Assembly (NCBI RefSeq): GCF_024298765.1 | Contig: NZ_CP101210.1 | DNA: 64,000 nucleotides | DNA from: Escherichia coli | GTDB taxonomy: Bacteria; Pseudomonadota; Gammaproteobacteria; Enterobacterales; Enterobacteriaceae | Strand: one strand, 5' to 3' | Shown here: positions 1 through 64,000 of the stretch, one piece after another | How the letters are laid out: each line of letters begins with the position of its first letter | Numbering within the stretch: position 1 is the first letter of the stretch | Notes under the pieces: model-generated | What the model saw: only the letters and a program-made list of their open reading frames with translations | The model's database searches: none | Told to the model about the DNA's origin: nothing | Made by a program: the position numbers and the translations under genes

Positions 1-573
1 GCCACGGGGAAAACGGGTGCTGCCGGAGGTGTACTGGAGGTAGGCGATATCGTTCGGAACTGGACGCTGGAGCGCAACATCGGCTTCCGGTAATGCCTTA
101 AACCAGGCGTGGCTTAAAACATGTAATTCGGGGTTGTTGTTATGCGTCGCGGCATTGACCAGCGGTAACCACTCATCACCAGTGATAATGGCTGCGGGCT
201 GGCAACTTGCCAGTAAACCCTGCAGTTTGGCGCTCCAGGAATCCCGCTGACCGACGCCCATTGGAATCGCCAACGGGACGGCGACTAAGCCGGCACACTG
301 GCAGGAAAAAAAAGCCTCTACAAACCCGCTACTCGTTTCGGCAATCAGCGCCACGCGATCGCCTTTTTTCAGGTTCAGCGATAACAACCGCTTCGCACCA
401 GCTTCGGCACGCGCTTTTAACGTCTGATATTCCAGTTGATCTTCAAGTTGGCAACGTCTGTCATAAAAATTCATTCCGGCGCTACTCAGAGCGGCGTAGT
501 CCAAAGCATCAACCAGCGTTGGAAAATCGGCATAGCGCATAGGTAGGGAATGCGTAAAGATTTTATTAGACAT
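1..573 (-). CDS. AMP-dependent synthetase/ligase (fatty-acyl-AMP ligase-like), N-terminal part; continues past window start
   Basis: Reverse-strand translation from ATG at 573 (or 540) reads MSNKIFTHSLPMRYADFPTLVDALDYAALSSAGMNFYDRRCQLEDQLEYQTLKARAEAGAKRLLSLNLKKGDRVALIAETSS..., typical acyl-AMP ligase N-terminus; frame open to position 1. Not in ORF track because no stop lies inside the window. Confidence 0.55.
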   Translation of the reverse strand, partial: MSNKIFTHSLPMRYADFPTLVDALDYAALSSAGMNFYDRRCQLEDQLEYQTLKARAEAGAKRLLSLNLKKGDRVALIAETSSGFVEAFFSCQCAGLVAVPLAIPMGVGQRDSWSAKLQGLLASCQPAAIITGDEWLPLVNAATHNNNPELHVLSHAWFKALPEADVALQRPVPNDIAYLQYTSGSTRFPRG

Positions 574-943
574 ATACACCACGAAAAAATTGGATATCAA
601 AAATAAAATGACAATAATGCGGTGGATTATATAGGCATAAAAGATAAATGAGATAGTATTTTCATCAGTGTGAAAATGAACATTGATTTAAATAATGAGT
701 TTGAGTTTTTTTGTTTTTATTGTGAATGATATTTAATTTATGAATATATTAAGAAGAAGCCTTGTCCGGTCGCCTTAAATCGACAAAAGGCATTGTGGCG
801 CTTCTGTGTAGTCTCTGACCTTATCGTAATCATTAATAATACTATTTATTCGTCGTTTGTATTCATTGGGTTGATTGTTAAGGTGCCGTTCGTTGCTGTT
901 GCAACCTGTTTGTCACCGTTAATTATTTGTTACCCACAGAACT

Positions 944-2086
944 ATGGAATGCGATCTGCTGATGATTAAAATTGAAAAAGTAATTAATAAAAATGACCTT
1001 AAGGCATTTATCGCTTTTCCGTCATCACTTTATCCCGACGATCCAAACTGGATACCCCCTTTATTCATTGAACGCAACGAGCATTTGTCTGCGAAAAATC
1101 CGGGGACGGACCATATCATCTGGCAGGCGTGGGTGGCAAAAAAAGCGGGGCAGATAGTTGGGCGTATTACCGCGCAAATCGATACCTTGCACCGCGAGCG
1201 TTACGGCAAAGATACCGGTCATTTCGGCATGATTGACGCCATTGATGATCCGCAGGTTTTTGCCGCGTTGTTTGGCGCAGCGGAAGCGTGGTTGAAGTCA
1301 CAAGGTGCAAGTAAGATCAGCGGTCCTTTCAGCCTGAATATCAATCAGGAAAGCGGATTACTGATTGAAGGTTTCGATACACCACCCAGTGCGATGATGC
1401 CACACGGTAAACCGTGGTATGCCGCGCATATTGAACAACTGGGTTATCACAAAGGCATTGATTTACTGGCGTGGTGGATGCAGCGAACCGATCTCACTTT
1501 CTCTCCGGCGCTAAAAAAACTGATGGATCAGGTGCGCAAAAAAGTGACCATTCGCTGCATCAATCGCCAGCGGTTTGCCGAAGAGATACAGATCCTGCGT
1601 GAGATTTTCAATTCTGGCTGGCAGCACAACTGGGGATTTGTGCCGTTTACCGAACATGAATTCGCGACCATGGGCGATCAACTTAAATATCTGGTGCCGG
1701 ACGATATGATCTACATCGCTGAGATTGATTCTGCACCCTGCGCGTTTATTGTTGGCTTGCCGAACATCAACGAGGCGATTGCCGATCTGAACGGATCGCT
1801 CTTTCCCTTCGGCTGGGCAAAATTGCTGTGGCGTTTGAAAGTCAGCGGTGTGCGAACTGCGCGAGTGCCGCTGATGGGCGTGCGGGACGAGTATCAGTTC
1901 AGCCGCATCGGCCCGGTAATTGCGCTGTTATTGATTGAAGCCTTACGCGATCCGTTTGCCCGTCGGAAGATCGATGCGCTGGAGATGTCATGGATCCTCG
2001 AAACCAATACAGGCATGAATAACATGCTGGAACGCATTGGGGCGGAGCCGTACAAGCGTTACCGATTGTATGAAAAGCAGATTTGA
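944..2086 (+). CDS. yghO: YghO-like protein (380 aa), intact
   Basis: 380-aa ORF convergent with glcC, in the position yghO occupies next to glcC in E. coli; identity assigned from position and recollection, not from a search. Confidence 0.55.
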   Translation: MECDLLMIKIEKVINKNDLKAFIAFPSSLYPDDPNWIPPLFIERNEHLSAKNPGTDHIIWQAWVAKKAGQIVGRITAQIDTLHRERYGKDTGHFGMIDAIDDPQVFAALFGAAEAWLKSQGASKISGPFSLNINQESGLLIEGFDTPPSAMMPHGKPWYAAHIEQLGYHKGIDLLAWWMQRTDLTFSPALKKLMDQVRKKVTIRCINRQRFAEEIQILREIFNSGWQHNWGFVPFTEHEFATMGDQLKYLVPDDMIYIAEIDSAPCAFIVGLPNINEAIADLNGSLFPFGWAKLLWRLKVSGVRTARVPLMGVRDEYQFSRIGPVIALLLIEALRDPFARRKIDALEMSWILETNTGMNNMLERIGAEPYKRYRLYEKQI

Positions 2087-2092
2087 TGGCAG

Positions 2093-2857
2093 TCACCCCT
2101 GCTTCATCTCCAGCGGCACCGCCGAGCGAATCAAATGGTGGCCTTCCAGCTCGATATCGTGGAGATTCTTTTTCACGGTCCGCACATGATCACGTGCTGC
2201 GCGCTGGGCGACGTGCGGCAGCCGCTGCAACACCGCGTTGTAGATCCGCGCATGCTGGCGATCGATCTGCTTTTTTTGCTGTGGTCGATGGTAGAGATTA
2301 TTTACGCTGGCAAACACTGAATTAAACATCAGATCGGTCAATGATTGCAGCGTAAACACCAGCACCTGATTGTGAGAAGCCTGACAAATGGCGAGATGGA
2401 AAGCGTGATCCAACTGCGCATGTTCGATCAGCGAAATCTCTTTGTTGTTCTCACTGGCGGCGAGCATTTTTTCATAACAGCGGGTTATCACAACAAAATC
2501 AGCCTGGGTTCCCAGCGTTGCCGCCAGCCTTGCCGATTCGCCCTCCAGTAATGCGCGAACGTCGAGCAGATCGTACAGCGTTCGCGGCTGCGTACTGAAC
2601 AGATGGATCAGCGGGCTGGCGTCCTGCACCCGATTAAGCCGTGCGACACGAGAATCGCGACCCTGCGCCGTTTCAATAATCCCGCGCCCGCGCAGCACGG
2701 TCAGCCCTTCACGCAGTGCGGAGCGTGAGAAGCCGAGCTTTTCACACAGTCGACGTTCCGAGGGAAGCGGCTGACCGACCTTCAACACGCCGTCGATAAT
2801 TAACCGTTCGATACTCTCTGCAACCACTTCGCAAATAGGGCGACGTTCATCTTTCAT
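2093..2857 (-). CDS. glcC: GntR/FadR-family transcriptional activator of the glycolate operon
   Basis: Translation from internal Met MKDERRPICEVVAESIERLIIDGVLKVGQPLPSERRLCEKLGFSRSALREGL... gives ~254 aa with N-terminal winged HTH; divergent from glcD. Confidence 0.9.
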   Translation of the reverse strand: MKDERRPICEVVAESIERLIIDGVLKVGQPLPSERRLCEKLGFSRSALREGLTVLRGRGIIETAQGRDSRVARLNRVQDASPLIHLFSTQPRTLYDLLDVRALLEGESARLAATLGTQADFVVITRCYEKMLAASENNKEISLIEHAQLDHAFHLAICQASHNQVLVFTLQSLTDLMFNSVFASVNNLYHRPQQKKQIDRQHARIYNAVLQRLPHVAQRAARDHVRTVKKNLHDIELEGHHLIRSAVPLEMKQG

Positions 2858-3107
2858 TCCCGGACCTCGTGCACAGGTAGGACCAATTTTTCTGTTCTTA
2901 ACTCGCAAAACACGCACATCACGCAAGTGATTATGTTACATCAATTTAACATTAAGTTAACCAAGGCAAGGTCACAGAGCTGGAAAAAAAATGGTCTGAC
3001 CGGTAGCTAAAGAGATAGACGAAAACGAAAAGCCCGCTTAATAACTGTTCACAGAAGCAGCGCGCAAAAATCAGCTGCCACACAACACAACAAAGCGAAG
3101 CCTATTC
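2858..3107. promoter_or_regulatory. Divergent glcC / glcDEFGB control region
   Basis: 250-bp intergenic spacer between divergently oriented glcC and glcD; no individual promoter elements called. Confidence 0.45.
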
Positions 3108-4607
3108 ATGAGCATCTTGTACGAAGAGCGTCTTGATGGCGCTTTACCCGATGTCGACCGCACATCGGTACTGATGGCACTGCGTGAGCATGTCCCTGGA
3201 CTTGAGATCCTGCATACCGATGAGGAGATCATTCCTTACGAGTGTGACGGGTTGAGCGCGTATCGCACGCGTCCATTACTGGTTGTTTTGCCAAAGCAGA
3301 TGGAACAGGTGACGGCGATTCTGGCTGTCTGCCACCGCCTGCGTGTACCGGTCGTGACCCGTGGTGCAGGCACCGGGCTTTCTGGTGGCGCGCTGCCTCT
3401 GGAAAAAGGTGTGTTGTTGGTGATGGCGCGCTTTAAAGAGATCCTCGACATTAACCCCGTTGGTCGCCGCGCGCGCGTGCAGCCGGGCGTGCGTAACCTG
3501 GCGATCTCCCAGGCCGTTGCGCCGCATAATCTCTATTACGCGCCGGATCCTTCCTCACAAATCGCCTGTTCAATTGGCGGCAATGTGGCGGAAAATGCCG
3601 GTGGCGTTCACTGCCTGAAATATGGTCTGACCGTACAGAACCTGCTGAAAATTGAAGTGCAAACGCTGGACGGCGAGGCGCTGACGCTGGGATCGGATGC
3701 GCTGGATTCGCCTGGTTTTGACCTGCTGGCGCTGTTCACCGGATCGGAAGGTATGCTCGGCGTGACCACCGAAGTGACGGTAAAACTGCTGCCGAAGCCG
3801 CCCGTGGCGCGGGTTCTGTTAGCCAGCTTTGACTCGGTAGAAAAAGCCGGACTTGCGGTTGGTGACATCATCGCCAATGGCATTATCCCCGGCGGGCTGG
3901 AGATGATGGATAACCTGTCGATTCGCGCGGCGGAAGATTTTATTCATGCCGGTTATCCCGTCGATGCCGAAGCGATTTTGTTATGCGAACTGGACGGCGT
4001 GGAGTCTGACGTACAGGAAGACTGCGAGCGAGTTAACGACATCTTGTTGAACGCGGGTGCGACTGACGTCCGTCTGGCACAGGACGAAGCAGAGCGAGTA
4101 CGTTTCTGGGCCGGTCGCAAAAATGCGTTCCCGGCGGTAGGACGTATCTCCCCGGATTACTACTGCATGGATGGCACCATCCCGCGCCGCGCCCTGCCTG
4201 GCGTACTGGAAGGCATTGCCCGTTTATCGCAGCAATATGATTTACGCGTTGCCAACGTCTTTCATGCCGGAGACGGCAACATGCACCCGTTAATCCTTTT
4301 CGATGCCAACGAACCCGGTGAATTTGCCCGCGCGGAAGAACTGGGCGGGAAGATCCTCGAACTCTGCGTTGAAGTTGGCGGCAGCATCAGTGGGGAACAT
4401 GGCATCGGGCGCGAAAAAATCAATCAAATGTGCGCCCAGTTCAACAGCGATGAAATCACGACCTTCCATGCGGTCAAGGCGGCGTTTGACCCCGATGGTT
4501 TGCTGAACCCAGGAAAAAACATTCCCACGCTACACCGCTGTGCTGAATTTGGTGCCATGCATGTGCATCACGGTCATTTACCTTTTCCTGAACTGGAGCG
4601 TTTCTGA
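3108..4607 (+). CDS. glcD: Glycolate oxidase FAD-linked subunit
   Basis: 499-aa ORF MSILYEERLDGALPDVDRTS...; FAD-binding oxidase signature; first gene of glc operon. Confidence 0.95.
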   Translation: MSILYEERLDGALPDVDRTSVLMALREHVPGLEILHTDEEIIPYECDGLSAYRTRPLLVVLPKQMEQVTAILAVCHRLRVPVVTRGAGTGLSGGALPLEKGVLLVMARFKEILDINPVGRRARVQPGVRNLAISQAVAPHNLYYAPDPSSQIACSIGGNVAENAGGVHCLKYGLTVQNLLKIEVQTLDGEALTLGSDALDSPGFDLLALFTGSEGMLGVTTEVTVKLLPKPPVARVLLASFDSVEKAGLAVGDIIANGIIPGGLEMMDNLSIRAAEDFIHAGYPVDAEAILLCELDGVESDVQEDCERVNDILLNAGATDVRLAQDEAERVRFWAGRKNAFPAVGRISPDYYCMDGTIPRRALPGVLEGIARLSQQYDLRVANVFHAGDGNMHPLILFDANEPGEFARAEELGGKILELCVEVGGSISGEHGIGREKINQMCAQFNSDEITTFHAVKAAFDPDGLLNPGKNIPTLHRCAEFGAMHVHHGHLPFPELERF

Positions 4608-5659
4608 TGCTACGCGAGTGTGATTACAGCCAGGCGCTGCTGGAGCAGGTGAATCAGGCGATTAGCGATAAAACGCCGCTGGTGATTCAGGGCAGCAATA
4701 GCAAAGCCTTTTTAGGTCGCCCTGTCACCGGGCAAACGCTGGATGTGCGTTGTCATCGCGGCATTGTTAATTACGACCCGACCGAGCTGGTGATAACCGC
4801 GCGTGCCGGAACGCCGCTGGTGGCGATTGAAGCAGCGCTGGAGAGCGCCGGGCAAATGCTCCCCTGCGAGCCGCCGCATTATGGTGAAGAAGCCACCTGG
4901 GGCGGGATGGTCGCTTGCGGGCTGGCGGGGCCGCGTCGCCCGTGGAGTGGTTCGGTCCGCGATTTTGTCCTCGGCACGCGCATCATTACCGGCACTGGAA
5001 AACATCTGCGTTTTGGTGGCGAAGTGATGAAAAACGTTGCCGGATACGATCTCTCACGGTTAATGGCCGGAAGCTACGGTTGTCTTGGCGTGCTCACTGA
5101 AATCTCGATGAAAGTGTTACCGCGACCACGCGCCACCCTGAGTCTGCGTCGGGAAATCAGCCTGCAAGAAGCCATGAATGAAATCGCCCAGTGGCAACTC
5201 CAGCCATTACCCATTAGTGGCTTATGTTACTTCGACAATGCGTTGTGGATCCTCCTTGAGGGCGGCGGTGGATCGGTAAAAGCAGCGCGTGAACTGCTGG
5301 GGGGCGAAGAGGTTGCGGGTCAGTTCTGGCAGCAATTGCGTGAACAACAACTGCCGTTCTTCTCGTTACCAGGTACCTTATGGCGCATTTCCTTACCCAG
5401 CGATGCGCCGATGATAGATTTACCCGGCGAGCAACTGATCGACTGGGGCGGGGCGCTACGCTGGCTGAAATCGACAGCCGATGACAATCAAATCCATCGC
5501 ATCGCCCGCAACGCTGGCGGTCATGCGACCCGCTTTAGTGCCGGAGATGGTGGTTTTGCCCCGCTACCGGCTCCTTTATTCCGCTATCACCAGCAGCTTA
5601 AACAGCAGCTCGACCCTTGCGGCGTGTTTAACCCCGGTCGCATGTACGCGGAACTTTGA
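4607..5659 (+). CDS. glcE: Glycolate oxidase FAD-binding subunit
   Basis: 350-aa ORF; start overlaps glcD stop (ATGA-type overlap at 4605-4609). Confidence 0.93.
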   Translation: MLRECDYSQALLEQVNQAISDKTPLVIQGSNSKAFLGRPVTGQTLDVRCHRGIVNYDPTELVITARAGTPLVAIEAALESAGQMLPCEPPHYGEEATWGGMVACGLAGPRRPWSGSVRDFVLGTRIITGTGKHLRFGGEVMKNVAGYDLSRLMAGSYGCLGVLTEISMKVLPRPRATLSLRREISLQEAMNEIAQWQLQPLPISGLCYFDNALWILLEGGGGSVKAARELLGGEEVAGQFWQQLREQQLPFFSLPGTLWRISLPSDAPMIDLPGEQLIDWGGALRWLKSTADDNQIHRIARNAGGHATRFSAGDGGFAPLPAPLFRYHQQLKQQLDPCGVFNPGRMYAEL

Positions 5660-5669
5660 GGAGCAGGCT

Positions 5670-6893
5670 ATGCAAACCCGATTAACAGAAGAGATGCGGC
5701 AGAACGCGCGCGCGCTGGAAGCCGACAGCATCCTGCGCGCCTGTGTTCACTGCGGATTTTGTACCGCAACCTGCCCAACCTATCAGCTTCTGGGCGATGA
5801 ACTGGACGGGCCGCGCGGGCGCATCTATCTGATTAAACAGGTACTGGAAGGCAACGAAGTCACGCTTAAAACACAGGAGCATCTCGATCGCTGTCTCACT
5901 TGCCGCAATTGTGAAACCACCTGTCCTTCTGGTGTGTGTTATCACAATTTGCTGGATATCGGGCGTGATATTGTCGAGCAGAAAGTGAAACGCCCACTGC
6001 CGGAGCGAATGCTGCGCGAAGGATTGCGCCAGGTAGTGCCGCGTCCGGCGGTCTTCCGTGCGCTGACGCAGGTAGGGCTGGTGCTGCGACCGTTTTTACC
6101 GGAACAGGTCAGAGCAAAACTGCCTGCTGAAACCGTGAAAGCTAAACCGCGTCCACCGCTGCGCCATAAGCGTCGGGTTTTAATGCTGGAAGGCTGCGCC
6201 CAGCCTACGCTTTCGCCCAACACCAACGCGGCAACTGCGCGAGTGCTGGATCGTCTGGGGATCAGCGTCATGCCAGCTAACGAAGCAGGCTGTTGTGGCG
6301 CGGTGGACTATCATCTTAATGCGCAAGAGAAAGGGTTAGCGCGGGCGCGCAATAATATTGATGCCTGGTGGCCCGCGATTGAAGCAGGTGCCGAGGCAAT
6401 TTTGCAAACCGCCAGCGGTTGCGGCGCGTTCGTTAAAGAGTATGGGCAGATGCTGAAAAACGATGCGTTGTATGCCGATAAAGCGCGTCAGGTCAGTGAG
6501 CTGGCGGTCGATTTAGTCGAACTTCTGCGCAAGGAACCACTGGAAAAACTGGCAATTCGCGGTGATAAAAAACTGGCCTTCCACTGCCCGTGTACCCTAC
6601 AACATGCGCAAAAGCTGAACGGCGAAGTGGAAAAAGTGTTATTTCGTCTTGGATTTACCTTAACGGACGTTCCCGACAGCCATCTGTGCTGCGGTTCAGC
6701 GGGAACATATGCGTTAACGCATCCCGATCTGGCACGCCAGCTGCGGGATAACAAAATGAATGCGCTGGAAAGCGGCAAACCGGAAATGATCGTCACCGCC
6801 AACATTGGTTGCCAGACGCATCTGGCGAGCGCCGGTCGTACCTCTGTGCGTCACTGGATTGAAATTGTAGAACAAGCCCTTGAAAAGGAATAA
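5670..6893 (+). CDS. glcF: Glycolate oxidase iron-sulfur subunit
   Basis: ATG at 5670 preceded by GGAG; protein MQTRLTEEMRQNARALE... with two CxxCxxCxxxCP ferredoxin-like motifs (CVHCGFCTATCP, CLTCRNCETTCP). The longer ORF from 5481 is an in-frame upstream extension overlapping glcE. Confidence 0.9.
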   Translation: MQTRLTEEMRQNARALEADSILRACVHCGFCTATCPTYQLLGDELDGPRGRIYLIKQVLEGNEVTLKTQEHLDRCLTCRNCETTCPSGVCYHNLLDIGRDIVEQKVKRPLPERMLREGLRQVVPRPAVFRALTQVGLVLRPFLPEQVRAKLPAETVKAKPRPPLRHKRRVLMLEGCAQPTLSPNTNAATARVLDRLGISVMPANEAGCCGAVDYHLNAQEKGLARARNNIDAWWPAIEAGAEAILQTASGCGAFVKEYGQMLKNDALYADKARQVSELAVDLVELLRKEPLEKLAIRGDKKLAFHCPCTLQHAQKLNGEVEKVLFRLGFTLTDVPDSHLCCGSAGTYALTHPDLARQLRDNKMNALESGKPEMIVTANIGCQTHLASAGRTSVRHWIEIVEQALEKE

Positions 6894-6897
6894 CAAA

Positions 6898-7302
6898 ATG
6901 AAAACTAAAGTCATTCTTAGCCAGCAAATGGCGAGTGCAATTATTGCCGCAGGTCAGGAAGAGGCGCAGAAAAACAACTGGTCTGTTTCCATTGCTGTTG
7001 CCGATGACGGCGGTCATCTGCTGGCGTTAAGTCGCATGGACGATTGCGCGCCGATTGCGGCTTACATCTCCCAGGAGAAAGCGCGTACCGCCGCGCTGGG
7101 GCGTCGTGAAACTAAGGGCTATGAAGAGATGGTGAACAACGGACGTACCGCGTTCGTGACTGCGCCGTTACTGACGTCGCTGGAAGGCGGCGTACCGGTT
7201 GTTGTTGATGGGCAAATTATTGGTGCCGTGGGCGTTTCTGGTTTAACCGGAGCACAGGATGCGCAGGTCGCGAAAGCGGCAGCAGCGGTGTTGGCGAAAT
7301 AA
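6898..7302 (+). CDS. glcG: GlcG protein (heme-binding-like, DUF336)
   Basis: ATG at 6898 with AAGGAA SD; MKTKVILSQQMASAIIAAGQEEAQKNNWSVSIAVADDGGHLLALSRMD... Confidence 0.9.
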   Translation: MKTKVILSQQMASAIIAAGQEEAQKNNWSVSIAVADDGGHLLALSRMDDCAPIAAYISQEKARTAALGRRETKGYEEMVNNGRTAFVTAPLLTSLEGGVPVVVDGQIIGAVGVSGLTGAQDAQVAKAAAAVLAK

Positions 7303-7323
7303 GCGAAAACGAGGAGAGAAACA

Positions 7324-9495
7324 ATGAGTCAAACCATAACCCAGGGCCGTTTACGCATTGACGCCAATTTTAAACGTTTTGTGGATGAAGAAGTTTTGCC
7401 GGGCGTGGAACTGGACGCTGCCGCGTTCTGGCGCAATGTTGATGAGATCGTTCACGATCTGGCGCCAGAGAATCGTCAGTTGCTGGCAGAGCGTGATCGC
7501 ATTCAGGCGGCGCTTGATGAGTGGCATCGCAGCAATCCGGGGCCGGTAAAAGATAAAGCGGCCTATAAATCTTTCCTGCGTGAACTGGGCTACCTGGTGC
7601 CACAGCCTGACCACGTTACGGTGGAAACCACGGGCATCGACAGCGAAATCACCAGTCAGGCGGGGCCACAGCTGGTGGTTCCGGCGATGAACGCCCGCTA
7701 CGCGCTGAACGCGGCGAACGCTCGCTGGGGCTCACTGTACGATGCGTTATACGGCAGTGACATCATCCCGCAGGAAGGGGCGATGGTCAGCGGCTACGAT
7801 CCGCAGCGTGGTGAGCAGGTTATCGCCTGGGTTCGGCGTTTCCTCGATGAATCACTACCGCTGGAAAACGGCAGCTATCAGGATGTGGTGGCGTTTAAGG
7901 TGGTCGATAAACAATTACGCATCCAGTTGAAAAATGGTAAAGAAACCACGTTACGTACTCCAGCACAGTTTGTCGGTTACCGTGGCGATACTGCTGCGCT
8001 GACCTGCATTTTGCTGAAAAATAACGGCCTGCATATTGAGCTACAAATCGATGCCAACGGGCGGATTGGCAAAGACGATTCGGCGCACATCAACGATGTT
8101 ATCGTCGAAGCGGCCATCAGTACCATTCTCGACTGCGAAGATTCGGTTGCGGCGGTTGATGCGGAAGATAAAATCCTGCTGTACCGCAACCTGCTGGGCC
8201 TGATGCAGGGGACTCTGCAAGAGAAAATGGAGAAGAACGGTCGGCAAATCGTGCGTAAACTGAATGACGATCGTCAGTACACTGCCGCCGATGGATCTGA
8301 AATTTCTCTGCACGGACGCTCGTTGCTGTTTATCCGCAACGTGGGTCATTTGATGACCATTCCTGTGATTTGGGACAGCGAAGGCAATGAAATCCCGGAA
8401 GGCATTCTTGATGGCGTCATGACTGGCGCGATTGCCCTCTATGATTTAAAAGTGCAGAAAAACTCGCGCACTGGCAGCGTCTATATTGTGAAACCGAAAA
8501 TGCACGGTCCGCAGGAAGTGGCGTTCGCCAACAAACTGTTTTCCCGCGTTGAGACAATGCTCGGTATGGCACCGAATACCCTGAAAATGGGCATTATGGA
8601 TGAAGAACGCCGGACCTCGCTGAACTTGCGTAGCTGTATCGCTCAGGCGCGCAACCGCGTGGCGTTCATCAATACCGGTTTCCTCGACCGTACCGGCGAT
8701 GAAATGCATTCGGTGATGGAAGCGGGCCCGATGCTGCGTAAAAACCAGATGAAATCGACGCCGTGGATCAAAGCCTACGAACGTAATAACGTGCTTTCCG
8801 GTCTGTTCTGTGGGCTACGTGGAAAAGCGCAAATCGGTAAAGGCATGTGGGCAATGCCGGACCTGATGGCAGACATGTACAGCCAGAAGGGCGACCAATT
8901 GCGTGCCGGGGCAAACACGGCCTGGGTTCCGTCGCCAACTGCCGCTACGCTCCATGCGCTACACTACCACCAAACCAACGTACAGAGCGTGCAAGCCAAC
9001 ATTGCCCAGACCGAGTTCAATGCTGAATTTGAACCGCTGCTGGACGATCTGCTGACTATTCCGGTTGCTGAAAACGCTAATTGGTCGGCGCAAGAGATCC
9101 AACAAGAGCTGGATAACAACGTGCAGGGGATTCTGGGGTACGTGGTGCGTTGGGTGGAGCAGGGGATTGGTTGTTCAAAAGTGCCGGATATTCACAACGT
9201 GGCGTTGATGGAAGACCGCGCAACGCTGCGTATTTCCAGCCAGCATATCGCCAACTGGTTACGTCACGGTATTCTGACCAAAGATCAGGTGCAGGCGTCG
9301 CTGGAGAATATGGCGAAAGTGGTTGATCAGCAAAACGCTGGCGATCCGGCTTATCGTCCAATGGTGGAGAATTTCGCTAACTCGTGTGCTTTTAAAGCTG
9401 CCTGCGATTTGATCTTCCTCGGAGTGAAACAGCCAAACGGCTATACCGAACCGTTATTACACGCATGGCGTTTACGCGAAAAAGAAAATCATTAA
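7324..9495 (+). CDS. glcB: Malate synthase G
   Basis: 723-aa [30 protein letters not shown]..., size and sequence typical of malate synthase G. Confidence 0.95.
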
Positions 9496-9850
9496 TAGCG
9501 TCAAAAAAAGCCCCGGCAAGATTTATTGTCGGGGCTATGATAGTAACTGCGGTAGTACATTTATCCCGGAAATAACCGGAGCGATTATCAGGGGTTAACA
9601 ATATTAAATACCCGTAGCGCATCACTAGCGGGATTAAAACAACAATATGGACATCTTAACGATACTCTGCGCCTGCGTGTGCGGAACAGAAACCCTTACC
9701 CGATATACTTGTTATGCCAGAGGTAGCAATTGCGTTAGCGGCGTACTGTTGCTGTAAAGTATAACGCCTATATTTTACAGTTCAGTCCTCTTTTGCTTAT
9801 TACAACCTTAAGTATATCAAGCATATAAAGATAATAAGAGACTGAACAAT

Positions 9851-11533
9851 ATGGTTACCTGGACCCAAATGTATATGCCGATGGGAGGACTGGGGCTATC
9901 CGCTCTGGTCGCCCTGATCCCAATAATATTCTTCTTCGTTGCACTCGCGGTATTACGTCTGAAAGGACATGTCGCTGGAGCAATAACCCTTATATTATCT
10001 ATTCTGATTGCGATATTCGCCTTTAAAATGCCGATTGATATGGCATTTGCTGCTGCGGGCTATGGCTTTATTTATGGTTTATGGCCTATTGCGTGGATTA
10101 TTGTCGCGGCGGTATTCCTGTATAAATTAACCGTTGCCAGCGGCCAGTTCGATATTATCCGCAGCTCGGTTATCTCCATCACCGACGATCAGCGTTTGCA
10201 GGTGTTACTGATTGGTTTCTCCTTTGGTGCGCTGCTGGAAGGGGCGGCTGGCTTTGGCGCGCCGGTGGCGATTACCGGTGCGCTGCTGGTGGGCCTGGGC
10301 TTCAAACCGTTATACGCGGCGGGGCTGTGTCTGATTGCCAATACTGCGCCGGTGGCGTTTGGTGCGTTGGGCGTGCCGATTCTGGTCGCCGGTCAGGTAA
10401 CGGGAATCGATCCGTTCCACATTGGCGCAATGGCGGGACGTCAGTTACCGTTCCTGTCGGTTCTTGTACCGTTCTGGCTGGTAGCAATGATGGACGGCTG
10501 GAAAGGGGTGAAAGAGACGTGGCCAGCGGCGCTGGTTGCTGGGGGAAGCTTCGCTGTCACGCAGTTCTTTACCTCTAACTATATTGGTCCGGAACTGCCG
10601 GATATTACTTCGGCGCTGGTGAGTATCGTCTCACTCGCTTTATTCCTTAAAGTCTGGCGGCCGAAAAATACCGAAACGGCAATCAGCATGGGACAATCCG
10701 CAGGAGCGATGGTGGTGAATAAACCATCTTCTGGCGGTCCCGTGCCTTCAGAATATAGTCTGGGGCAAATCATTCGTGCGTGGTCACCGTTTTTAATCTT
10801 AACGGTGCTGGTCACCATCTGGACCATGAAGCCGTTTAAAGCGTTATTTGCTCCGGGCGGCGCGTTTTATTCACTGGTGATTAATTTCCAGATCCCTCAT
10901 TTGCATCAACAAGTGTTGAAAGCGGCACCCATTGTCGCCCAACCAACGCCAATGGATGCGGTGTTTAAATTCGACCCTCTCTCGGCTGGCGGCACCGCTA
11001 TTTTTATTGCGGCGATTATCTCTATCTTCATCCTCGGCGTGGGCATCAAGAAAGGGATTGGCGTCTTTGCCGAAACGCTAATTAGTCTGAAGTGGCCGAT
11101 ATTGTCGATTGGCATGGTGCTGGCGTTCGCCTTCGTCACCAACTATTCCGGTATGTCCACCACGCTGGCGCTGGTACTGGCAGGTACAGGCGTGATGTTC
11201 CCGTTCTTTTCGCCATTCCTCGGCTGGCTGGGGGTATTCCTTACCGGCTCGGACACCTCCTCTAACGCCCTGTTTGGTTCACTGCAATCGACCACGGCGC
11301 AGCAAATCAACGTCTCTGACACACTGCTGGTGGCAGCAAATACCAGCGGCGGCGTAACTGGCAAGATGATCTCCCCGCAATCTATCGCCGTGGCCTGCGC
11401 CGCGACGGGCATGGTGGGCCGGGAATCTGAACTGTTCCGCTACACCGTGAAGCACAGTCTGATTTTTGCCAGCGTTATCGGCATTATCACGCTGTTGCAG
11501 GCGTATGTGTTTACTGGGATGTTAGTCTCGTAA
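9851..11533 (+). CDS. glcA: Glycolate/lactate permease (LctP family)
   Basis: 560-aa polytopic membrane protein [35 protein letters not shown]... Confidence 0.9.
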
Positions 11534-12017
11534 ATCAATAATGCCGGATGATCGTTAATATCATCCGGCTTCATTTACATTATTCTGTCTTATTAATTGA
11601 AAATTATTTCTCGCTTTATTATCCATGCGGCAATAATATTTTGTGTTTAGATAACCTGCTAAATAATTAAGATCGTGAGAACATCTATTTTTTATCACGC
11701 AAAACAAGTCTGTACTAATTATGTTCGCTTGATGAGCAAACACCGTTCTATCTGTTGCTTTTGCAATCTTAATCGTTAAAACTACCAACAAATTTATATA
11801 GTTACGTTGTGAATGGTTGTTAATTTTTTGTTTATTGAAATTTCGTAAAAATAACCATCCAGACATCGAATAGGGGTTATTCTTATAAATTTTACCTGTT
11901 TTTCTATCAATGATGCCGTTTTCTTAAGAATGGAGGAAGTTATTAAAGAAGATAAAGCATAAAACTATTTCTCCCAGTTACGAATTTTTTAACATTGTTT
12001 TGTCACTTGCGTTATTA

Positions 12018-15000
12018 ATGAATAAGAAATTTAAATATAAGAAATCGCTTTTAGCGGCTATTTTGAGCGCAACCCTGTTAGCCGGTTGTGATGGCGGTGG
12101 CTCCGGATCTTCCTCCGATACGCCGCCTGTAGATTCTGGAACAGGGTCTTTGCCGGAAGTGAAACCTGATCCAACACCAAACCCGGAGCCGACGCCTGAG
12201 CCAACGCCGGACCCAGAACCAACGCCGGAACCGACACCTGATCCAGAGCCAGAACCGGAGCCAGAACCTGTTCCTACGAAAACGGGTTATCTGACCCTGG
12301 GCGGAAGCCAGCGGGTAACTGGTGCTACCTGTAATGGTGAATCCAGCGATGGCTTTACATTTACACCTGGTGAGGACGTTACTTGCGTGGCGGGTAACAC
12401 GACAATTGCCACCTTCAACACTCAGTCAGAAGCTGCGCGTAGCCTGCGTGCGGTTGAAAAAGTGTCGTTTAGTCTTGAGGACGCGCAAGAACTGGCGGCT
12501 TCCGATGACAAGAAAAGCAATGCGCTCTCGCTAGTCACCTCCATGAACAGTTGCCCGGCGGATACAGAACAGGTGTGCCTGGAGTTCTCCTCAGTGATCG
12601 AGAGTAAACGCTTCGACTCGCTGTATAAGCAAATCGATCTGGCACCGGAAGAGTTCAAAAAGCTGGTCAATGAAGAGGTGGAAAACAATGCCGCGACCGA
12701 TAAAGCGCCATCCACTCATACTTCACCGGTCGTGCCCGTCACCACTCCGGGAACAAAACCGGATCTGAACGCTTCCTTCGTGTCGGCTAACGCGGAACAG
12801 TTTTATCAGTATCAACCTACGGAAATCATTCTCTCTGAAGGCCGACTGGTAGATAGCATGGGCAATGGTGTGGTTGGCGTAAATTACTACACCAGCTCAG
12901 GCCGTGGCGTAACTGGCGAAAACGGCAAATTCAACTTCAGCTGGGGCGAAACCATCTCCTTTGGTATCGACACCTTTGAACTGGGCTCAGTACGCGGCAA
13001 TAAGTCGACCATTGCGTTGACTGAGCTGGGCGACGAAGTTCGCGGCGCGAATATTGATCAGCTTATTCATCGCTATTCGACGACCGGGCAAAATAATACC
13101 CGTGTTGTGCCGGACGATGTACGCAAGGTCTTTGCCGAATATCCCAACGTGATCAACGAGATTATCAATCTCTCGTTATCCAACGGTGCGACGCTGGATG
13201 AAGGTGAGCAAGTTGTTAATCTGCCAAACGAATTTATTGAGCAGTTTAAGACGGGTCAAGCCAAAGAGATCGATACCGCGATTTGTGCGAAAACCGACGG
13301 TTGTAACGAGGCTCGCTGGTTCTCGCTGACGACGCGCAATGTTAATGACGGCCAGATTCAGGGCGTTATCAACAAGCTGTGGGGTGTGGATACAAGTTAC
13401 AAATCTGTCAGCAAGTTCCACGTCTTCCATGACTCTACCAACTTCTATGGCAGCACCGGTAACGCGCGCGGTCAGGCGGTGGTAAATATCTCCAACTCGG
13501 CATTACCGATTCTGATGGCGCGTAATGATAAAAACTACTGGCTGGCGTTTGGCGAAAAACGCGCCTGGGATAAAAATGAGCTGGCGTACATTACGGAAGC
13601 GCCTTCCATTGTGCAGCCAGAGAACGTTACGCGCGATACTGCGACTTTCAACCTGCCGTTTATTTCGCTGGGGCAAGTCGGTGAAGGCAAACTGATGGTT
13701 ATCGGTAACCCGCACTACAACAGCATCCTGCGTTGCCCGAACGGTTACAGTTGGGGCGGTGGTGTTAATAGTAAAGGTGAGTGTACGCTCAGCGGTGATT
13801 CTGATGACATGAAGCACTTTATGCAGAACGTCCTGCGCTACTTGTCAAATGACATCTGGCAGCCAAATACCAAGAGCATCATGACTGTCGGCACCAACCT
13901 GGAGAACGTTTATTTCAAAAAAGCGGGCCAGGTATTGGGAAATAGTGCACCATTTGCTTTCCATGAGGATTTCACTGGTATCACGGTTAAACAGTTGACC
14001 AGCTATGGCGATCTGAATCCGGAAGAGATTCCGTTGCTGATCCTCAACGGCTTTGAATATGTGACTCAGTGGTCTGGCGATCCCTATGCTGTGCCTCTGC
14101 GTGCAGATACCAGCAAACCGAAGCTGACTCAGCAGGATGTGACCGATCTGATCGCTTATCTGAACAAAGGTGGCTCGGTGCTGATCATGGAAAACGTGAT
14201 GAGCAATCTTAAGGAAGAGAGCGCGTCCAGTTTTGTGCGTCTGCTGGATGCCGCGGGTCTGTCAATGGCTCTGAACAAATCGGTGGTGAACAACGATCCG
14301 CAAGGGTATCCGGATCGCGTTCGTCAGCGTCGCGCGACTGGCATTTGGGTTTATGAACGTTATCCTGCTGCAGACGGCGCGCAACCGCCGTACACCATCG
14401 ACCCAAATACAGGGGAAGTGACCTGGAAATACCAGCAAGACAACAAGCCTGATGACAAGCCGAAACTGGAAGTTGCGAGCTGGCAGGAGGAAGTTGAGGG
14501 CAAACAGGTAACGCGTTATGCCTTTATTGATGAAGCGGAATACACAACAGAAGAATCTCTGGAAGCGGCAAAGGCAAAAATCTTTGAGAAGTTTCCTGGG
14601 TTACAGGAGTGTAAGGACTCGACTTACCATTACGAGATTAACTGTTTGGAGCGCCGCCCAGGCACGGATGTTCCGGTAACAGGTGGCATGTATGTTCCGC
14701 GCTATACGCAACTGAATCTTGACGCCGACACCGCGAAAGCGATGGTGCAGGCGGCGGATTTAGGCACCAACATTCAGCGCCTGTATCAGCATGAGCTTTA
14801 TTTCCGTACCAAAGGCAGTAAAGGTGAGCGTCTGAACAGTGTTGATCTGGAACGTCTGTACCAGAACATGTCGGTCTGGCTGTGGAACGATACGAAATAT
14901 CGTTACGAAGAGGGCAAGGAAGATGAGCTGGGCTTTAAAACGTTCACCGAGTTCCTGAACTGCTACGCCAATGATGCCTATGCAGGCGGCACCAAGTGCT

Positions 15001-16574
15001 CTGCAGATCTGAAAAAATCGCTGGTCGATAACAACATGATCTACGGTGACGGTAGCAGCAAAGCGGGCATGATGAACCCAAGCTATCCGCTCAACTATAT
15101 GGAAAAACCGCTGACGCGTCTGATGCTGGGCCGTTCCTGGTGGGATCTGAACATTAAGGTTGATGTGGAGAAGTACCCAGGATCCGTATCGGCAAAGGGT
15201 GAGAGCGTTACGGAAAACATCAGCCTGTACTCGAATCCGACCAAATGGTTTGCGGGTAACATGCAGTCAACCGGCCTGTGGGCACCGGCCCAGCAGGACG
15301 TCACCATTAAGTCTTCGGCGTCAGTCCCAGTGACTGTTACCGTGGCGCTGGCTGACGACCTGACTGGACGTGAGAAGCATGAAGTTGCGCTGAACCGTCC
15401 GCCAAGAGTGACTAAAACGTATACTCTGGAGGCTAACGGTGAAGTGACCTTCAAGGTGCCTTATGGTGGTCTGATTTATATCAAGGGCGACAGTAAGGAT
15501 GATGTTTCTGCTAACTTCACCTTTACCGGTGTAGTAAAAGCGCCGTTCTATAAAGACGGCGAATGGAAAAACGATCTGGACTCACCGGCGCCGCTGGGCG
15601 AGCTGGAGTCTGCGTCGTTCGTCTATACCACGCCGAAGAAGAACCTTGAGGCCAGCAATTTCACTGGTGGTGTAGCAGAATTCGCTAAAGATCTGGATAC
15701 CTTTGCCAGCTCGATGAATGATTTCTACGGTCGTAATGATGAAGACGGTAAGCACCGGATGTTTACCTATAAAAACTTGACGGGCCACAAGCATCGTTTC
15801 ACCAACGATGTGCAGATCTCCATCGGTGATGCGCATTCGGGTTATCCGGTAATGAACAGCAGCTTCTCGACGAACAGCACCACGCTGCCGACGACGCCGC
15901 TGAACGACTGGCTGATCTGGCACGAAGTTGGTCACAACGCCGCCGAAACGCCGCTGACTGTTCCTGGCGCAACTGAAGTAGCGAACAACGTGCTGGCGCT
16001 GTACATGCAGGATCGCTATCTCGGCAAGATGAACCGTGTCGCTGACGATATTACTGTCGCGCCGGAATATCTGGAGGAGAGCAACGGTCAGGCATGGGCG
16101 CGCGGCGGTGCGGGTGACCGTCTGCTGATGTACGCACAGTTGAAGGAGTGGGCAGAGGAAAACTTTGATATCACGAAGTGGTATCCAGATGGCAAGCTGC
16201 CAGCGTTCTACAGCGAGCGTGAAGGGATGAAAGGCTGGAACCTGTTCCAGTTGATGCATCGTAAAGCACGCGGCGATGATGTTGGTAACAGCACCTTTGG
16301 TGGCAAGAATTACTGTGCTGAATCCAATGGTAACGCTGCCGACACGCTGATGCTGTGTGCCTCCTGGGTCGCCCAGACGGATCTTTCGGAGTTCTTTAAG
16401 AAATGGAATCCGGGTGCAAGTGCTTACCAGTTGCCGGGAGCAACGGAGATGAGTTTCCAGGGCGGTGTGAGCTCTTCGGCTTACAGCACGCTGGCGTCAC
16501 TCAAGCTGCCGAAACCGGAAAAAGGGCCGGAAACCATTAACAAGGTTACCGAGCATAAGATGTCTGCCGAGTAA
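12018..16574 (+). CDS. yghJ: SslE/YghJ secreted lipoprotein, M60-like zinc metalloprotease (mucinase)
   Basis: ~1518 aa; signal peptide with lipobox LLAGC; Pro/Glu-rich PEPTPEP repeats; HEVGH zinc-binding motif ([14 protein letters not shown]); immediately upstream of pppA and the T2SS genes. ATG at 12018 chosen over the TTG at 12000. Confidence 0.9.
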
Positions 16575-16715
16575 GCCTGTAGGCCGGATAAGGCGTTCAC
16601 GCCGCATCCGGCATGATATAAGGCGCATCGGGTCAACACATATGCCCGATGCGCCAGCTTATCGGGCCTGGAGGAAAGCCATATGGCATACACCCGCAGG
16701 CCCGCATCCGGCAAG
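16575..16715. repeat. REP/BIME-type extragenic palindromic repeats
   Basis: gcctgtaggccggataaggcgttcacgccgcatccggca and further gccgcatccggc / cccgcatccggc palindromic units between yghJ and pppA. Confidence 0.6.
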
Positions 16716-16737
16716 TTACAACAAACAACCTTTAACC

Positions 16738-17547
16738 ATGCTTTTTGATGTTTTTCAGCAATACCCCGCGGCGATGCCCATACTGGCAACCGTCGGAGGA
16801 TTGATCATCGGCAGTTTTTTGAATGTGGTGATTTGGCGTTACCCCATCATGCTGCGCCAACAAATGGCGGAGTTTCATGGTGAAACGCCGAGTACGCAGT
16901 CAAAAATAAGCCTGGCGCTGCCACGCTCGCACTGTCCGCATTGCCAGCAGACTATCCGCGTTCGTGACAATATTCCGCTGCTCTCCTGGTTGATGCTCAA
17001 AGGGCGCTGCCGCGACTGTCAGGCGAAAATCAGCAAGCGTTATCCGCTGGTGGAGTTATTGACGGCACTCGCTTTTTTGCTGGCGAGCCTGGTGTGGCCG
17101 GAAAGTGGATGGGCGCTGGCGGTGATGATATTATCCGCCTGGCTGATTGCCGCGAGCGTCATTGACCTCGATAACCAATGGCTGCCCGATGTTTTTACTC
17201 AGGGCGTATTGTGGACGGGACTAATTGCGGCATGGGCGCAGCAGAGTCCGCTCACGCTACAAGACGCAGTCACCGGCGTACTGGTGGGATTTATCACTTT
17301 TTACTCCCTGCGCTGGATAGCCGGAATAGTTCTGCGTAAAGAAGCATTAGGCATGGGCGATGTATTACTCTTCGCCGCTTTAGGTGGCTGGGTGGGGGCG
17401 TTATCACTGCCCAACGTTGCTTTAATCGCCTCATGCTGCGGCCTGATATATGCCGTTATTACAAAAAGAGGATCAACCACACTGCCTTTTGGACCGTGTT
17501 TAAGTCTGGGCGGTATAGCAACACTTTATCTACAGGCATTGTTTTAA
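16738..17547 (+). CDS. pppA: Prepilin peptidase (A24 family)
   Basis: 269 aa from [36 protein letters not shown]...; CxxC...CxxC zinc motif (CPHCQQ...CRDCQA) and polytopic membrane body. The longer ORF from 16642 would run through the REP repeats. Confidence 0.85.
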
Positions 17548-17612
17548 TGATAACAACGTCATTATCAAAGTGACATTTTAACTCTTATTAATAACCTTAG
17601 AGATTATTTACC

Positions 17613-18023
17613 ATGTCGATAAAACAAATGCCAGGGAGGGTATTAATATCGCTATTGTTGAGCGTTACAGGATTATTAAGTGGCTGCGCCAGCCATAATG
17701 AAAACGCCAGTTTACTGGCGAAAAAACAGGCGCAAAATATCAGCCAAAACCTGCCGATTAAATCTGCGGGATATACCTTAGTGCTGGCGCAAAGTAGTGG
17801 CACGACGGTAAAAATGACCATTATCAGCGAATCGGGTACTCAGACCACGCAGACACCTGACGCCTTTTTAACCAGCTATCAACGACAAATGTGCGCTGAC
17901 CCAACGGTGAAATTAATGATCACCGAGGGAATTAATTACAGCATAACGATTAATGATACACGTACAGGTAACCAGTATCAGCGGAAACTGGATCGTACCA
18001 CCTGTGGAATAGTCAAAGCATAA
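17613..18023 (+). CDS. yghG: T2SS pilotin lipoprotein (YghG/GspS-beta-like)
   Basis: 136 aa, signal peptide with lipobox LLSGC, positioned between pppA and gspC. Confidence 0.75.
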   Translation: MSIKQMPGRVLISLLLSVTGLLSGCASHNENASLLAKKQAQNISQNLPIKSAGYTLVLAQSSGTTVKMTIISESGTQTTQTPDAFLTSYQRQMCADPTVKLMITEGINYSITINDTRTGNQYQRKLDRTTCGIVKA

Positions 18024-18157
18024 CGTCGGGTAGATATAAATTGGCGCGGGTTGTTTTTCGTGACGCACGAATTTATCTCATTCAATGGCTGACTAAAATT
18101 CGTCACATTCTTAGCCAGAGACAATCTCTTAATACAGACAAAGAGCATCTGCGAAAA

Positions 18158-19000
18158 ATGGTGCGCGGGATGTTCTGGCTCATGCTGCTTATTATTTCTG
18201 CAAAAATGGCGTATTCACTCTGGCGCTATTTCTCCTTTTCTGCGGAATATACGGTGGTTTCCTCATCGGCGAATAAACCGCTCCGTGCGGATGCAAAACC
18301 GTTCGATAAAAATGACGTGCAATTAGTCAGCCAACAAAACTGGTTTGGCAAATATCAACCCGTCGCCGCACCGGTAAAACAACCTGAATCTGCGCCTGTG
18401 GCAGAAACGCGTCTTAATGTGGTGCTGCGTGGGATCGCCTTTGGTGCCAGACCCGGCGCGGTGATTGAAGAAGGCGGCAAACAGCAGGTCTATTTGCAGG
18501 GTGAACGGCTTGGCTCTCACAACGCAGTGATTGAGGAAATCAACCGCGACCATGTGATGCTGCGCTATCAGGGGAAAATGGAACGTCTGAGTCTGGCAGA
18601 GGAGGAACGCCCCCCTGTGGCGGTCACCAGCAAAAAAGCCGTCAGCGACGAAGCAAAGCAAGCTGTTGCTGAGCCTGCTGCCAGTGCGCCAGTTGAGATC
18701 CCGGCTGCCGTGCGTCAGGCACTGGCGAAAGATCCGCAGAAAATTTTTAACTATATCCAGCTTACGCCTGTGCGTAAGGAGGGAATTGTCGGTTATGCAG
18801 TGAAGCCGGGGGCAGATCGTTCTCTGTTCGATGCCAGCGGTTTCAGGGAAGGCGATATCGCCATTGCACTAAATCAGCAGGATTTCACTGATCCACGAGC
18901 AATGATTGCTCTGATGCGGCAGTTACCTTCAATGGATTCCATTCAACTTACGGTTTTACGCAAGGGTGCGCGCTACGACATTTCCATCGCACTGCGCTAA
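18158..19000 (+). CDS. gspC: Type II secretion system protein C
   Basis: N-terminal TM helix (MFWLMLLIISAKMAYSLW) and C-terminal PDZ-like region; start uncertain (TTG at 18041 versus ATG at 18158). Confidence 0.7.
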   Translation: MVRGMFWLMLLIISAKMAYSLWRYFSFSAEYTVVSSSANKPLRADAKPFDKNDVQLVSQQNWFGKYQPVAAPVKQPESAPVAETRLNVVLRGIAFGARPGAVIEEGGKQQVYLQGERLGSHNAVIEEINRDHVMLRYQGKMERLSLAEEERPPVAVTSKKAVSDEAKQAVAEPAASAPVEIPAAVRQALAKDPQKIFNYIQLTPVRKEGIVGYAVKPGADRSLFDASGFREGDIAIALNQQDFTDPRAMIALMRQLPSMDSIQLTVLRKGARYDISIALR

Positions 19001-19029
19001 CCGCATTTAATCCAGGAGAATCATTCATC

Positions 19030-21090
19030 GTGTTTTGGCGTGATATGACGTTGTCTATCTGGCGTAAGAAGACAACTGGCCTCAAAACAAAAAAGCGTTT
19101 ACTGCCGCTGATGCTGGCAGCGGCATTGTGTAGTTCACCGGTCTGGGCGGAAGAAGCCACTTTCACCGCTAATTTTAAAGATACTGACCTGAAATCGTTC
19201 ATCGAAACCGTCGGCGCTAACCTTAATAAAACCATCATTATGGGGCCGGGCGTTCAGGGGAAAGTGAGTATTCGCACTATGACTCCGCTCAATGAACGCC
19301 AGTATTACCAGTTATTCCTTAACCTGCTGGAAGCACAGGGGTATGCGGTCGTACCGATGGAAAACGACGTGCTGAAGGTGGTGAAATCAAGCGCCGCGAA
19401 AGTCGAGCCGCTGCCGCTGGTCGGTGAAGGCAGCGACAACTACGCGGGCGATGAAATGGTTACCAAAGTCGTGCCGGTACGCAATGTGTCGGTACGCGAG
19501 CTGGCACCGATTCTGCGCCAGATGATTGACAGCGCAGGCTCAGGCAACGTTGTTAATTACGATCCCTCCAACGTGATTATGCTTACCGGACGCGCCTCCG
19601 TTGTGGAGCGCCTGACGGAAGTGATCCAGCGCGTGGATCACGCGGGTAATCGCACCGAAGAGGTGATCCCGCTGGATAACGCCTCAGCCTCGGAAATTGC
19701 CCGCGTGCTGGAAAGCCTGACCAAAAACAGCGGCGAGAACCAGCCAGCAACGCTGAAGTCTCAAATTGTCGCCGATGAACGCACCAACAGCGTGATTGTC
19801 AGTGGTGACCCCGCCACGCGAGACAAAATGCGCCGCCTGATCCGTCGGCTGGATTCAGAAATGGAGCGCAGCGGCAACAGCCAGGTGTTCTATCTCAAAT
19901 ACAGCAAAGCGGAAGATCTGGTCGATGTGCTGAAGCAGGTCAGCGGTACGCTCACGGCGGCTAAAGAAGAGGCGGAAGGCACGGTCGGTAGCGGGCGTGA
20001 GGTTGTCTCCATCGCTGCCAGCAAACACAGTAATGCCCTGATTGTTACTGCGCCGCAGGACATTATGCAGTCGCTGCAAAGCGTGATTGAACAACTGGAT
20101 ATTCGCCGTGCTCAGGTGCATGTCGAGGCGTTAATCGTGGAAGTTGCCGAAGGTAGCAATATCAATTTCGGCGTGCAGTGGGGGTCAAAAGATGCTGGAT
20201 TAATGCAGTTTGCCAACGGTACGCAAATCCCTATTGGTACGCTGGGGGCAGCGATTTCTGCAGCCAAGCCGCAGAAAGGTTCCACGGTGATCAGCGAAAA
20301 CGGTGCTACCACCATAAATCCGGATACTAACGGCGATCTCTCCACGCTCGCTCAGCTCCTTTCTGGCTTTAGTGGTACGGCGGTTGGCGTGGTGAAAGGC
20401 GACTGGATGGCGCTGGTACAGGCGGTCAAAAACGACTCCAGCTCGAACGTGCTCTCCACGCCGAGTATCACCACGCTGGACAACCAGGAAGCCTTCTTCA
20501 TGGTGGGCCAGGACGTTCCGGTATTAACCGGCTCTACCGTTGGTTCCAATAACAGCAATCCTTTCAATACGGTAGAGAGGAAAAAAGTCGGCATCATGCT
20601 GAAAGTCACGCCGCAGATTAACGAAGGTAACGCGGTACAGATGGTGATTGAGCAGGAAGTCTCGAAAGTGGAAGGGCAGACCAGCCTCGATGTCGTGTTT
20701 GGCGAGCGCAAACTGAAAACCACCGTGCTGGCTAACGATGGTGAGCTGATCGTGCTTGGCGGTCTGATGGACGACCAGGCGGGAGAAAGCGTGGCGAAAG
20801 TGCCGCTGCTGGGTGATATCCCGTTGATTGGTAACCTGTTTAAATCGACGGCGGATAAAAAAGAAAAACGTAACCTGATGGTGTTTATCCGCCCGACCAT
20901 TTTGCGTGACGGTATGGCGGCAGACGGCGTGTCGCAGCGCAAATATAACTACATGCGCGCTGAGCAAATCTACCGCGATGAGCAAGGCTTAACCCTGATG
21001 CCGCACACCGCGCAGCCGATATTGCCAGCGCAAAATCAGGCCTTACCGCCGGAAGTACGCGCGTTCCTCAATGCCGGGAGAACGCGTTAA
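19030..21090 (+). CDS. gspD: Type II secretion system secretin
   Basis: 686 aa with signal peptide, N-domains and secretin C-domain ([16 protein letters not shown]); GTG start with upstream AGGAG. Confidence 0.9.
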
Positions 21091-22583
21091 TGGTGCCTGT
21101 AGCACAGGAAACCACCGCTAACACCGTGCGTCTGCCCTACAGTTTCAGCCGTCGGTTTGGCCTGGTGGCATGGTGCGAAGCGTCGCTGGAGATCCTCCAT
21201 GTTCATCCGTTGTCGCTCTCTGTTTTACAGGAGCTACAGCGGGGGCTGAATGCGCCCTTTACACTGCGGCAAATCGACGAGGCTGAATTTGAACAGCGGC
21301 TGAATGCGGTCTGGCAGCGGGACTCTTCCGAAGCTCGCCAGCTGATGGAAGATCTCGGTTCCGCCGAGGACTTTTTTACCCTCGCTGAAGAACTGCCGGA
21401 AACGGAAGATCTGCTGGAAAGTGACGACGATGCGCCGATCATCAAACTGATCAACGCCATGCTGGCAGAGGCAATCAAAGAAGGCGCTTCGGATATCCAC
21501 ATCGAGACGTTTGAAAAGAGTCTGGTGATCCGTTTTCGTGTTGACGGCACATTACATGAAATGTTGCGCCCCGGTCGTAAACTGGCCTCGCTGCTGGTCT
21601 CGCGTATCAAGGTGATGGCGCGGCTGGATATCGCCGAAAAGCGCGTACCGCAGGATGGCCGTATTGCGCTGCTGCTGGGCGGTCGGGCGATTGACGTCCG
21701 TGTATCTACCATGCCTTCCGCCTGGGGGGAACGGGTGGTGCTGCGACTGCTGGACAAAAACCAGGCTCGCCTGACGCTGGAGCGTCTGGGTTTAAGTCTT
21801 GAACTGACTGCGCAGTTGCGCCAGCTGTTACACAAACCGCACGGCATTTTTCTGGTGACGGGGCCGACCGGTTCCGGCAAAAGCACCACGCTGTACGCTG
21901 GATTGCAGGAGCTGAACAACCACTCGCGTAACATTCTCACGGTTGAAGACCCTATCGAATACATGATTGAAGGGATCGGTCAGACGCAGGTTAACACCCG
22001 CGTCGGCATGACATTCGCCCGTGGCCTGCGCGCGATTTTGCGTCAGGACCCGGATGTGGTGATGGTCGGTGAAATCCGCGATACCGAAACCGCAGAAATC
22101 GCTGTTCAGGCTTCACTGACCGGACACCTGGTACTTTCCACGCTGCATACCAACACAGCGGTGGGGGCGATCACGCGTTTGCAGGATATGGGCGTGGAGC
22201 CTTTCCTGCTCTCTTCCAGTCTGACGGGCGTGATGGCGCAGCGACTGGTTCGCACGCTGTGTCCCGATTGCCGCCAGTCCGTGCCTGCCACTGACGAAGA
22301 AAAACGCCTGCTGGGGATTACCGATGCGCGTACCGTCACGCTGTACCATCCGCAGGGCTGCCCCGCCTGTAATCACAAAGGTTTTCGCGGACGCACCGCT
22401 ATCCATGAACTGATTGTGGTGGACGCCACATTGCGTGATTTGATCCACCGTCAGGCCGGGGAACTGGAGCTGGAACGTTATGTCCGGCAACACTCTGCGG
22501 GTATCCGCAGCAACGGCATTGAGAAAGTGCTCGCCGGAGAAACCTCTCTCGATGAAGTTCTGCGGGTAACCATGGAGGCGTAA
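21090..22583 (+). CDS. gspE: Type II secretion ATPase
   Basis: 497 aa; Walker [10 protein letters not shown]; tetracysteine motif CPDC...CPAC; start overlaps gspD stop. Confidence 0.95.
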
Positions 22584-23806
22584 TGGCACTGTTTTACTAT
22601 CAGGCGCTGGAGCGTAATGGTCGCAAAACCAAAGGCATGATTGAGGCGGATTCCGCGCGTCATGCCCGTCAATTGTTGCGTGGTAAAGACCTCATTCCCG
22701 TGCACATTGAAGCCCGGATGAATGCATCGGCAGGGGGAATGTTGCAGCGTCGGCGGCACGCACATCGTCGCGTGGCGGCGGCAGATCTTGCGCTGTTCAC
22801 TCGTCAACTGGCAACGCTGGTGCAGGCAGCAATGCCGCTGGAAACCTGCTTACAGGCGGTCAGTGAGCAAAGCGAAAAACTGCATGTAAAAAGCCTCGGA
22901 ATGGCGCTGCGCAGCCGGATTCAGGAAGGTTATACCCTGTCGGACAGCCTGCGCGAACATCCCCGCGTCTTTGACTCCCTGTTTTGTTCGATGGTCGCTG
23001 CCGGAGAAAAATCCGGACATCTCGACGTGGTGCTCAATCGCCTGGCGGATTACACCGAACAGCGGCAGCGTCTGAAATCACGCCTGCTGCAGGCCATGCT
23101 CTACCCGCTGGTACTGCTGGTGGTGGCAACGGGCGTGGTCACTATTTTGCTGACGGCAGTAGTGCCGAAAATTATCGAACAGTTTGATCATCTCGGACAC
23201 GCGCTGCCCGCCTCCACCCGAATGCTCATCGCCATGAGCGACACGTTACAGACCAGCGGCGTGTACTGGCTGGCGGGTTTGCTGGGGCTTCTGGTGCTGG
23301 GGCAACGGCTACTCAAAAATCCTGCGATGCGCCTGCGCTGGGATAAAACCTTGCTGCGTTTGCCCGTGACGGGGCGTGTTGCGCGCGGGCTGAATACGGC
23401 GCGTTTTTCCCGCACGTTAAGCATCCTCACCGCCAGCAGTGTTCCGCTACTGGAAGGCATTCAGACCGCTGCCGCCGTGTCGGCAAATCGCTATGTCGAA
23501 CAACAACTGCTGCTGGCGGCAGATCGCGTCCGCGAAGGAAGCAGTCTGCGCGCCGCGCTGGCGGAGTTGCGGCTGTTCCCGCCAATGATGCTGTACATGA
23601 TCGCTTCCGGCGAACAGAGCGGCGAACTGGAAACCATGCTTGAGCAAGCCGCAGTTAACCAGGAACGAGAATTTGATACCCAGGTGGGGCTGGCGTTGGG
23701 GCTGTTTGAGCCTGCGCTGGTGGTGATGATGGCGGGCGTGGTGCTGTTTATTGTCATCGCCATCCTCGAGCCGATGCTGCAACTGAATAATATGGTTGGA
23801 ATGTAA
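22583..23806 (+). CDS. gspF: Type II secretion inner-membrane platform protein
   Basis: 407 aa, GspF-type repeat domains; overlaps gspE stop. Confidence 0.9.
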   Translation: MALFYYQALERNGRKTKGMIEADSARHARQLLRGKDLIPVHIEARMNASAGGMLQRRRHAHRRVAAADLALFTRQLATLVQAAMPLETCLQAVSEQSEKLHVKSLGMALRSRIQEGYTLSDSLREHPRVFDSLFCSMVAAGEKSGHLDVVLNRLADYTEQRQRLKSRLLQAMLYPLVLLVVATGVVTILLTAVVPKIIEQFDHLGHALPASTRMLIAMSDTLQTSGVYWLAGLLGLLVLGQRLLKNPAMRLRWDKTLLRLPVTGRVARGLNTARFSRTLSILTASSVPLLEGIQTAAAVSANRYVEQQLLLAADRVREGSSLRAALAELRLFPPMMLYMIASGEQSGELETMLEQAAVNQEREFDTQVGLALGLFEPALVVMMAGVVLFIVIAILEPMLQLNNMVGM

Positions 23807-23822
23807 TTTACGGAGTTATCAC

Positions 23823-24278
23823 ATGAATTCGTTATCCCGCACACAAAAACCACGGGCAGGTTTTACCCTGCTGGAAGTGATGGTGGTGATTGTTATTCTT
23901 GGCGTCCTGGCAAGTCTGGTGGTGCCTAACCTGTTGGGCAACAAAGAGAAAGCGGATCGGCAAAAAGCCATCAGCGATATCGTGGCGCTGGAGAATGCGC
24001 TGGATATGTACCGACTGGATAACGGGCGTTATCCGACCACAGAACAGGGGCTTGAGGCGCTGATCCAGCAACCGGCCAATATGGCGGATTCCCGTAACTA
24101 CCGTACCGGTGGATACATTAAACGACTGCCAAAAGATCCGTGGGGCAATGATTATCAGTATCTCAGTCCGGGTGAAAAAGGACTGTTTGATGTTTACACC
24201 CTGGGGGCGGATGGTCAGGAAAACGGGGAAGGCGCTGGCGCAGATATCGGTAACTGGAATTTGCAGGAGTTTCAGTAA
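23823..24278 (+). CDS. gspG: Major pseudopilin
   Basis: Prepilin leader and processing site in MNSLSRTQKPRAGFTLLEVMVVIVILGVLASL; GGAG SD before ATG 23823. Confidence 0.9.
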   Translation: MNSLSRTQKPRAGFTLLEVMVVIVILGVLASLVVPNLLGNKEKADRQKAISDIVALENALDMYRLDNGRYPTTEQGLEALIQQPANMADSRNYRTGGYIKRLPKDPWGNDYQYLSPGEKGLFDVYTLGADGQENGEGAGADIGNWNLQEFQ

Positions 24279-24281
24279 GCA

Positions 24282-24845
24282 GTGCCTGAACGCGGATTCA
24301 CTCTTCTGGAAATCATGCTGGTGATTTTCCTTATCGGCCTTGCCAGTGCGGGCGTGGTACAGACGTTTGCGACCGATTCTGAATCGCCCGCGAAAAAAGC
24401 GGCGCAGGATTTTCTGACTCGCTTTGCGCAGTTTAAAGACAGGGCAGTGATCGAAGGGCAGACACTCGGTGTACTAATCGACCCGCCGGGATACCAGTTT
24501 ATGCAGCGTCGTCAGGGGCAGTGGTTGCCCGTTTCTGCGACCCGGTTATCGGCACAGGTTACGGTGCCGAAACAGGTGCAGATGCTGTTACAACCCGGAA
24601 GTGATATCTGGCAGAAGGAATATGCGCTGGAGCTGCAGCGTCGCCGCCTGACGCTGCACGATATTGAACTGGAGCTGCAAAAAGAGGCGAAAAAGAAGAC
24701 ACCGCAGATCCGTTTTTCGCCTTTTGAACCCGCCACGCCGTTTACGCTGCGCTTCTACTCGGCGGCGCAAAACGCATGTTGGGCGGTAAAGCTGGCGCAC
24801 AATGGCGTGTTATCCCTCAATCAATGTGATGAGAGGATGCCATGA
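24282..24845 (+). CDS. gspH: Minor pseudopilin
   Basis: GFTLLEIMLVIFLIGL prepilin N-terminus; GTG start. Confidence 0.8.
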   Translation: MPERGFTLLEIMLVIFLIGLASAGVVQTFATDSESPAKKAAQDFLTRFAQFKDRAVIEGQTLGVLIDPPGYQFMQRRQGQWLPVSATRLSAQVTVPKQVQMLLQPGSDIWQKEYALELQRRRLTLHDIELELQKEAKKKTPQIRFSPFEPATPFTLRFYSAAQNACWAVKLAHNGVLSLNQCDERMP

Positions 24846-25213
24846 AGCGCGGATTTACCTTGCTGGAAGTGATGCTCGCGCTGGCGATTTTTGCGTTGGC
24901 CGCCATGGCGGTGTTACAGATTGCCAGCGGTGCGCTGAGTAATCAGCAGATTCTTGAGGAGAAAACGGTAGCGGGCTGGGTAGCTGAAAACCAGACCGCG
25001 CTGCTTTACCTGATGACCCGTGAACAACGAGCGGTCAGGCACCAGGGCGAGAGTGATATGGCAGGAAGCCGCTGGTACTGGCGAACCACACCGCTGAGTA
25101 CAGGCAACGCGCTGCTCCAGGCGGTGGATATTGAAGTCAGCCTTCACGAAGACTTTTCGCCGGTGATTCAGTCACGACGCGCCTGGTTTAGCGCCGTGGG
25201 AGGCCAACAGTGA
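24842..25213 (+). CDS. gspI: Minor pseudopilin
   Basis: MKRGFTLLEVMLALAIFALA prepilin N-terminus; overlaps gspH stop. Confidence 0.8.
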   Translation: MKRGFTLLEVMLALAIFALAAMAVLQIASGALSNQQILEEKTVAGWVAENQTALLYLMTREQRAVRHQGESDMAGSRWYWRTTPLSTGNALLQAVDIEVSLHEDFSPVIQSRRAWFSAVGGQQ

Positions 25214-25815
25214 GAAGGACTCGCGCTGGTTTCACGTTACTGGAAATACTGGTGGCGATAGCCATTTTTGCCTCGCTGGCACTGATGGCGCAGCAGGTGA
25301 CTAACGGCGTCGCACGCGTGAATAGCGCCGTCGCCGATCACGATCAAAAACTAAACCTCATGCAGCAAACGATGAGTTTTCTGACCCACGATCTGACCCA
25401 AATAATGCCGCGTCCGGTAAGAAGCGATCAGGGCCAGCGTGAACCAGCGTTACTGGCTGGCCCTGGCGTGCTGGCGTCTGAGAGTGGAGGAATGCGTTTT
25501 GTGCGCGGCGGTGTGGTTAACCCGTTGATGCGTCTGCCACGCAGCAATCTGCTCACCGTCGGTTACCGCATTCATGACGGCTATCTCGAACGGTTAGCCT
25601 GGCCGCTGACCGACGCAGCAGGCAGCGTGAAGCCGACAATGCAAAAGTTGATTCCGGCGGATTCGCTCCGCTTGCAGTTCTACGACGGCACGCGCTGGCA
25701 GGAGAGCTGGTCGTCAGTACAGGCGATCCCTGTGGCAGTGCGCATGACCCTGCATTCGCCGCAATGGGGCGAGATTGAACGCATCTGGTTGTTACGCGGG
25801 CCGCAATTATCATGA
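25210..25815 (+). CDS. gspJ: Minor pseudopilin
   Basis: RAGFTLLEILVAIAIFASLA prepilin N-terminus; GTG start overlapping gspI stop. Confidence 0.8.
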   Translation: MRRTRAGFTLLEILVAIAIFASLALMAQQVTNGVARVNSAVADHDQKLNLMQQTMSFLTHDLTQIMPRPVRSDQGQREPALLAGPGVLASESGGMRFVRGGVVNPLMRLPRSNLLTVGYRIHDGYLERLAWPLTDAAGSVKPTMQKLIPADSLRLQFYDGTRWQESWSSVQAIPVAVRMTLHSPQWGEIERIWLLRGPQLS

Positions 25816-26789
25816 TCACCTCACCACCAAAACGCGGAATGGCACTGGTCGTGGTGCTGGTATTGCTGGCGGTTATGATGCTGGTGACCATCACGCTTTC
25901 CGGGCGAATGCAGCAACAACTTGGGCGAACGCGCAGCCAGCAGGAGTACCAGCAGGCGCTGTGGTACAGCGCCAGTGCGGAAAGCCTGGCGTTGAGCGCA
26001 CTCAGTCTGAGCCTGAAAAATGAAAAGCGCGTGCATCTGGCGCAGCCGTGGGCTTCCGGCCCTCGTTTTTTCCCACTGCCGCAGGGGCAAATTGCCGTCA
26101 CCCTGCGTGACGCCCAGGCCTGCTTTAACCTGAATGCCCTCGCTCAGCCGACAACGGCGTCGCGTCCTATCGCGGTACAACAACTGATTGCCCTGATCTC
26201 GCGCCTGGATGTGCCTGCTTATCGGGCCGAACTGATAGCCGAAAGCCTGTGGGAGTTTATTGACGAGGACCGCAGCGTGCAGACGCGTCTGGGGCGTGAA
26301 GACAGCGAGTATCTCGCCCGCTCGGTGCCGTTCTACGCCGCCAATCAACCGCTGGCCGATATCAGTGAGATGCGCGTGGTACAGGGAATGGACGCCGGAC
26401 TTTATCAAAAACTGAAACCGCTGGTCTGTGCGCTGCCGATGACCCGCCAGCAAATCAACATCAATACCTTAGACGTCACGCAAAGTGTGATTCTTGAGGC
26501 GCTGTTTGACCCGTGGTTAAGCCCTGTTCAGGCGCGGGCGTTATTACAACAACGTCCGGCGAAGGGCTGGGAAGATGTCGATCAGTTTCTTGCTCAGCCG
26601 CTACTTGCAGACGTCGATGAGCGTACTAAAAAACAGCTAAAAACCATCCTGAGCGTGGACAGCAATTACTTCTGGCTGCGTTCAGATATCACCGTGAATG
26701 AGATTGAACTGACGATGAATTCGTTAATTGTCCGCATGGGCCCACAACACTTTTCTGTTCTCTGGCATCAGACAGGAGAAAGTGAGTGA
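25812..26789 (+). CDS. gspK: Minor pseudopilin
   Basis: 325 aa, N-terminal hydrophobic segment GMALVVVLVLLAVMMLV; overlaps gspJ. Confidence 0.8.
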   Translation: MITSPPKRGMALVVVLVLLAVMMLVTITLSGRMQQQLGRTRSQQEYQQALWYSASAESLALSALSLSLKNEKRVHLAQPWASGPRFFPLPQGQIAVTLRDAQACFNLNALAQPTTASRPIAVQQLIALISRLDVPAYRAELIAESLWEFIDEDRSVQTRLGREDSEYLARSVPFYAANQPLADISEMRVVQGMDAGLYQKLKPLVCALPMTRQQININTLDVTQSVILEALFDPWLSPVQARALLQQRPAKGWEDVDQFLAQPLLADVDERTKKQLKTILSVDSNYFWLRSDITVNEIELTMNSLIVRMGPQHFSVLWHQTGESE

Positions 26790-27964
26790 GTTCCATGCTT
26801 GAGATTTTTTTCCCGCTTTGCGCCGCTGATCCCATCCGTTGGCAGCGCCATACACCCGACGTGGAGCACGGTATCTGGCCTGACGTTGCTGACGAACGTC
26901 TCCAGCAATGGCTGCAAACTGATGCGATTCGACTCTACATTCCCGGCGAATGGATCAGCGTCTGGCAGGTTGAACTGCCTGATGTGCCCCGCAAGCAGAT
27001 ACCGACGATTCTGCCCGCCTTGCTGGAAGAAGAGCTGAACCAGGATATCGATGAACTGCATTTCGCCCCGTTGAAAATCGACCAGCAACTGGCAACCGTA
27101 GCTGTGATTCACCAGCAGCATATGCGCAACATTGCGCAGTGGTTGCAGGCAAACGGCATCGCCCGCGCTACCGTCGCGCCGGACTGGATGTCCATTCCTT
27201 GTGGGTTTATGGCTGGCGATGCGCAACGGGTTATCTGCCGTATCGATGAATGCCGGGGATGGAGCGCCGGGCGGGCGCTGGCTCCGGTCATGTTCCGCGC
27301 ACAGCTCAATGAGCAGAATTTACCGATTTCACTAACTGTGGTCGGCATTGCACCGGAAGAACTGTCTGCATGGGCTGGTGCGGACGCCGAACGCCTGACC
27401 GTTACGGCTCTGCCCGCCATTACCACTTATGGCGAACCGGAAGGGAACCTGCTAACAGGGCCGTGGCAGCCTCGTGTTAGCTACCGAAAACAGTGGGCGC
27501 GCTGGCGGGTGATGATTCTGCCGATATTGCTGATTCTGGTTGCGCTGGTAGTGGAACGGGGCGTGACGTTATGGAGCGTCAGCGAACAGGTGGCGCAAAG
27601 CCGCACCCAGGCGGAGAAACAGTTCTTAACGCTATTCCCGGAGCAGAAGCGGATTGTGAATTTACGCTCGCAGGTGACGATGGCGCTGAAAAAATATCGC
27701 CCACAGGCTGATGATACCGATCTGCTTGCCGAGTTGTCTGCGATCGCCAGTACCCTGAAATCCGCATCACTTTCCGACATTGAGATGCGTGGTTTCACCT
27801 TTGATCAAAAACGCCAGACGCTTCACCTCCAGCTACGGGCTGCGAACTTTGCCAGCTTCGACAAACTGCGTAGCGCACTGGCGGTAGATTATGTTGTGCA
27901 ACAGGACGCGTTACAGAAAGAGGGTGATGCGGTTTCCGGCGGCGTAACGTTGCGGAGGAAATAA
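26786..27964 (+). CDS. gspL: Type II secretion system protein L
   Basis: 392 aa with cytoplasmic domain, single TM (VMILPILLILVALVV) and periplasmic domain; start uncertain (GTG 26786 or ATG 26795). Confidence 0.8.
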   Translation: MSSMLEIFFPLCAADPIRWQRHTPDVEHGIWPDVADERLQQWLQTDAIRLYIPGEWISVWQVELPDVPRKQIPTILPALLEEELNQDIDELHFAPLKIDQQLATVAVIHQQHMRNIAQWLQANGIARATVAPDWMSIPCGFMAGDAQRVICRIDECRGWSAGRALAPVMFRAQLNEQNLPISLTVVGIAPEELSAWAGADAERLTVTALPAITTYGEPEGNLLTGPWQPRVSYRKQWARWRVMILPILLILVALVVERGVTLWSVSEQVAQSRTQAEKQFLTLFPEQKRIVNLRSQVTMALKKYRPQADDTDLLAELSAIASTLKSASLSDIEMRGFTFDQKRQTLHLQLRAANFASFDKLRSALAVDYVVQQDALQKEGDAVSGGVTLRRK

Positions 27965-27965
27965 C

Positions 27966-28502
27966 ATGTTACGCGATAAATTTATTCACTATTTTCAGCA
28001 ATGGCGTGAACGCCAGTTAAGCCGTGGCGAACACTGGCTGACACAACACCTGGCGGGGCGTTCGCCGCGTGAAAAGGGCATGTTACTGGCAGCGGCGGTG
28101 TTTCTGTTTAGCGCCGGATATTACGTCCTCATCTGGCAGCCTTTGAGCGAACGGATTGAGCAACAGGAGACGATGTTGCAACAGATGGTGGCGATGAACG
28201 CGCGACTGAAGAGCGCCGCGCCGGATATTATTGCGGCGCGAAAATCCGCCACAACAACGCCTGCACAGGTATCGCGGGTCATCAGCGATAGTGCTTCTGC
28301 GCACTCAGTGGTTATCAAGCGGATAGCCGAGCGCGGGGAGAATATTCAGGTCTGGATAGATCCGGTGGTGTTTAATGACCTGCTGAACTGGTTAAAAGCA
28401 CTGGATGAAAAGTATGCGCTGCGGGTGACACAAATTGATGTCAGCGCAGGTGAGAAGCCTGGAATGGTGAATGTGCAGCGGCTGGAATTTGGACGGGGAT
28501 AA
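27966..28502 (+). CDS. gspM: Type II secretion system protein M
   Basis: 178 aa with single N-terminal TM (GMLLAAAVFLFSAGYYVLIW); last gene of the cluster. Confidence 0.8.
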   Translation: MLRDKFIHYFQQWRERQLSRGEHWLTQHLAGRSPREKGMLLAAAVFLFSAGYYVLIWQPLSERIEQQETMLQQMVAMNARLKSAAPDIIAARKSATTTPAQVSRVISDSASAHSVVIKRIAERGENIQVWIDPVVFNDLLNWLKALDEKYALRVTQIDVSAGEKPGMVNVQRLEFGRG

Positions 28503-28613
28503 AGTATCAGGAGATTAATATCAATAAAATTACTCTCGTTAACGTGGCGAGAGTAATTCCCCCAGACTTTATAAGCTAATTTTTTTCGTGAAGGTTATTG
28601 TCAGAGCCAAAAG

Positions 28614-28640
28614 CAAAAACCCGCCTTGTGGCGGGTTCTT
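28614..28640 (-). terminator. Rho-independent terminator-like hairpin
   Basis: Minus-strand reading cccgccacaaggcggg stem-loop followed by TTTTTGCTTTTGG; lies just 3' of the tRNA-Phe remnant and downstream of gspM. Confidence 0.5.
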
Positions 28641-28649
28641 AAGAATTAG

Positions 28650-28668
28650 TGGTGCCCGGACTCGGAAT
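28650..28668 (-). other. tRNA-Phe 3'-end remnant (19 nt, island attachment-site repeat)
   Basis: TGGTGCCCGGACTCGGAAT is the reverse complement of the 3' end of E. coli tRNA-Phe (…ATTCCGAGTCCGGGCACCA); sequence diverges immediately after, so no tRNA body is present here. Confidence 0.7.
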
Positions 28669-28915
28669 GAAACTGGTTATATAACCAATTGTTTTGTATC
28701 GACTGTTTTATCCTTGTTCTTTTTGAGGCCACCAATGAGGCCCCCATGTGCAATTCGAATTCTTTTGACGCTATAATCCCTCTTTCTTGTGGTTTGTTGT
28801 AATCATTTTGTCTGGTTCGATATGCTGAATCGCGGAATCGAAGTGACAACAAAATACAGAGATTTATAAAATACCTGGCTACCTGTGTTAGGGAGCGTTA
28901 ACGCACAGATTTTGT

Positions 28916-29242
28916 TTATGGCTGCCAGAAATGATCTGATGGTTTGTCGTCTGGCTCTGCAAGTACCCTGTTGATATCCCGGGAACCATGAACGATACGT
29001 TCGATACGAACTTCAGTATCCAGTACCCTGAACAGCAGAAGGTAACGACCATACGAACAACCTCTGATCCCAGCCCCTAACTCGGGTCTTTCTCTGTAGA
29101 GTACTGGCGATTCGGCTATCAACAGACATTGTTGGTAAAGCTCTTCGGTAAAACTGATTGCACGGACAGGATTATCCTGAGCGATCCAGTCACCTATAGC
29201 TTCAAGATCGTGTTCTGCTAATGGTGAAACAGTCAGTTTCAT
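28916..29242 (-). CDS. parE: ParE/RelE-family type II toxin
   Basis: 108 aa MKLTVSPLAEHDLEAIGDWIAQDNPVRAISF...RIVHGSRD; overlaps upstream antitoxin gene by 4 nt. Confidence 0.75.
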   Translation of the reverse strand: MKLTVSPLAEHDLEAIGDWIAQDNPVRAISFTEELYQQCLLIAESPVLYRERPELGAGIRGCSYGRYLLLFRVLDTEVRIERIVHGSRDINRVLAEPDDKPSDHFWQP

Positions 29243-29502
29243 ATTGGCTGTTCACCTTCTGCCATCTTTTTGTATTTGTGCGTCAGTCGCCCGAATACCT
29301 CTTCAGCACTTTTACTTTCACCGCTGTTGATGCCTGCGGCCACGGCGCTCTGGAGTGATTCAAGCTTTATCTGCTGTTCCCGTTCTTCCAGAGCACGAAG
29401 TCCGGCACGAATGACTTCACTTGTATTGTTGTACCGACCACTTTCTATTTGTTCGCGGATAAACGTTTCAAAGTAAGGACTGAGGGATACACTGGTAGGC
29501 AT
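29239..29502 (-). CDS. parD: ParD-family (RHH) type II antitoxin
   Basis: 87 aa MPTSVSLSPYFETFIREQIESGRYNNTSEVIRAGLRALEEREQ..., ribbon-helix-helix antitoxin pattern. Confidence 0.75.
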   Translation of the reverse strand: MPTSVSLSPYFETFIREQIESGRYNNTSEVIRAGLRALEEREQQIKLESLQSAVAAGINSGESKSAEEVFGRLTHKYKKMAEGEQPI

Positions 29503-29573
29503 GGTTATTTTCTCGCCGATTGATTACTATCAATTAATAATAGTTAATATTCGCGAATTGTAAAATACCTCTT

Positions 29574-30440
29574 TTATGCCTTGCGGCTTTTGTTCACTGT
29601 GCTTGCCAGGGCTTCCGGGTAGTGTCTGGCAATAATATCATTAAGCCTGTCAACCAGCTCTGGTTTCCTGAACGTGATGTGCGCGGAGCCCTTCTTAAAG
29701 TATCTGATGCTGAACATCTCATCTTCATAGTCCTCTTTACCCTGAACAGACTGGATGTGATCATCCAGATGAATGGTGATGTTTTCCCGGTTGTCGGGGA
29801 TCGGTTTGCCGCTGAACAGGTGCAGCATTCTTTCCAGATCGGCAAGTCGATCGGCCTGTTGTCCGGTGATAAGATGAAACCCCCACCGGTCCCACCTCAC
29901 CAGATTGTTGACGATAATTTTACTGCCAAATTTGCAGGGTGAATTGGTTTTGTAATTCCAGCTCAGTCCTCTGAAAACGTTGAGCACCCCTCGCTCAAAC
30001 ACTTCATCTTTGTTCTGGTGCAGTTGTTCAAACGTGCTCAGGATATTTGCTTCGCTGATTTCCGGAAAATTATCGTACTCCAGTGACCGGTACCATGTAT
30101 CACGGGCTTGTGCATCCATTAATGACAGCATCCCTGAACGTTGCATCAGATCACGCCAGATTTCGCGGTCAAGGTTGCGGGTGATGGCTTTCATTGCGGT
30201 TTCCGGTTTTTCCATCAGCCAGCAACCGCAGCGAAAATCCTGTTTCATGGCCCAGTCCAGTGCAGTTTTACCTCCGATGCTTTCCGTCAGCACCGAGATT
30301 TCTGCCAGTTGCCGGATAAGTGTGTCGATTTGCAGCAGCGCACTCTTTCGTACAGCCAGAATGTGGCGGATGCTGGTTGAGCCGATAACGTCCGTATGCC
30401 CGTTGACCACTTCCGGACGGGGGGCTGTGATTTCAGACAT
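29574..30440 (-). CDS. Hypothetical protein (DUF4942-like, CP4-type island cargo)
   Basis: 288-aa ORF with no recognisable catalytic motif; family assignment from recollection of genes adjacent to cbtA/cbeA modules. Confidence 0.45.
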   Translation of the reverse strand: MSEITAPRPEVVNGHTDVIGSTSIRHILAVRKSALLQIDTLIRQLAEISVLTESIGGKTALDWAMKQDFRCGCWLMEKPETAMKAITRNLDREIWRDLMQRSGMLSLMDAQARDTWYRSLEYDNFPEISEANILSTFEQLHQNKDEVFERGVLNVFRGLSWNYKTNSPCKFGSKIIVNNLVRWDRWGFHLITGQQADRLADLERMLHLFSGKPIPDNRENITIHLDDHIQSVQGKEDYEDEMFSIRYFKKGSAHITFRKPELVDRLNDIIARHYPEALASTVNKSRKA

Positions 30441-30524
30441 AATCGATATTCCTTTTTGCAGATAAATGAAAACGCCAGCCCTGTTCAGGCTGGCGTCAGT
30501 GGAATGAAGTCTGGTGAGTAAGAC

Positions 30525-30722
30525 TCACCGGTTCTGTTGCAGAAGCTGCAACTGGCGCAGGATACGGATATCCTCCCTGGCCTGTTCGATACAGGGCAAC
30601 AGTGCTGCCGAATCCGTTCTATCCTCATCGTTGTCAAAGATAATTCCCGATTCGCAGTCGATATTGTCCTGTAGCCACGCAATCAGAATATCCAGTGCGG
30701 TTTCCGTGGTTAATGATTTCAT
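30525..30722 (-). CDS. Small hypothetical protein (CP4-like island)
   Basis: 65 aa from MKSLTTETALDILIAWLQDNIDCESGIIFDNDEDRTDSAALLPCIEQ...; resembles small conserved ORFs near cbtA modules. Confidence 0.4.
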   Translation of the reverse strand: MKSLTTETALDILIAWLQDNIDCESGIIFDNDEDRTDSAALLPCIEQAREDIRILRQLQLLQQNR

Positions 30723-30733
30723 GTTGTTCCTGG

Positions 30734-31225
30734 TTACCAGTCGAAAGTGGGCAGGTCCGGCAGACATTCAGCGCTGGCATCCAGATGAATGAGACTGACG
30801 CCATAACGTCGGGTAAGTGTGACAACCAGACGACGGAACGTTTTTGACAGGCCCAGGCGCTTAAGCCGCAGAACCGGGTATGACCACGCATCGGTACGTA
30901 ACAGATATCCGCTACCTGTGAAATGAATCCATTCTGATTCGCCGGTGCCATTCGTCTGATGTGACAGCGAGTACAGCCAGGCGTTGTCCTTTGCCGTGAT
31001 ATGCGCGGTACTGCAGCGTATGCCGGTAAGGGCCGCCGCAGATGATGGCGTGCGCTCTGCTGATGTCCGGTCAGATTCATCAACAACACGAAGGGAGTAA
31101 CCGTTATCGCAGACCACGTTAATCAGTTCAGCGAGAGTAACACCATCGACGTCAACGACAATGCGCCCCATGTTCAGTGCCTGCACGTTAATGCTGTCGG
31201 CTTCCAGCGTCAGGGCCAGTTTCAT
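30734..31225 (-). CDS. Hypothetical protein downstream of cbtA (YeeW-like position)
   Basis: 163-aa ORF whose start overlaps the cbtA stop; no motif recognised. Confidence 0.4.
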   Translation of the reverse strand: MKLALTLEADSINVQALNMGRIVVDVDGVTLAELINVVCDNGYSLRVVDESDRTSAERTPSSAAALTGIRCSTAHITAKDNAWLYSLSHQTNGTGESEWIHFTGSGYLLRTDAWSYPVLRLKRLGLSKTFRRLVVTLTRRYGVSLIHLDASAECLPDLPTFDW

Positions 31226-31599
31226 TGTTTCGCCCCCGGATGTTTACCCAGGGTAATGTTATTTACCGTTCTGTAATTGTCGCGGGCCATCAGGCCGGTT
31301 GCCCGGCGGGCCCGGAGGATATCAATACTGTTTATTAACTGAGAACGGGTACAGGCGCTGAATCCTGGCTGGTCGGTACGTACCAGTGCGTATTTTTCAA
31401 CGAGAAAGTTCACCGCATCGCACAGTGAAATGCCTGCCTCAATATGCTGCTCAATCACACGTTCATCAGCGAACGGTGTGTCATTCAGTGTGAGGCCGTA
31501 ATGCTGGTCCAACAGTCGGGTGAGCAGTGTCTGCCAGATGGTGACGGGAGACGGGCAGCGCGATGCCTCCCGTACGTGTGTGTCAGGTAATGTTTTCAT
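31222..31599 (-). CDS. cbtA: CbtA/YeeV-family type IV toxin
   Basis: From MKTLPDTHV...; ...WQTLLTRLLDQHYGLTLNDTPFADERVIEQHIEAGISLCDAVNFLVEKYALVRTDQPGFSACTRSQLINSIDILRARRATGLM is near-identical to CbtA/YkfI/YpjF toxins as I recall them. Confidence 0.85.
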   Translation of the reverse strand: MKTLPDTHVREASRCPSPVTIWQTLLTRLLDQHYGLTLNDTPFADERVIEQHIEAGISLCDAVNFLVEKYALVRTDQPGFSACTRSQLINSIDILRARRATGLMARDNYRTVNNITLGKHPGAKQ

Positions 31600-31645
31600 C
31601 TTAAGTTCTCTGTAACTGGTAGTGCTAAAGGTGAGATATTCGGGG

Positions 31646-32020
31646 TTATGAGGTGGTTGCGGGTGCCAGTGTCGGATAAACAGCCATATAAACGTAACCA
31701 CAGCTGCCGAGGGTGTCGGCTTCGCAGGTCAGCCCTCTGGCATACAGCGTGACGGTATGCTGATGGCGGGGATTCAGTTCACCGCTGGTGAGCATGAGTT
31801 CCAGTTGTTTCATCAGCAGCGGAAAGGCCTGGTCCAGATGATACGCATCCGCGTCGCTAAACTGCCCCCTGATACCGGCGCGGTCGGCAAGGTAATGCAA
31901 CCGGTTACCCTCCTGCACCAGACGTGCCCCGAAACAGGGCGTCACGGTGCAGGGGAGCCCCCACCAGGGGCGGTCGTTGTTGTTGTCGGGATGCGTTGTC
32001 CCGGGGTGTGTGTCTGACAC
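31646..32020 (-). CDS. cbeA: CbeA/YeeU-family type IV antitoxin
   Basis: MSDTHPGTTHPDNNNDRPWWGLPCTVTPCFGARLVQEGNRLHYLADRAGIRGQFSDADAYHLDQAFPLLMKQLELMLTSGELNPRHQHTVTLYA... Confidence 0.85.
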   Translation of the reverse strand: MSDTHPGTTHPDNNNDRPWWGLPCTVTPCFGARLVQEGNRLHYLADRAGIRGQFSDADAYHLDQAFPLLMKQLELMLTSGELNPRHQHTVTLYARGLTCEADTLGSCGYVYMAVYPTLAPATTS

Positions 32021-32099
32021 GATAAAATCCTCACAGAAAATCGGTTAAGAATGCTCCGATGGTGGCGATAATTCGGCTCATCAGAATGCCCTTTCTGAT

Positions 32100-32321
32100 T
32101 CAGTTCAGGGTAACGCTCATCAGACGGACATACGGACCAAAACTGTCCTTACGGCGTTCAGCAAACACGGCCAGCACACCGGGAATATCCTGCACTTCAC
32201 GGCCGGTATACGTATCCGTGCTACCGTGCCAGCGGTATTTACCGGTACAGAACGGAAAAAGACGGGATGCAGGATGCTGTTGGTGAATACGCATGGCTTC
32301 ACCACGGGTGATGATTTTCAT
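32100..32321 (-). CDS. yeeT: YeeT-like protein (DUF987)
   Basis: 73 aa MKIITRGEAMRIHQQHPASRLFPFCTGKYRWHGS... Confidence 0.8.
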   Translation of the reverse strand: MKIITRGEAMRIHQQHPASRLFPFCTGKYRWHGSTDTYTGREVQDIPGVLAVFAERRKDSFGPYVRLMSVTLN

Positions 32322-32383
32322 AATGGGATACCTCTGAAGACAGAAGATAAAAGTGAAAACAGGTGTGATGTGGTTGTGACGGG

Positions 32384-32860
32384 TTAAAGCAGACCGTGTT
32401 CGGCAAAGGAGAATACCTGGTTGCCACCGACTATCAGATGGTCCGGCACCCGGATATCCACCAGGGCCAGCGCCTGTACCAGACGTTCAGTGATAAGCCG
32501 GTCTGCCTTACTGGGGGTGACTTCACCGGACGGGTGATTGTGCGCCAGCACCACGGCAGCGGCATTGTGGTACAGGGCACGTTTAATCACCTCCCGGGGA
32601 TGGACTTCTGTGCGGTTGATGGTGCCTGTGAAGAGGGTTTCACCCGCAATCAGCTGATTCTGGTTGTTCAGATACAGCACCCGGAACTCTTCCCGCTCCA
32701 GTCCTGCCATGTTCAGAATCAGCCATTCCCGTGCCGCATGCGTGGAGGTGAAGGCCACGCCGGGCTCATGAAGATGACGGTCCAGGGTTTTCAGGGCCCG
32801 CTGAATGAGGCTGCGCTCGCCGGGCGTCATCTCTCCGGGCAGAAAGGAAAGCTGTTGCAT
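32384..32860 (-). CDS. yeeS: RadC-like JAB-domain protein
   Basis: JAMM-like motif in VVLAHNHPSGEVTPSKADRLITERL; start placed at MQQLSFLPGE. Confidence 0.8.
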   Translation of the reverse strand: MQQLSFLPGEMTPGERSLIQRALKTLDRHLHEPGVAFTSTHAAREWLILNMAGLEREEFRVLYLNNQNQLIAGETLFTGTINRTEVHPREVIKRALYHNAAAVVLAHNHPSGEVTPSKADRLITERLVQALALVDIRVPDHLIVGGNQVFSFAEHGLL

Positions 32861-32875
32861 TGTGCTTCTCTCCAT

Positions 32876-33361
32876 TCAGTCGATGATGCGCATAATGGCG
32901 TTGCATTCCGGATGCTGCAGGGCGTAATCCCGCAACCGATAATAATGGACCGTCATGGCATAATTCTCTGTACGACAGGCGTGATGACTGTACGCCATCA
33001 GACAGGCGGCAATGCCGGCGGCTTCCGGGCTCATTTCAGCGCGGTTGCCGTTCATGGCATTGAACAGTACCCATGTTTCGTCATCATCGTCATCCGGTTC
33101 GGGTACCATAAATGCCCCACCGTTGTTCAGGGTGTACAGATTCCAGATACCACCGCAGTAGTCTTCGCAAAGACGGTCCATCCAGCCGAAGACACGGGGC
33201 TCCAGGGTCACCCACTGTGGAATGAGGCCAAAATGTTGCGGCCAGAAACTGATGCGCTGTTCATCAGGGACGGGAGTGGCAACCAGTTGAGACTGGTTAT
33301 TCCCTGGTGCAGTGGTTACGGAAACAGAAGGCGTGGTGGAGCTATGCGAAAAGGTTGTCAT
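32876..33361 (-). CDS. Antirestriction protein (ArdB/KlcA-like, YfjX family)
   Basis: 161 aa with acidic stretch PEPDDDDDETW and WVTLEPRVFGWMDRLCEDYCGGIWNLYTLNNGGAFMVP motif region recalled from YfjX/YafX proteins. Confidence 0.65.
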   Translation of the reverse strand: MTTFSHSSTTPSVSVTTAPGNNQSQLVATPVPDEQRISFWPQHFGLIPQWVTLEPRVFGWMDRLCEDYCGGIWNLYTLNNGGAFMVPEPDDDDDETWVLFNAMNGNRAEMSPEAAGIAACLMAYSHHACRTENYAMTVHYYRLRDYALQHPECNAIMRIID

Positions 33362-33452
33362 GAGATGATTCCTTATAAAAAGTAAATGAATGGAAGAATG
33401 CCCGGGGACTGGTACAGACGTGAGTCAGGGTTGCACTTTCAGGGAAACAGCA

Positions 33453-34271
33453 TCAGCGCATGCTCTCCAGCAGCGTTTCTGCCATCACCCACAATGCGCG
33501 ATTGAGCTTAATGTCCGTGTCGATGCTGTGAATGGCACGGGTGTGGATACGTTTTCCTTTAGCGCTGCGACCAGAAATCCCGCCTTTCAGCATATTTTCC
33601 TGGATGGTCTGATAAGCACTCCACAGGTCCTTACCGTAATCCTCCCGGCGTCGTGGCGTCAGAATGTCGGCGGTGGTGACGGGCTGATGTTCGTCACCAT
33701 AACGGTAAGTCAGTGCCGCCTGTGCCAGCGCCTGGCGTGCCGGTGGCGGCAGGACCAGCGACTGCATGGCATCACGCTTTTCCTCAATCCGGTCAAAAAC
33801 GCCCACCACTTCGTAAGCCCCTTCAATGACTCTGTCCACCACATTTCCCCGGTGCGGAACACGCACTTCCCCCAGAGACTGACCACAGACGCAGCCGTTC
33901 TGGCAGACGAACCTGAAGTAACCCGGCAGCATCTGGTAGCTGGAGGTACCGTCATGGGAGTTCAGCAGGATGATTTCAGGGACATGTTGTCCGTTTATCT
34001 CCCCGTCACGGCGCAGACGCAGCATGTGTTTGGTATACCCCCGGCGGCCCGGGTCACGTACGCGGGTCTGGCAGGCAAAGAAGGGCTGAAAGCCTTCCCG
34101 CTGCAGGCTTTCCAGCACGGTGATGGTGGGGATCCAGGTATAGTTCTCGCTTCTGGATGTGTGCTTATCTTCCCCGAATACGCTGGGGACGACCTGCATC
34201 AGTTCTTCGCGAGTTAAGGGGCGGTCACGGCGTATCTGGTTCGCATAACCAAAACGACTTGCTAATCGCAT
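33453..34271 (-). CDS. DUF932-family protein (YfjQ/YafZ-like)
   Basis: 272 aa; position and sequence typical of CP4-type islands. Confidence 0.65.
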   Translation of the reverse strand: MRLASRFGYANQIRRDRPLTREELMQVVPSVFGEDKHTSRSENYTWIPTITVLESLQREGFQPFFACQTRVRDPGRRGYTKHMLRLRRDGEINGQHVPEIILLNSHDGTSSYQMLPGYFRFVCQNGCVCGQSLGEVRVPHRGNVVDRVIEGAYEVVGVFDRIEEKRDAMQSLVLPPPARQALAQAALTYRYGDEHQPVTTADILTPRRREDYGKDLWSAYQTIQENMLKGGISGRSAKGKRIHTRAIHSIDTDIKLNRALWVMAETLLESMR

Positions 34272-34361
34272 GATTTGCTCCTTATGAATGAGTTAGCGAT
34301 ATAAATGAAAAAGCCGCGCCTCCCGGAGAAGACGCGGCCTGATGGATGAAATGAATGACGT

Positions 34362-34571
34362 TTATTGTCTGAGAAGCCCTTCACTGGCGAGCCACACATT
34401 AAGCTGTTTTCCGGCATCGGATTCAAAATTCCAGTACCGCCAGCGCAACTGACCTTCAGCATTACGGATAACCAGCCGGAAATGCGTTCCCTGGTCATCT
34501 TCAATAAGCACATTGCGGTAAGCTGTTGTGACGGCAACCGCCTGTTCGCGTGAGAAAGGGCCTTCGGGCAA
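34362..34571 (-). CDS. Small DUF905-like protein
   Basis: 69 aa [49 protein letters not shown]... Confidence 0.45.
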
Positions 34572-34600
34572 TTAAACAGGGTGACAGTCCGACATACCGG

Positions 34601-35278
34601 CTATTTTCCGATAAATTCAACGCTGGCACCGGTGGCATTACCGTCAGCACCAACCGTGACGGTCACTTTGTCGTACGCACGGTCTTCAGGATTGAACACT
34701 TCAAACTCAACCTTATTGCCTTTTACTTCGTAAGAGCCAAAATCAGCGGTTTCTGTTGTTTCCTCGTCATATTCCCGGGCGTATGCCAGCCGGGCAGCCT
34801 GCAGGACGGAATCTTTATTAATGGCGGGTGTCTGTTTCGGGGAAAAACCGGCAAGTGATGTGACAAATTTCGGACAGACCTTCAGCATATCACCGCGGGT
34901 GAATTCCATTCGTACACCAAATGCCTGTAAAACGGACACATCACGCTCTGCTATGGAGTGAACGGCTTTTTTGACCATTTCCGGCGCCTGTCCGATTTCC
35001 ACCTCAACAGCCCTGAATCCCGTCTGCTGATTACACATTTGTGATGTGGGGATCAGGTTACCGTTAATACTGATACGGCTGCCCAGGAGCGTCTGTACAC
35101 CATTCGGGCATCCCTGCATCAGGCCGGTAATACCAATCGTGCCATTTTTCAGCATTACCAGCGCCTGACCATCTTCCGTCATGGTCTGACACCAGCCGTT
35201 TTTGACAGCCCAGTTGCCGGCGGAGGCGGAGAATGATGCCACAGTGAACAGCAGGGGAAAAAGAGCTCTGGTATTCAT
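34601..35278 (-). CDS. Exported hypothetical protein (signal peptide)
   Basis: From MNTRALFPLLFTVASFSASAG...; cleavable-looking signal peptide; no functional motif recognised. Confidence 0.45.
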   Translation of the reverse strand: MNTRALFPLLFTVASFSASAGNWAVKNGWCQTMTEDGQALVMLKNGTIGITGLMQGCPNGVQTLLGSRISINGNLIPTSQMCNQQTGFRAVEVEIGQAPEMVKKAVHSIAERDVSVLQAFGVRMEFTRGDMLKVCPKFVTSLAGFSPKQTPAINKDSVLQAARLAYAREYDEETTETADFGSYEVKGNKVEFEVFNPEDRAYDKVTVTVGADGNATGASVEFIGK

Positions 35279-35425
35279 GACTGACCTCTGAAATGAACGT
35301 ACGGTGTTATTGATAATGATGGAAGGTATGCAGTGACTGTTCAGGGAATGACGTAGCCGTATATTTAGTTTTCTGTTCAACATATTGTCTCCATACCTGT
35401 CGGGACGGCTTTGGCAGGCCGGCGA

Positions 35426-36106
35426 TCACAGGTTAAAGGTGTTGATAAGTTTATGGATGAAAGAGAAATGTGGCAGGGCGGAGATAAAACGCTCTTCAGC
35501 GACCAGACTGTGGATGTGGCCTCTCCGTTCAAACCGTTCTGATGTCAGGCTGACTGATTTGATATCTGCCAGAGGAAAGACCTGCAGTTTTCCCTTCTGT
35601 AACGCGATCAGATACCAGCTACCGCTGTAATAAATGAGCCGGCAGGGCTCCAGTGACGGATACCATCGCTCAGTCATCAGAGAGATGTGGATACACTGTC
35701 TTATTGCCAGGATGAGTTGCGAGAAACACTCGGGGAACGTTGCAGTGATATCCGGCGCCGGTAGCCAGATAAGGCAGGGAGAGGGCTCCTGGTTGTCGGT
35801 AAGACAGGTTATCAGTCGTCCGTTCCGGAGCGGAAGTATCCGTGCGATCCCGGTATTCTGTATAAAAGAAAGCATTTCAGGGATCGCACCTGGGCTGCTC
35901 TGTCGTCTGAGGCTGTACCTGCCATTTCTGTACTCTAAATCCAGGTGAACCAGACGCTGATGAAAATCGCGCTGTAAAGTACGTTCTGTAACGCCAAATT
36001 CATCTGACAGTGTTTTTAGTGACAGAGATTCTCCGGCCATCAGTCGGCTGATAATGAGTGATAAGCGAACCGCCAGGCGATCATGCCGGGAACGATTATC
36101 AGACAT
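35426..36106 (-). CDS. HTH + WYL-domain transcriptional regulator (YfjR-like)
   Basis: MSDNRSRHDRLAVRLSLIISRLMAGESLSLKTLSDEFGVTERTLQRDF... N-terminal HTH, C-terminal ...GSWYLIAL... WYL-like segment. Confidence 0.7.
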   Translation of the reverse strand: MSDNRSRHDRLAVRLSLIISRLMAGESLSLKTLSDEFGVTERTLQRDFHQRLVHLDLEYRNGRYSLRRQSSPGAIPEMLSFIQNTGIARILPLRNGRLITCLTDNQEPSPCLIWLPAPDITATFPECFSQLILAIRQCIHISLMTERWYPSLEPCRLIYYSGSWYLIALQKGKLQVFPLADIKSVSLTSERFERRGHIHSLVAEERFISALPHFSFIHKLINTFNL

Positions 36107-36308
36107 AGATGTGCACTCCGTAAGAAAACATCTTTTATTTCATGATGTTATTATGCATCATGATGTTGAAAGGATGTGTCGCATCCGAATAATCAGAAAT
36201 AAAATGCAGCAGAAAAAATATTCCTTTAATTATCTGATTTTTAAGCAGGGTTTCATAAAAAGAAGAATGCTTGTTAATCCAGCGACACATCCTGTCGGCG
36301 TGAGTGTG

Positions 36309-37193
36309 TCAGAACAGACGATCCCACAGTGTGACCAGCAAGTGGATAATGCGGTCCCGGGCCTTACGCAGAAGCTGTAACATCCAGGCCGGAAAGCTGA
36401 ATTGGGCAACGGCAGCGTCAAAGCTTTTCCCGATGGCGTCACCAAAAGTTTGTTGTGCGTGTTTCCGGGCCTGTTCAGAGCGGTTTTCCCCCCGGATATG
36501 TGAATAAACTGCGCTGGTTGCCTGTGGTGGCAGTGCGTGGATCATCAGCGACACCAGTGCCGGAAGATTCCAGCCGACAGGTGCGGCAACGGAGAGTACC
36601 GGAAATGATGACGGGAACAGGGGTGCCACCCGGGCTGTTACTGTCGCCAGTGAGAGTTCCTGCTGACGGGACGGGCATTTTTCTGTGTCGTTCCATTCTT
36701 CAGCAGGAAACACGCGATCGGCATGGCTGAGAACAAACAGAAAACGCGAGGGATCTGCACCTTCATTCAGTAAAAACTGATGCATGGCAATATCAGCAGC
36801 ATACGCACGTTCATCAGCCCGCAGGATCCAGATAATCAGATCCAGTTCCGGCAGTAACTGACGGTAAAGCTCCCGGTATTCCTGATCATGCTGCGGTGTC
36901 TCACCAATGCCGGGCATATCGACCAGCGTCATTCTGCGTTCACCGAGCTGCAGGGTAAGACGATGAGCCTGGCGGGTGCAGCCGTTCAGGGGATGCGTGG
37001 CGCAGATACGGGACTGAAAAATGGCATTACACAGACTGCTTTTGCCGGTGCCGGATTTACCCATAATGCCAATTACGGGCTCGTAATGAATAACACCGTG
37101 GAGATGTTCAAGGATTTTCTGGCGAATTTCTTCAGGAAGAAACGTCAGATATGATTTTACTTGTGCAGAGAGGGAAGAATGGCTGAATGACAT
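36309..37193 (-). CDS. GTP-binding protein (YfjP/YkfA/YeeP family)
   Basis: G1 motif GIMGKSGTGKSS, G3-like DMPGIGE; 294 aa. Confidence 0.8.
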   Translation of the reverse strand: MSFSHSSLSAQVKSYLTFLPEEIRQKILEHLHGVIHYEPVIGIMGKSGTGKSSLCNAIFQSRICATHPLNGCTRQAHRLTLQLGERRMTLVDMPGIGETPQHDQEYRELYRQLLPELDLIIWILRADERAYAADIAMHQFLLNEGADPSRFLFVLSHADRVFPAEEWNDTEKCPSRQQELSLATVTARVAPLFPSSFPVLSVAAPVGWNLPALVSLMIHALPPQATSAVYSHIRGENRSEQARKHAQQTFGDAIGKSFDAAVAQFSFPAWMLQLLRKARDRIIHLLVTLWDRLF

Positions 37194-37377
37194 ACCGGTA
37201 TCCTGTTGATTTCGCTGAACCGGATCACACTAATCCGGTTTATCATTCAGGTAATATGGACGTGAAAAATGATGGAATGTCTGAATTACGGACATGATTG
37301 TTAAAGTGTAATGGAGTATGAAGTGAGTTTTTCCGAACGGGAACTAATGACATACTGCGGTTTCAGGAGATGAGAGG

Positions 37378-38508
37378 ATGACCGGACGTAAAAACAAATG
37401 TGTCAGAAAAAATTGTAACAATCAGGTTTTCTCAGTAAAAATGGCAGTGGAGAAAAGACTGTGCAGAAAACATTATGAGAGGTTTTGTGAGCTCAAAAAA
37501 AGAAGAGAGCAAAATCCTGTTCACAGATTAAATGAAGCATTGCCAAGAAAGATAAAAGGACCAAAAAGTAAGAAAAAATTAGTAAAAGAAAGAGAAATCA
37601 TTAACAGCAGAAAAAAACATAAACAGGAGCAGGGACCATCGCTGACTGAACTTAATAAAAAAGTTCGTGAGATACTGAAAACTCCTGCATGGAGAACGCT
37701 GGAAACGAGAATTCGAAGAAACGGAATCACATTTAACTCAAAAGCAGAGTTAGATGCGCTTTCTGAACTTTATGCAATTTATTCATGGGTTTCATATTGC
37801 AAACGGGGCGATAATTATTCTGTGTGGTTTTTGAATTGTCCGGATGTAAATATAAACCTTCATGTGTGCGAATGCCGGTCTTCTGAAAGCGATTGTTATC
37901 TGCCATCTCGTTTTATTATTCTTCCAGCTCCATTAAGGCAAAAAGTAAAAAGAAAATACTCGGCTAATTCGTCTGGGGTACCAGGACATAATGATTCAAA
38001 AAGTCTTTATAAGACAGTTTTGTCTGTTTGTGGTGGGAAAAGAGAAACCGAAATGTTCTTTTATTCATTGCCAGTAAAGACTAATCATCATCCTTACTGG
38101 ATTAAAAGTGGTGTGGTTAAAAGATTCCCTCCTGTTTTTGGTTTGTTGTTTTATGAACAGGAAAGATTAACAGGAGGTGTTTTTCGTTATGTGTTGATAA
38201 GATTTTATAATACTTTTAAAGAGAATTTGTTTTTTGTTGAGATTGTATCGTGCTGTTTTCTTGTTGAGCTTTTTCATGATATTGATTCATTTTTTATAAA
38301 TCAACGATTAAGTAAGCTGGAAAGTTTTATAGATAAGTGGAGGGAGGGTAAAGAAATCTGGATAAAAGTATATTTACAACTGATACATACTATATTGGGA
38401 ATAACTGAAACAGAAAAACTCGTCAATCTATATAATTCATTTTTTACTGATAAAGTGGTTCTCTGGGATGAATCAGTAAAAAAAGTTAAGTGGATTTATG
38501 AGAAATAG
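37378..38508 (+). CDS. Hypothetical Lys-rich protein with Cys-rich N-terminus (orphan)
   Basis: 376-aa ORF, strongly AT-rich by eye; N-terminus CVRKNCNNQ...CRKHYERFC; no recognisable homolog. Confidence 0.45.
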   Translation: MTGRKNKCVRKNCNNQVFSVKMAVEKRLCRKHYERFCELKKRREQNPVHRLNEALPRKIKGPKSKKKLVKEREIINSRKKHKQEQGPSLTELNKKVREILKTPAWRTLETRIRRNGITFNSKAELDALSELYAIYSWVSYCKRGDNYSVWFLNCPDVNINLHVCECRSSESDCYLPSRFIILPAPLRQKVKRKYSANSSGVPGHNDSKSLYKTVLSVCGGKRETEMFFYSLPVKTNHHPYWIKSGVVKRFPPVFGLLFYEQERLTGGVFRYVLIRFYNTFKENLFFVEIVSCCFLVELFHDIDSFFINQRLSKLESFIDKWREGKEIWIKVYLQLIHTILGITETEKLVNLYNSFFTDKVVLWDESVKKVKWIYEK

Positions 38509-40013
38509 TACCATTTAACTGAAAGCCACCATAACGTCTTTTTGACTACATTTATGATAATGCGTCTCATTTTGTTTTCGTTTTTTTGTTCAGGGAAATT
38601 TTCCGAACATCAGTGATAATGAGGGTTTTGTTGTTTTTGTTTCTGCAATGTTTGAGGACTGTTCCTGGAGACGATTCGTTGCTTGTGAGCAAGAGGTGGT
38701 CCGCTTTACTGGACAAGTTTTGCATTTGTTGAGTGGTGAAATGGAAGTAAAAAGAGCCCCTTTCTGGCAATGGTTGAAAAAGTCAGTAGCGTGTGACAGT
38801 AAAAGCTAACATAAAGTGATTATCGTATGATTATGACAATGACTTATAACTTTTATGAAAAGAACAACAGAAACTACGAAGCCATAGCAGATTCCTGAGA
38901 CCATGTTTTCTGAGGTAGAGAAAATAATTCCAGAGTAAATCTGTTCTGTTTTTAGGACAGAAAACTCCATGCTGGCTGTAAAAGTGAAAAATTAACACCC
39001 AGTATGTATGGAAGTCTGAAGATGTTGAGAATGTCGGTATGATACTATATACACATATTTTACTAAGTATTTTTACTAAGCATTTCAGTAAGTGTTATAC
39101 ACGTATTTTCATAAACACTTCTACAATTGTTTTCGTTAAGCATTGCTATACACATCCAGTTTAGTAAATCTTTACGTTAACTAAATCAGTTTAATGCTGC
39201 TGTAAAACCTTTCTGCTTCAGCAATCAATCTGCTATTCGATTTTACTGATGTTACGTTTAACCTTTCCTGAGATTTCGAGTTTCGACGTTAGCATGAGAA
39301 AAGTATCTTTACGCTAAATCAACCCGAACTTTCCTGAAGTAATCTGACGTTCTTTTCGATGTGCTTACAACGATTCTGTTAAATGACTTTCTGGATGTTT
39401 TGATAACAATCAGATTTAGGCATTAACGATTCCTGACGTTTTTCTTTTCCGTGTAAGGTCATTGTTTTCGTCATGAGGTTTCTTCTTGCATTGCGAAAGT
39501 GTGATGAACGGTTTTGGTGTTTTGATTCAGATGAAGTTTACGTTATCGATGGTTAATCGTTTTTATGGTGCGTAGTGAAACGTAACGCTTTCAGGAAGGG
39601 AAAATCGATTCTGATGGGGATGATCGTGTAACGGCGTTATCTGTAAACAGGTTTTAAACATGTCATTCGCATCCGTGATTGAGTTGTGTGATTAAGCTGT
39701 AGGTTTTGGGGTTGTTGTTGATTTGCATTACCAGGAAGCGTTCTGGTTGCGTTTCTGGTGTTTTGTTTGAATGTTCTGTGGATCCTTTTCCCTTCTGACT
39801 TTTCTCGTTGTCTATGTCGTTTTTAAATCCATTCGCTGTTCTTGAGTGTTTTTACCCTGTGTGTAGAATTATCTTTTCGTTCCGGGATGGTTTGTTCCGT
39901 TTCAATCACTCTTAATCAGAAAGTTGTAGCATTGCTCAATGCCGGATGCCGTAAAGTTTTACCGCGGTGATTAATGATGTGAAGTCAATCCAAATCAACG
40001 GAGATCTCTCATC

Positions 40014-40745
40014 ATGAATCAACCAATACACAATGCTTACTGGTTATCCCGTTTTGACAGCCTTCTCGACAGTGCCCTGGCGCAGCACCGTGCCGTCTCG
40101 TTAATCCGGGTGGATTTACGTTTCCCTGAGTATATGCCTGTCACCATCATGGATCCCGATCCGGATTCAGCGGTGATTTCTCGTTTTTTTGCATCCCTGA
40201 AAGCCAAAATTCAGGCTTACCAGCGGAAAAAAAGATGTGCCAATCAGCGTGTGCATGCAACCAGCCTGGGTTATTTCTGGTGCCGGGAGTTCGGCAAGAT
40301 GTATGGCAGGAAACATTATCACGTGATATTACTGCTCAACAAAGATACCTGGTGCTCGCTCGGGGATTTCAGCGAACCGTCTTCGCTGGCGACGATGATC
40401 CAGGAGGCATGGTGCAGCGCCCTGCATCTTGAGCCCTGGCAGGGTAATGGACTGGTTCATTTTTCCAGGCGGACGCCTTTCCGTAAACCGACATCATCTG
40501 ATGCTCGCCCTTCTTCCGATGATACGCCTTTGTCGGGTGGATGTTCTGAAACCAGGAAGGTTTCAGACAAAAAGTCTGGTGAAGCCGCTGTTCTCTGGAT
40601 CAAGCGTGGTGATGTGGAAGCGATGCAGAAAGCCCGGAACAGAGCCAGTTATCTCGTGAAAAATGAAACGAAGTTGCATGATGGTTCAGGTCAACGTAAT
40701 TATGGTTGCAGTCGTGGGCCGGGGCGTCTACTGGATGGCAGGTGA
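40014..40745 (+). CDS. YfjJ/YagK-like (inovirus Gp2-family) protein
   Basis: 243 aa MNQPIHNAYWLSRFDSLLDSALAQHRAVSLIRVDLRFPEY...; resembles prophage-island YagK/YfjJ proteins. Confidence 0.6.
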   Translation: MNQPIHNAYWLSRFDSLLDSALAQHRAVSLIRVDLRFPEYMPVTIMDPDPDSAVISRFFASLKAKIQAYQRKKRCANQRVHATSLGYFWCREFGKMYGRKHYHVILLLNKDTWCSLGDFSEPSSLATMIQEAWCSALHLEPWQGNGLVHFSRRTPFRKPTSSDARPSSDDTPLSGGCSETRKVSDKKSGEAAVLWIKRGDVEAMQKARNRASYLVKNETKLHDGSGQRNYGCSRGPGRLLDGR

Positions 40746-41111
40746 ACCCTGTAAAACAGCATCTGGTGCCTGAGTGTATACCACGGTAAGGGCGTTGGAT
40801 GATGTCTTTAAATAATACAGTGCATTTTCATTCGTTTCCGCACTTTATGTTTTCACTAATCATAATAGGAAAAGTGACCACTAGCCTTGATAAATTGTAT
40901 TCACGGCCATTTCAGGAGTGGATTGTTGTGAATAACACGATGAGATCAGGGGGCTGAAGATTTTTTCTTTATCCGTTCAGACTTCAGTAACTGGAAAAAG
41001 CTTTCTGTAACCGCATTATAGTGGCAGTTACCGCGATGGTCGTGTTATTTCAGGAACGACTGACGCTCATGGCTTGTACACTAAAGAGTGAACTTAGGTA
41101 ATGACTCCAAC

Positions 41112-41615
41112 TTATTGATAGTGTTTTATGTTCAGATAATGCCCGATGACTTTGTCATGCAGCTCCACCGATTTTGAGAACGACAGCGACTTCCGTCCCA
41201 GCCGTGCCAGGTGCTGCCTCAGATTCAGGTTATGCCGCTCAATTCGCTGCGTATATCGCTTGCTGATTACGTGCAGCTTTCCCTTCAGGCGGGATTCATA
41301 CAGCGGCCAGCCATCCGTCATCCATATCACCACGTCAAAGGGTGACAGCAGGCTCATAAGACGCCCCAGCGTCGCCATAGTGCGTTCACCGAATACGTGC
41401 GCAACAACCGTCTTCCGGAGACTGTCATACGCGTAAAACAGCCAGCGCTGGCGCGATTTAGCCCCGACATAGCCCCACTGTTCGTCCATTTCCTCGCAGA
41501 CGATGACGTCACTGCCCGGCTGTATGCGCGAGGTTACCGACTGCGGCCTGAGTTTTTTAAGTGACGTAAAATCGTGTTGAGGCCAACGCCCATAATGCGG
41601 GCAGTTGCCCGGCAT
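41112..41615 (-). CDS. insB: IS1 InsB (expressed as InsAB by frameshift)
   Basis: ...[64 protein letters not shown]... Confidence 0.9.
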
Positions 41616-41809
41616 CCGACGCCATTCATGGCCATATCAATGATTTTCTGGTGCGTACCGGGTTGAGAGGCGGTGTAAGTGAACTGTAGTTGCCATGTTT
41701 TACGGCAATGAGAGCAGAGATAGCGCTGATGTCCGGCAGTGCTTTTGCCGTTACGCACCACGCCTTCAGGAGCGGAGCAGGAAGGACATCTGATGGAAAT
41801 GGAAGCCAC
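41534..41809 (-). CDS. insA: IS1 InsA
   Basis: [43 protein letters not shown]... Confidence 0.9.
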
Positions 41810-42072
41810 GCAAGCACCTTAAAATCACCATCATACACTAAATCAGTAAGTTGGCACCATTACCTGACCAAGCTTCCTCTATTGCGGCACCTGATTGCAT
41901 CAATATCGAAAGTGATAAGATCCTCTCACTAGCAGGGCATGACAAGTGTAACTGCTGATTTGTTAGCCTGTTTTAAGTTTTTTAAGATCAATTATTTCTC
42001 ATTTTTTGACTTTATTGCTAGCCGTGAAAATGCAAAGCCTATAGGATACAAAAATTACAATTTGTAGGTTTT

Positions 42073-42579
42073 GTGAGTCATATGAAGGCAACCAATATAG
42101 ACCCTCAACTGCTTGAAAAAGCCACGAGTATCTTTGCTGAGTTGGGCTTACCTATTGAGCAGGCTATTAACGTCTTTTTAGCTAAATCCGTTCAAGCCAA
42201 AGGTTTTCCGTTTTCTGTTGCTCTTGAAAATGAAGTAGAGACACGGGAAGTTGCACAAACGCAACACAATATCAGCAATGCAGAGATAACCGAAGCTATC
42301 CAAGACTTGGTTGAACATGCTCTACCACTGAGTGAAATAGAAAACCTCACGCAGCTAACCTATTGTCGCAACATTTTTGGGTTGTCATTCCCCGTGCTCA
42401 AACTGGCTAAATCATCACGGCCAGAAGACATTCGCAGTGCAGCCAAAGATGCCAAAGAGCGAAACCGCTACTCCACCACTAAAGTGGCCCAGCGAGATGA
42501 AAAAACCTATGTTATTTGCACCCAATGGACCGACAGACATCGTTCTGCATTTTGCCGTTGGCAAGCCATCTTTAGCTAG
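42073..42579 (+). CDS. RelB/DinJ-like antitoxin-domain protein with C-terminal extension
   Basis: N-terminus MKATNIDPQLLEKATSIFAELGLPIEQAINVFLAKSVQAKGFPF resembles DinJ/RelB RHH antitoxins; ~90-aa C-terminal extension unrecognised; no adjacent toxin ORF. Confidence 0.5.
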   Translation: MSHMKATNIDPQLLEKATSIFAELGLPIEQAINVFLAKSVQAKGFPFSVALENEVETREVAQTQHNISNAEITEAIQDLVEHALPLSEIENLTQLTYCRNIFGLSFPVLKLAKSSRPEDIRSAAKDAKERNRYSTTKVAQRDEKTYVICTQWTDRHRSAFCRWQAIFS

Positions 42580-42645
42580 AACGCAAAATAATAACCAAAC
42601 AATACACTGATTTTTTAACGATTTAACTTCATTTAGGTAGTATCA

Positions 42646-44625
42646 ATGAACTTACAAGACAAAGAACAAAGCGCCAAACTCTCCAGTGCTATTTGGCGTA
42701 TGGCAGATGATTTATGGGGTGATTTCAAACACACCGATTTTGCGCGGATTATCCTGCCATTTTTGCTACTGCGTCGTATTGAATGCGTGTTAGAACCCAC
42801 CCGTGAGGAAGTTCGTAAGTTCTATCTGGCCGAAAAACAATCCGGCATAGACCTTGGTTTAGTGTTGCCAGAAATTGCGGGATTCGCCTTTTACAACACC
42901 AGTGAATATAGCCTAGAAACCTTAGGCGCGTCAGACACCGGCGACAACCTAGAACACTACATCAGCCAGTTCAGCAAAAACGTTCGTACCATCTTTGATG
43001 AGTTTAAATTTGGTCAAACCATAGAAGATCTGGAAAAAGCCAAGTTGCTGTATCGCATGGTAAACCATTTTGCCAACCTCGACTTGCATCCTGATGTAGT
43101 GTCTGACCGCGTATTATCAGATGCTTATGAAGAGCTGATTCTAAAGTTCGCCAGTTCGGTTAATGAAAAGGCCGGGGAATTTATGACCCCGCGTGATGCC
43201 GTGCGTCTTGCCACCAAACTGGTGCTGGCGGCGGATGAAGATATCTTTAGTGAAAAGGGTGTGATCCGCACCATCTATGACCCAACCTGTGGCACGGGCG
43301 GTTTCCTTTCCGATGCCATTAGCCAAATTGAAGAAATGGGCAGCAGCGCTAAAGTCGTGCCTTTTGGTCAAGAGCTCGACCCCGCGACCCATGCCATGGC
43401 GCTGACCAATATGATGATCCGCGGTTTTGATGCCAATAACATCAAGCAAGGCAACACCTTATCAGACGATCAGTTACGTGCCGACAAGTTTCACTACGGC
43501 CTTGCCAACCCGCCATTTGGCATTAAGTGGGAAAAAGCCAAGAAAGAAGTAGAACGTGAGCACAAACAGCTCAAATACGCCGGACGCTTTGGGCCAGGCC
43601 TGCCGAGTATTTCTGATGGTTCAATGCTGTTTTTACTGCACTTGGTATCAAAAATGGAAACGCCGGAAAATGGTGGTGGCCGAGTGGGTATAGTCCTTTC
43701 TGGCTCGCCACTGTTTAATGGCGATGCAGGCTCAGGCCCATCAGAAATCCGCCGTTGGCTGCTAGAACAAGACTTAGTCGAAGCGATTGTTGCCCTGCCA
43801 ACCGATATGTTCTTCAACACCGGCATTGGCACCTACATCTGGATTTTGACTAACCATAAAGAGCCAAGACGCAAGAATCAGGTGCAACTGATTAACTTGG
43901 CAGATATTTGGACTCCCATGCGTAAATCGCAAGGCGATAAGCGCAAGTACCTGAGTGATGAACAGATTGACGATATTGTCCGTGCGTACGATGGCTTTGA
44001 AGCCAGTGACAACTGTAAGATCTTCCAGACTACTGATTTTGCCTACCGTAAAGTCACCATTCAGCGTCCACTGCGTGCCAAACTAGATATTACCGCTGCG
44101 GGCATTGCTGCATTTGTGCAGCAAGATACGTTTAAAAAACTCAAACCAGAGCAACAAGCGGCATGGGTACAATACCTCACCGATAACCTTGGCCTTCAGC
44201 CTTATGAATGGGCACGTTTGGCGGTTAAGAAGAATAACAATAAGGGTGACTTTGGTAAGTGCTCAAAAGCACTGGCTACGGCCTTAACTGCGCACTTTGT
44301 AAAAATTGATCCGCAATTTGAGCCTGCACTGGATGAAAAAGGCCAAGTGATCGCCGACCCTAAACTCAAAGACACCGAAAGCATTCCTTTTGACCGCGAC
44401 GTTGAAGATTACTTCGCACAAGAGGTGCTGCCACATGTACCGGATGCCTTTATTGATCACTCAGTGCGTGATGAAAAAGACGGCGAAGTGGGCATTGTCG
44501 GTTATGAAATTAACTTTAACCGCTATTTCTACCAATACGTGCCACCACGCGAGTTGAGTGTGATTGATCGTGAGCTAAAAGCATGTGAAGCGCGCATTCA
44601 GGCTCTGCTGAATGAGGTGGCGTAA
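42646..44625 (+). CDS. hsdM: Type I restriction-modification system, DNA methyltransferase subunit
   Basis: AdoMet motif DPTCGTGGFL and catalytic NPPF (GLANPPFGIKWEK); 659 aa. Confidence 0.9.
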   Translation: MNLQDKEQSAKLSSAIWRMADDLWGDFKHTDFARIILPFLLLRRIECVLEPTREEVRKFYLAEKQSGIDLGLVLPEIAGFAFYNTSEYSLETLGASDTGDNLEHYISQFSKNVRTIFDEFKFGQTIEDLEKAKLLYRMVNHFANLDLHPDVVSDRVLSDAYEELILKFASSVNEKAGEFMTPRDAVRLATKLVLAADEDIFSEKGVIRTIYDPTCGTGGFLSDAISQIEEMGSSAKVVPFGQELDPATHAMALTNMMIRGFDANNIKQGNTLSDDQLRADKFHYGLANPPFGIKWEKAKKEVEREHKQLKYAGRFGPGLPSISDGSMLFLLHLVSKMETPENGGGRVGIVLSGSPLFNGDAGSGPSEIRRWLLEQDLVEAIVALPTDMFFNTGIGTYIWILTNHKEPRRKNQVQLINLADIWTPMRKSQGDKRKYLSDEQIDDIVRAYDGFEASDNCKIFQTTDFAYRKVTIQRPLRAKLDITAAGIAAFVQQDTFKKLKPEQQAAWVQYLTDNLGLQPYEWARLAVKKNNNKGDFGKCSKALATALTAHFVKIDPQFEPALDEKGQVIADPKLKDTESIPFDRDVEDYFAQEVLPHVPDAFIDHSVRDEKDGEVGIVGYEINFNRYFYQYVPPRELSVIDRELKACEARIQALLNEVA

Positions 44626-45911
44626 TGAATGCTGGCAACATAGTAGATGCTTTCGTATCTGACTCGAAATGGAACTCAGTACCAGCTAAACGTTTATTTA
44701 CGAGTAGCAAAGAAATCAATCAAGGAATGAAAGAATCTAATCGTCTTGCACTAACAATGAAAGGTGTCATAAACCGCTCGTTAGACGATTTACAAGGACT
44801 TCAATCTTCTGATTACTCTGTTTATCAGATTTTTGAAAAAGATGACTTAGTTTTTAAGCTCATAGATCTTGAAAATATAAAGACTAGCCGAGTGGGGATT
44901 GTGCATGAACGAGGAATAATGAGCCCTGCATACATCCGTGTTTCAGCGAGTTCAAATAGCATCTACCCAAGGTTCTATTACTGGTACTTTTTTGCTCTAT
45001 ACCTAACCAATATTTATAACAAACTGGGTGGAGGAGTTCGTCAGAACCTAACAGCTGGTGATCTTTTAGAAATACCTGTTCCACTGATTGATATTTCATT
45101 ACAGAAGCAGGTTAGCACATTCCTTGATCGCGAAACCCAGCGCATCGACAGTCTGATCGAGGAAAAGCAGACCTTTATTAAGCTGCTCAAAGAAAAACGC
45201 CAAGCACTGATCAGCCATGTGGTCACAAAGGGGCTCTATCCCAATGTGGAGATGCAGGACTCTGGCATCGAGTGGATTGGGCAAGTGCCGAAGCATTGGG
45301 AAGTCAAAAAGATAAAGCATATTTGCTCCAACTTTATGTATGGAACCTCTCAAGACTGTAACCAGTCTGATGTTGGCTATCCTGTTCTCAGGATACCAAA
45401 CATCAAGAGTACCAATGTTGATTTTGAAGATCTCAAATATGCAAATATCAGTGATGTTGATGCTTTAACTTATCTTTTATCAAGAGGCGACATTTTAGTC
45501 ATCAGAACTAACGGTAACCCTAATCTGGTCGGCCAAAGCGCGCTTTTTGATTCAAATGGGCAGTATTTATTTGCGTCGTACCTAATAAAGTTAACACCAA
45601 AGCAAGGAGTGGATACTAGCTTCTTAGTGGAAGCGATGAACTCACTATCTGTTCGTCAAGCATTAACATTTCAGTCAAGAACATCGGTAGGTAACTACAA
45701 CCTGAGCATTCCTTCACTAGCTAATACAAGTATTGCTATCCCACCAATTGATGAGCAAAAGACAATAACGAATTACTTGAGTGCAGCAACGATAAACATT
45801 GATTTACTGATTCAAGAGACTGATAAATCGATTGATCTTCTAAAAGAACACCGCACATCGCTGATCAACGCGGCTGTCACAGGAAAAATAGACGTCAGGG
45901 AGGCGGTGTAA
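44625..45911 (+). CDS. hsdS: Type I restriction-modification system, specificity subunit
   Basis: 428 aa with two target-recognition domains separated by conserved repeats (LIEEKQTFIKLLKEKRQALISHVVTKGL / LLIQETDKSIDLLKEHRTSLINAAVTGKIDV); start overlaps hsdM stop (TAATG). Confidence 0.85.
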   Translation: MNAGNIVDAFVSDSKWNSVPAKRLFTSSKEINQGMKESNRLALTMKGVINRSLDDLQGLQSSDYSVYQIFEKDDLVFKLIDLENIKTSRVGIVHERGIMSPAYIRVSASSNSIYPRFYYWYFFALYLTNIYNKLGGGVRQNLTAGDLLEIPVPLIDISLQKQVSTFLDRETQRIDSLIEEKQTFIKLLKEKRQALISHVVTKGLYPNVEMQDSGIEWIGQVPKHWEVKKIKHICSNFMYGTSQDCNQSDVGYPVLRIPNIKSTNVDFEDLKYANISDVDALTYLLSRGDILVIRTNGNPNLVGQSALFDSNGQYLFASYLIKLTPKQGVDTSFLVEAMNSLSVRQALTFQSRTSVGNYNLSIPSLANTSIAIPPIDEQKTITNYLSAATINIDLLIQETDKSIDLLKEHRTSLINAAVTGKIDVREAV

Positions 45912-48900
45912 TGGCTGCACATCATGAAGTGCATTTTGAACAATATATTACCGAGCAGTTGGTGAACAATGGCTGGAAAGAAGGCCATTCCTGCCACTAT
46001 GACCAGCAACGCGCCCTTTACCCGCAAGATGTCATGGATTGGGTAAAGGCCACCCAGCCAGATGCCTGGCACAAACTGAATAAACTGCATGGTGTGAATG
46101 CCGAGCAGGTGCTGTTGGAGCGTTTGGAAAAAGCCCTCTCTTCCCACAAAGCTGGCAGTAAAACAGGTGGCACCATTAATGTGCTGCGTAAAGGCTTTAC
46201 CATTGCAGGTTGCGGCACGATTGCCATGGGCCAACGCAAACCCGAAGATGCGCGCAATGAAGAGCGTATAGCCCGTTATGAGCACAACATTTTGCGCGTG
46301 GTGCGCCAACTGAAATATTGCCCGACTCGCGAGTGGGAAATTGACTTGGTGTTCTTTATCAACGGTCTACCCGTTGCCACCGCCGAGCTAAAAACCGATT
46401 TTACCCAGTCGCTAGAATCGGCGATTGCGCAGTACAAAGAGGATCGTCTGCCCGTTGACCCAAAAACCAAGCGTAAAGAGCCGCTGTTAACCTTTAAACG
46501 CGGTGCAGTGGTACATTTTGCCATGTCTGATACAGAAATCGCCATGGCGACCAAACTGGCGGGAGAAAATACCTATTTTCTGCCCTTCAATAAAGGCCAT
46601 GATGGTTCTACCTCTGATTTGCCCGTACACATCAACTTGCCGGGTGAAGATGGAGAGTATCCGGTCAGCTATTTTTGGCAAGAAATTGCCCAAAAAGATA
46701 ATTGGCTACGCATTTTCTACAGCTTTGTGTATGTCGAAACCAAAGAGGTTGCCGATAGCAATGGCAAGGTTGAGCGTAAGGAAACACAGATTTTTCCGCG
46801 TTATCATCAGTTAGCCGCAGTCAACAAGATGATTGATGATGCCCGCCAGAACGGCGCAGGCATGCAGTATCTTTGTGAGCACAGCGCCGGTTCGGGAAAA
46901 ACCTCTACCATAGCCTGGACGGCCCATGATTTGATTCGTTTACGCAGCACCGATGGTAAAGCGGTCTTTAAATCAGTGATCATTGTGACCGACCGCACCG
47001 TGCTGGATTCGCAGTTGCAAGATGCGGTGCAACAGCTGGATCATCAATATGGGGTGATTAAGGCGATTGATCGCGAAAAGAGCAGCGAGTCGAAATCAAA
47101 ACAGCTGACTGAAGCGCTATTGACTGGCACGCCGATCATTGTAGTGACGATTCAAACCTTCCCATATGCGTTAGAAGCGATTCTGACCAATCAATCTTTG
47201 GCACAAAGTAACTTTGCGGTGATCATCGATGAAGCACACACCTCGCAAACAGGCTCTACAGCCAAAGGGTTACGCGCAGCGCTTACTCTAAACCTTAGCC
47301 CTCAAGAGTTGGAGCAAATGAGCATTGAGGACATTCTTACTAAGGTGCAAGAAGCGCGCGCCATGCCCAAGAACGTTTCGCACTTTGCTTTTACGGCAAC
47401 ACCCAAGCACAGCACCAAGATGTTGTTTGGCCGCCCGAAAGACCCTAACCAACCAGTGTCAGATGACAATCTTCCTGAATCGTTCCACCTCTACACCCAA
47501 CGTCAGGCCATTGATGAGGGTTTTATTCTTGATGTGCTGGAGAATTACACCCACTACGATACAGCCTACAAAATTGGTGAGAACAATCTGGATGAGAAGC
47601 GCGTAGACAGCAAACAAGCTCGCCGCGCGTTGGCGCGCTGGATGTCACTGCACCCAACCACGGTCAGCCAAAAAGTCGAATTTATTATTAAGCACTTCAA
47701 GGCCAATATCGCTCACCTACTGGAAGGTGAAGCCAAAGCCATGGTGGTCACATCGGGCAGGCCACAGGCGGTGAAATACAAGCTTGCTTTTGATAAATAC
47801 ATTAAAAAGCATGGTATTGAAGGTATCCAAGCCTTGGTTGCCTTCTCGGGCAAAGTCCCCGGCAAAGATTTGGGTGATGAAGACAGCCAAGACCCGCTAG
47901 AAATTGATTTCGATAAAGAGTACACCGAGTACAACTTAAACCCAGACACGCACGGGGCTGACCTGCGCCATGAGTTTGAGAAAACCGAATATCGCGTCAT
48001 GTTAGTCGCCAACAAGTTCCAAACGGGCTTTAATCAACCAAAACTGGTTGCCATGTATTTGGATAAGAAAATATCCGATGTAGAAGCGGTGCAAACGCTG
48101 TCTCGCCTAAACCGCACCTATCCAGGCAAAGACACAACCTTCGTGATTGATTTTGTTAACGATCCACAAACCATTCTCAATGCGTTCAAAAAGTACGACA
48201 AAGGCGCGCAGCTTAATGAAGTGCAAGATGTGAACGTCATCTATGACATCAAAGATATTTTGGATGAACAGAACATATACAACCATCAAGATTTAGAGTT
48301 GTTTAAGCAAGCGCGTGGTAAATCGATTCTCGGCCAATCACCTGACAAAAAGCCACACGCGCACAAGAAACTGCTAGCTGCCACACAACGCCCTACCGAT
48401 GTGTTCAACGTTAAGCTCAAAGAGCTGGTTGATGCTGCAAACCATTGGGATCAGCAATACAACAAAGCGCACCTTGCGGGTGATGAAAAAGCGGCGAACT
48501 ACGCAGAATCTCAGCGCAGTGATTTCACCAAGCAGCGCGAAGCACTAATGCGTTTTAAGTCAGATTTAGCTCGATTTGTGAAGCACTATAGCTATATGGC
48601 GCAATTGATTGAGTTTGGTGATCCTGAACTGGAAAACTTTGCCGCGTTTGCTCATTTGCTATCACGTCGATTGAAAGGGGTAACACCAGAAAACATCGAT
48701 CTCAGTGCACTGGTACTAGAAAAATTCAAAATCAAATACGACAAAGAGCCGCTTCCAGAAGCGTTTAATCAGGTACTTGAACCTATCCGCCCCAACTATA
48801 ACGACCCTGCGGATCGTGAACAGGCATTTCTTGCCGATATCATTCGCCGCCTAAACGAACTGTTTGGCGATGTCGGCGACGAACCCGGTCGCCGAAACTT

Positions 48901-49147
48901 TGCCAACGGTACTATTACGCGTGTCACCCAAAATCCAATTGTGGTTGAGCAGATAGAAAAGCACGACAAGTCGATTGCCCTCAAAGGCGACTTGCCGCAA
49001 GCGGTGAAGCAAGCCGTTGTGCAGGCTCTGCTGAAAGAAGGTGATATAGCCCGAACGCTACTCAAAGACCCACAAGTTATGGCAAGTTATGTTGAGTTGA
49101 TTTTTGACATGATGAAGCAAGGTGCAGAACAGGCGGCGGTGAAATAA
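45911..49147 (+). CDS. hsdR: Type I restriction-modification system, restriction/helicase subunit
   Basis: 1078 aa; Walker A SAGSGKTST, DEAH box (IIDEAHTSQ); start overlaps hsdS stop (TAATG). Confidence 0.9.
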   Translation: MAAHHEVHFEQYITEQLVNNGWKEGHSCHYDQQRALYPQDVMDWVKATQPDAWHKLNKLHGVNAEQVLLERLEKALSSHKAGSKTGGTINVLRKGFTIAGCGTIAMGQRKPEDARNEERIARYEHNILRVVRQLKYCPTREWEIDLVFFINGLPVATAELKTDFTQSLESAIAQYKEDRLPVDPKTKRKEPLLTFKRGAVVHFAMSDTEIAMATKLAGENTYFLPFNKGHDGSTSDLPVHINLPGEDGEYPVSYFWQEIAQKDNWLRIFYSFVYVETKEVADSNGKVERKETQIFPRYHQLAAVNKMIDDARQNGAGMQYLCEHSAGSGKTSTIAWTAHDLIRLRSTDGKAVFKSVIIVTDRTVLDSQLQDAVQQLDHQYGVIKAIDREKSSESKSKQLTEALLTGTPIIVVTIQTFPYALEAILTNQSLAQSNFAVIIDEAHTSQTGSTAKGLRAALTLNLSPQELEQMSIEDILTKVQEARAMPKNVSHFAFTATPKHSTKMLFGRPKDPNQPVSDDNLPESFHLYTQRQAIDEGFILDVLENYTHYDTAYKIGENNLDEKRVDSKQARRALARWMSLHPTTVSQKVEFIIKHFKANIAHLLEGEAKAMVVTSGRPQAVKYKLAFDKYIKKHGIEGIQALVAFSGKVPGKDLGDEDSQDPLEIDFDKEYTEYNLNPDTHGADLRHEFEKTEYRVMLVANKFQTGFNQPKLVAMYLDKKISDVEAVQTLSRLNRTYPGKDTTFVIDFVNDPQTILNAFKKYDKGAQLNEVQDVNVIYDIKDILDEQNIYNHQDLELFKQARGKSILGQSPDKKPHAHKKLLAATQRPTDVFNVKLKELVDAANHWDQQYNKAHLAGDEKAANYAESQRSDFTKQREALMRFKSDLARFVKHYSYMAQLIEFGDPELENFAAFAHLLSRRLKGVTPENIDLSALVLEKFKIKYDKEPLPEAFNQVLEPIRPNYNDPADREQAFLADIIRRLNELFGDVGDEPGRRNFANGTITRVTQNPIVVEQIEKHDKSIALKGDLPQAVKQAVVQALLKEGDIARTLLKDPQVMASYVELIFDMMKQGAEQAAVK

Positions 49148-49701
49148 TGAATACTGCGTTTCGGGTTTTACTTACGTTCAATGCAACATCACTACTAGTG
49201 ATTATCTTTGCGGTACAAAAAGGGTACTCACTCGGATATTTCTTTGGTGGTTTCGCTTGCTTCGATTGGATAGCAGCACTTCCGAACGCAGTATCATATT
49301 TACTCTATTTTCTTATCCCTGTTTTATCGACTGGATTGAGTATTTGGCTGAGTAAGTATTTGGGTAAAGACGATTTTAAGGCGGGTGAAGTAGCGAGTAT
49401 TGAGCATGCCAATAACAGCTTCCTACCAAGTTATTTGGGTTACTTTTTCGTGGCGTTGAGCATTGGTAACTGGGAGACATTGTGGTTTGTTTATGGCGTT
49501 TTGTTTGTTTTTACTCTCTTATCGCAAGCACTCTACTTTAACCCATTGTTTTTACTGTTTGGTTATGAGTTTTATAACATTACAACCAAAAACGGAACGG
49601 CCATTTTCCTTATTAGCCGAGAGCGCTACAAGAAGCCAGATGACATCGAAATATCATTGGCTTATCGAATCAATAATTACACATTTATCGAGCGAGGATA
49701 A
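49147..49701 (+). CDS. Small polytopic membrane protein (about 4 predicted TM helices), candidate defense component (KwaA-like architecture)
   Basis: 184 aa with hydrophobic segments LLVIIFAV, WIAALPNAVSYLLYFLIPVLSTGLSIWL, YFFVALSIGNW, LWFVYGVLFVFTLLSQALYF; ATG overlaps hsdR stop (TAATG); AT-rich. Confidence 0.55.
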   Translation: MNTAFRVLLTFNATSLLVIIFAVQKGYSLGYFFGGFACFDWIAALPNAVSYLLYFLIPVLSTGLSIWLSKYLGKDDFKAGEVASIEHANNSFLPSYLGYFFVALSIGNWETLWFVYGVLFVFTLLSQALYFNPLFLLFGYEFYNITTKNGTAIFLISRERYKKPDDIEISLAYRINNYTFIERG

Positions 49702-50543
49702 TGATGGACCATGTACTGGCACATATAAAAACTAGAGCAAAAAAACGCATTTTCAAATTGGTTTCTGATCAATCTCTTTTTGATACCGTCACAATCGACT
49801 TAAATGCCTGTATTCCATACAATCCAGACCATAACCTTGACGAAGACTCATGGTTTAAAATTGAAGACTTTAGTCAAAAAGAGTTTTGTATTGAACTGCT
49901 AAAAAAAGACTATGATTCAAAAGACTACGATGACTTAACCAAAGATAACTTCGCCAAGATCGCCTACTTATTTGCAATTCAAGGTAATGATTTTTACTTT
50001 CAAAAAATCACTCCAAGCCTATTCGTAAAACGCAAAACGCTTGTTTTTGGTGAAGCCGCAGAAATTGAGAAGAGCCAAACACGTTTAGTAATAAACGCCT
50101 TACCTGATGCAGTGTACTTCAAAGTGGCCGATACCTTGATATTCAAAAATCTGGCAACGATCTCGAGCATTTTTAAAGGTATCGATGAGTTGTACAAGGA
50201 AGCAACAAAAGAAGAAGTTGAGCAGTTTTTAGATGCACAGTTTATAGAGTTGGGTAATGACTACAACGTAGATAGCGTCTCAAAACCTAATAGAAAACGT
50301 ATTGGCCTTGCTATGGCAACACTTGATGCGATGTCTGCTGACGATAAAGCTAACATGCTTGATTATATCGACGGTTACTGCGGTGAACAGAAGCTGAAAT
50401 TCGATAAAGAAAATCAGAAGTTTGAAATATCTAATGACGATGAGTTGAAGTTACTGCTTTATGGCATTGAACAACGCTTCTATACGACCCCGTTTGGCAA
50501 AGAAAAAAGGCTCGCTAACTCTGTAACCGCTATGGATAAATAA
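49701..50543 (+). CDS. Soluble acidic protein, partner of the membrane protein (KwaB-like position)
   Basis: 280-aa ORF, no TM segment, no recognised catalytic motif; ATG overlaps preceding stop (TAATG), GAGG SD. Confidence 0.55.
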   Translation: MMDHVLAHIKTRAKKRIFKLVSDQSLFDTVTIDLNACIPYNPDHNLDEDSWFKIEDFSQKEFCIELLKKDYDSKDYDDLTKDNFAKIAYLFAIQGNDFYFQKITPSLFVKRKTLVFGEAAEIEKSQTRLVINALPDAVYFKVADTLIFKNLATISSIFKGIDELYKEATKEEVEQFLDAQFIELGNDYNVDSVSKPNRKRIGLAMATLDAMSADDKANMLDYIDGYCGEQKLKFDKENQKFEISNDDELKLLLYGIEQRFYTTPFGKEKRLANSVTAMDK

Positions 50544-50578
50544 TAGCCCATTATCAGTAACATATGAAGGTTGATTCA

Positions 50579-51613
50579 ATGGCCGATAACATCCCACAAG
50601 CTCCTCAAGGTGAGTTTGTTCTTTTCACCAGTGCTGATGGTCAAACCCGCGTTGAGTGTCGTTTTGAGTCTGACACCTTGTGGCTTTCTCAGGCTGCAAT
50701 GGCAGAGCTTTATCAAGTTAGCTCTCAAGCAATCACCCAACACGTAAAAGCTGTCTATTCTGAAGAAGAGCTTGAGCAAATTTCAACTTGTAAGGATTAC
50801 TTACAAGTTCAACTGGAAGGTGGCAGAGAAGTAAAGCGAAGCATTCGTCACTACAGTCTTCCGGTTATTCTTGCAGTAGGATACCGAGTTCGCTCAACAC
50901 GTGGCACCCAGTTCCGCCAATGGGCAACCAGAATGTTGCAAGAATACCTAATCAAAGGATTCGTCATGGATGACGAGCGCCTGAAAAATCCGCCCATTGG
51001 CCATTCTGCTGTGCCAGATTACTTTGATGAAATGCTGGAACGCATTCGTGATATCCGAGCTAGTGAGCGTCGCGTTTATCTGCGAGTCAAAGAAATCTTT
51101 ACCATGGCTGCTGATTACGAGCCATCTAACCAAGAGACCAACCGCTTCTTCCAAACCATTCAGAATAAGCTGCATTATGCTTGTACGCATATGACGGCTG
51201 CTGAGCTTATCGCCAGCCGTGTGGATGCCAGTAAGCCGGATATGGGCTTAACCAGCTATAAAGGCGATGAAGTGCGCAAGACAGACGTTACTGTTGCCAA
51301 GAACTATTTGCGTGAAGACGAAATCAAAGAGCTTAATCGCATCGTCAATATGTGGCTCGACTTTGCTGAAGACCAAGCACTGCGTCGCAAGCAGGTATTT
51401 TTACAGGACTGGGCCGATAAGCTTGACCAGTTCTTGAGTTTTAACGATAGAGATGTATTAAACGGTGCAGGAAAAATCTCCAAGAAAGACGCTGATGACA
51501 AAGCGAAATTGGAGTTTGACCGCTTTGCCCAGCAGCGCCGTCGTTTAAAAGAAGCCGAAGGCGCACGGGCCAATATCGCAGCCCTCAAGGCCATACTAAA
51601 AAAAGATAAATAG
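50579..51613 (+). CDS. rhuM: RhuM-family virulence-associated protein
   Basis: ...RHYSLPVILAVGYRVRSTRGTQFRQWATRMLQEYLIKGFVMDDERL... matches the conserved RhuM core as I recall it. Confidence 0.7.
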   Translation: MADNIPQAPQGEFVLFTSADGQTRVECRFESDTLWLSQAAMAELYQVSSQAITQHVKAVYSEEELEQISTCKDYLQVQLEGGREVKRSIRHYSLPVILAVGYRVRSTRGTQFRQWATRMLQEYLIKGFVMDDERLKNPPIGHSAVPDYFDEMLERIRDIRASERRVYLRVKEIFTMAADYEPSNQETNRFFQTIQNKLHYACTHMTAAELIASRVDASKPDMGLTSYKGDEVRKTDVTVAKNYLREDEIKELNRIVNMWLDFAEDQALRRKQVFLQDWADKLDQFLSFNDRDVLNGAGKISKKDADDKAKLEFDRFAQQRRRLKEAEGARANIAALKAILKKDK

Positions 51614-51670
51614 CCGATATAGTACAGCCCTGATCTCTAATGAGTTGAGGGCTGTGTTGTAAGATCATAA

Positions 51671-52057
51671 CTATAAAGGATTATCCATCTTAAAATCGTC
51701 GATATCGCCTGTCATTTTGAATAGATTGGTGTCATTCCAACGGCACAGTTGTCTAACCCGCATTAGATTTGAGTTGGCTCTGCGGATTATTGAGAAAGCA
51801 TCTTCAACAGCAGTAATCACCGATTTTTCCCAATCTTGTGCTCGGGTAAAGGTGCTTTGTGAATAGCGATAATTGCCCTCACGGGGGAGGTAATGGCTGA
51901 TCACCTGGTATTTGTCAGAATTCTTTTTAGGTTTAAACTCGTTGTAAACCCAGAAAATTTCGAGTTTTTTGTTTCTTTGCCTTACACGACAACCAAAATG
52001 ACCTGGGTAGCCTTCAGAGTTTTTACCTCTATGTGCAACGTTGTTCAGCCAGAACAA
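51671..52057 (-). CDS. Hypothetical protein (possible gene fragment, TTG start)
   Basis: 128-aa ORF with non-ATG start; no homolog recognised; upstream in-frame sequence closed by a stop. Confidence 0.25.
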   Translation of the reverse strand: MFWLNNVAHRGKNSEGYPGHFGCRVRQRNKKLEIFWVYNEFKPKKNSDKYQVISHYLPREGNYRYSQSTFTRAQDWEKSVITAVEDAFSIIRRANSNLMRVRQLCRWNDTNLFKMTGDIDDFKMDNPL

Positions 52058-52399
52058 GTCTGCAATTTTTTGTGCTATGTAGAAGTAGCGGAGCTGTTCT
52101 ATTTCGGTTGATTTATGGGTGTAGTGTAGATATTGCTCTGATATGGTTAAGGAAAAAGCATTGCGTCGTCTTGATTAACATTTGTGCTATTGACAATAAA
52201 GGTTTCCCAAATATTAATTTGTGTTTCTAGTCCTTTAAATGATTTTGAGAAGGCTTCTATGTACTCAGATTGCGGTTGATTTCCCCCATTTAGTGCTGCA
52301 CCAAATGTAGCTATCTATTGTTCTAAAAATGAATGATTTTTGGTCATTACATAATCCTCTGTGTGGTTGATACTGCGTATTTTCATGAAAGGAGATCAC

Positions 52400-54050
52400 T
52401 CAATAACCCCCCTGTGTCAGCATAGTTGTCGCCTCAATTTTTTAAGGAGATAACAATGCCAGGACAACCAATACCAAATGAGCTCAAAGAAAAAGGACTG
52501 ATATGGCTTTTGCCACCATACTGTTGGTCACACCGTCAGATAGCCCGGAAGCTGAAGATCAGTGCCTCAGTTGTATCAAAATGGAGATGTGAGTTAGTGG
52601 AGCAAGGACTTTTACCTGAAAATGAAAAGATTACCTCCGTTGATGTTGAAGACTGGACACCGGAGCGTCGATTCTCAGTTGTTCTTGAGACGGCTACGCT
52701 GTCTGTCACGAACGGTGCAATAGTGGATCACTTTTCATCCGTCGTTGACACTGTCAGAAATGGAGCTTGCCGATTATTGCCGACGCATGGGATTGTTTGT
52801 TGAACAGGTTAAAGAATGGCGGGCTATCTCAATTCAGGCGCATGAAAAAAATTGACGGAAAATATTCGAACAGACAGGGCATTGCGTGACGCAAAAAATA
52901 AGTTACGAGAACTGGAGAAAGAGCTTAAGCGCAAAGATAAAGCTCTGGCGGAAGCTGCGGCCCTGCTTATATTAAGGGAAAAGTTCAATGCCCTCTGGGA
53001 CAACAGCGAGGAAGACTGCCCCCTCTCCTGGAGCGGCATAAAATTATTTCTCTTGTCCGTGAGGCCGTCGCCAACGGCGCCCGGAAAGGTCAGGCTTGTA
53101 GGTGTATCGGTATTTCTATTCGGACACTTCAGCGCTGGACTAATGGCAACATCATCACCACGGACCGAAGATCCGATACTGTAAACAGCTCTCCCCGAAA
53201 TAAGCTGTCAGAAGCGGAAAGATTGCGAATACTGGAGTTGTGCAACTCTCCAGAGTTTGCATCCTTGCCTCCAAATGTGATCGTACCAACTCTGGCAGAC
53301 AGAGGTATTTATATTGCTTCTGAATCAAGTTTTTATCGTGTACTGAAATCAGCCAAGCAGTTGAAGAAACGATCCCGTGAATGCCAGTATAAACTGGCCT
53401 GATGTACTCAGGGCCGTTGCACCGAATCAAGTCTGGAGTTGGGACATCAGCTATTTGCCGTCCTGGGTCAGAGGCCAGCATTTTTACCTCTATATGATCG
53501 TCGATATTTACAGTCGCAAAATTATTGCTGCTGAGGTATTTGCCAGCGAATCTGGAAAACATGCAGCAGAACTACTCCAGCGTGCAGTATGGAATGAAAA
53601 ATGTTCATCCAACAATCTGGTACTCCATTCTGATAACGGTGGTCCCATGCGCAGTGACACGTTGTTGGCGAAAATGTATGCGCTTGGTGTGCTAAGTTCT
53701 TATTCCCGGCCAAGAGTCAGTAATGATAATCCTTACTCAGAATCTTTGTTCCGGACTCTCAAATATTGTCCCTGGTGGCCTGAGAACGGTTTTCGCACTA
53801 TTGATGATGCCAGAGTATGGGTAAACCAGTTTTGTAAACTGGTACAACTTTGAACATAAGCACAGCGGGATCAAATACGTCACGCCAGCCGAGCGTCATC
53901 AAGGTAATGACATGAAAATACTGGCAGCCTGAAAAGCGGTATACCAGCTAGCTCGCGAGCAACATCCTGAACGTTGGGGCAAGTATCTACGTAACTGGAA
54001 CTACATATCAGAAGTCTACCTGAATCCAGAAAAAGAGGCTGCATAACGTA
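52400..54050 (+). mobile_element. Degenerate IS3-family insertion sequence (frameshifted orfA/orfB)
   Basis: OrfA-like HTH segment (52456-52803), leucine-zipper segment in another frame (LRELEKELKRKDKALAEAAALLILREKFNALW), and DDE-domain pieces (VWSWDISYLP...LHSDNGGPMRS...SNDNPYSESLFRTLKY) spread over three frames. Boundaries approximate. Confidence 0.7.
52456..53853 (+). pseudogene. IS3-family transposase orfAB, disrupted by frameshifts
   Basis: Transposase domains recognisable but distributed over three reading frames with internal stops. Confidence 0.65.
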
Positions 54051-54180
54051 ATTTTATTACAAAAAGCGACAACTACCTTGAAAAACACCGCCAAATCATG
54101 ATCGATTCGAATGCCAAACTGCGATCGATTCAGATGCCATTTTGCATGCTGCCAGAGCAATATTCCCCCTGATGGTTGTA

Positions 54181-54855
54181 TCAGAGATGGTATGCCGGTA
54201 CTTTGCGGGTTGTTCCTGTCAGGTTATCGTGCACCTCCACATTCGTTGTCACTACCGGCATTCCGTTCTGTCTTAGTCTCAGGACATCAGCCGCAATACG
54301 CTGACTGCCAGACCAGAACAGGCCGTCCAGCGCAGTCACCAGCAATCCCGCCTCCAGCGCATACTTCAGCCGTTCACGGGGCACTTTCACTTCCCGGGCA
54401 ATCTGCTGATAGGGTGATGATGTATTTTCATTCCCAACCATCCGGCGAATACGGTGAGACAGATGATACCGGAATGTATCCGGCACACCGGAAAGACTGG
54501 CCTTCAGGCTGTACACGCAGCCAAATCGCTTATCGTTGAACACCACATTTTTCTGGCTGATATCCCATTCTTCTCGAAGCGCAGCAATCAGCTGTGGCGT
54601 GCGGGTTAAAAGCAGACGAAAAGGCAGTTCAAAACTGGTGACGTAATCCACATTCAGCAGGGCAATACGCAGCCGTTCTTCTGGTCCGGCCTCTGTCTGC
54701 CGACACTCCTCCAGAACATCCTGCCACTGCTGGCAAAGGCGTGGAGATTCATTCAGTTCTGTAAAACAATATTTATCCGCAAGATAGTCAATTTGTGCAG
54801 GCATACTGAAGAGAATTCCGTATAAAGATTCAGCAGACAAAACTTTATCAGTCAA
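54181..54855 (-). CDS. Hypothetical protein (224 aa)
   Basis: Intact ORF between two IS elements; no motif recognised. Confidence 0.35.
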   Translation of the reverse strand: MTDKVLSAESLYGILFSMPAQIDYLADKYCFTELNESPRLCQQWQDVLEECRQTEAGPEERLRIALLNVDYVTSFELPFRLLLTRTPQLIAALREEWDISQKNVVFNDKRFGCVYSLKASLSGVPDTFRYHLSHRIRRMVGNENTSSPYQQIAREVKVPRERLKYALEAGLLVTALDGLFWSGSQRIAADVLRLRQNGMPVVTTNVEVHDNLTGTTRKVPAYHL

Positions 54856-54986
54856 TAAGAATCAACGGAAGCACAGAAGGTTCATACGTCCATCACCAAC
54901 TGATTGTTGTCATAACGGGTAACATAAAGGACTGAACGACTGTTTGAACCGCCCCGGGTTTCCTGGAGAGTGTTTTATCTGTGAAC

Positions 54987-57729
<2,743 letters not shown>

Positions 57730-58237
57730 CGTAAGTAAAATCAGCCACCCACAGCTGGTCAGGTCGTTCTGCCACGAACTGACGGTTTACGCGGTCGCCT
57801 GCGGCAACGGCTTTCCGGCTGATGGTCGTACGGACCTTTTTACCCCGGAGAACACCGGCAAGTCCCATAACCGCCATGAGACGTGCCACTGTACATCTGG
57901 CCACCCTGATTCCTTCCCGTAACAACTGACGCCAGACTTTACGCACACCGTACACCTGATGATTTTCATCGTATACGCGCTGTATCTCTCTCTTCAGCCA
58001 GTCGTCGTGCTGCGCACGGGCACTGCGTTTATCCGGATGATGTCGCTGTTGCTGACAATGGTAATACGTTGACGGGGCAATATGCAGTTCGCTGCATACC
58101 GGTCCGACCCCGTACTGCTCACGCAGCTTATCCAGCAGTGGCATCATTTTTCCAGAGGCGGTCGAACTCCGCCTTCGCAAAATAAGCGGAAGCCTGGCGA
58201 AGGATATCGTTACTGCGGCGCAGTTCACGATTTTCAC
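57730..58237 (-). CDS. IS3 transposase OrfB, 5' exon (upstream of intron)
   Basis: ...[73 protein letters not shown]...[10 protein letters not shown] then intron. Confidence 0.8.
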
Positions 58238-58469
58238 GTTCCAGCTCTTTCAGACGCTGACGTTCAGCGCTGGTGAGCCCACCATCACCGCCCCCGGTAT
58301 CCCGCTCATGCTGGCGAACCCAGACACGCAGAGTCTCCGGCGTACAGCCAATCTTTGGAGCAATGGAACAAATTGCCGCCCACTGTGAGTCATATTCATC
58401 CTGACTTTCCAGAACCATACGAATCGCCCGCTGACGGACTTCGGGGGAAAAACGAGTATTTTTAGTCAT
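58128..58469 (-). CDS. IS3 transposase OrfA
   Basis: [107 protein letters not shown]. Confidence 0.9.
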
Positions 58470-58922
58470 CCTGTTTACCTCTTTCTCAGGGAGTTTAGTC
58501 TCCAGGATTTCCGGGGCGGTTCAAATACTGGGCGAAGGGAGATGTTATTGCGAAGCGCGCGCCAATTGGTCAGTGGGAACCTTATTCGGAAGAGTCACTA
58601 CTTGGCATCATCGTCACCAGCGTCTGTCGTATTAAAGTCGCGATGCTAAAACCTGAACCTCCCAGAGATCCCCATATCCCGCTGATGGGGGATTTTAACT
58701 AAAACTTAGCGCTATCGCTGCGTATCGTAACTATCCCGTATTACGTAGCGTAAATTATGACGCCATACGGGGAACAAATACACAGAGGAAGAAAAAGATT
58801 AGATTGGTTTTAAGGGATGTTTTTATCATAAATGGCACTGCTAAAATTATGAGATTATCGAAGATAAAATTCTTGATCATACATAAAAGGCCTCCTGAAT
58901 TAAATCAAGAGGCGTATAGTTT

Positions 58923-60041
58923 TTACATTACTGATGTATGTTTAATGATCTCACTGATTTTCACTTTCCTGTCCTGCGATCTTGAAAGAGTGGCAGCATC
59001 AGCAGTAGCAATCGCCGACATGGCCGCCTCACCATTGAGAAGGTCAATATAATCTTCTTCAGGTTTTGCACCACAGAGGATATTATGGAGGAATAACGTC
59101 TCCTTTCTTATTAAACTGGCAAGCCATAATGGTGTTTTTTTTCCTGGATGACCATATGCTATAGCGCCATCCATTTCTGAGGTCATATTGCCTTTCCGAC
59201 GATCATCATCTTCTTCTTGTGTTTCATGGACCAAAAAATGCTTTGTCTGACCGCCAATCCTAAGTGACCCTGCTGTTTCTTGCATATCAATTTTAATAGA
59301 GCCTTTAGTTCCATTGATGATGACATAATGTTCCGGCCAGTTAAATGCACTCCCCCACTCTAAGGTTGCTAGTTTTCCTGACGGGAATTCCAAGGTCATA
59401 AATAACATATCATCTTCATTGCCAAATCCTGGACCAGAATGGGCCAAATTTCCACCAATCATAGTAACCGTCTCTGGTATTTCTCCAAGTAAATGCTGAA
59501 CACAATCTAACTCATGTATATGATGATATAGATGTCCACCAGATTTTTCTTTCATCTTTTTCCAGGAAAGTCTCTCTTGTTTGTTTTCCCAGCCATTTCT
59601 CTTAGTATGACATGATAATATTTCGCCGATAACACCTTCTTTAATTAACTTCCGTGCATATTGAACCCCATTGAAAAAATTCATAATATGCCCGGCCATA
59701 AAGGTCACACCAGCTTCTTTACACGCTTTGACCATATCCACACAATCTTCATAACTTAATGCAATTGGTTTTTCACAAAAAACATGCTTCTTATTCTTTG
59801 CTGCTTTAATTACTGGTTCTTTATGCAGATAATTTGGGGTGGCTACGATCACGCAATCGACTAATTTACTTGAGACTAAAGCATCCAAGCTTGACATATT
59901 GATACACTGCAATTCACGGGCAATATTTTCTCCATTTTCAGGATCGTATACACATGTAATTTTTGCATTATCATGCATATTCATAAAACGAGCTAATTCA
60001 GCGCCAAAGTATCCAACACCAACAACGCCATAATTAATCAT
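58923..60041 (-). CDS. yjhC: Gfo/Idh/MocA-family NAD-dependent oxidoreductase (YjhC/NanY-like)
   Basis: MINYGVVGVGYFGAELARFMNMHDNAKITCVYDPENGENIAR... Rossmann N-terminus; paired with the upstream MFS transporter. Confidence 0.8.
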   Translation of the reverse strand: MINYGVVGVGYFGAELARFMNMHDNAKITCVYDPENGENIARELQCINMSSLDALVSSKLVDCVIVATPNYLHKEPVIKAAKNKKHVFCEKPIALSYEDCVDMVKACKEAGVTFMAGHIMNFFNGVQYARKLIKEGVIGEILSCHTKRNGWENKQERLSWKKMKEKSGGHLYHHIHELDCVQHLLGEIPETVTMIGGNLAHSGPGFGNEDDMLFMTLEFPSGKLATLEWGSAFNWPEHYVIINGTKGSIKIDMQETAGSLRIGGQTKHFLVHETQEEDDDRRKGNMTSEMDGAIAYGHPGKKTPLWLASLIRKETLFLHNILCGAKPEEDYIDLLNGEAAMSAIATADAATLSRSQDRKVKISEIIKHTSVM

Positions 60042-60052
60042 AAAGCCTCCAA

Positions 60053-61270
60053 TTATTTAGCCACGGATAGTTTATAAATTTTACCTGGAATATCAAAACC
60101 AACTAACAAAATTAATAAGGCAGAGAATGCAACCGTAACAATGAATAATGAAACACCTAAGCCATAATATCCTGAAATGTATGTAGCTAATACAGGTGCG
60201 GCCATTCCTCCAGTTGCCCCTAAGTTATAAATAAGACCGGTCCCTAATCCTCTTAATTTTGTTGGAAAGTAATCATATATAAATTTTGGAACCAACCCTG
60301 CAATACCTAAATTTGTAAACATTAATCCAAAGAGACATAATCCTATAAGAGAAGAGTTTTTCACAGAAATAAAAAAAAGAGGACAAAGGAAAACAAATGA
60401 AGTTATTAGACCGACTACAAAGGCTTTTTTTACACCAATCTTATCACCAACAAAACCAAAAAATATTGTACCTGTCAGTGTTCCTAAACCTGCTATTGTC
60501 ATCAGAGTTGAAATAACCACTGTATTAACTCCATTATCTGCCAGGTAGGAAGGAAGTAGTCCGTTTATCGGCCAGTTTGCACCAAATAGACAAAAACAGA
60601 CGAGGAAAACGATCATAGAGATTGAAAGATGTGGTTTTCTGAAGACAGACAAAAAAGTTGATTTATCCTTATATTTATCTTCAATCCACTCCTGACTTTC
60701 TGGAGCACTTTTTCTGATCCAAAGAACTAGTAAAACTGGTAACAGGCCTATAAAAAAAGAGTTTCTCCATCCATATACTTCAGCAAACTGAGGGATTATT
60801 TGTGCCGCAATAATATTTCCAACAGAAAAACCACTTACCAAAAAAGCACTAGCTTTAGATTGAAGATTTTTAGGCCAACTTTCTACCGCATAAGTTGAAG
60901 CACATGCATATTCACCAGACATCCCTAAGCCAACAATAAAACGGCAAACTGCGAGCATATATAAGTTTGTAGCAATACCGCTAAGGCCTGTTCCGACTGA
61001 GTAAATGATAATTGCCCACATCATCATTGGCTTACGACCATATTTATCAGCCATGGCACCAAAAAAACCACCTCCAATAGGTCTGGCTATGAAGGCCACT
61101 GTCCCTATTAAAGTAGCCTGAATATCCGTAATGCCAAGATCTGCTTTTATAATATGAAGAATGTAAAATATCATCATAAAATCAAAGCCATCAAATACAT
61201 ATCCAAGCCATGCGGAAAAAAGAGCTTTCCGTTGTGGTGGATTAACTTGTTTATACCATGCTGTTGCCAT
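60053..61270 (-). CDS. yjhB: MFS transporter (YjhB/NanX-like, sialic-acid-derivative uptake)
   Basis: 405 aa from MATAWYKQVNPPQRKALFSAWLGYVFDGFDFMMI...; 12-TM MFS pattern. Confidence 0.8.
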   Translation of the reverse strand: MATAWYKQVNPPQRKALFSAWLGYVFDGFDFMMIFYILHIIKADLGITDIQATLIGTVAFIARPIGGGFFGAMADKYGRKPMMMWAIIIYSVGTGLSGIATNLYMLAVCRFIVGLGMSGEYACASTYAVESWPKNLQSKASAFLVSGFSVGNIIAAQIIPQFAEVYGWRNSFFIGLLPVLLVLWIRKSAPESQEWIEDKYKDKSTFLSVFRKPHLSISMIVFLVCFCLFGANWPINGLLPSYLADNGVNTVVISTLMTIAGLGTLTGTIFFGFVGDKIGVKKAFVVGLITSFVFLCPLFFISVKNSSLIGLCLFGLMFTNLGIAGLVPKFIYDYFPTKLRGLGTGLIYNLGATGGMAAPVLATYISGYYGLGVSLFIVTVAFSALLILLVGFDIPGKIYKLSVAK

Positions 61271-61680
61271 ATTTGTTTCCTGTGTTATTCTAATATAGCC
61301 CTTAAAGTAAATATTAGGGAGCCTCAACAATATCCAGAAATAATTATATTGTCTTCAAATACGCCAGTACTATTGATGGTTATCAATACCTAATCAGTAC
61401 AATCTTTTCCTCCATTTCTTCTTAACATATTTCACTCTATGAAAGATAAAACTGATACCCACCTACAGTTTTGGGTCACCAACAAAAAACAATGTTCGCC
61501 AGATATTCCACCACTGGCACAGTTCAACCCTGCTTCAAAAATTGACTTATTCATTGTGCTCATTTTCGTAGTCCGTTCAGGTTGAATAAAACTCCCTTAG
61601 TCAAATGAGGAAAGACTGAGAGGTTATTACTTTAGCTTACGTTATAGCTGTTTTCCTTTGCAGTATTTCCTTGCTTTTCT

Positions 61681-61705
61681 GTATACCTTTATACCTGTTA
61701 TACCA
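61681..61705 (-). promoter_or_regulatory. NanR operator (Nan box, three GGTATA repeats)
   Basis: Minus strand reads TGGTATAACAGGTATAAAGGTATAC = GGTATA-N3-GGTATA-N2-GGTATA, upstream of yjhB. Confidence 0.65.
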
Positions 61706-62300
61706 GATCAAAAAACAAGCAATCCACATAACAAAACGCGTTTTGTTACTGATGTCACAAATTGAGCATATTTTTGTAGCTGATAGTTTGTTACAAACAC
61801 CAGAACCAAGATGCCTATTTCGTTTCAGCATCAACTGTTAAATTATCTGGTTGCCAACGAGAATACTGAGCTTTTTTGTCCCCAAGACTGACCGTCAACG
61901 CCACAATCTTTGACTGTTTGACATTGTCATGCCCGCAGGCCAGCGGATCTAAAGACATTAGACTGCTTGCATCAGCCAGTTGCGTATCTGGCTATGTCCC
62001 TTAATTGGTAAGGGTTCGAGGAACTCAACATTAACGCATTTTTCAGCGCATCACCGACAGTGTATATGAACGATTGCACTCTGACGATGGTTGATTTATT
62101 TGGTTGCGTAGGGGCTAGCTAGTCTGGTACCGGAGGCTGGATCTGAAGTACTGACCCCAGGAATAACGCCGGGCTGACTCATATTCTGACCCATTGTCAG
62201 CCCGCGTGTTTACTGCTCTAGCTCATTTCCTGTTGTCAGGCGTTCAATTCCCAACTGCAGGTTATGGCCCGGTGCACAAACACCTGACGGCAGGTATCAC

Positions 62301-62630
62301 TTACCCGAAGAAGGTAAAGCCCTCAAGAGGCAGTAACTCAGCCAACCTCTCCTCCGGCCACTCCGGCAGACGCGTCAGGACGTCCGTCAGCCAAGCATGT
62401 GGCTCCAGACTGCGGTTCCCAGAAGGCTCATTATCTGTGCCGCGCGGTTCCCGGCCATCAGTGAACCAGCGAACAACCAGGCCTTTCGTCCCATAACGAC
62501 CAGACGGATAGCACGCTCGCAGATATTGTTGTGTGTGCCTTGAAATGCACGATCTTTCCGTCGGTGAAAGTCCGCCCCGGCTAACTCTCGCTCCGACTGG
62601 AAGGACAAGAAGCGGTCCAGGAGGTAACAA
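62301..62630 (-). pseudogene. IS66-family transposase C-terminal fragment (frameshifted)
   Basis: Two overlapping frames carry ...NNICERAIRLVVMGRKAWLFAGSLMAGNRAAQIMSLL... and ...HAWLTDVLTRLPEWPEERLAELLP..., matching the conserved C-terminus of IS66 TnpC as I recall it. Confidence 0.5.
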
Positions 62631-63098
62631 AAGGGCTGAATCTCTCCCTGAAACGACTTCTTCAGGAAGTCAACGGGTTATGCGGGCCGTAATGTGAGTG
62701 AACACTGAGCAGCCATCGAAATGCCGTCGAGGGTGCTGACACGCCACAATAACGGGGAAGGCCGACGATGACCGGGAAGAGAGTGAGAAAGGCATCGGTC
62801 ATACCCACCGGGGTTGTGGTGTCAGCATGCATAACAATTGATCGATCGTGCAACAAGAGAAGTCCATAACGATGTCTGTCCGGGTGACGGGCAACAACGC
62901 CTCGCGAGGGGGTGAATCGGTTGTTATGGATGGCAGATGGGGTGTAGTAGTGAAAATACTGAGTAATGTCAGAGGAGCGAAGGCCCCCTCTTGCAGTACC
63001 AGTGTAACATGCAGGAAGAGCCCGGGGATTGCCATCAGCCTCACAACCCCGCTCGAACCGGTTCAGAACCTACAGAAAACACTACAGGAGAAAGCAAA

Positions 63099-64000
63099 GT
63101 GAACCGCCCCGTGTTTCCTGTTTATCATTTTCTGGTCAGTGCCGCGATTCTGGTATTCGTGGTGATTTTCTGGCGGACACACCATCGCGACCACCGTAAC
63201 TGGCTGGCTCTACGGCTATTCGTATTATGCTCTGTAAACCGTTGGCCATTGCGGATGGTTAAAGGAACAGTTGTGGGGACAACTGACACATTACGTGAAA
63301 TGCAGCGTTATGAACAACTGAGTCAGCACGGGGCTGACAACTGGAAAATCCAGCCGGGAGCACCGTTATATGATACGATTGTTATTGTCACTGGTGAGAA
63401 TGTGCGCAGGGATTATATGTCAGTGTATGGCTATCTCGTACCAACCACACCGTGGCTGAATACGGCACCCGGTTTATTTATTGACGATTATACCTTGACA
63501 GCCTCCAGTACAGTGTCTTCCCTGAGCCGGACACTGATTTATGACTATGAGCAGAACCCTGATTCCGGCAACAATGTGGTGGCGCTGGCAGCAAAAGCAG
63601 GATACAGCACATGGTGGATATCCAATCAAGGAAAACTGGGGGAGCATGACACACGCATCTCTGTTATTGCTTCTGATGCGGAGCATGCCACTTTCCTCAA
63701 GAAAGGCAGCTTCGCTTCCCGTAAAACAGATGACAAACTGTTGTTACAGGAAACAGAACGTGCGCTGGCGGATACATCCTCTCCGAAGATAATTTTCCTG
63801 CACATGATGGGTTCTCATCCAAATCCGTGTGACAGCCTTAACTCCTGGCCGAATAATTACCTGGAGCAGTATCCCCGAAAAATTGCCTGTTACCTCGCCA
63901 GCATCAGTAAACTGGATAACTTTCTTGGCCAGCTTGATGGTATCCTTCGCCGGTACTCACATCATTTCGCCATGCTTTACTTTTCTGGCCTTGGGCTGTC
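63099..64000 (+). CDS. Sulfatase/phosphoethanolamine-transferase-family protein (YjgX-like), partial; continues past window end
   Basis: Frame from GTG 63099 open to the window end (MNRPVFPVYHFLVSAAILVFVVIFW...DTIVIVTGENVRRDYMSVYGY...KIIFLHMMGSHPNPCDSLNSWP...); only one N-terminal TM, so probably N-terminally truncated relative to EptA-type enzymes. Absent from ORF track because no stop lies in the window. Confidence 0.5.
   Translation, partial: MNRPVFPVYHFLVSAAILVFVVIFWRTHHRDHRNWLALRLFVLCSVNRWPLRMVKGTVVGTTDTLREMQRYEQLSQHGADNWKIQPGAPLYDTIVIVTGENVRRDYMSVYGYLVPTTPWLNTAPGLFIDDYTLTASSTVSSLSRTLIYDYEQNPDSGNNVVALAAKAGYSTWWISNQGKLGEHDTRISVIASDAEHATFLKKGSFASRKTDDKLLLQETERALADTSSPKIIFLHMMGSHPNPCDSLNSWPNNYLEQYPRKIACYLASISKLDNFLGQLDGILRRYSHHFAMLYFSGLGL

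What the first reader, a model, noticed from the sequence alone, without database searches (positions are those of the whole stretch)
37378..38508. AT-rich orphan ORF encoding a Lys-rich protein with a Cys-rich N-terminus
A 376-aa ORF with very low apparent GC content and no recognisable family lies between the island GTPase gene and a long ORF-less tract. The N-terminus has a CxxxC...CxxH...C pattern suggestive of a zinc ribbon followed by a highly basic region, so it could bind nucleic acid. The composition suggests foreign, possibly H-NS-silenced DNA.
Basis: seen in the sequence. Interest (0 to 1): 0.5.

Follow-up and report, generated by a model that had tools for sequence, protein, structure and literature searches.

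The report
Zinc-finger protein descended from a nuclease
This is a real but unnamed gene of a mobile E. coli genomic island: its zinc-finger protein descends from DNA-cutting HNH enzymes but has lost the cutting residues, and very different versions of it occupy the same slot in otherwise near-identical islands.

Summary
There is a 376-aa ORF at 37378-38508 (+) with 33.5% GC against 49.5% for the window. It is Lys-rich and has a conserved C8/C13/C29/H32 motif.

It is a genuine gene. dN/dS is 0.33 against an 80%-identical allele, with no indels. Full-length homologues at 30% identity occur in Klebsiella in the same position.

It is not an orphan. It belongs to a small unnamed family found only in Enterobacterales (37 representatives among 1.84 billion proteins; no Pfam, NCBIfam or PADLOC model). 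A sister clade, homologous over the full length (hhalign E 7e-30), keeps an intact HNH motif and matches phage HNH endonuclease families at E about 1e-6. The window protein has E165, R178 and R187 at the three catalytic positions, so it is an inactivated derivative.

The gene lies in a 1.65-kb allelic cassette (37271-38920) between a YfjP-type GTPase gene and a conserved non-coding tract followed by a YagK/YfjJ gene. Other E. coli islands with 82-97% identical flanks carry family members only about 20% identical in that slot. An empty slot was found in 1 of 5426 genomes.

The most likely function is a non-cutting DNA-binding core factor of CP4-type islands. That function is inferred, and H-NS silencing was not tested.

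The parts
37271..37377 (+). 5' part of the allelic cassette. It holds the gene's own upstream region, with Shine-Dalgarno-like AGGAG/GAGAGG just before the ATG. No promoter was established.
   Evidence: Homology with the UTI89 and F374 islands stops at 37269/37270. Sequence read. No plus-strand promoter-like site was found in the scan.
37378..38508 (+). CDS of 376 aa: an inactivated member of an unnamed zinc-finger/HNH-derived family (RefSeq 'hypothetical protein' WP_097546996.1).
37399..37488 (+). N-terminal Cys3His zinc-binding motif (C8, C13, C29, H32), plus C37, which is conserved in clade A only.
   Evidence: Ligand columns read C-C-C-H in 23/24 sequences. pLDDT is 95-97 for residues 11-40. 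There are non-significant pattern-level matches to the SBP and TtuA zinc fingers.
37513..37641 (+). Lys/Arg-rich linker, predicted disordered. In clade C a second Cys cluster occupies this position.
   Evidence: pLDDT below 50 for residues 59-79; alignment A2; composition.
37642..37836 (+). Helical region with the KTPAWR motif (W105 nearly invariant) and the ELYxIYSW motif.
37852..37962 (+). Remnant of the HNH beta-beta-alpha-metal finger: strand 161-165, strand 179-183, helix 184-194. E165, R178 and R187 replace the catalytic His, the structural Asn and the metal-binding Asn. P183 is invariant.
   Evidence: Secondary structure of the model; column table; hhalign of clade A against clade C.
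37963..38505 (+). C-terminal helical domain carrying the residues most conserved across the whole family (P252, L256, R263, E288, Y352, N353). No convincing match to any known fold.
38509..38920 (+). 3' non-coding part of the allelic cassette. It travels with this allele. The small ORFs inside it are not conserved in frame, and no unusual RNA folding was found.
36309..37193 (-). Context: divergently transcribed YfjP/YkfA-type GTPase gene, the first gene of the leftward island operon (WYL/YfjR regulator, DUF932, antirestriction, RadC/JAB, CbeA/CbtA).
38921..40013 (+). Context: conserved, unannotated non-coding tract that always follows the cassette and precedes the Gp2-like gene.
40014..40745 (+). 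Context: YagK/YfjJ ('inovirus Gp2 family') gene.

Best explanation
The ORF is a functional gene. It encodes a catalytically dead member of a previously unnamed protein family of Enterobacterales.

Architecture: an N-terminal Cys3His zinc finger, a basic linker, a helical region, an HNH-type beta-beta-alpha finger, and a conserved C-terminal helical domain.

One clade of the family keeps the HNH catalytic residues and is presumably a nuclease or nickase. The clade in the window has replaced all three.

The family is a positional core component of CP4/P4-like integrative islands. It sits next to the AlpA, integrase, Gp2-like/DUF3987 and YfjP-GTPase backbone genes, and it exists as deeply diverged alleles that are exchanged as a 1.6-kb cassette between conserved flanks.

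Inferred mechanism: the protein binds DNA, or possibly RNA, through the zinc finger, the basic linker and the nuclease-fold remnant without cutting it. It acts in the island's own biology (control of the divergent backbone operon, or excision/replication/transfer DNA processing) through a conserved partner contacted by the C-terminal domain.

Shown: gene reality, family membership, HNH ancestry, loss of the catalytic residues, cassette structure and synteny. Inferred: DNA binding, absence of nuclease activity, and the cellular process.
For: - **Real gene.** dN/dS is 0.33 with no indels against the 80% allele, comparable to the neighbouring Gp2-like gene at 0.28-0.37. The gene covers at least 80% of its length in 458 of the 462 E. 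coli genomes that carry it. Full-length 30%-identical homologues occur in Klebsiella and Atlantibacter.
- **Family.** There are 37 representatives at E<=1e-3 among 1.84 billion proteins, forming three clades. Named sources are Escherichia, Salmonella, Klebsiella, Serratia, Providencia, Citrobacter and Atlantibacter.
- **HNH ancestry.** Clade A against clade C by profile-profile comparison gives probability 99.8%, E 6.8e-30, over the full length. All 10 clade C members have H..P(N)..GG.N...N........N. Eight of them match the PHROG HNH endonuclease family phrog_1271 at E<0.1, and the best matches to HNH PHROGs are 8.8e-7 (phrog_8660) and 2e-6 (phrog_1271). Pfam HNH_4/HNH_5 matches are weak. AFDB structural neighbours include three entries named 'HNH endonuclease'.
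- **Loss of the active site.** The window protein has E165/R178/R187. None of the 17 non-C members keeps the His. None of the 10 other clade A/B members tested, nor the window protein, hits an HNH PHROG.
- **Fold.** The AlphaFold model built from the 27-sequence alignment has pLDDT 83.8 and pTM 0.71, with beta-beta-alpha at residues 161-194.
- **Core-gene status.** The same position is seen in E. coli, Klebsiella and an Enterobacteriaceae isolate. Clade C genes lie directly after alpA and near an integrase, DUF3987, DUF932, RadC and CbtA/CbeA genes.
- **Cassette.** The boundaries are 37270 and 38921. The UTI89 and F374 islands carry other family members in the slot. An empty slot was found in 1 of 5426 genomes. 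The three alleles are present in 462, 975 and 741 genomes.
Against: - No experiment or expression data were found, and no paper mentions the protein.
- No promoter was identified upstream.
- The link to HNH is transitive; the window protein itself matches no HNH model.
- Similarity of the downstream conserved tract does not track allele class: 77% for the closest allele against 82-91% for very different alleles. This argues against that tract being the allele-specific binding target.
- The gene is less constrained than most of its neighbours (dN/dS 0.33 against 0.03-0.18).
- Very rapid divergence fits an arms-race function at least as well as a housekeeping island function.
Confidence: 0.45

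Rival explanations
1. The gene is a fast-evolving conflict protein: a defence, counter-defence or helper-interference factor. Its variable parts recognise a phage or plasmid component, and the nuclease fold has been retooled as a sensor or binding module. The allelic cassettes would then reflect diversifying or balancing selection.
For: - The target is only about 20-30% identical where the neighbours are 52-100% identical.
- Cassette exchange occurs between conserved flanks.
- The island carries anti-restriction and RadC genes and toxin-antitoxin (TA) genes to the left, and a type I R-M system, Kiwa and PDC-S05 to the right.
- Tract similarity does not co-vary with allele, so an external target is plausible.
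- The clade C gene in L010 sits beside GmrSD, AAA_15 and methylase genes and a GTPase gene.
Against: - No PADLOC model matches any clade.
- The slot is backbone, not the cargo hotspot, and is essentially never empty, whereas defence cargo is typically present or absent.
- The effector-type catalytic residues are lost in two of the three clades.
- No phage homologues were found.
Confidence: 0.22
2. The gene is a decaying free-standing HNH homing-endonuclease gene. In this reading a selfish cassette invaded the intergenic site, lost its activity and is drifting towards loss, with no function for the island or the host.
For: HNH ancestry combined with a lost active site. Much lower GC than the flanks. 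A sharply bounded insertion between conserved genes. Patchy distribution: 8.5% of E. coli genomes.
Against: - Purifying selection (dN/dS 0.33) is uniform along the gene, with no frameshifts across 14% nucleotide divergence.
- The full length is preserved down to 30% identity across genera.
- The strongest conservation lies in the non-nuclease C-terminal domain across all clades.
- The slot is occupied by some family member in nearly all islands, and an uninvaded site was found in only 1 of 5426 genomes.
Confidence: 0.1
3. The gene is an allele-specific master regulator of the island, analogous to the Stl repressors of SaPIs. It would bind the 184-bp divergent region shared with the GTPase operon and keep the backbone operon off until a specific helper or signal relieves it.
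For: - The gene is arranged divergently from the long GTPase...CbtA operon in E. coli and Klebsiella, and from the WYL regulator gene in L011-L013.
- Alleles are highly divergent in an otherwise conserved island, as with Stl.
- The zinc finger and basic region suggest DNA binding.
Against: - In clade C the gene is co-directional with, and downstream of, alpA rather than divergent from an operon.
- The first 76 bp next to the GTPase gene are conserved regardless of allele.
- No repeated operator-like motif is conserved between the 100% and 80% alleles.
- At 376-430 aa with a nuclease fold, the protein is atypical for a repressor.
Confidence: 0.15
4. The ORF is spurious or a silenced, non-functional stretch of AT-rich foreign DNA.
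For: AT-rich DNA with no annotation beyond 'hypothetical protein'. No promoter was predicted.
Against: An open frame of 376 codons at 33.5% GC is extremely improbable by chance. Also against it: purifying selection, distant full-length homologues in conserved synteny, and a confident structure prediction once homologues are supplied.
Confidence: 0.02

Closest known systems
HNH (beta-beta-alpha-metal) endonucleases, especially phage HNH endonucleases with N-terminal Cys/His zinc fingers (PHROG phrog_1271, phrog_8660; Pfam HNH_4/HNH_5)
   Same: The sister clade of the family shares the H...N...N motif (CHxYPNSxGGxNxxxNxxIxPxxxN) and matches these PHROG families at E of about 1e-6. The matches include the N-terminal zinc-finger region. 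The window protein is homologous to that clade over its whole length and keeps the beta-beta-alpha secondary structure.
   Different: The catalytic His, the structural Asn and the metal-binding Asn are replaced (E165, R178, R187). The protein has a large conserved C-terminal helical domain with no known fold match. It is an island backbone gene, not a phage gene. No direct match to any HNH model was found.
Free-standing homing endonuclease genes of phages
   Same: HNH ancestry, low GC, and insertion as a discrete cassette between conserved genes of a mobile element.
   Different: There is no presence/absence polymorphism: the slot is empty in 1 of 5426 genomes. The gene is under purifying selection although the active site is gone. 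Different alleles of one family occupy the same slot.
Stl-type master repressors of phage-inducible chromosomal islands (analogy only, from general knowledge)
   Same: A highly divergent allele series sits at a fixed position in otherwise conserved islands and is transcribed divergently from a backbone operon.
   Different: There is no sequence or fold relationship. No helix-turn-helix is present. The clade C genes are not divergent from an operon. No repression or helper interaction has been shown.
Cys3His zinc fingers with C-x4-C-x15/16-C-x2-H spacing (first finger of the plant SBP domain; N-terminal finger of TtuA)
   Same: Same ligand order and nearly the same spacing. These were the top, though non-significant, PDB sequence matches of the clade C profile.
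   Different: The E-values are 1-2, which is not evidence of homology. The rest of the protein is unrelated.

Membership tests
HNH / beta-beta-alpha-metal endonuclease superfamily | Beta-beta-alpha core: two strands followed by a helix | tested here: met
HNH / beta-beta-alpha-metal endonuclease superfamily | Catalytic (general-base) histidine at the end of strand 1 | tested here: not met
   The window protein has E165. The Klebsiella homologue has K. All 10 clade C members have H.
HNH / beta-beta-alpha-metal endonuclease superfamily | Structural Asn before strand 2 and metal-coordinating Asn/His on the helix | tested here: not met
   The window protein has R178 and R187. Clade C has N and N in all 10 members.
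HNH / beta-beta-alpha-metal endonuclease superfamily | Significant sequence similarity to recognised HNH families | tested here: inconclusive
   Direct comparison finds none for the window protein or for 10 other clade A/B members. The indirect route works: clade A against clade C gives E 6.8e-30, and clade C against HNH PHROGs gives E 8.8e-7 and 2e-6.
HNH / beta-beta-alpha-metal endonuclease superfamily | Metal-dependent nuclease activity | not testable with these tools
   Needs a biochemical assay. Absence of activity is predicted from the substitutions.
Free-standing homing endonuclease gene | Polymorphic presence, with intact uninvaded target sites in related genomes | tested here: not met
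   A junction query made of the two joined flanks found a near-contiguous site in 1 of 5426 E. coli genomes.
Free-standing homing endonuclease gene | Neutral decay once activity is lost | tested here: not met
   dN/dS is 0.31-0.34 in all three thirds of the gene, with no indels. Coverage is at least 80% in 458 of 462 genomes.
Cys3His zinc finger / zinc ribbon | Four conserved metal ligands with fixed spacing | tested here: met
   C8, C13, C29 and H32 are conserved in 23 of 24 sequences that have an N-terminus.
Cys3His zinc finger / zinc ribbon | Zinc actually bound | not testable with these tools
   Needs metal analysis of purified protein.
Known anti-phage defence systems (PADLOC-DB 2.0) | Match to a defence protein model | tested here: not met
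   There are no matches for the window protein or for 10 clade C members.
H-NS-silenced xenogeneic DNA | AT-rich relative to the host genome, and horizontally acquired | tested here: met
   GC is 33.5% in the ORF and 37.1% in the tract, against 49.5% for the window. The region lies on an island present in only a subset of genomes.
H-NS-silenced xenogeneic DNA | H-NS occupancy and derepression in an hns mutant | not testable with these tools
   No ChIP or RNA-seq data for a strain carrying this allele were available. K-12 lacks the gene.

The most novel reading that the evidence does not exclude
The family could be the specificity switch of CP4-type islands. Each allele would be a nuclease-derived sensor/DNA-binding protein that recognises a particular helper phage or plasmid signal, or a particular invading DNA, and thereby decides when the island's backbone operon, excision or replication is turned on. 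The active-HNH clade would be the ancestral DNA-processing version. That would make this a new class of island master controller built on a dead nuclease fold, present in roughly a third of E. coli genomes yet never named.
Probability: 0.12. Interest if true: 0.7.

Novelty: new variant of a known kind. Interest (0 to 1): 0.36.

Why it matters
CP4/P4-like islands are among the most common mobile elements of pathogenic E. coli, Klebsiella and Salmonella. They carry defence systems, toxin-antitoxin modules and virulence cargo, yet the way their backbone works is largely unknown.

This analysis turns a 'hypothetical protein' into a defined family with three properties:
- a recognisable origin in HNH nucleases;
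- a clear split between clades with an intact and with a lost active site;
- a fixed slot in the island that is almost never empty but is filled by very different alleles.

The three alleles checked here occur in 462, 975 and 741 of 5426 complete E. coli genomes, and K-12 has none, which explains why nobody has studied the family. If the protein controls or processes island DNA, it offers a handle on how these islands are regulated or mobilised. If it is a conflict protein, it is an unrecognised defence or interference component. Either way, simple experiments can decide.

Tried and rejected
- **Direct family scans** of the window protein (NCBIfam, PADLOC, PHROGs, Pfam, PDB sequences) gave nothing significant.
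- **First AlphaFold run**, with 10 close sequences, was unusable (pLDDT 43.8). It became confident only with the 27-sequence alignment.
- **Fold searches** were not informative about function:
  - Foldseek against BFVD found nothing significant.
  - Foldseek against AFDB50 found only family members.
- **Profile search of the PDB** with clade C gave only non-significant zinc-finger pattern hits.
- **A second word-indexed search** with the family alignment added no members.
- **K-12:** YfjH was tested as a possible member and rejected (hhalign probability 0.1%). CP4-57 contains neither the family nor the tract.
- **A 17-nt direct repeat** (TTTTCCGAAC core) flanking the ORF was considered as an operator or recombination site. 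It was dropped because the upstream copy is not conserved in the 80% allele and a two-copy 10-mer is expected by chance.
- **A 53-aa ORF** in the 3' cassette part was rejected because indels break its frame in the 80% allele.
- **RNA folding** of the 3' region is no better than shuffled sequence (z -0.4 and +0.9).
- **Rfam** gave nothing for 36000-42000.
- **Literature searches** by gene names, accessions and domain combinations found no paper on this protein. One paper describes analogous Pseudomonas islands with AlpA, a Gp2-like protein and RadC moved by a jumbo phage (PMC12595487), but it does not mention this family.

Full report
**1. Observation**

- The ORF is 33.5% GC, with 27% at third codon positions. 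The window is 49.5% GC and the two flanking genes 51-53%.
- The protein is 11.4% Lys and has pI 9.7. Its first 120 residues have pI 10.9.
- The Cys/His pattern is C8-x4-C13-x15-C29-x2-H32-x4-C37.
- Standard libraries give nothing significant for the protein itself: NCBIfam, PADLOC, PHROGs, Pfam and PDB sequences.
- RefSeq calls it 'hypothetical protein' (WP_097546996.1, WP_000147748.1).

The window is E. coli. An identical 2.8-kb stretch occurs in five complete genomes.

**2. It is a real gene**

- An E. coli allele that is 80% identical in protein (L008) differs at 13.6% of nucleotides. It has no indel, and dN/dS is 0.33. The ratio is 0.31-0.34 in each third of the gene.
- That ratio is like the neighbouring Gp2-like gene (0.28-0.37) and higher than the GTPase gene (0.15-0.18) and DUF932 gene (0.03).
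- Homologues of 383 aa at 30% identity over 97% of the length occur in Klebsiella and Atlantibacter. They share many invariant motifs: KCVRKNC...RLCxKHYxRFCEL, KTPAWR, ELYxIYSW, SLYK, PxFxLL and LYNSFF.
- The gene covers at least 80% of its length in 458 of the 462 E. coli genomes that have it. All copies are chromosomal.

**3. It is not an orphan**

An exhaustive profile search of 1.84 billion representative proteins found only 37 proteins at E<=1e-3. This is a rare, unnamed family. The full-length members fall into three clades (alignment A2):
- **Clade A:** the window protein, plus Klebsiella and Salmonella proteins.
- **Clade B:** proteins of about 410 aa, for example from Serratia and an Enterobacteriaceae isolate.
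- **Clade C:** proteins of 370-430 aa, for example from Providencia.

Some shorter members lack the N-terminal finger. Every named source is an Enterobacterales genus.

With the 27-sequence alignment, AlphaFold gives a confident model (pLDDT 83.8, pTM 0.71). With only close homologues the model was poor (pLDDT 43.8).

**4. HNH ancestry and loss of the active site**

- All ten clade C proteins carry LExCHxYPNSxGGxNxxxNxIIxPxxINR. H154, N168 and N177 of P0030 are invariant. From general knowledge, this is the H-N-N form of the HNH motif.
- Clade C proteins match phage 'HNH endonuclease' PHROGs. P0032 matches phrog_8660 at E 8.8e-7 and P0050 matches phrog_1271 at E 2e-6. Eight of the ten match phrog_1271 at E<0.1, and several matches also cover the N-terminal zinc-finger region.
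- Weaker hints come from Pfam HNH_4/HNH_5 (E 0.02-0.04) and a Cas9d HNH segment.
- Three AFDB structural neighbours are annotated as HNH endonuclease.
- Clade A and clade C are homologous over their full length (hhalign probability 99.8%, E 6.8e-30).
- In the window protein the three catalytic columns read E165, R178 and R187. None of the 17 non-C sequences keeps the His.
- As a control, none of ten other clade A/B proteins, nor the window protein, hits an HNH PHROG.
- The model keeps the beta-beta-alpha layout: strands 161-165 and 179-183, helix 184-194.

**5. Genomic setting**

In E. coli and Klebsiella the gene is transcribed divergently from a YfjP/YkfA-type GTPase gene. That gene heads the leftward island operon: WYL/YfjR regulator, DUF932, antirestriction, RadC/JAB and CbeA/CbtA.

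Downstream lie a non-coding tract and then a YagK/YfjJ ('inovirus Gp2 family') gene, with alpA close by.

Clade C genes lie immediately after alpA, overlapping it in L020. They are near integrase, DUF3987, DUF932, antirestriction, RadC and CbtA/CbeA genes, and once directly upstream of a GTPase gene.

The family therefore belongs to the backbone of CP4/P4-like integrative islands. It is absent from phage genomes and almost absent from plasmids. K-12 CP4-57 has neither the gene nor the tract, and YfjH is unrelated.

**6. Allelic cassette**

Compared with the UTI89 and F374 islands, homology runs up to window position 37270 (97.5% and 93.5% identity). It resumes at 38921 (82% and 91%). The 1,650 bp in between contain the ORF, 107 bp upstream of it and 412 bp downstream.
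- In UTI89 the slot holds a 407-aa clade B member. hhalign to clade A gives E 1.6e-10, and it is not detected by BLASTP.
- In F374 the slot holds a finger-less member (hhalign E 2.2e-4, probability 45%, weaker support) plus a reverse gene.
- Neighbouring proteins are 88-100% identical between the window and UTI89. Between E. coli and Klebsiella the neighbours are 52-74% identical, against 30% for this protein.
- The three alleles occur in 462, 975 and 741 of 5426 complete E. coli genomes.
- A query made of the two joined flanks found a near-empty slot in only one genome.

The slot is thus practically always filled, by very different versions of one family.

**7. Interpretation**

The best-supported reading is a functional, non-catalytic descendant of an HNH nuclease. 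It would act on nucleic acid through its zinc finger, basic linker and nuclease-fold remnant, and serve the island itself. Its C-terminal domain would contact a conserved partner. Which process it serves (transcriptional control of the divergent operon, or excision/replication/transfer DNA processing next to AlpA and the Gp2-like protein) cannot be decided here.

Two observations keep a conflict-type function alive (defence, counter-defence or helper sensing). One is the very fast divergence. The other is that similarity of the downstream tract does not follow allele class: 77% for the closest allele against 82-91% for distant ones.

A decaying homing endonuclease is unlikely, given the purifying selection, the conserved non-nuclease domain and the absence of empty sites.

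H-NS silencing is plausible from composition alone and was not testable.

**8. Comparison with the known, and novelty**

The protein works, at most, like an inactivated HNH domain protein. It fails the functional membership tests for HNH endonucleases (catalytic His and both Asn), while meeting the fold-level and descent-level tests indirectly.

No paper, Pfam, NCBIfam or PADLOC entry covers the family. I rate it a new variant of a known kind, of moderate interest. It is a tidy reclassification of a common 'hypothetical protein', with a testable hypothesis but without a demonstrated function.

Noticed in passing
window 38921-40013: A roughly 1.1-kb ORF-less tract upstream of the YagK/YfjJ (Gp2-like) gene is conserved at 75-96% nucleotide identity in 1879 of 5426 E. 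coli genomes, with up to 8 copies per genome. It carries essentially no annotation: 'none', or a short 'hypothetical protein', in the rows listed. There is no Rfam match and I saw no conserved small ORF. It could be an origin, a long leader or an unknown RNA.
   Followed up: partly
window 37194-37270 and 38921 onward: The junction between the GTPase-side flank and the conserved tract is almost never found without an intervening cassette. It was near-contiguous in only 1 of 5426 genomes (strain WB61).
   Followed up: yes
L017:3393-4616 (UTI89) and L018:2726-3676 (F374): Alternative alleles of the same family occupy the same slot in other E. coli islands. A 407-aa clade B protein (WP_001107221.1; a member of the cluster is named Q8G9U5_ECOLX) is in 975 genomes, and a 316-aa version without the zinc finger is in 741 genomes. 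All are annotated as hypothetical.
   Followed up: partly
window 42646-51613: The island cargo to the right is a stack of defence genes: type I R-M hsdM/hsdS/hsdR (42646-49147), Kiwa KwaA (49147-49701) and KwaB (49701-50543), and a PDC-S05 candidate defence protein (50564-51613, E 8e-167).
   Followed up: partly
window 42073-42579: A 168-aa ORF just upstream of hsdM has an N-terminal RelB/DinJ antitoxin-like domain (E 1.7e-10, just below the curated cut-off) and an unassigned C-terminal half.
   Followed up: no
window 41112-41809: An IS1 element (InsA/InsB-like ORFs on the minus strand) is inserted right after the Gp2-like gene. It probably separates that gene from the alpA-containing part seen in related islands.
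   Followed up: no
window 36309-37193 (minus strand): The YfjP-type GTPase shows weak similarity to the dynamin-like LeoBC/LeoA proteins of a candidate defence system (E 8e-8 over about 100 residues). In one clade C locus (L010) a GTPase gene lies directly downstream of the HNH-intact family member.
   Followed up: no
clade A/B loci L003-L006, L008, L011-L013, L017, L018 against clade C loci L010, L014, L019-L021: In the few loci seen, islands with the inactivated alleles carry a YagK/YfjJ or G2P-like rolling-circle-type gene downstream. Islands with the HNH-intact clade showed none within the flanks held, and one has DUF3987 instead. The sample is too small to call this a pattern, but it suggests a possible division of labour.
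   Followed up: no
L001:21304-21654 and L002:12522-12962 (related islands): Closely related islands encode their own H-NS family protein a few kb beyond the Gp2-like gene. This is relevant to any silencing of this AT-rich region.
   Followed up: no

Follow-up and report, generated by a model that had tools for sequence, protein, structure and literature searches.

A conserved gene-free module upstream of a Gp2-family gene in Escherichia coli genomic islands as candidate cis-acting control DNA

We describe here a conserved non-coding module of 1,093 bp (38921–40013, + strand) that, in E. coli genomic islands, accompanies a gene of the YfjJ/YagK ("inovirus Gp2") family. We judge it about an even call that 38921–40013 controls a conserved backbone module of these islands in cis. 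On our best reading of its parts it would comprise operator- and iteron-type control DNA together with the promoter and leader of the Gp2 gene, and it may in addition act as an origin for the nickase that this gene is predicted to encode. Coordinates refer to the window, by which we mean the whole 64-kb stretch of E. coli DNA that was analysed.

The module lies in a gene-free gap bounded by the stop codon of a 376-aa ORF (38508) and the start codon of the Gp2-family gene (ATG at 40014). The initial annotation had marked this gap (38509–40013) as 1.5 kb of AT-rich sequence carrying only short ORFs. Its coordinates are correct and every ORF within it is at most 67 aa long, the longest being on the - strand at 38567–38770. 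The gap has a GC content of 37 %, with local values of 0.30–0.40 as against ~0.5 in the flanks; being AT-rich relative to the host (63 % vs about 50 %), it is a putative H-NS target. The + strand is G+T-rich (T 36.8 %, A 26 %, G 21 %, C 16 %). Comparison between loci indicates that these limits in fact merge two different things, a cassette-linked left part (38509–38920) and the conserved module (38921–40013). The 412-bp left part, which is outside the module, is the non-coding 3' flank of a variable cargo cassette: it is 97–100 % identical only in loci with the 376-aa ORF (L002, L008 and L009) and unalignable (about 40 %) in the others. The ORF itself (37378–38508, + strand) is an orphan forming an alternative cargo cassette between the GTPase gene and the module. 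Other islands have unrelated ORFs swapped into this slot, and neither the 376-aa ORF nor the other variable ORFs left of the tract have a Pfam, NCBIfam or PADLOC (defence-system) match.

The module was matched in 1,879 of 5,426 complete E. coli genomes at 72–100 % identity, always directly upstream of a YfjJ/YagK family gene and ending at its ATG. The left edge is sharp at ~38921 in most matches, whatever DNA adjoins it on the left, with most E. coli matches beginning at query position 412–414 (38920–38922 of the window). Across ~2,600 copies, with alleles up to about 28 % diverged, the length of the module stays at ~1.0–1.2 kb. Alignment against related islands, proposed in the initial annotation as a check, shows the tract to be conserved across them. 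The contrary case, a decayed pseudogene lacking conservation, does not describe what we find, which is a ~1.1 kb module in hundreds of divergent islands with no protein remnant. Four plasmid records contain the tract, three over the full 1.1 kb at 72–96 % identity and one over the last ~150 nt only, and these we read as putative island fragments. No phage homologues of the tract were found, and a scan of genome contigs for close relatives yielded no more than two loci, which are of the E. coli type.

The island is of the CP4/P4-integrase type, as had been supposed. A YfjP/YeeP-like GTPase gene (36309–37193, - strand; assigned from annotation and NCBIfam GTPase matches) is the first of a backbone operon that diverges from the Gp2 side. 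In Brenneria, Providencia and Morganellaceae the Gp2–AlpA and GTPase-to-CbtA operons, the latter with the order GTPase–HTH/WYL–antirestriction–DUF932–RadC–CbtA, diverge around a 400–750-nt gap, and other relatives have gene-free gaps of 370–1,360 nt. Judged by this synteny, the E. coli tract appears to be an expanded version of the Gp2(-AlpA)/GTPase-operon divergent gap. The yfjI–yfjJ region of the K-12 cryptic prophage CP4-57 is alike in the YfjJ family, the island type, the yfjP GTPase, yfjQ DUF932 and yfjR genes, and the antirestriction, RadC-like and toxin-antitoxin genes, but there yfjJ follows yfjI after 150 nt, is co-oriented with the GTPase operon, and the region has no homology to the tract. 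A mobI(A/C)-annotated gene is present elsewhere in the island studied here.

The gene to which the module is attached (40014–40745, + strand) encodes a protein that matches Pfam REP_ORF2-G2P and whose fold matches NS1, Rep, SIRV1 Rep, Helitron and IS608 TnpA. The HUH motif residues H101 and H103 are present in at least 90 % of 17 family members, K216 is invariant, and the catalytic tyrosine Y212 (YxxK) is found in all full-length members. With these hallmarks of the HUH superfamily, the protein is predicted to be an HUH Rep-like nickase. Its sole 'phage' match, an unverified node, is 4.5 kb long and of low coverage. A second Gp2 subfamily, unrelated to this one, has its own unannotated, T-rich upstream tract of 0.8–1.1 kb in about 1,370 genomes; homology of the present tract to that of the second subfamily, or to the K-12 yfjI–yfjJ region, was rejected on negative blastn and nhmmer searches.

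The short repeated motifs described in the initial annotation are all located in the gap. ATACAC occurs at 39049, 39097 and 39148, each time on the + strand, TTTTACTAAG is present twice alongside TTCAGTAAG, and TTGTTTTCGT is found at 38572, 39127 and 39461. Over the whole window ATACAC is not enriched (24 occurrences vs 21.9 expected). A degenerate tandem array with a period of 12–13 nt and a double unit of 24–25 nt, made up of the elements TACAC(R)T and TTTAC-TAAG, was identified at 39046–39165 (+ strand) by Tandem Repeats Finder and autocorrelation, the former reporting a 12/13-nt array at 39056–39109 with the consensus TATTTTACTAAG. Autocorrelation peaks at lags of 12, 24 and 25 are present in 11 loci, and the periodicity is thus a property of divergent copies too. 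The array is preceded by a nearly invariant block, GTCTGAAGATGTTGAGAATGTCGGTATGATACTAT (39014–39048, + strand), which has a mean identity of 0.90–0.95 across 15 loci in surroundings of 0.7–0.85. All 17 related loci have 3–6 same-strand TACAC units at the same offset, with copy number varying between islands and whole-unit indels apparent in the alignment. Neither the array copy number nor the core allele is linked to the Gp2 allele, loci L008 and L013 having the same protein and 3 and 6 units, respectively. TTTAC/GTAAA half-sites number 14 where 3.9 are expected (0/1000 dinucleotide shuffles), and six of these sites are kept in at least 10 of 11 copies. The array, its retention and the half-site excess therefore place the tract beyond chance.

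The palindrome GTAAA-N2-TTTAC has only two matches in the 64 kb, both inside the tract (0.07 expected; 0/100 shuffles reach two). The distal palindrome, GTAAATCTTTAC (39164–39175), is one of these two matches; L003 has it twice, and an insertion interrupts it in some alleles. The proximal palindrome, GTAAAGTTTTAC(C) (39951–39963), is a candidate operator 52–63 nt upstream of the Gp2 ATG, and GTAAAGTTTTAC is found at -63 to -52 in 17 of 17 E. coli-type loci. Outside this type GTAAAGTTTTAC is exact only in Providencia, where the 13-mer GTAAAGTTTTACC is identical at 5620–5632 of L023, within the Gp2–alpA gap; the Brenneria and Morganellaceae counterparts differ at 2 positions, and elsewhere the site is missing. 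As a conserved palindrome near the promoter that would be regulated, which is how an operator is recognised, GTAAAGTTTTAC is a putative binding site. A further palindrome or hairpin, GCATTG-CT-CAATGC (39929–39942), keeps its position in 9 of 12 divergent copies. Another allele has GCCATTG-N8-CAATGGC at this place, with the additional G in one arm matched by an additional C in the other, and the change appears to be compensatory.

The earlier idea that the repeats might be iterons stands in the sense that the repeats are real and, from the array, half-site and palindrome statistics, are best read as putative protein-binding sites of iteron or operator type. Like iterons, they are tandem direct repeats kept across homologues (17/17 loci), with degenerate units. 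TTTAC sites upstream of integrase genes, as expected for an excisionase-type binder, are practically absent. An unbiased cross-genus hexamer test gave no significant shared motif, and an ACACAT motif seen by eye in the Brenneria, Providencia and Morganellaceae gaps was discarded when it failed this enrichment test.

The last 85 nt before the gene (39929–40013, + strand) form a nearly invariant Gp2-proximal leader that is 94–98 % identical, compared with 88–94 % at the third-codon positions of the Gp2 gene. A Shine-Dalgarno GGAG at 40000–40003 overlaps a GATC site. The candidate sigma-70 promoter for the Gp2 gene, TTGAGT-16-TAGAAT (39842–39869, + strand; 9/12 in a consensus scan), is semi-conserved, other alleles having TTGCGT/CAGGAT and TTGTGT/TAGGTT. 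Promoter-like sites in the region do not exceed those in shuffles (three vs 4.7 expected). A regulatory leader, as raised in the initial annotation, is plausible for the last ~140 nt before the YfjJ-like gene. The putative Gp2 leader at 39876–40035 shows no excess of folding over shuffled sequence (z -1.2).

Outside the last 85 nt the tract is a recombination mosaic whose divergence is at or above the third-codon-position (synonymous) rate of both flanking genes, and most of its positions are therefore weakly constrained. Invariant runs in the core barely exceed chance length. A middle section of ~300 nt (39451–39760) is dispensable: it is deleted in L014 and L015, a 176-aa ORF stands in its place in L007, and other genomes have IS insertions there. 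Fast divergence, the removable middle, the near-chance core runs, the promoter scan and the negative hexamer test are all observations that speak against a control function.

Several tests show the tract to be non-coding. Among 11 divergent copies, no ORF of 12 aa or more persists in more than six. We rejected a small protein (41 aa in the window) encoded across the array: similar ORFs exist in several loci, but about half the loci lack the start codon, the reading frame shifts in the upstream part, and the amino acids vary freely. The ORF is a by-product of the 12-nt unit being stop-free. We also set aside the 57-aa minus-strand CDS called by PGAP (an 82-aa ORF at 39663–39909 in some loci), which is absent or disrupted in the window and in most alleles; the small PGAP CDSs in the tract are lineage-specific. 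A decayed yfjI or other backbone gene was likewise dismissed, tblastn of island backbone proteins giving only E values above 0.5.

If the module is control DNA, one or more island-encoded DNA-binding proteins would bind its sites, occupying the palindromes as dimers and the direct-repeat array cooperatively. We see three candidates: the HUH protein, the HTH/WYL regulator of YfjR type that belongs to the divergent operon (35426–36106), and a protein of the AlpA/Xis type. The bound proteins would set Gp2 expression from a promoter within the last ~170 nt, and AT-richness would probably add H-NS-type silencing. The literature searched holds no transcript or binding data for the tract. Small winged-helix proteins of the Xis/Cox/Vis/AlpA type bind tandem direct repeats about one helical turn apart, and the array has a similar period of ~12–13 nt. 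Moreover, the gene immediately after Gp2 in Providencia, Morganellaceae and Brenneria is alpA, and the shared 13-mer is upstream of the Providencia alpA. In this window, however, no alpA adjoins the tract, and the array is not beside an attachment site.

We regard it as possible, though improbable, that the module is instead the origin at which the adjacent HUH nickase starts replication or transfer. This protein would bind the array and nick one strand nearby, for example in the hairpin-rich left edge or in the invariant proximal block, leading to rolling-circle replication of the excised island or to its mobilisation as single-stranded DNA. The adjoining protein is a credible predicted nickase of the HUH Rep type, and its closest structural relatives, parvovirus NS1 and AAV Rep, bind tandem short repeats beside a hairpin that bears the nick site. 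The succession of hairpins (38928–39013, z -3.9), conserved block and tandem array seen here resembles that at NS1/AAV Rep sites. At HUH Rep origins such as the parvovirus/AAV Rep-binding elements and the bind and nic loci of pMV158-type rolling-circle plasmids, as in the tract, tandem short direct repeats near a hairpin adjoin an HUH nickase gene (NS1/Rep fold), but the unit of the tract is 12–13 nt and degenerate, it lies ~850 nt from the gene, and no nick-site motif is identifiable. Ff-type filamentous phages have a large intergenic region directly upstream of gene II, which encodes their replication-initiator nickase. The tract is similar in being a non-coding region of several hundred nucleotides upstream of a nickase gene annotated 'inovirus Gp2', with a T-rich strand, but it is twice as long, has no sequence similarity to any phage and no series of strong conserved hairpins, and its tRNA-integrated island has a tyrosine integrase and no morphogenesis genes. 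The oriT of R388 or RP4 is found between divergently transcribed operons and has direct and inverted repeats for accessory proteins. The tract, too, is flanked by divergently transcribed backbone operons, as many oriT regions are; antirestriction, RadC and toxin-antitoxin genes abound in one of these operons, and the tract has direct-repeat arrays and palindromes; unlike R388 and RP4, it has no recognised relaxase family or known nic consensus, and the backbone genes beside it point away from it, an outward-pointing arrangement unlike that of the leading-region genes of F-type plasmids. The T-rich, C-poor + strand would suit a strand that spends time single-stranded, and the possession by two Gp2 subfamilies of their own unrelated ~1-kb tracts is as expected of cognate origins. 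Set against this, short hairpins are positionally conserved but their stems change register (hairpin 1 does so, with pairing in only 55 % of cells) and no conserved loop motif was seen in them; the core evolves fast; its allele and the array copy number vary independently of the nickase (L008 vs L013); the K-12 yfjJ gap is only 150 nt; and the mobI(A/C)-annotated gene hints at a different oriT elsewhere in the island. We hold it distinctly unlikely that the module serves, more specifically, as cognate origin for an HUH initiator of inovirus type that has been domesticated and that binds the array and nicks after excision. Nicking at the TTTAC/TACAC array would in that case drive rolling-circle replication of the island circle or, alternatively, supply the island as single-stranded DNA that could be transferred or could hitch-hike in the particles of a helper.

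It is very unlikely, in our estimate, that the tract encodes a non-coding RNA, whether an sRNA in the core or a long structured cis-acting 5' leader of the Gp2 mRNA. The hairpin-rich segment at the left edge of the module (38928–39013, + strand) is the only strongly folding one: its RNA adopts a Y-shaped fold (MFE -30.8 kcal/mol; z -3.9, with 0/200 shuffles as good; DNA z -2.4) and holds the conserved inverted repeat TCCATGC...GCATGGA. The G+T richness of the + strand may fit a sense-strand transcription bias, and a leader element could lie in the almost unchanging 85 nt that precede the ATG. Yet pairing of the Y-shaped fold (74.6 % of cells vs 74.3 % in shuffles) and its covariation score (reached by 61/500 shuffles) are not above background, and the RNAalifold consensus for the segment is weak (-9.3 kcal/mol, covariation term -0.8); a structured RNA at 38928–39013 was rejected on this lack of covariation. 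A covariance-model scan against Rfam 15, another check named in the initial annotation, gave no match to the tract at gathering or permissive thresholds, the five hits at E up to 5 being far-sub-threshold chance matches (best STnc550, 18 bits vs a gathering threshold of 48). Promoter- and terminator-like sites show no excess over shuffles (for terminators, one vs 1.3 expected), and no promoter/terminator pair flanks the conserved core as an independent sRNA gene would have. The earlier suggestion of an sRNA or structured RNA thus finds no backing in these searches. The tolerance of repeat-unit indels and 300-nt deletions and the poor folding of the putative leader also count against an RNA. 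The remaining alternative, that the tract is mostly functionless AT-rich acquired spacer, perhaps a pseudogene too old to recognise, which is merely carried along with the Gp2 gene and ends in 100–170 nt of ordinary promoter and RBS, we consider unlikely. Divergence at or above the synonymous rate, the mosaic structure, the dispensable middle with its tolerance of inserted genes and IS elements, the near-chance invariant runs and the negative cross-genus motif test speak in its favour. On the other side, bacterial genomes have a deletional bias, and yet a length of ~1.0–1.2 kb is held in ~2,600 copies; long gene-free tracts recur upstream of the unrelated Gp2 subfamily and in distant relatives; the half-site and palindrome statistics are significant and the sites positionally conserved; and no protein trace was found.

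The function of the backbone genes of islands of this kind is still called unknown (PMC6174562; bioRxiv 10.1101/2024.08.29.610337). We find that the Gp2-family gene, predicted to encode an HUH Rep-like nickase, is always preceded by a long, gene-free, repeat-bearing tract, and that this putative control region is syntenic across Enterobacterales. The question of island regulation, maintenance and movement is now tied to defined sites, namely the array at 39046–39165 and the palindromes at 39164 and 39951, and position 38921 marks the edge of a cargo-swapping hotspot. Most E. coli genomes have islands with a P4-like integrase, AlpA, YfjJ/YagK, a YeeP/YfjP GTPase, antirestriction, RadC and CbtA genes, and the cargo of these islands serves virulence, defence and resistance. 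Should the tract be no more than promoter and spacer, its interest would be one of local annotation, and the small PGAP CDSs inside it are probably spurious. If it is the cognate origin of the Gp2 protein, the two Gp2 subfamilies with unrelated 1-kb tracts would be separate specificity groups, and common 'cryptic' tRNA-associated islands, usually deemed immobile remnants, would gain a replication or mobilisation mechanism of their own.

A gap of 1,505 nt, here called the tract, separates the 376-aa orphan ORF (stop codon at 38508) from the YfjJ-like gene (ATG at 40014). As the initial annotation described, it is AT-rich (GC 0.30-0.40 versus ~0.5 in the flanks), lacks ORFs above 67 aa, the length of the longest that we find, and contains all of the short repeated motifs named there; that observation is confirmed as a whole. 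The + strand is 36.8 % T, 26.0 % A, 21.0 % G and 16.1 % C. Conservation among related islands holds for the right part, from ~38921, and fails for the left 412 nt, which are linked to the neighboring cassette. BLAST matches the tract in 1,879 of 5,426 complete E. coli genomes, at up to 7-8 places per genome, with at least 80 % of its length covered in only 421 of them. Most matches have an abrupt left edge at query position 412-414 (~38921 in the window) and end at the start codon of the Gp2-family (YfjJ/YagK) gene, with 72-88 % identity. The left 412 nt are found at 97-100 % identity only in loci sharing the 376-aa ORF. Because one related locus, L008, drops from 97 % identity left of 38921 to 80 % on its right, this position is a recombination breakpoint.

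The layout is constant in the 14 related loci that we fetched: a YfjP/YeeP-like GTPase gene (36309-37193, - strand, in the window), one or two unrelated hypothetical ORFs, a gap of 1.45-2.4 kb and a Gp2-family gene (40014-40745, + strand). The interval that separates the GTPase gene from the conserved module (38921-40013) looks like a cargo-swapping hotspot. In 36309-38920 and its equivalents in loci L003-L015, unrelated AT-rich hypothetical ORFs that differ by island (376 aa in the window, 407 aa elsewhere, or convergent pairs of ~316 and ~262 aa) lie between gene and module, with a common end at 38921. These variable ORFs have no match in Pfam, NCBIfam or PADLOC. Several alleles (L004-L006, L010-L013) carry, at the equivalents of 38774-38940, a + strand ORF of 44-58 aa that is absent from the PGAP annotation and ends exactly at the module boundary (...RKIIPE-stop, from AGAAAAATAATTCCAGAGTAA); its N-terminal parts are unrelated families, and the window keeps only an 11-codon remnant. 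On the other side of the Gp2 gene, 41112-45911 holds typical defence cargo: an IS1 copy, a gene for a 168-aa protein whose N-terminus resembles RelB/DinJ, and type I restriction-modification genes (hsdM-like, 42646-44625; S subunit, 44625-45911).

The tract is non-coding. No ORF of at least 40 aa is common to the panel of related loci, and among 11 divergent copies none of at least 12 aa has its start, stop and frame intact in more than 6. Proteins of CP4-57 and of the island backbone, used as tblastn queries, give no match in the tract. The small CDSs placed there by PGAP in some genomes are lineage-specific and frame-shifting. A seemingly conserved open frame across the repeat array was rejected as a protein: about half of the loci lack the start codon, the amino acids vary freely, and the frame is open because the 12-nt repeat unit is stop-free.

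The array itself (39046-39165) has a period of 12/13 nt and a double unit of 24/25 nt, lags at which the autocorrelation of 11 loci peaks; Tandem Repeats Finder reports it at 39056-39109 with the consensus TATTTTACTAAG. Whole units are gained and lost between islands, each of which has 3-6 TACAC units, all on one strand and at an unchanged offset. Counted across the window as a whole, ATACAC shows no enrichment (24 versus 21.9 expected), but its three copies in the tract all lie on one strand within 105 nt. TTTAC/GTAAA occurs 14 times in the tract versus 3.9 expected, a count reached in 0 of 1000 shuffles, and six sites are retained in at least 10 of 11 copies. The paired form GTAAA-N2-TTTAC has exactly two matches in the 64-kb window (39164 and 39951; expected 0.07), the proximal of which is present in 17/17 E. 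coli-type loci. The 13-mer at this site, GTAAAGTTTTACC (39951-39963), recurs identically in Providencia (L023/L024, 5620-5632) between a Gp2 homologue (~38 % identical) and alpA, and Brenneria (-58) and Morganellaceae (-176) have versions with two mismatches upstream of Gp2. Across 70 kb of non-E. coli loci, three of the six matches with up to two mismatches fall in Gp2-adjacent gaps, which make up ~8 % of the sequence. We propose GTAAAGTTTTACC as a candidate conserved operator for a DNA-binding protein. Nearby are a palindrome, GCATTG-CT-CAATGC (39929-39942), which shows a compensatory change in the other allele (GCCATTG-N8-CAATGGC), and a semi-conserved candidate promoter, TTGAGT-16-TAGAAT (39842-39869). 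A cross-genus ACACAT motif spotted by eye failed an unbiased test.

The 243-aa Gp2 protein matches Pfam YagK_YfjJ_C (1e-35) and, weakly, REP_ORF2-G2P, and an alignment of 17 family members reveals a conserved H101-x-H103 followed by hydrophobic residues and a conserved Y212-L-x-K216. From these features the family, whose function the literature calls unknown while counting it among the core genes of integrase+AlpA islands, is predicted to be a Rep-like HUH nickase. The E. coli subfamily has a ~45-residue insert (residues 153-189; 40470-40580), rich in Ser, Pro, Asp and Lys and predicted to be disordered (pLDDT below 50), which is missing from the 189-207-aa relatives in other genera.

At >60 % identity the Gp2 subfamily is essentially confined to E. 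coli. Relatives in Brenneria, Providencia and Morganellaceae (35-47 % identity) keep the synteny, with CbtA, RadC, DUF932, antirestriction, HTH and GTPase genes in an operon on one strand, then a gene-free gap of 400-750 nt, then Gp2 and AlpA on the opposite strand; further relatives have gaps of 370-1,360 nt. The E. coli tract thus appears to be an enlarged version of this divergent control region, which has in addition taken up cargo cassettes. A second E. coli Gp2 subfamily has its own conserved, unannotated, T-rich upstream tract of 0.8-1.1 kb in ~1,370 genomes, likewise with variable cargo at its left boundary and with no homology to the present tract. Its proteins ('inovirus-type Gp2' / YagK-YfjJ domain, 188 aa) are only 18-22 % identical to the first subfamily, and its tracts (L001 21710-22675; L020 4029-5328; L021 4192-5301) over-represent TATCCAT, GATAA and TTTACT, words unlike those of the module. 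K-12 yfjJ is an exception, with an upstream gap of just 150 nt.

The initial annotation suggested that the tract might hold sRNAs or a long regulatory leader. An sRNA or other structured RNA finds no support; a regulatory leader of the Gp2 gene is plausible within roughly the last 140 nt. Rfam gives no match to the tract, whether the window is scanned at gathering thresholds or the tract itself at E up to 5; elsewhere in the window it detects C0719 sRNA (294 bits), group II intron domains (the matching genome has ltrA alongside) and the ALIL pseudoknot of an IS3-family element (9551-9772, 55460-55546 and 58073-58188, - strand; 62558-62697, + strand). Promoter- and terminator-like sites in the tract are no more numerous than in dinucleotide shuffles, and the putative leader of Gp2 is no more stably folded than its shuffled versions. 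The folding scan has a single outlier, a Y-shaped + strand fold at the left edge of the module (38928-39013, z -3.9), for which RNAalifold on 13 distinct homologues gives a weak consensus; pairing for the window structure is 74.6 %, against 74.3 % in shuffles, and covariation shows no excess. We consider an RNA gene or riboregulatory leader very unlikely. That the tract is mostly functionless spacer is also unlikely, if less so. Compared with the window, the core (38921-39450) is 0.77-0.87 identical, the middle 0.80-0.88 and the proximal part 0.70-0.92, against third-codon-position identities of 0.78-1.00 (mostly 0.88-0.94) in the GTPase gene and 0.88-0.97 in the Gp2 gene. For most of the tract, divergence thus equals or exceeds the synonymous rate; this sequence is a mosaic of old alleles and is weakly constrained. 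Some 300 nt (39451-39760) are missing in two loci (L014, L015), a gene takes their place in L007, and other genomes have IS elements inserted in the tract. The final 85 nt (39929-40013) are the sole part more conserved (0.94-0.98) than coding sequence. Even so, the length of the module is maintained at 0.86-1.2 kb in 17/17 loci.

The main rival, which we hold to be rather unlikely, is that these sites serve the HUH protein as its origin or nick region. The arrangement of hairpins, conserved block and tandem repeats agrees with this, as does the biology of the protein's closest structural relatives. A passage in bioRxiv 10.1101/364505 would be compatible with such an element excising and replicating. 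However, no conserved nick hairpin was found, allele linkage lends no support, and an island ORF annotated mobI(A/C) by RefSeq (51671-52057, - strand; no NCBIfam HMM match) hints at a different transfer origin. The best-supported reading, to which we give about an even chance, is that the tract is protein-binding control DNA; it is built on the demonstrated non-coding nature, linkage, synteny and site statistics, from which we infer binding, the identity of the binder and an effect on expression. Island-encoded DNA-binding proteins would occupy the operators and the iteron-like array, the Gp2 gene would also have its promoter and leader in the tract, and H-NS-type silencing would probably act on it. 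The literature searched contains no description of the tract, which is an uncharacterised member of a familiar element type, the repeat- and palindrome-bearing regions that act as control DNA or origins of mobile elements. It is very common and supplies defined sites for testing the regulation or replication of "cryptic" islands.

What the first reader, a model, noticed from the sequence alone, without database searches (positions are those of the whole stretch)
41097..41864. IS1 copy without matching target-site duplications at a module junction
The 9 bp flanking IS1 differ (left gtgaactta, right tgaccaagc). Absence of a direct duplication suggests the IS1 mediated a deletion or recombination joining the CP4-like module to the RM module rather than a simple insertion.
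Basis: seen in the sequence. Interest (0 to 1): 0.35.

Follow-up and report, generated by a model that had tools for sequence, protein, structure and literature searches.

The report
Recombinant IS1 joining two island modules
This IS1 copy has no target-site duplication because it is a hybrid of two different IS1 copies that recombined with each other, fusing a CP4-like island module to a restriction-modification module; this is a well-documented but ordinary kind of event.

Summary
A complete 768-bp IS1 lies at 41097-41864, and its flanks share no direct repeat.

- **Left junction.** It is the left half of an ordinary IS1A insertion. Seven complete E. coli genomes have IS1A at exactly this base with an 8-bp duplication, TGAACTTA, followed by an ATP-dependent nuclease gene. 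Fourteen genomes have the empty site with TGAACTTA present once.
- **Right junction.** The junction IS1|TGACCAAGC...DinJ-hsdMSR is present in 75 of the 76 genomes that carry this restriction-modification (RM) module. Those genomes have at least five different left neighbours.
- **The element itself.** It is a clean mosaic. Positions 1-516 are IS1A-type (43 of 43 informative sites). Positions 522-768 match the divergent IS1F-like copy that bounds the RM module in SMS-3-5 (22 of 22 sites). There is a single switch.

So two IS1 copies underwent homologous crossing-over. Five complete genomes carry the same hybrid junction, and none holds the nuclease flank, so there is no reciprocal junction. This favours a deletion, or replacement by incoming DNA, over an inversion.

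The hybrid still has intact insA, the frameshift site and an open InsAB' frame.

This mechanism is already known, so interest is low.

The parts
41097..41864 (-). Hybrid IS1 element, 768 bp. The InsAB' coding region is 41112-41809 on the minus strand.
41097..41612 (-). IS1A-type part of the hybrid (element positions 1-516 in window orientation). It carries the IRR end, insB' and the 3' part of insA. It has 0 differences from the IS1A copy of EC15 and B1.
   Evidence: 43 of 43 informative sites are A-type.
41613..41617 (.). Exchange interval in the window and in FY10 (element positions 517-521). In Z226-7, STE15, CT282 and UID2309220015 the switch lies at 477-503, which is window 41573-41599.
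41618..41864 (-). IS1F-like part of the hybrid (element positions 522-768). It carries the IRL end and the 5' part of insA. It has 0 differences from the IS1 that bounds the RM module in SMS-3-5.
   Evidence: 22 of 22 informative sites are F-type; the outermost sites 761 and 765 appear to stay F-type in all 75 genomes (inferred from a best identity of 99.5% to an A-type probe).
41552..41558 (-). A6C programmed -1 frameshift motif (AAAAAAC on the minus strand).
41089..41096 (.). TGAACTTA, the left copy of the 8-bp target duplication made by the parental IS1A insertion. Its right copy, and the nuclease gene that followed it, are missing here.
40014..40745 (+). YagK/YfjJ ('inovirus Gp2 family') gene, the last gene of the CP4-like side. 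The 351 bp after it (40746-41096) are the intergenic DNA that IS1A inserted into.
29574..37193 (-). CP4-like module (DUF4942, DUF957, DUF5983, CbtA/CbeA, DUF987, RadC, antirestriction, DUF932, DUF905, WYL, GTPase). It abuts the chromosomal gene yghD. Coordinates are approximate.
41865..41883 (.). 19 bp of unknown origin between the IS1 end and the resolvase remnant.
41884..41932 (+). Last 16 codons plus the stop of a serine resolvase gene. The gene is intact in strain 1585m1 and cut off here.
42082..42579 (+). RelB/DinJ-like gene, the first gene of the RM module.
42646..49147 (+). Type I restriction-modification genes: hsdM 42646-44625, hsdS 44625-45911, hsdR 45911-49147.

Best explanation
The element is a recombinant IS1 made by homologous crossing-over (RecA-type, inferred) between two IS1 copies that are 91.5% identical. 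Parent 1 was an IS1A that had transposed normally into the intergenic DNA downstream of the YagK/YfjJ gene of a CP4-like island. It duplicated TGAACTTA and sat upstream of an ATP-dependent nuclease gene. Parent 2 was a divergent IS1F-like copy that already formed the left boundary of a DinJ-hsdMSR-rhuM-mobI module, where it truncates a resolvase gene. The exchange took place between element positions 477 and 521. The product kept the left flank and left two-thirds of parent 1, and the right third and right flank of parent 2. Each flank therefore carries half of a different target site, and no duplication is visible. The DNA that lay to the right of parent 1 (the nuclease gene and beyond) and to the left of parent 2 is lost. 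The most likely route is a deletion between directly repeated copies in one island, or equivalently replacement of the tRNA-proximal part of the island by incoming DNA with one crossover inside IS1. Shown here: both parental junctions, the empty site, the mosaic, and the absence of a reciprocal junction. Inferred: RecA dependence, and deletion as opposed to replacement. The event is old relative to the window genome, because the same hybrid and about 25 kb around it occur at 100% identity in islands at selC (FY10) and leuX (Z226-7).
For: Empty site ...AAAGAG TGAACTTA CACAGATG... leading to the nuclease gene in ST-131 and WS4437A-1. In all, 14 genomes have the empty site. A simple IS1A insertion at the same base with TGAACTTA on both sides is read directly in EC15 and B1. 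Seven records hold both of its junctions at 100% identity. The right junction is present in 75 of 76 RM-bearing genomes. Their left neighbours include an integrase fragment, cybC, a DNA-binding gene and others. Mosaic: of 65 sites that differ between the EC15 IS1A and the SMS-3-5 IS1, the window copy is A-type at the first 43 and F-type at the last 22, with no exception and no private change. The chance of one clean switch is 2/C(65,22), about 1.6e-17. Flank haplotypes agree with this: window 39.5-41.1 kb is 99.8-100% identical to EC15 in every 500-bp window, and the 6.4 kb to the right of the IS1 is essentially identical to SMS-3-5. None of the five complete genomes with the hybrid junction holds the nuclease flank, and none of the seven IS1A-nuclease records holds the RM module. 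Recombination between IS copies is an established cause of missing duplications (PMC11708052).
Against: No genome in the collection holds both parental junctions, so the substrate of the event was not observed. IS1 copies at this boundary also show gene conversion without flank exchange. Strain 2D has an internal A-type tract, and CM2 and PK8275 share both flanks but switch at different points. The mosaic alone would therefore not prove a crossover; the flank evidence is needed as well. The window's own switch interval, 517-521, is only 5 bp of shared identity, which is short for a homologous exchange. It probably reflects mismatch correction or a later conversion patch next to the 27-bp interval used in Z226-7. 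The SMS-3-5 copy is a stand-in for parent 2, and it has no target duplication either.
Confidence: 0.9

Rival explanations
1. Transposase-mediated adjacent deletion. A single IS1 stayed in place and deleted neighbouring DNA up to a new target, joining the two modules without a second IS1.
For: Adjacent deletions are a frequent cause of IS copies without duplications (PMC11708052). One junction, the left one, is indeed the junction of a known simple insertion.
Against: An adjacent deletion leaves a sequence-uniform IS and creates one new, lineage-specific junction. Here the IS is a one-switch A/F mosaic. Both junctions also exist independently elsewhere: the left in 7 records with the nuclease gene, the right in 70 other genomes with unrelated left flanks.
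Confidence: 0.04
2. Inversion between two inverted IS1 copies in an SMS-3-5-like island, where the RM module has the opposite orientation. The reciprocal junction was lost later.
For: Relative to the tRNA-proximal genes, the RM segment is inverted between SMS-3-5 on one hand and Z226-7, FY10 and the window on the other. In that orientation an IS1A downstream of the YagK/YfjJ gene would be inverted relative to the IS1F-like copy. The same hybrid would result.
Against: The expected reciprocal junction (integrase fragment - IS1 - TGAACTTA - nuclease) is absent from all five complete hybrid-bearing genomes, and the nuclease flank is absent from them altogether. The gene order int-ept'-nanX-nanY-ythA in Z226-7 and FY10 is, from my knowledge of the K-12 KpLE2 region, the ancestral order, so no inversion is needed. 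This route needs at least one extra deletion.
Confidence: 0.05
3. The RM module arrived as an IS1-flanked composite transposon inserted at TGAACTTA. The solo IS1A of EC15 would then be what is left after the cargo was lost.
For: The IS1-RM junction is found in many contexts, which suggests mobility.
Against: There is only one IS1 in the window. No genome has an IS1 joining the far end of the RM module to the TGAACTTA-nuclease flank: all seven IS1-nuclease junctions have the YagK/YfjJ gene 768 bp away. A pure F-type IS1 sits at the RM boundary in SMS-3-5. No TGAACTTA follows the module.
Confidence: 0.01

Closest known systems
Recombination between dispersed IS copies producing deletions or inversions, as catalogued in the E. 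coli long-term evolution experiment and reviewed in PMC11708052
   Same: Two copies of one IS act as portable homology. The surviving copy carries the outer flank of each parent and therefore has mismatched target halves and no duplication.
   Different: Here the parents were only 91.5% identical (IS1A versus an IS1F-like variant). The product is therefore visibly chimeric and the exchange point can be placed within 45 bp. The event is natural and old, and the product has since spread to islands at three chromosomal sites.
IS-mediated adjacent deletion (one-ended transposition products)
   Same: It also removes a target duplication and joins the IS to previously distant DNA.
   Different: It needs only one IS and gives a sequence-uniform element with one new junction. 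Both predictions were tested here and failed.
Tracing of mismatched target duplications around IS26 in resistance plasmids (PMC4471558; title and abstract seen)
   Same: The same logic applies: pairing half-sites across IS copies reconstructs rearrangements.
   Different: In that work IS26 acts by replicative transposition and cointegrate formation. Here the sequence mosaic inside the IS points to homologous exchange.
IS1 isoforms of E. coli K-12 (IS1A/B/C/D/E/F); from my own knowledge, IS1F is the divergent one, about 10% different
   Same: The two parental types correspond to PGAP's labels 'IS1A family' and 'IS1F family' for copies at these junctions.
   Different: This copy is neither type but a chimera of both. 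PGAP labels it only 'IS1 family transposase'.

Membership tests
IS1 family insertion sequence | About 768 bp with imperfect terminal inverted repeats of about 23 bp starting GGTAATG | tested here: met
   768 bp. The two ends match at 19 of the first 28 positions, counted from the aligned ends printed. The element is 95-99.9% identical to IS1 copies in about 9,000 E. coli records.
IS1 family insertion sequence | insA and insB' joined by a -1 frameshift at A6C, giving InsAB' with a zinc ribbon, an HTH and an IS1 DDE domain | tested here: met
   insA is 91 aa, A6C lies at element position 307, and the fusion frame is open for 232 aa. Pfam PF03811, PF12759 and PF03400 all score well above their cut-offs.
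IS1 family insertion sequence | Direct target duplication of 8-9 bp | tested here: not met
   The flanks share no repeat. This is explained: the parental IS1A copy at the same left junction has the 8-bp duplication TGAACTTA.
Hybrid IS formed by homologous IS x IS crossing-over | Each flank is found separately next to an IS copy of the matching sequence type | tested here: met
   Left flank plus pure A-type IS1 in EC15 and B1. Right flank plus pure F-type IS1 in SMS-3-5.
Hybrid IS formed by homologous IS x IS crossing-over | Polymorphisms inside the IS switch once from the type of the left parent to the type of the right parent | tested here: met
   43 A-type sites followed by 22 F-type sites, with no exception.
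Hybrid IS formed by homologous IS x IS crossing-over | Fate of the intervening DNA: lost (deletion), or kept with a reciprocal hybrid IS (inversion or cointegrate) | tested here: inconclusive
   There is no nuclease flank and no reciprocal junction in the five complete genomes with the hybrid, which favours deletion or replacement. No genome holds both parents. The window's own genome cannot be searched.
Transposase-mediated adjacent deletion | Single, sequence-uniform IS with one ancestral junction and one new, lineage-specific junction | tested here: not met
   The IS is a mosaic, and both junctions exist independently in other genomes.
IS1 composite transposon | A second IS1 at the other end of the cargo, with one target duplication outside both copies | tested here: not met
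   There is one IS1 in 64 kb. The far side of the module is bounded by IS3-family fragments and then ythA-nanY-nanX.

The most novel reading that the evidence does not exclude
The IS1 at the edge of this type I RM module may be a recurrent recombination handle rather than the relic of one accident. Its outermost end appears to stay F-type in all 75 genomes (inferred), while the rest of the element and everything to its left have been exchanged repeatedly. There are at least five left contexts and at least five different switch points. The defence cassette would thus be passed between genomic islands and chromosomal sites by IS1 homology instead of by its own, now truncated, resolvase or integrase machinery. 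In addition, the two hybrid types with identical flanks differ only at five clustered sites at the exchange point. They could be the two segregants of a single unrepaired heteroduplex, preserved in natural isolates.
Probability: 0.3. Interest if true: 0.3.

Novelty: already known. Interest (0 to 1): 0.15.

Why it matters
It matters mainly as a tidy worked example. A missing target duplication can be resolved into its two parental insertions, an empty site and an exchange interval using only public genomes. It also shows how a restriction-modification cassette and a CP4-like module were fused. An ATP-dependent nuclease gene that normally follows the YagK/YfjJ gene was lost in the process. It cautions annotators that 'IS1 family transposase' copies can be chimeras of isoforms, and that IS1 copies at island junctions mark recombination scars rather than insertion events. 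No new mechanism or system is implied.

Tried and rejected
- **Original target of the F-type IS1.** I looked for TGACCAAGC present once, or duplicated on a left flank. It was not found. Of the 76 E. coli genomes with the module, 75 have IS1 at that base. The exception, 1585m1, diverges 19 bp before it.
- **Wider searches for an uninterrupted right flank.** A 40-mer scan of GTDB representative genomes gave 0 hits. The plasmid collection gave no match to the right flank. A 34-mer scan of metagenomes gave 3 contigs, all with the same IS1 end attached.
- **Left flanks of the IS1-RM junction.** I read 14 of them. None pairs with the right flank.
- **A genome with both parental junctions.** None exists in the collection. 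The full list of 76 RM-bearing genomes does not overlap the 7 IS1A-nuclease records.
- **An empty site for the left junction of the SMS-3-5 IS1.** An exact 30-mer search in FY10 and Z226-7 found nothing.
- **Possible large chromosomal rearrangement.** The window joins the glc-sslE-gsp-yghD backbone to nanXY, so I considered this. I rejected it as the simplest reading. The same segment forms a normally oriented island at selC in FY10 and at leuX in Z226-7. The window's order also fits a normally oriented island at the tRNA site next to yghD.
- **Literature.** Searches for described IS1A/IS1F hybrids found nothing specific.

Full report
**1. The observation.**
Window 41097-41864 is a complete IS1 of 768 bp, with GGTAATG... 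termini and the transposase on the minus strand. It is the only IS1 in the window.

It encodes InsA (91 aa). It has the A6C frameshift motif at 41552-41558 on the minus strand. The InsAB' frame is open for 232 aa and carries the three IS1 Pfam domains.

The bases outside it are ...AAAGAGTGAACTTA on the left and TGACCAAGCTTCC... on the right. The two 15-bp flanks share no word of 4 bp or more.

**2. Surroundings.**
- Window 1-29 kb is chromosomal backbone: glcC, glcDEF, glcB, glcA, sslE, pppA, gsp and yghD.
- From about 29.6 to 37.2 kb lies a CP4-like module running from DUF4942 to the GTPase. It is followed by a hypothetical gene and a YagK/YfjJ ('inovirus Gp2 family') gene at 40014-40745.
- To the right of the IS1 come, in order:
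  - 19 bp of unknown origin;
  - the last 16 codons of a serine resolvase gene;
  - a RelB/DinJ-like gene;
  - hsdM, hsdS and hsdR;
  - two hypothetical genes;
  - rhuM and mobI(A/C);
  - IS3-family debris containing a group II intron;
  - ythA, nanY and nanX;
  - a phosphoethanolamine transferase fragment.

**3. The left junction is half of an ordinary insertion.**
I searched 5,426 complete E. coli genomes with the left junction (400 bp of flank plus 200 bp of IS1). Twelve records have an IS1 at exactly this base.

In seven of them (EC15, EC7, two records of strain 167, B1, MMC-J-0085 and UID2309220009) the IS1 is followed by TGAACTTACACAGATG... and, about 240 bp on, an ATP-dependent nuclease gene. 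Read directly, EC15 and B1 have ...GAG TGAACTTA [IS1] TGAACTTA CACAG.... This is a simple transposition with an 8-bp duplication.

Fourteen further genomes, including ST-131 and WS4437A-1, have the empty site with TGAACTTA once and the same nuclease gene downstream.

The other five records (Z226-7, FY10, STE15, CT282 and UID2309220015) have the RM module on the right, as the window does.

**4. The right junction is older and promiscuous.**
The RM module's left edge occurs in 76 genomes. In 75 of them an IS1 abuts it at exactly the same base.

What lies to the left of that IS1 varies:
- the YagK/YfjJ gene (5 genomes);
- an integrase fragment (SMS-3-5, S30, 2D);
- cybC (CM2, PK8275);
- a DNA-binding gene (201609);
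- yet another context (MB98).

None of these left flanks repeats TGACCAAGC.

The one genome without IS1, 1585m1, has an intact serine resolvase gene there. Homology to the window starts 19 bp inside the window's flank.

No uninterrupted copy of the window's right flank was found in GTDB representatives, plasmids or metagenomes, where all three hits carry the IS1 end.

**5. The element is a chimera.**
The IS1A of EC15 and the IS1 that bounds the RM module in SMS-3-5 differ at 65 of 768 positions, which is 91.5% identity. PGAP labels the copy at this junction 'IS1F family' in MB98.

The window copy is identical to EC15 at the first 43 informative sites (positions 19-516). It is identical to SMS-3-5 at the last 22 (positions 522-765). 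It has no private change. One clean switch among 65 sites has a chance probability of about 1.6e-17.

The A-type part adjoins the A-type parent's flank, and the F-type part adjoins the F-type parent's flank. This is what a single homologous crossover predicts.

The flank haplotypes agree. Window 39.5-41.1 kb is 99.8-100% identical to EC15 in every 500-bp window. The 6.4 kb to the right of the IS1 is essentially identical to SMS-3-5.

FY10 shares the window's switch at 517-521. Z226-7, STE15, CT282 and UID2309220015 switch at 477-503. The two types differ only at five clustered sites, 504-516.

**6. What kind of rearrangement.**
None of the five complete genomes with the hybrid holds the nuclease flank anywhere. 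All seven IS1-nuclease junctions have the YagK/YfjJ gene on the other side. No reciprocal junction therefore exists in the collection.

None of the seven IS1A-nuclease records holds the RM module, so the substrate with both parents was not observed.

The simplest reading is one of two equivalent routes:
- a deletion between two directly oriented IS1 copies within one island;
- replacement of the tRNA-proximal part of the island by incoming DNA, with one crossover inside IS1.

An inversion followed by loss is possible, because the RM segment is inverted in SMS-3-5 relative to Z226-7 and FY10. It needs extra steps.

Adjacent deletion and a composite transposon are contradicted by three things: the mosaic, the independent existence of both junctions, and the single IS1 in the window.

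**7. Caveats.**
IS1 copies at this boundary also undergo gene conversion. Strain 2D has an internal A-type tract between F-type ends. CM2 and PK8275 share both flanks but switch at different points. The mosaic is therefore supporting evidence, and the flank comparisons carry the main argument.

The 5-bp switch interval in the window is short for a homologous exchange. It more likely reflects mismatch correction, or a later patch beside the 27-bp interval seen in Z226-7.

RecA dependence is inferred from established knowledge, not tested.

**8. Age and spread.**
Window 36-61 kb is 100% identical to Z226-7 and FY10 in nearly every 500-bp window (never below 99.0%). The island sits at leuX in Z226-7 and at selC in FY10. 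In the window it abuts yghD.

Window 30.3-35.5 kb is instead 100% identical in most 500-bp windows to the yghD-side island of strain 104. A second recombination breakpoint therefore lies inside the CP4-like module at about 35-36 kb.

The hybrid IS1 was thus inherited, or imported, as part of a larger block.

**9. Comparison with what is known.**
Missing target duplications are conventionally attributed to recombination between IS copies, to adjacent deletion, or to decay. Recombination between IS copies accounts for many large rearrangements in evolving E. coli (PMC11708052).

This case is a textbook example of the first cause. It is unusually legible because the two parents were divergent isoforms.

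**10. Verdict.**
The mechanism is already known. Interest is 0.15.

Noticed in passing
window ~35000-36000: There is a second recombination breakpoint inside the CP4-like module. To its left (30.3-35.5 kb) the window is 100% identical in most 500-bp windows to the yghD-side island of strain 104. To its right (36-61 kb) it is 100% identical in nearly every window to Z226-7 and FY10.
   Followed up: partly
window ~36000-61100; L016/L023 (FY10); L001/L022 (Z226-7): The same ~25-kb block (GTPase ... IS1 ... RM ... nanYX) lies in an island at selC in FY10 and at leuX in Z226-7. In the window it is next to yghD, with glc-sslE-gsp backbone at 1-29 kb. One island block therefore occupies three chromosomal sites.
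   Followed up: partly
window 41865-41883: These 19 bp (tgaccaagcttcctctatt) lie between the IS1 end and the start of homology to the resolvase gene of strain 1585m1. No uninterrupted copy was found anywhere, so the original target of the F-type IS1 is unknown.
   Followed up: yes
window 41884-52100; L004 (strain 1585m1): The RM module (resolvase remnant, DinJ-like gene, hsdMSR, two hypothetical genes, rhuM, mobI(A/C)) looks like a fragment of a mobilisable island. In 1585m1 the resolvase-DinJ-hsdMSR part sits behind an intact serine resolvase, in an island beside tnaCAB. The module has no match in the plasmid collection.
   Followed up: partly
L007, L008, L009, L017-L020 (IS1 copies at the RM boundary in other genomes): At least five different left neighbours and at least five different A/F switch points were seen among 14 genomes. 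They include an internal conversion tract in strain 2D, and two genomes (CM2 and PK8275) that share both flanks but switch at different points. The outermost sites 761 and 765 appear to stay F-type in all 75 genomes, inferred.
   Followed up: partly
L008 (strain 201609): The IS1-RM segment is inverted relative to nanX-nanY-ythA when compared with the window. Its IS1 has the Z226-7-type mosaic except for the leftmost ~73 bp, which suggests a further IS1-associated inversion after the hybrid formed.
   Followed up: no
window 55550-57073 (-): A group II intron reverse transcriptase/maturase (ltrA) is inserted within an IS3-family pseudogene between the RM module and ythA.
   Followed up: no
window 42082-42579 (+): The RelB/DinJ-like gene upstream of hsdM encodes 165 aa. 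Only residues 5-67 match the RelB family, and no adjacent toxin gene is annotated.
   Followed up: no
L002 4634-6424 (ST-131) and L005 6410-8200 (EC15): The gene lost at this junction encodes a 596-aa ATP-dependent nuclease with an N-terminal AAA_15/AAA_23 ATPase domain. It normally follows the YagK/YfjJ gene.
   Followed up: partly

Follow-up and report, generated by a model that had tools for sequence, protein, structure and literature searches.

A ribbon-helix-helix protein heading a defence operon of Escherichia coli: a candidate leader regulator with an operator-like palindrome and an apparently undescribed C-terminal domain

What does a gene named as an antitoxin do when it opens a type I RM operon and has no toxin beside it? 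We addressed this question for a leader gene in the window, the whole stretch of 64,000 nucleotides of the E. coli chromosome that was analysed. The preliminary description had noted a RelB/DinJ-like N-terminus, an unmatched C-terminal part, hsdM as the next gene and no toxin, and the open reading frame list and family searches confirmed this. It had also given the protein as 168 aa. That length holds for the open reading frame from a GTG start (42073-42579, + strand), but RefSeq/PGAP and the homolog alignment agree on the ATG at 42082 as the likelier start, which gives 165 aa (WP_000648433.1, named in RefSeq "type II toxin-antitoxin system RelB/DinJ family antitoxin"). The gene and the parts of its product are as follows.

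42082-42579, + strand: leader protein CDS (RHH-X; 165 aa plus stop), from the open reading frame list, PGAP, homolog alignment and dN/dS
42082-42222, + strand: residues 1-47, ribbon-helix-helix (RHH) domain of RelB/DinJ type, for DNA binding and dimerisation, from RelB/DinJ matches
42223-42264, + strand: residues 48-61, acidic, variable linker of low confidence, from pLDDT, alignment and pI
42265-42576, + strand: residues 62-165, X domain, from AlphaFold; no described family

The leader gene and the domains of its product

The leader open reading frame is a real gene and no chance reading frame, since it has homologs and is under strong purifying selection, with median pairwise dN/dS values of 0.10 over the RHH domain and 0.06 over the C-terminal one. 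Of 5,426 complete E. coli genomes, 76 carry the surrounding 801 bases at 100% identity. Full-length homologs with 51-90% identity were found in Vibrio, Photobacterium, Shewanella, Aeromonas, Pectobacterium, Dickeya and Lonsdalea, and farther RHH-X proteins with 39-46% identity came from metagenomes, with conservation still running over the full length at 39%. A scan of genome contigs gave only 7 loci, and tblastn of phage genomes gave no homolog.

The family searches placed the RelB/DinJ likeness in the N-terminal ~50-75 residues only. Pfam RelB matched residues 5-67 (i-E 5.4e-5), and NCBIfam TIGR02384 matched with E 2.2e-10 and 40.6 bits, under its curated cut-off of 45.65. The family profile run against the PDB found the DinJ structures 4q2u, 4ml0 and 9lew and aligned residues 3-50 alone; the RHH domain aligns with the DNA-binding part of DinJ. 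In PHROGs the sole match was an unnamed RHH family. The C-terminal ~100 residues matched nothing in NCBIfam or PADLOC and nothing meaningful in the PDB sequence profile search, none of 53 X-domain members matched Pfam at E<=0.001, and the whole leader protein had no PADLOC match. No HTH family (NCBIfam, Pfam) and no WYL or BrxR family (Pfam) matched the leader protein, the fold being RHH, and the X domain does not have the SeqA DNA-binding fold.

The AlphaFold2 model of the full protein had an RHH-type part at the N-terminus, then a linker that is acidic and disordered, then a C-terminal domain. Linker residues 48-60 had pLDDT <50 and pI 4.5, with indels and low conservation in the homolog alignment. 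Modelled alone with a diverse alignment, X reached pLDDT 95.4 and pTM 0.86, with the topology alpha3-beta-alpha-beta2-alpha. It is a globular, rigid, basic domain of ~100 aa, and its motifs are FG(L/I)xFPVLK, (G)xNRY(S/Y) and YxxC(T/S)QWx(D/E)RHRxxFxxW.

These results bear on the relation to RelB/DinJ antitoxins (PF04221, TIGR02384), whose N-terminal RHH domain is homologous to that of the leader and which autoregulate via a palindromic operator. However, those antitoxins have ~80-95 aa with a short extended toxin-binding tail, whereas the leader protein is twice as long, ends in a globular 104-residue domain, scores below the NCBIfam cut-off and has no RelE/YafQ/ParE partner at the examined loci. 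The preliminary description had offered a decayed toxin-antitoxin locus as one reading, that is, an orphan antitoxin whose toxin was lost and whose C-terminal sequence is meaningless. The RefSeq name and the RelB Pfam match agree with such a history, but purifying selection on both domains (dN/dS 0.06 on the C-terminal one), the confident model of X, full-length conservation down to 39% identity and homologous loci free of any toxin partner contradict it, and we reject this reading.

The palindrome and putative promoter ahead of the leader gene

The region upstream of the ATG holds two adjoining elements.

42042-42047, + strand: -10-like hexamer TAGGAT; TAnnAT in all homologous loci
42047-42075, + strand: four-box, operator-like palindrome; TACAA 42047-51, TACAA 42056-60, TTGTA 42062-66, TTGTG 42071-75

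The boxes are laid out as TACAA-N4-TACAA-N-TTGTA-N4-TTGTG, and the first base of the operator is the last T of the -10-like hexamer. The inverted repeat has arms of 13 nt (42048-42060 and 42062-42074) that are 85% complementary and lie 1 nt apart. In an alignment of 10 upstream regions T51, A52 and T56 of the hexamer were invariant; the hexamer and palindrome block alone was conserved, and the upstream regions of the homologs were otherwise unrelated.

The 20-nt core of the palindrome was found in the 64-kb window at the palindrome only (exact on the + strand and with one mismatch on the − strand; 0.05 expected), and a core match with two mismatches lay at 2051-2070. A degenerate pattern was built from this sequence family and then checked on loci fetched afterwards. 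In each of the 24 RHH-X loci and in the window it matched once, at positions -33 to -38 relative to the start codon, with no match elsewhere in 464 kb of sequence. The held-out loci matched it, bar one with a single mismatch, and a further 207 kb contained one loose background match, so that the pattern is essentially confined to these promoters in about 670 kb overall. In the homologs of 39-46% identity TACAA/TTGTA palindromes likewise stood shortly ahead of the start codons.

A sigma-70 consensus scan of 41800-42700 called no + strand promoter, and the -35 is weak; the putative promoter is therefore placed by the conserved -10-like box. Compared by eye with consensus sequences, the operator fitted none of the LexA (CTG-N10-CAG), CRP and Fur boxes. 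A T6-GAC(T/C) block occurs at 42002-42013 of the window, exactly 30 nt upstream of the -10-like hexamer, and is kept in the closest relatives (loci L014, L015, L019, L029 and L051); it is too distant to serve as a -35 for that hexamer. IS1 lies 217 bp upstream of the leader gene and could add read-through transcription.

The palindrome could instead act as RNA, forming a 5'-UTR hairpin for translation or stability and leaving some other role to the protein. It is probably transcribed because it is placed after the -10-like box and before the start codon, and the window copy can fold at -6.8 kcal/mol. However, energies among core-family homologs varied from -2.1 to -7.7 kcal/mol (z +0.36 to -2.2) with differing structures, the Vibrio/Photobacterium clade lacks the outer arm while keeping the DNA boxes conserved, and Rfam returned no match beyond a sub-threshold plant miRNA. 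We regard an RNA role as highly improbable.

The operon in the window and the cargo of homologous loci

In the window the leader gene is followed by co-oriented defence genes, with 66 nt between its stop and the start of hsdM and no terminator-like site in that gap by scan. The genes and borders of the block are listed here.

41097-41864: IS1, left border of the defence block
42646-44625, + strand: hsdM, type I methyltransferase subunit, first cargo gene (PADLOC MTase_I 1.9e-243; PGAP)
44625-45911, + strand: hsdS, specificity subunit, start overlapping the hsdM stop (open reading frame list, PGAP)
45911-49147, + strand: hsdR, restriction subunit, start overlapping the hsdS stop (open reading frame list, PGAP, PADLOC)
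49147-49701, + strand: kwaA (Kiwa), 184-aa membrane protein (PADLOC KwaA 9.3e-16)
49701-50543, + strand: kwaB (Kiwa), DUF4868-like (PADLOC KwaB 7.1e-14)
50579-51613, + strand: RhuM-family protein, last co-oriented gene of the block (PGAP; PADLOC candidate PDC-S05)
51671-52057, − strand: mobI (mobI(A/C)), end of the defence block

The kwaA and kwaB genes form a Kiwa system set after hsdR and before rhuM, with overlapping stops and starts; PGAP has both as hypothetical. IS1 flanks the defence block on the left and IS3 copies flank it on the right, and the same block was seen at leuX in strain S30 and adjoining yicL/nlpA in strain FY10. Islands of the MGIVchHai6 type carry type I RM, rhuM and mobI and are mobilisable by IncA/C plasmids (PMC7449626), and from its gene content the block looks like a remnant of one of them. 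Left of IS1, window positions 34000-41096 belong to a different island segment with a YeeP-like GTPase and a YafY/WYL protein; this segment includes a 376-aa hypothetical protein (37378-38508) with no PADLOC match and, at 40014-40745, a protein of the inovirus Gp2 family. Strain FY10 has an antirestriction gene and a CbtA/YeeU toxin-antitoxin pair ahead of the YeeP-like/YafY segment.

The preliminary description had proposed a survey of homolog neighbourhoods, and we ran it. At every locus examined the leader gene came first and was co-oriented with a defence system, and the cargo varied (L numbers denote the homologous loci).

Type I RM (with Kiwa and RhuM in the window): window, L014, L019, L016, L051, L056; including Vibrio and Shewanella loci
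SNF2(HKD)/DUF4391/N6-methylase/Res, with or without embedded HEC-01: L005, L008, L010, L013, L018, L027, L030, L046; hosts Vibrio, Lonsdalea, Shewanella, Photobacterium and metagenomes
HEC-03 and RNA ligase: L002, Aeromonas
PDC-S06, then Septu: L015, Parashewanella
PDC-S41: L025, leader homolog 46% identical
Type II methylase: L022, leader homolog 39% identical
RhuM alone: L029, Dickeya, leader paired directly with RhuM

Because horizontal transfer connects many of the loci, the independent observations amount to about 7 cargo types and about 15 lineages. A RelE/YafQ/ParE-type toxin stood next to the leader gene in 0 of about 15 independent homologous loci, the neighbour in the window being hsdM; the consistent RelE/YafQ pairing that would have spoken for a toxin-antitoxin system did not occur. 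At six loci (L005, L013, L027, L046, L022 and L010) the leader stop overlaps or abuts the next start.

The shared DNA is short. With blastn, the homology of the window to loci with other cargo covered ~41989-42615 only, that is, promoter and gene in ~600 bp, and it ended at the leader stop codon where the cargo differs. The Aeromonas leader and its three defence genes make up a bare four-gene insert between nuo and purL, without mobility genes. Other copies were found in an integrase island at yicC and, in Photobacterium, in a GMT island on a plasmid. In Pectobacterium brasiliense (L012), beside trmE, only 37 nt from the 5' end of hsdM remain after the leader gene; they run straight into the final ~100 nt of hsdR, and rhuM comes next.

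L012 9645-9742, against window 49022-49119: hsdR 3' remnant, P. brasiliense

With this junction, the Pectobacterium leader and RhuM pair is a deletion derivative of the RM operon that lost the RM (and Kiwa) cargo.

In two Vibrio genomes (L005/L006, 1372-7879) a Wadjet/Mks system (JetABCD-like), which carries a divergent BrxR-type WYL regulator, lies directly upstream of an RHH-X-led SNF2/DUF4391/methylase/Res system with an embedded HEC-01 pair (AAA_21 and DUF4276). The two neighbouring systems thus use regulators of different types.

Relaxosomes commonly include RHH proteins as accessory factors, and the leader might be a backbone gene of a mobilisable island, acting in the relaxosome, excision or maintenance and merely bordering a cargo hotspot. 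The mobI(A/C) gene at the end of the window block, the resemblance of that block to islands of the MGIVchHai6 type with type I RM and rhuM, and the copies in the yicC and plasmid GMT islands lend this some weight. However, the bare Aeromonas insert has no mobility genes, the Vibrio leader comes after the Wadjet system, the leader is always co-oriented and often translationally overlapping with its cargo, and the common DNA is the ~600-bp cassette alone, with no island backbone. We consider a backbone role very unlikely.

The candidate regulator and its X domain

The reading that we favour is that the leader protein is probably an autoregulated repressor of the defence operon it heads and not an antitoxin, with an RHH dimer on the four-box operator, X as a second module and the whole carried as a ~600-bp portable cassette. 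It agrees with the suggestion in the preliminary description of a transcriptional controller of the RM/defence operon, which is favoured by the position of the gene at the head of the operon whatever the cargo and by its own conserved palindrome beside a -10-like box. The leader is the first gene of varied defence operons and has a co-conserved cis-element in its promoter; as it leads unrelated defence operons and always has the same operator-like sequence, its most likely role is that of a portable switch for defence genes. We infer DNA binding, repression, co-transcription, an inducing signal and the role of X from gene order, co-conservation of protein and site, the limits of the cassette, domain structure and selection.

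Under the proposed mechanism the RHH domain would dimerise and the protein, probably as a dimer of dimers, would sit on the TACAA/TTGTA palindrome about 35 nt ahead of its own start. Occupancy at the -10-like hexamer would block RNA polymerase and lower transcription of the leader gene and of the co-transcribed hsdM-hsdS-hsdR-kwaA-kwaB-rhuM. Negative autoregulation of this kind would allow expression to surge in a naive host and then settle at a low steady level. The X domain might respond to a signal of infection or stress and so lift repression, or it might add nucleic-acid contacts or oligomerisation. The unit of promoter, operator and gene would recombine as a ~600-bp cassette onto different defence cargoes.

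The partners N-terminal to X were RelB-RHH, Phd/YefM (17 of ~50 cluster representatives), HTH_17 and VapB-like domains, and X behind such varied small DNA-binding domains is, judged by domain order, the architecture of one-component regulators. X also followed HNH, DUF6946 and a ~240-aa nuclease-like domain, and it was present in Firmicutes, annotated "hypothetical protein". A metagenomic protein of 935 aa (P0081) has tandem X domains at residues 18-116 and 162-259 followed by a McrB-like AAA_5 GTPase, and the tandem X takes the same place as the DNA-reading domain in McrB homologs. The distribution fits either a signal-sensing module (WYL-like) or a nucleic-acid reader, and the fusions to HNH, PD-(D/E)xK-like and McrB-like modules are no harder to reconcile with a nucleic-acid reader than with a sensor.

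Promoters of the Phd-X and RHH-X families were also compared. Phd-X promoters had TTGT-N0-2-ACAA 5 times in 700 nt against 0.05 expected, at 3 of 7 loci, and RHH-X promoters had ACAA-N1-2-TTGT in 8 of 10 loci. Both arrangements were strongly enriched over flanking DNA (upstream 100 nt of L021, L033 and L039 for Phd-X, and of the RHH-X loci). The contrast speaks for the nucleic-acid reader but is a lead only, because the sample is small and the pattern was picked post hoc. An extended proposal, possible although doubtful, is that X is an undescribed nucleic-acid-reading fold common to leader regulators and to HNH, PD-(D/E)xK-like and McrB-type restriction modules. X, not RHH, would then read the ACAA/TTGT half-sites or an infection-derived nucleic-acid signal, the N-terminal domain (RHH or Phd/YefM) would merely dimerise and set the half-site geometry, and the ~600-bp promoter-operator-gene unit would be a self-contained plug-in switch, one that mobile elements could join to any defence cargo. 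If true, this would account for the opposite half-site order in RHH-X and Phd-X promoters.

Behind each short Phd/YefM-X protein stands a protein of ~400 aa, outside PADLOC, whose N-terminal region is HAD-phosphatase-like, and each pair looks from its gene order like a separate conserved two-gene module. The followers are at these positions.

L021 835-2010: ~400-aa HAD-like follower
L024 1037-1567: ~400-aa HAD-like follower
L033 1102-2325: ~400-aa HAD-like follower
L039 6776-7999: ~400-aa HAD-like follower

An antitoxin role could still be argued from such pairs. The leader would then neutralise a toxic downstream effector, for example RhuM or other cargo, and the RHH domain would provide the conditional autoregulation of type II toxin-antitoxin systems. 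RelB, Phd/YefM and VapB-like domains, the N-terminal partners of X, all have antitoxin-type folds, Dickeya has a clean two-gene unit of leader and RhuM, and one conserved HAD-like protein follows each short Phd-X protein. However, the cargoes have no single common protein, RM systems are already given protection by their methylases, and the leader and RhuM pair of Pectobacterium is a deleted RM operon. The role makes no sense for X fused to nucleases or to a McrB-like GTPase, and X is rigid, globular and basic in contrast to the disordered toxin-binding tails of RelB/DinJ. An antitoxin role, while conceivable for the Dickeya pair, is unlikely on this evidence, and we retain autoregulated repression as the preferred reading.

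Leader regulators of defence operons are a known functional class; the family studied here seems not to have been described, nor do its operator and the X domain, and the literature library that was searched contained no paper on WP_000648433.1 or on any RHH-type leader of defence operons. The C proteins of type II RM resemble the leader in its proposed role: they are small autoregulators that head an RM unit and bind a palindromic operator at their own promoter, by which they time or limit expression. They are Xre-type helix-turn-helix proteins of ~80 aa, usually encoded upstream of the type II endonuclease gene, and they both activate and repress. The leader differs in its RHH fold, its second domain and its cargo of type I RM and non-RM systems.

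The proposed repression from the leader position has a precedent in RptR (RMS-proximal transcriptional regulator) of the EPEC RRDM island, a protein apparently unrelated to the leader. Experiments showed that RptR, encoded in the first-gene position, represses a type I RM/DarTG island, and it is a single-domain, four-helix protein of 79 aa that binds 6-bp palindromes of the TAGCTA type (PMC12255303). As with the leader, the gene for RptR opens a type I RM operon that was horizontally acquired and has a second defence system embedded in it. RptR is small and regulates its own gene from sites overlapping the -10 box, protein and site are co-conserved across Gammaproteobacteria, and it also heads non-RM cargo. 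However, the leader is a two-domain RHH and X protein of 165 aa, and RptR-type sites (TAGCTA/TAGATA/TATCTA/TATATA) are absent from 41865-42081. Beside the RptR family (WP_000343040.1 / PDB 9R2Z) the leader appears distinct, its profile having found only DinJ chains in the PDB sequence library and its AlphaFold model showing RHH plus alpha/beta.

BrxR/CapW (wHTH-WYL) and CapK/CapS lie upstream of many immune operons, and their autorepression is relieved by a stress or infection signal (PMC9122588, PMC13373217). Like the leader, they combine a DNA-binding domain with a second domain, which in them is a sensor. The folds are unrelated (wHTH and WYL in BrxR/CapW and STAS and wHTH in CapK/CapS, against RHH and X in the leader), and BrxR/CapW is usually divergently transcribed whereas the leader gene stands as the first cistron of its operon.

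It is a question of current interest how defence islands are silenced and later turned on, and the regulator families known are few: C proteins, BrxR/CapW, CapH/CapP, CapK/CapS and RptR. If the leader is such a regulator, it would add a further, structurally unrelated family with a clear operator and a compact cassette, testable in E. coli. The label "RelB/DinJ family antitoxin" would then be misleading and would inflate counts of orphan antitoxins. The work also flags a domain without a Pfam entry that recurs in restriction-type nucleases.

Follow-up and report, generated by a model that had tools for sequence, protein, structure and literature searches.

Type I restriction-modification (RM) loci can house a second defence function, an example being the PrrC anticodon nuclease, which lies within the type Ic EcoprrI hsd locus and is co-expressed with it. 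PrrC is a single cytoplasmic protein that physically binds the RM enzyme and becomes active in response to an anti-restriction peptide of phage origin. A different arrangement is seen in the defence hotspots of P2 and P4, where conserved flanking genes surround swappable defence cargo (PMC9122126). The E. coli Kiwa system, originally described from strain O55:H7 RM12579 and since structurally solved (PDB 9mrx, 9mrg, 9mrr, 9mtn and 9nyu), is a two-gene module located in defence islands and mobile elements, with the operons of ECOR8, ECOR12, ECOR49 and D9 tested in a preprint (PMC11785009). In Vibrio, an orthologue group was labelled 'Kiwa-KwaB_2' by DefenseFinder, and gene-association cluster 308 (Table 2) groups KwaB_2, KwaA and the R, S and M genes of type I RM as co-occurring (PMC12409351). 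This cluster is only listed there, operon structure, junctions and cassette mobility not being analysed (PMC12409351).

Here a 64,000-nucleotide stretch of E. coli DNA (NCBI RefSeq GCF_024298765.1, contig NZ_CP101210.1; the window) was analysed, in which a type I RM operon is followed by two genes previously described as unknown. Like PrrC, these genes encode, inside a type I RM operon or at its end, a second defence of a different mechanism, but PrrC is unrelated to KwaA and KwaB and the Kiwa pair also occurs without an RM system. The hotspot likeness is also partial, since one flank here is the defence system kwaAB itself, with stacked gene relics upstream of kwaA. The Vibrio KwaB_2 loci contain the same protein family under the same mistaken NCBI name, 'ATP F0F1 synthase', whereas the window copy lies in an E. 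coli chromosome with IS1 and mobI(A/C) on its flanks. Unlike E. coli Kiwa, the window pair has no intergenic region and apparently no promoter of its own, and is welded to the last type I RM gene.

Gene content and junctions of the operon

Three genes on the + strand encode HsdM (42646..44625; 659 aa; PADLOC MTase_I PDLC03029, E 1.9e-243 over the full length), HsdS (44625..45911; 428 aa; PADLOC Specificity_I, E 4e-97) and HsdR (45911..49147; 1078 aa), the last assigned from its Pfam architecture of HSDR_N (60-220), SWI2_SNF2/ResIII/DEAD (296-564) and T1R_D3-like (608-748) domains and from NCBIfam TIGR00348 (167 bits). Together they form a complete type I RM system of methyltransferase, specificity and restriction/translocase subunits. 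The closest relatives of the block are two Vibrio loci (L015 and L016) with 87-96% protein identity (93% for HsdM, 95-96% for HsdR), except for HsdS and the RhuM-family protein described below. HsdS is only 41-42% identical with both target-recognition domains differing, and nucleotide homology in hsdS is kept only at its centre (45120-45316) and ends.

The co-directional block exceeds the five genes first described. A RelB/DinJ-like gene lies 66 nt upstream of hsdM (42082..42579, +; annotated by PGAP, with 165 aa when counted from its start codon there, and GTG 42073 as the start of the mechanical ORF), its match to NCBIfam TIGR02384 RelB_DinJ (E 1.7e-10) covering residues 7-78 only, such that an N-terminal antitoxin-type ribbon-helix-helix domain is joined to an uncharacterised C-terminal half. 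This gene is kept alongside the RM genes in both Vibrio loci (87-88% identity) and may be the first gene or regulator of the unit. Downstream of kwaB by 20-35 nt is a RhuM-family gene (50579..51613, +; PADLOC candidate defence gene PDC-S05, PDLC04852, E 8.4e-167), named 'virulence RhuM family protein' by PGAP, which places the start at 50579 with an in-frame ATG also at 50564. This sixth gene of the block shares 82-83% identity with its positional counterparts in the two Vibrio loci and in Aliiglaciecola L018. PADLOC matches were obtained for all six proteins. Window and Vibrio share 42034-51612 as a single nucleotide homology block, and an intact block was present in 76 of the 5426 complete E. 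coli genomes, partial copies being absent.

The preliminary description had five genes joined by identical 1-nt TAATG overlaps, and this was confirmed by the ORF listing (42646-44625, 44625-45911, 45911-49147, 49147-49701 and 49701-50543, all +) together with a motif scan. ATG is the start codon in all five ORFs and shares one base with the end of the preceding stop, giving TAATG at hsdM/hsdS (44623..44627), hsdS/hsdR (45909..45913), hsdR/kwaA (49145..49149) and kwaA/kwaB (49699..49703; TAATGATG). Across the window TAATG as such shows no enrichment (145 matches versus 133 +/- 11 in shuffles); what is non-random is its occurrence at four consecutive ORF boundaries. Each overlapping start is preceded at 6-12 nt by a purine-rich Shine-Dalgarno-like stretch within the upstream gene (GAGGTGG, GGGAGG, GGCGGTGA and GAGCGAGGA). 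In relatives the junctions are ATGA (a 4-nt overlap), TAATG or gaps of 1-3 nt, with 36-46 nt gaps in some type I-linked loci, and the hsdR/kwaA TAATG is two substitutions (TGA to TAA and ATC to ATG) away from the ATGA of relatives. The identical TAATG is lineage-specific, with tight coupling rather than the pentamer as the conserved property. The orthologous start of kwaB is probably the second ATG (49704), 2 nt past the kwaA stop, because in the alignment consensus and junction table kwaB orthologues start MDH... and not MMDH....

Identity of the two genes downstream of hsdR

The two 'unknown' genes, which were missed by PGAP annotation, are a divergent copy of the Kiwa anti-phage system. The first, kwaA (49147..49701, +), encodes a membrane subunit of 184 aa matching PADLOC KwaA (PDLC00216, E 9.3e-16, residues 2-182). 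Its match to NCBIfam KwaA NF041622 scored 25 bits, under the cut-off of 100, and it had no match in the Pfam-A library searched; PF28043 KwaA has precomputed matches on its orthologues. Hydrophobic segments and AlphaFold helices coincide at 2-25, 47-71, 93-105 and 109-125, and the model (pLDDT 85.4) gave significant Foldseek matches in the PDB only to KwaA structures (9mrx_A, 9mrg and 9mrr; probability 1.0, TM 0.5-0.63). The second, kwaB (49701..50543, +; 280 aa), encodes by homology the soluble DNA-binding effector and matches PADLOC KwaB (PDLC00222, E 7.1e-14, residues 33-276). Pfam PF16162 KwaB matches five of 65 family members, a search with PF16162/DUF4868 not detecting the window protein. 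The KwaB model (AF2, pLDDT 92.6) likewise matched only KwaB structures (9mtn, 9mrx_D and 9nyu; probability 1.0, TM about 0.6, 11-12% identity, full length).

The order of kwaA before kwaB and the sizes of 184 and 280 aa are as in Kiwa (PMC11785009). The pair thus shares with E. coli Kiwa the two-gene module with kwaA upstream, a KwaA of about 185 aa with four long helices, a soluble two-domain KwaB of about 280 aa, full-length predicted folds matching solved KwaA and KwaB and nothing else in the PDB, and a location among defence islands and mobile elements. It differs in that the window KwaB falls about 35 residues short of the solved protein (315 aa) and in an identity of only 11-20% between the models and the solved structures. 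PDB sequence and profile searches found neither protein. Membership of Kiwa is marginal at the sequence level, such that function and mechanism are extrapolated across a large distance. Two options had been offered for the pair in the preliminary description, accessory RM components or a second defence line under the same promoter, and it is the latter that is favoured because the pair is Kiwa. The locus is very probably a horizontally acquired compact multi-defence operon of relB-like, hsdM, hsdS, hsdR, kwaA, kwaB and rhuM genes, with Kiwa as an autonomous second line.

Edges and neighbours of the kwaAB pair

The last six codons and stop of hsdR (EQAAVK*; 49127..49147, +) bear the Shine-Dalgarno-like GGTGA for kwaA. 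The HsdR C-terminus is QAAVK* in the window and ...GAEQVTVK* in the nearest Vibrio relative L015, the latter tail being identical to the HsdS tail ...LLPMLMNGQVTVK* of a lineage with R-M-S gene order, and two plasmid HsdR homologues examined have different C-terminal ends. Between the window and an R-M-S locus (L010) nucleotide homology is confined to 49137-50535. Where the RM genes have been replaced, decayed hsdS 3' ends lie upstream of kwaA, in places as stacked relics of successive replacements (a DUF2357 3' end and an hsdS 3' end), kwaA being preceded by a gap of about 110 nt behind modules other than type I RM. From tail comparison and alignment, 49127..49147 is a probable relic of an hsdS 3' end carried along with kwaAB, and a cassette of roughly 1.4 kb appears to have moved together with the last few hsdS codons.

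At 82-87% identity the pair is found behind a PLD-DEAD-DUF3427 helicase, a C5-methyltransferase with a DUF2357/PDDEXK module, and a different type I RM system in R-M-S order. The slot downstream of kwaAB holds DarTG, RhuM, UG5 DRT, Hachiman, an Mrr-like enzyme or PDC candidates, and the upstream slot type I RM systems, the C5-methyltransferase/DUF2357 module or the PLD-helicase. More distant members adjoin type II RM, AbiL, a TA antitoxin or no recognisable defence gene. Among about 26 informative species-representative loci, 17 have kwaAB of this clade immediately behind a same-strand type I RM operon, with three unrelated lineages and two gene orders represented among the operons. The pair is linked to type I RM in most related loci, and the pattern that the preliminary description named as a refutation, a pair never linked to RM genes elsewhere, is not seen. 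As to whether homologous hsdR genes are followed by the same pair, this holds in the two Vibrio loci but not at two inspected plasmid loci, where an ISL3 transposase follows HsdR; HsdR homologues at about 56% identity occur on 769 plasmids.

This recurrence bears on an alternative, judged unlikely, in which the pair is Kiwa by descent but cooperates with the upstream restriction module in this clade, the translational welding having been selected for that cooperation. One possibility is that membrane-tethered KwaB would capture or stall entering DNA for the slow translocating type I enzyme to cut; another is that, in the presence of anti-restriction proteins that mimic DNA, KwaB would serve as a backup for restriction. 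Ocr and ArdA are examples of DNA mimics that inhibit type I RM enzymes. For KwaB, inhibition by the DNA mimic Gam has been described (PMC11785009). Besides the frequency and diversity of type I RM upstream, the replacements in that slot are again of restriction type, type II RM precedes more distant members and the coupling junction has travelled with the cassette. However, by the KwaB tree the 17 loci amount to only about 3-5 independent junction events, and a restriction neighbour would often be expected by chance because RM systems are the commonest defence genes. The members beside AbiL, a TA antitoxin or no defence gene, and the type I-linked loci with gaps in place of overlaps, also speak against cooperation, as does the protection conferred by characterised Kiwa systems cloned alone (PMC11785009; PMC11514479). 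A recombination hotspot with kwaAB as its fixed right flank would explain the pattern equally.

Expression and function of the locus

Within 42646-50543, neither promoter-like (13 versus 17.4 in shuffles) nor terminator-like (8 versus 11.0) consensus matches were in excess, the promoter search being a consensus scan that a weak internal promoter may escape. The scan gave no + strand promoter-like match in the 1.9 kb upstream of kwaA, with weak + strand matches inside hsdR and kwaB at 46675, 47198 and 49795. Beyond the operon, the first stable hairpin that is a strong candidate for a terminator lies at 51624-51656, between convergent rhuM (+) and mobI (-), with a T-rich tail on the - strand (RNA fold of 51600-51680: dG -24.7 kcal/mol, z -4.0, 0 of 200 shuffles equally stable). 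With the Shine-Dalgarno-like overlaps, the lack of signal excess inside and a hairpin only after the sixth gene, hsdM to kwaB look like one transcription unit, as had been proposed, probably with a single translationally coupled transcript. Stoichiometric co-expression, drawn earlier from the same junctions, does not follow from translational coupling.

It is very improbable that the overlaps are incidental compaction, with kwaAB and, separately, rhuM on their own promoters inside upstream coding sequence and RM and Kiwa merely adjacent members of an island. Defence genes do generally cluster in islands, the three weak matches would be candidate promoters, and behind non-type-I modules expression is needed across the gap of about 110 nt too. 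Yet promoter-like matches fall below the shuffle expectation, the relic of about 110 nt at one such locus (L002) has no + strand promoter-like match, and the Shine-Dalgarno-like sequence and overlapping stop/start junction have been kept through transfer between different upstream genes. Least probable is that KwaA and KwaB are true accessory subunits (e.g., a membrane anchor and a regulator) needed for type I RM activity, a reading to which the tight overlaps with hsdR, the same hsdMSR in Vibrio at 93-96% identity and the intact E. coli blocks lend some weight but which comparative data already contradict, both proteins being structural homologues of an autonomous two-gene defence system, the pair occurring behind non-type-I modules or without defence neighbours, the inspected members of the plasmid-widespread HsdR family lacking it and the sharp cassette homology edges being independent of the RM genes.

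On the multi-defence reading, with Kiwa as the second line, HsdMSR is a conventional type I enzyme that would methylate host DNA and translocate and cut unmethylated incoming DNA. By homology with solved E. coli Kiwa, KwaA would be a four-helix inner-membrane protein forming tetramers that keep KwaB dimers at the membrane, from which membrane perturbation by phage attachment, DNA ejection or conjugation would release or activate KwaB to bind the entering DNA, blocking replication and late transcription. This divergent Kiwa would presumably function in the manner of the characterised system. For its expression here it would rely on the last RM gene, by way of read-through and re-initiation of translation.

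The family was already known, carrying the DefenseFinder label Kiwa (KwaB_2), and the locus is not a restriction enzyme with new subunits. The cassette would bring its own coupling junction, made up of ancestral hsdS end codons, a Shine-Dalgarno-like sequence and an overlapping stop/start, such that it could be welded in frame behind any upstream gene. The strong upstream bias to restriction modules could mean that the pair is perhaps not fully independent of them.

Identity of the two genes downstream of hsdR

The two genes that follow the hsd genes, kwaA (49147-49701, + strand), encoding a 184-aa membrane protein, and kwaB (49701-50543, + strand), encoding a 280-aa soluble protein, are both named "hypothetical protein" by PGAP, and neither product has a significant match in Pfam-A. 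PADLOC KwaA models match the 184-aa protein over its full length (best E 9.3e-16), and PADLOC KwaB models match residues 33-276 of the 280-aa protein (best E 7.1e-14). KwaA owes its PGAP name to a missed threshold, scoring 25.4 bits (E 1.1e-5) with NCBIfam NF041622 against an equivalog cut-off of 100 bits; precomputed matches to PF28043 (KwaA) are present on orthologues of the membrane protein. PF16162 (KwaB, DUF4868) leaves the KwaB of the window unmatched at E <= 10 and is matched by 5 of 65 KwaB-family members at E <= 0.001. Sequence searches of the PDB with either protein, or with a profile of the 65 KwaB-family sequences, retrieved no Kiwa chain, the relationship to these chains being visible by comparison of folds and not of sequences.

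As the curated sequence resources miss the pair, the predicted folds were tested. The AlphaFold (AF2) model of KwaB, built from an alignment of 65 sequences from 534 clusters at 50% identity, has a pLDDT of 92.6, and in a Foldseek search of the PDB gave six significant matches (E <= 0.001), all to KwaB (9mtn chains A, B, C and K; 9mrx_D; 9nyu_A), with probability 1.0, TM 0.56-0.63 and 11-12% identity over 313-328 aligned columns, the next match having E 0.13. The modelled protein has the two-domain fold of solved KwaB, an N-terminal alpha/beta domain and a C-terminal DUF4868 domain. The AF2 model of KwaA (pLDDT 85.4) has four long helices, which together with the hydrophobic segments fall at residues 2-25, 47-71, 93-105 and 109-125, and its only significant Foldseek matches in the PDB are to KwaA (9mrx_A, 9mrg, 9mrr; probability 1.0, TM 0.48-0.63). 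The Vibrio orthologue group carries the DefenseFinder label "Kiwa-KwaB_2" (PMC12409351). From the PADLOC matches, the predicted folds and the Kiwa labels on orthologues the pair is therefore assigned to Kiwa, as a divergent system.

The KwaB-like family comprises 1334 matches, with 82-95% identity across Vibrio, Shewanella, Aeromonas, Alteromonas and other genera. Many of its members (homologues of 49701-50543, P0001-P0120) are named "ATP F0F1 synthase synthase" by NCBI and UniRef, a propagated misannotation unsupported by any profile. Kiwa, known since 2018, has been characterised structurally, and the subfamily described here is already detected by both DefenseFinder and PADLOC.

Type I RM systems combine three subunits: HsdM, an N6-adenine methyltransferase; HsdS, which sets specificity through two target-recognition domains; and HsdR, which joins an N-terminal nuclease to an SF2 motor and a C-terminal domain. 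All three subunits are encoded upstream of kwaA on the + strand: hsdM at 42646-44625 (PADLOC MTase_I, E 1.9e-243), hsdS at 44625-45911 (Specificity_I, E 4e-97) and hsdR at 45911-49147 (REase_I, E 3e-30; Pfam HSDR_N, SWI2/SNF2-ResIII and T1R_D3 domains), and as judged from these profiles the system is complete.

Gene junctions and extent of the probable operon

The preliminary description held that the five genes are joined by TAATG overlaps, and a mechanical ORF list bears this out, with each ATG start lying on the last base of the preceding TAA (TAATG copies at 44623, 45909, 49145 and 49699). Over the whole window TAATG shows no enrichment (145 matches, shuffles 133 +/- 11), the signal residing in its placement at four consecutive gene boundaries and not in its abundance. 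An SD-like purine run is found within the upstream gene before each of the starts. The kwaA/kwaB junction reads TAATGATG, with the orthologue starts corresponding to the second ATG, and in all loci with a scorable junction kwaA comes first with a spacing to kwaB of -1 to +3 nt.

The co-directional block is longer than five genes and also takes in, upstream, a RelB/DinJ-like gene (42082-42579) and, downstream, one of the RhuM family (50579-51613). The upstream gene encodes a 165-aa protein whose N-terminal domain (residues 7-78) resembles RelB/DinJ antitoxins and whose C-terminal half is uncharacterised; it has no adjacent toxin gene, occupies the position directly ahead of hsdM in Vibrio as well (87-88% identity) and may encode a regulator of the operon. 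The sixth gene, named virulence RhuM family protein by PGAP, matches PADLOC PDC-S05 PDLC04852 (E 8.4e-167) over its full length (residues 6-347 of 349).

Consensus scans of 41600-52200 found 13 promoter-like sites against 17.4 +/- 4.2 expected and eight terminator-like sites against 11.0 +/- 3.9 expected, an excess of neither, with no site of either kind separating hsdR from kwaA. The first strong hairpin (51624-51656; dG -24.7 kcal/mol, z -4.0) lies beyond rhuM, and an Rfam scan of 41000-53000 detected no RNA family. A terminator-like site on the + strand at 50596-50619 was considered as the operon boundary and rejected, because it lies within the rhuM coding sequence and such sites are no commoner than in shuffles. 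From the scans and the position of the hairpin we thus infer that a single transcript and translational coupling are likely, so that the overlaps of the preliminary description stand as observed and its single coupled operon as probable. The stoichiometric expression that it read from the overlaps is not implied.

Portability of the pair and its relation to restriction modules

Two readings of the pair had been offered, a second defence line under the promoter of the RM genes or accessory components of the RM enzyme, and the former is the better supported, the pair being Kiwa and its expression presumably shared. In characterised E. coli Kiwa, KwaB dimers are retained at the membrane by KwaA tetramers and become active when phage DNA ejection or conjugation perturbs the membrane, and activated KwaB binds the entering DNA and blocks its replication and late transcription, protecting against both phages and conjugation; Gam, a DNA mimic, inhibits KwaB (PMC11785009). 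By homology across 11-20% identity, the Kiwa of the window would work in the same way and, expressed from the RM operon, would form a second barrier that differs in mechanism, RhuM possibly being a third.

Kiwa appears to have travelled with its junction. Homology between the window and L010, a locus with hsd genes in the order R-M-S, is confined to 49137-50535, its left edge lying 10 nt ahead of the start codon of kwaA and its right edge 8 nt short of the stop codon of kwaB. HsdS of the R-M-S lineage has the C-terminus ...LLPMLMNGQVTVK, and the TGA of hsdS forms an ATGA overlap with the start of kwaA, two substitutions away from the TAATG of the window. HsdR of the window ends in ...GAEQAAVK and the Vibrio HsdR of the window type in ...GAEQVTVK, QVTVK being the hsdS tail in relatives; the two plasmid HsdR homologues examined have quite different C-terminal ends. 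We infer that the ~1.4-kb kwaAB cassette was grafted together with the last few hsdS codons, an SD-like GGTGA and the stop/start overlap. At three related loci in which the RM genes have been replaced (L002, L013, L018) a decayed hsdS 3' end is still found upstream of kwaA, and in the loci with a PLD helicase the hsdS remnant is itself preceded by a 149-codon relic of a DUF2357 gene (99% identity), also found in L040. These layered remnants are stacked relics of successive replacements of defence modules.

Stacked relics lie at L002:7880-8440, L013:5689-8440 and L040:3322-3669, and the 149-aa ORF of the PLD-helicase loci matches the C-terminal end of the DUF2357/PDDEXK protein of Vibrio loci with 99% identity. 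This ORF, upstream of kwaA in marine loci, was rejected as a conserved third component, being a DUF2357 3'-end relic; the C-terminus of HsdR, with a weak PDC-S15 match, was tested in the same role and likewise rejected.

A survey of one genome per species recovered 28 loci, a sample biased to relatives with at least ~35% identity and two specific peptide motifs since it used the closer KwaB alignment (A2), the broad one (A1) having no conserved stretch. More distant representatives of the 50% clusters (P0122, P0130, P0175) lie mostly on contigs of 2-6 kb, with an informative context for L046 alone. In 17 of ~26 informative loci kwaA directly follows a type I RM operon of the same orientation; a further locus has a divergently oriented type I RM system and another at least an hsdS tail. 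The upstream type I RM systems belong to three unrelated lineages with two gene orders, and the downstream neighbours vary (DarTG, RhuM, UG5-nitrilase DRT, Hachiman, an Mrr-like enzyme and PDC-S14, PDC-M04 and PDC-M09 candidates). In a neighbour-joining tree of KwaB, R-M-S is the basal state and a widespread one and the other upstream modules are derived, through at least 4-5 replacement events, so that the 17 loci do not amount to 17 independent events. That the welding of this Kiwa clade to restriction modules is functional and not merely architectural is suggested by the portable translational-coupling junction and by the presence of a restriction-type module upstream again after at least four replacements; we regard this as improbable. 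Were it so, membrane-bound KwaB and the restriction enzyme could act on the same entering DNA, for instance by capture and hand-off, or KwaB could provide cover against DNA-mimic anti-restriction proteins, and functional cooperation is at most weakly indicated.

The pair is found without a type I RM system at L002-L009, L013/14, L018, L038, L040, L041 and L046. At 82-87% identity it lies behind a PLD-DEAD-DUF3427 helicase in marine metagenomes, behind a different type I RM system of R-M-S order in Shewanella and behind a C5-methyltransferase with a DUF2357/PDDEXK module in Vibrio; more distant members adjoin a type II RM system with Vsr, AbiL, a TA antitoxin or nothing recognisable. Homologues of HsdR with ~56% identity occur on 769 plasmids, and at the two such loci inspected the genes run M-S-R followed by an ISL3 transposase, without Kiwa. 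The pair being portable and the inspected HsdR loci lacking it, a role as accessory subunits of the RM enzyme is therefore excluded, as is a PrrC-like dependence in which it would occur only with cognate RM genes. The two plasmid loci (L043:2660-10522 and L044:2199-10513, from Enterobacter and Burkholderia) have an ISKpn25-like transposase that follows hsd across a gap of 4 nt or with an overlap of 8 nt, and their RM genes may be cargo of an ISL3-family element.

Damaged pairs were also seen in related loci (L029:10001-10834, L030:6323-7159, L037:9700-10000, L042:8741-10439), with kwaB cut to ~165 aa in two Vibrio loci, kwaA disrupted in Pseudocolwellia and one metagenome-assembled genome retaining kwaB fragments only; at times, therefore, the pair is lost and the adjoining RM genes persist.

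Origin of the block and its significance

The window is part of the E. coli chromosome. Among 5426 complete E. coli genomes, 76 carry the 9.7-kb block with >=95% identity, 75 of these reaching >=99%, and in every case it is intact and located on the chromosome. Its neighbours are IS1, mobI(A/C), IS3 fragments and a group II intron, with sul2/tet(B) resistance DNA nearby in one strain. Its closest relatives are two Vibrio loci (L015 and L016) with an identical seven-gene order, whose proteins are 87-96% identical to those of the window except for HsdS (41-42%) and RhuM (82-83%). Nucleotide homology with Vibrio spans 42034-51612 minus the two HsdS target-recognition regions (44628-45120 and 45316-45828), both of which are unrelated to their counterparts in the Vibrio relatives. 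Since hsdM, hsdR and the central and terminal segments of hsdS retain 87-92% nucleotide identity, the difference in hsdS is evidently a classic specificity swap through TRD exchange. A megablast of the locus against plasmids matched the rhuM part alone, on a Vibrio plasmid.

The conjugative-transfer gene mobI(A/C) (51671-52144, - strand) is convergent with rhuM. This gene and the Vibrio origin of the block point to a piece of an IncC- or SXT-mobilisable genomic island that IS1 (41112-41810) and IS3 elements have since interrupted. An ltrA group II intron reverse transcriptase/maturase gene (55550-57073, - strand) lies within a disrupted IS3-family element, and other E. coli strains (e.g. EM10-18-28) have no intron at the corresponding site. 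Upstream, at ~30000-40800, is a CP4-44/CP4-57-like island segment with CbtA/YeeU toxin-antitoxin, RadC, antirestriction protein, DUF932 and "inovirus Gp2 family" (YagK/YfjJ-like) genes, an antirestriction gene therefore lying ~10 kb from the type I RM operon.

Co-occurrence of Kiwa and type I RM in Vibrio has been recorded as a table entry without comment (PMC12409351). Literature searches yielded no explicit description of Kiwa fused to hsd operons beyond that entry, and none of the junction that moves with the cassette, the layered relics or the occurrence in E. coli. What is known of the workings of Kiwa and of type I RM systems is left unchanged by these findings, and overall the architecture is an interesting footnote to known Kiwa. 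Both genes are "hypothetical protein" in the two E. coli RefSeq records inspected, the same block is present in 76 complete genomes and the misnaming by NCBI affects many orthologues in Vibrio, Shewanella, Aeromonas and other genera, such that recognising the pair as Kiwa adds one more defence system to the known repertoire of those strains. Strains with the island would stack at least two defences, probably three, under a single expression signal, which bears on predicting their susceptibility to phages or plasmids, and in at least one strain resistance DNA (sul2/tet(B)) adjoins the block. For the assembly of defence operons, the pair indicates that a 1.4-kb cassette with its own coupling junction can be attached in frame to an unrelated gene at its 3' end.
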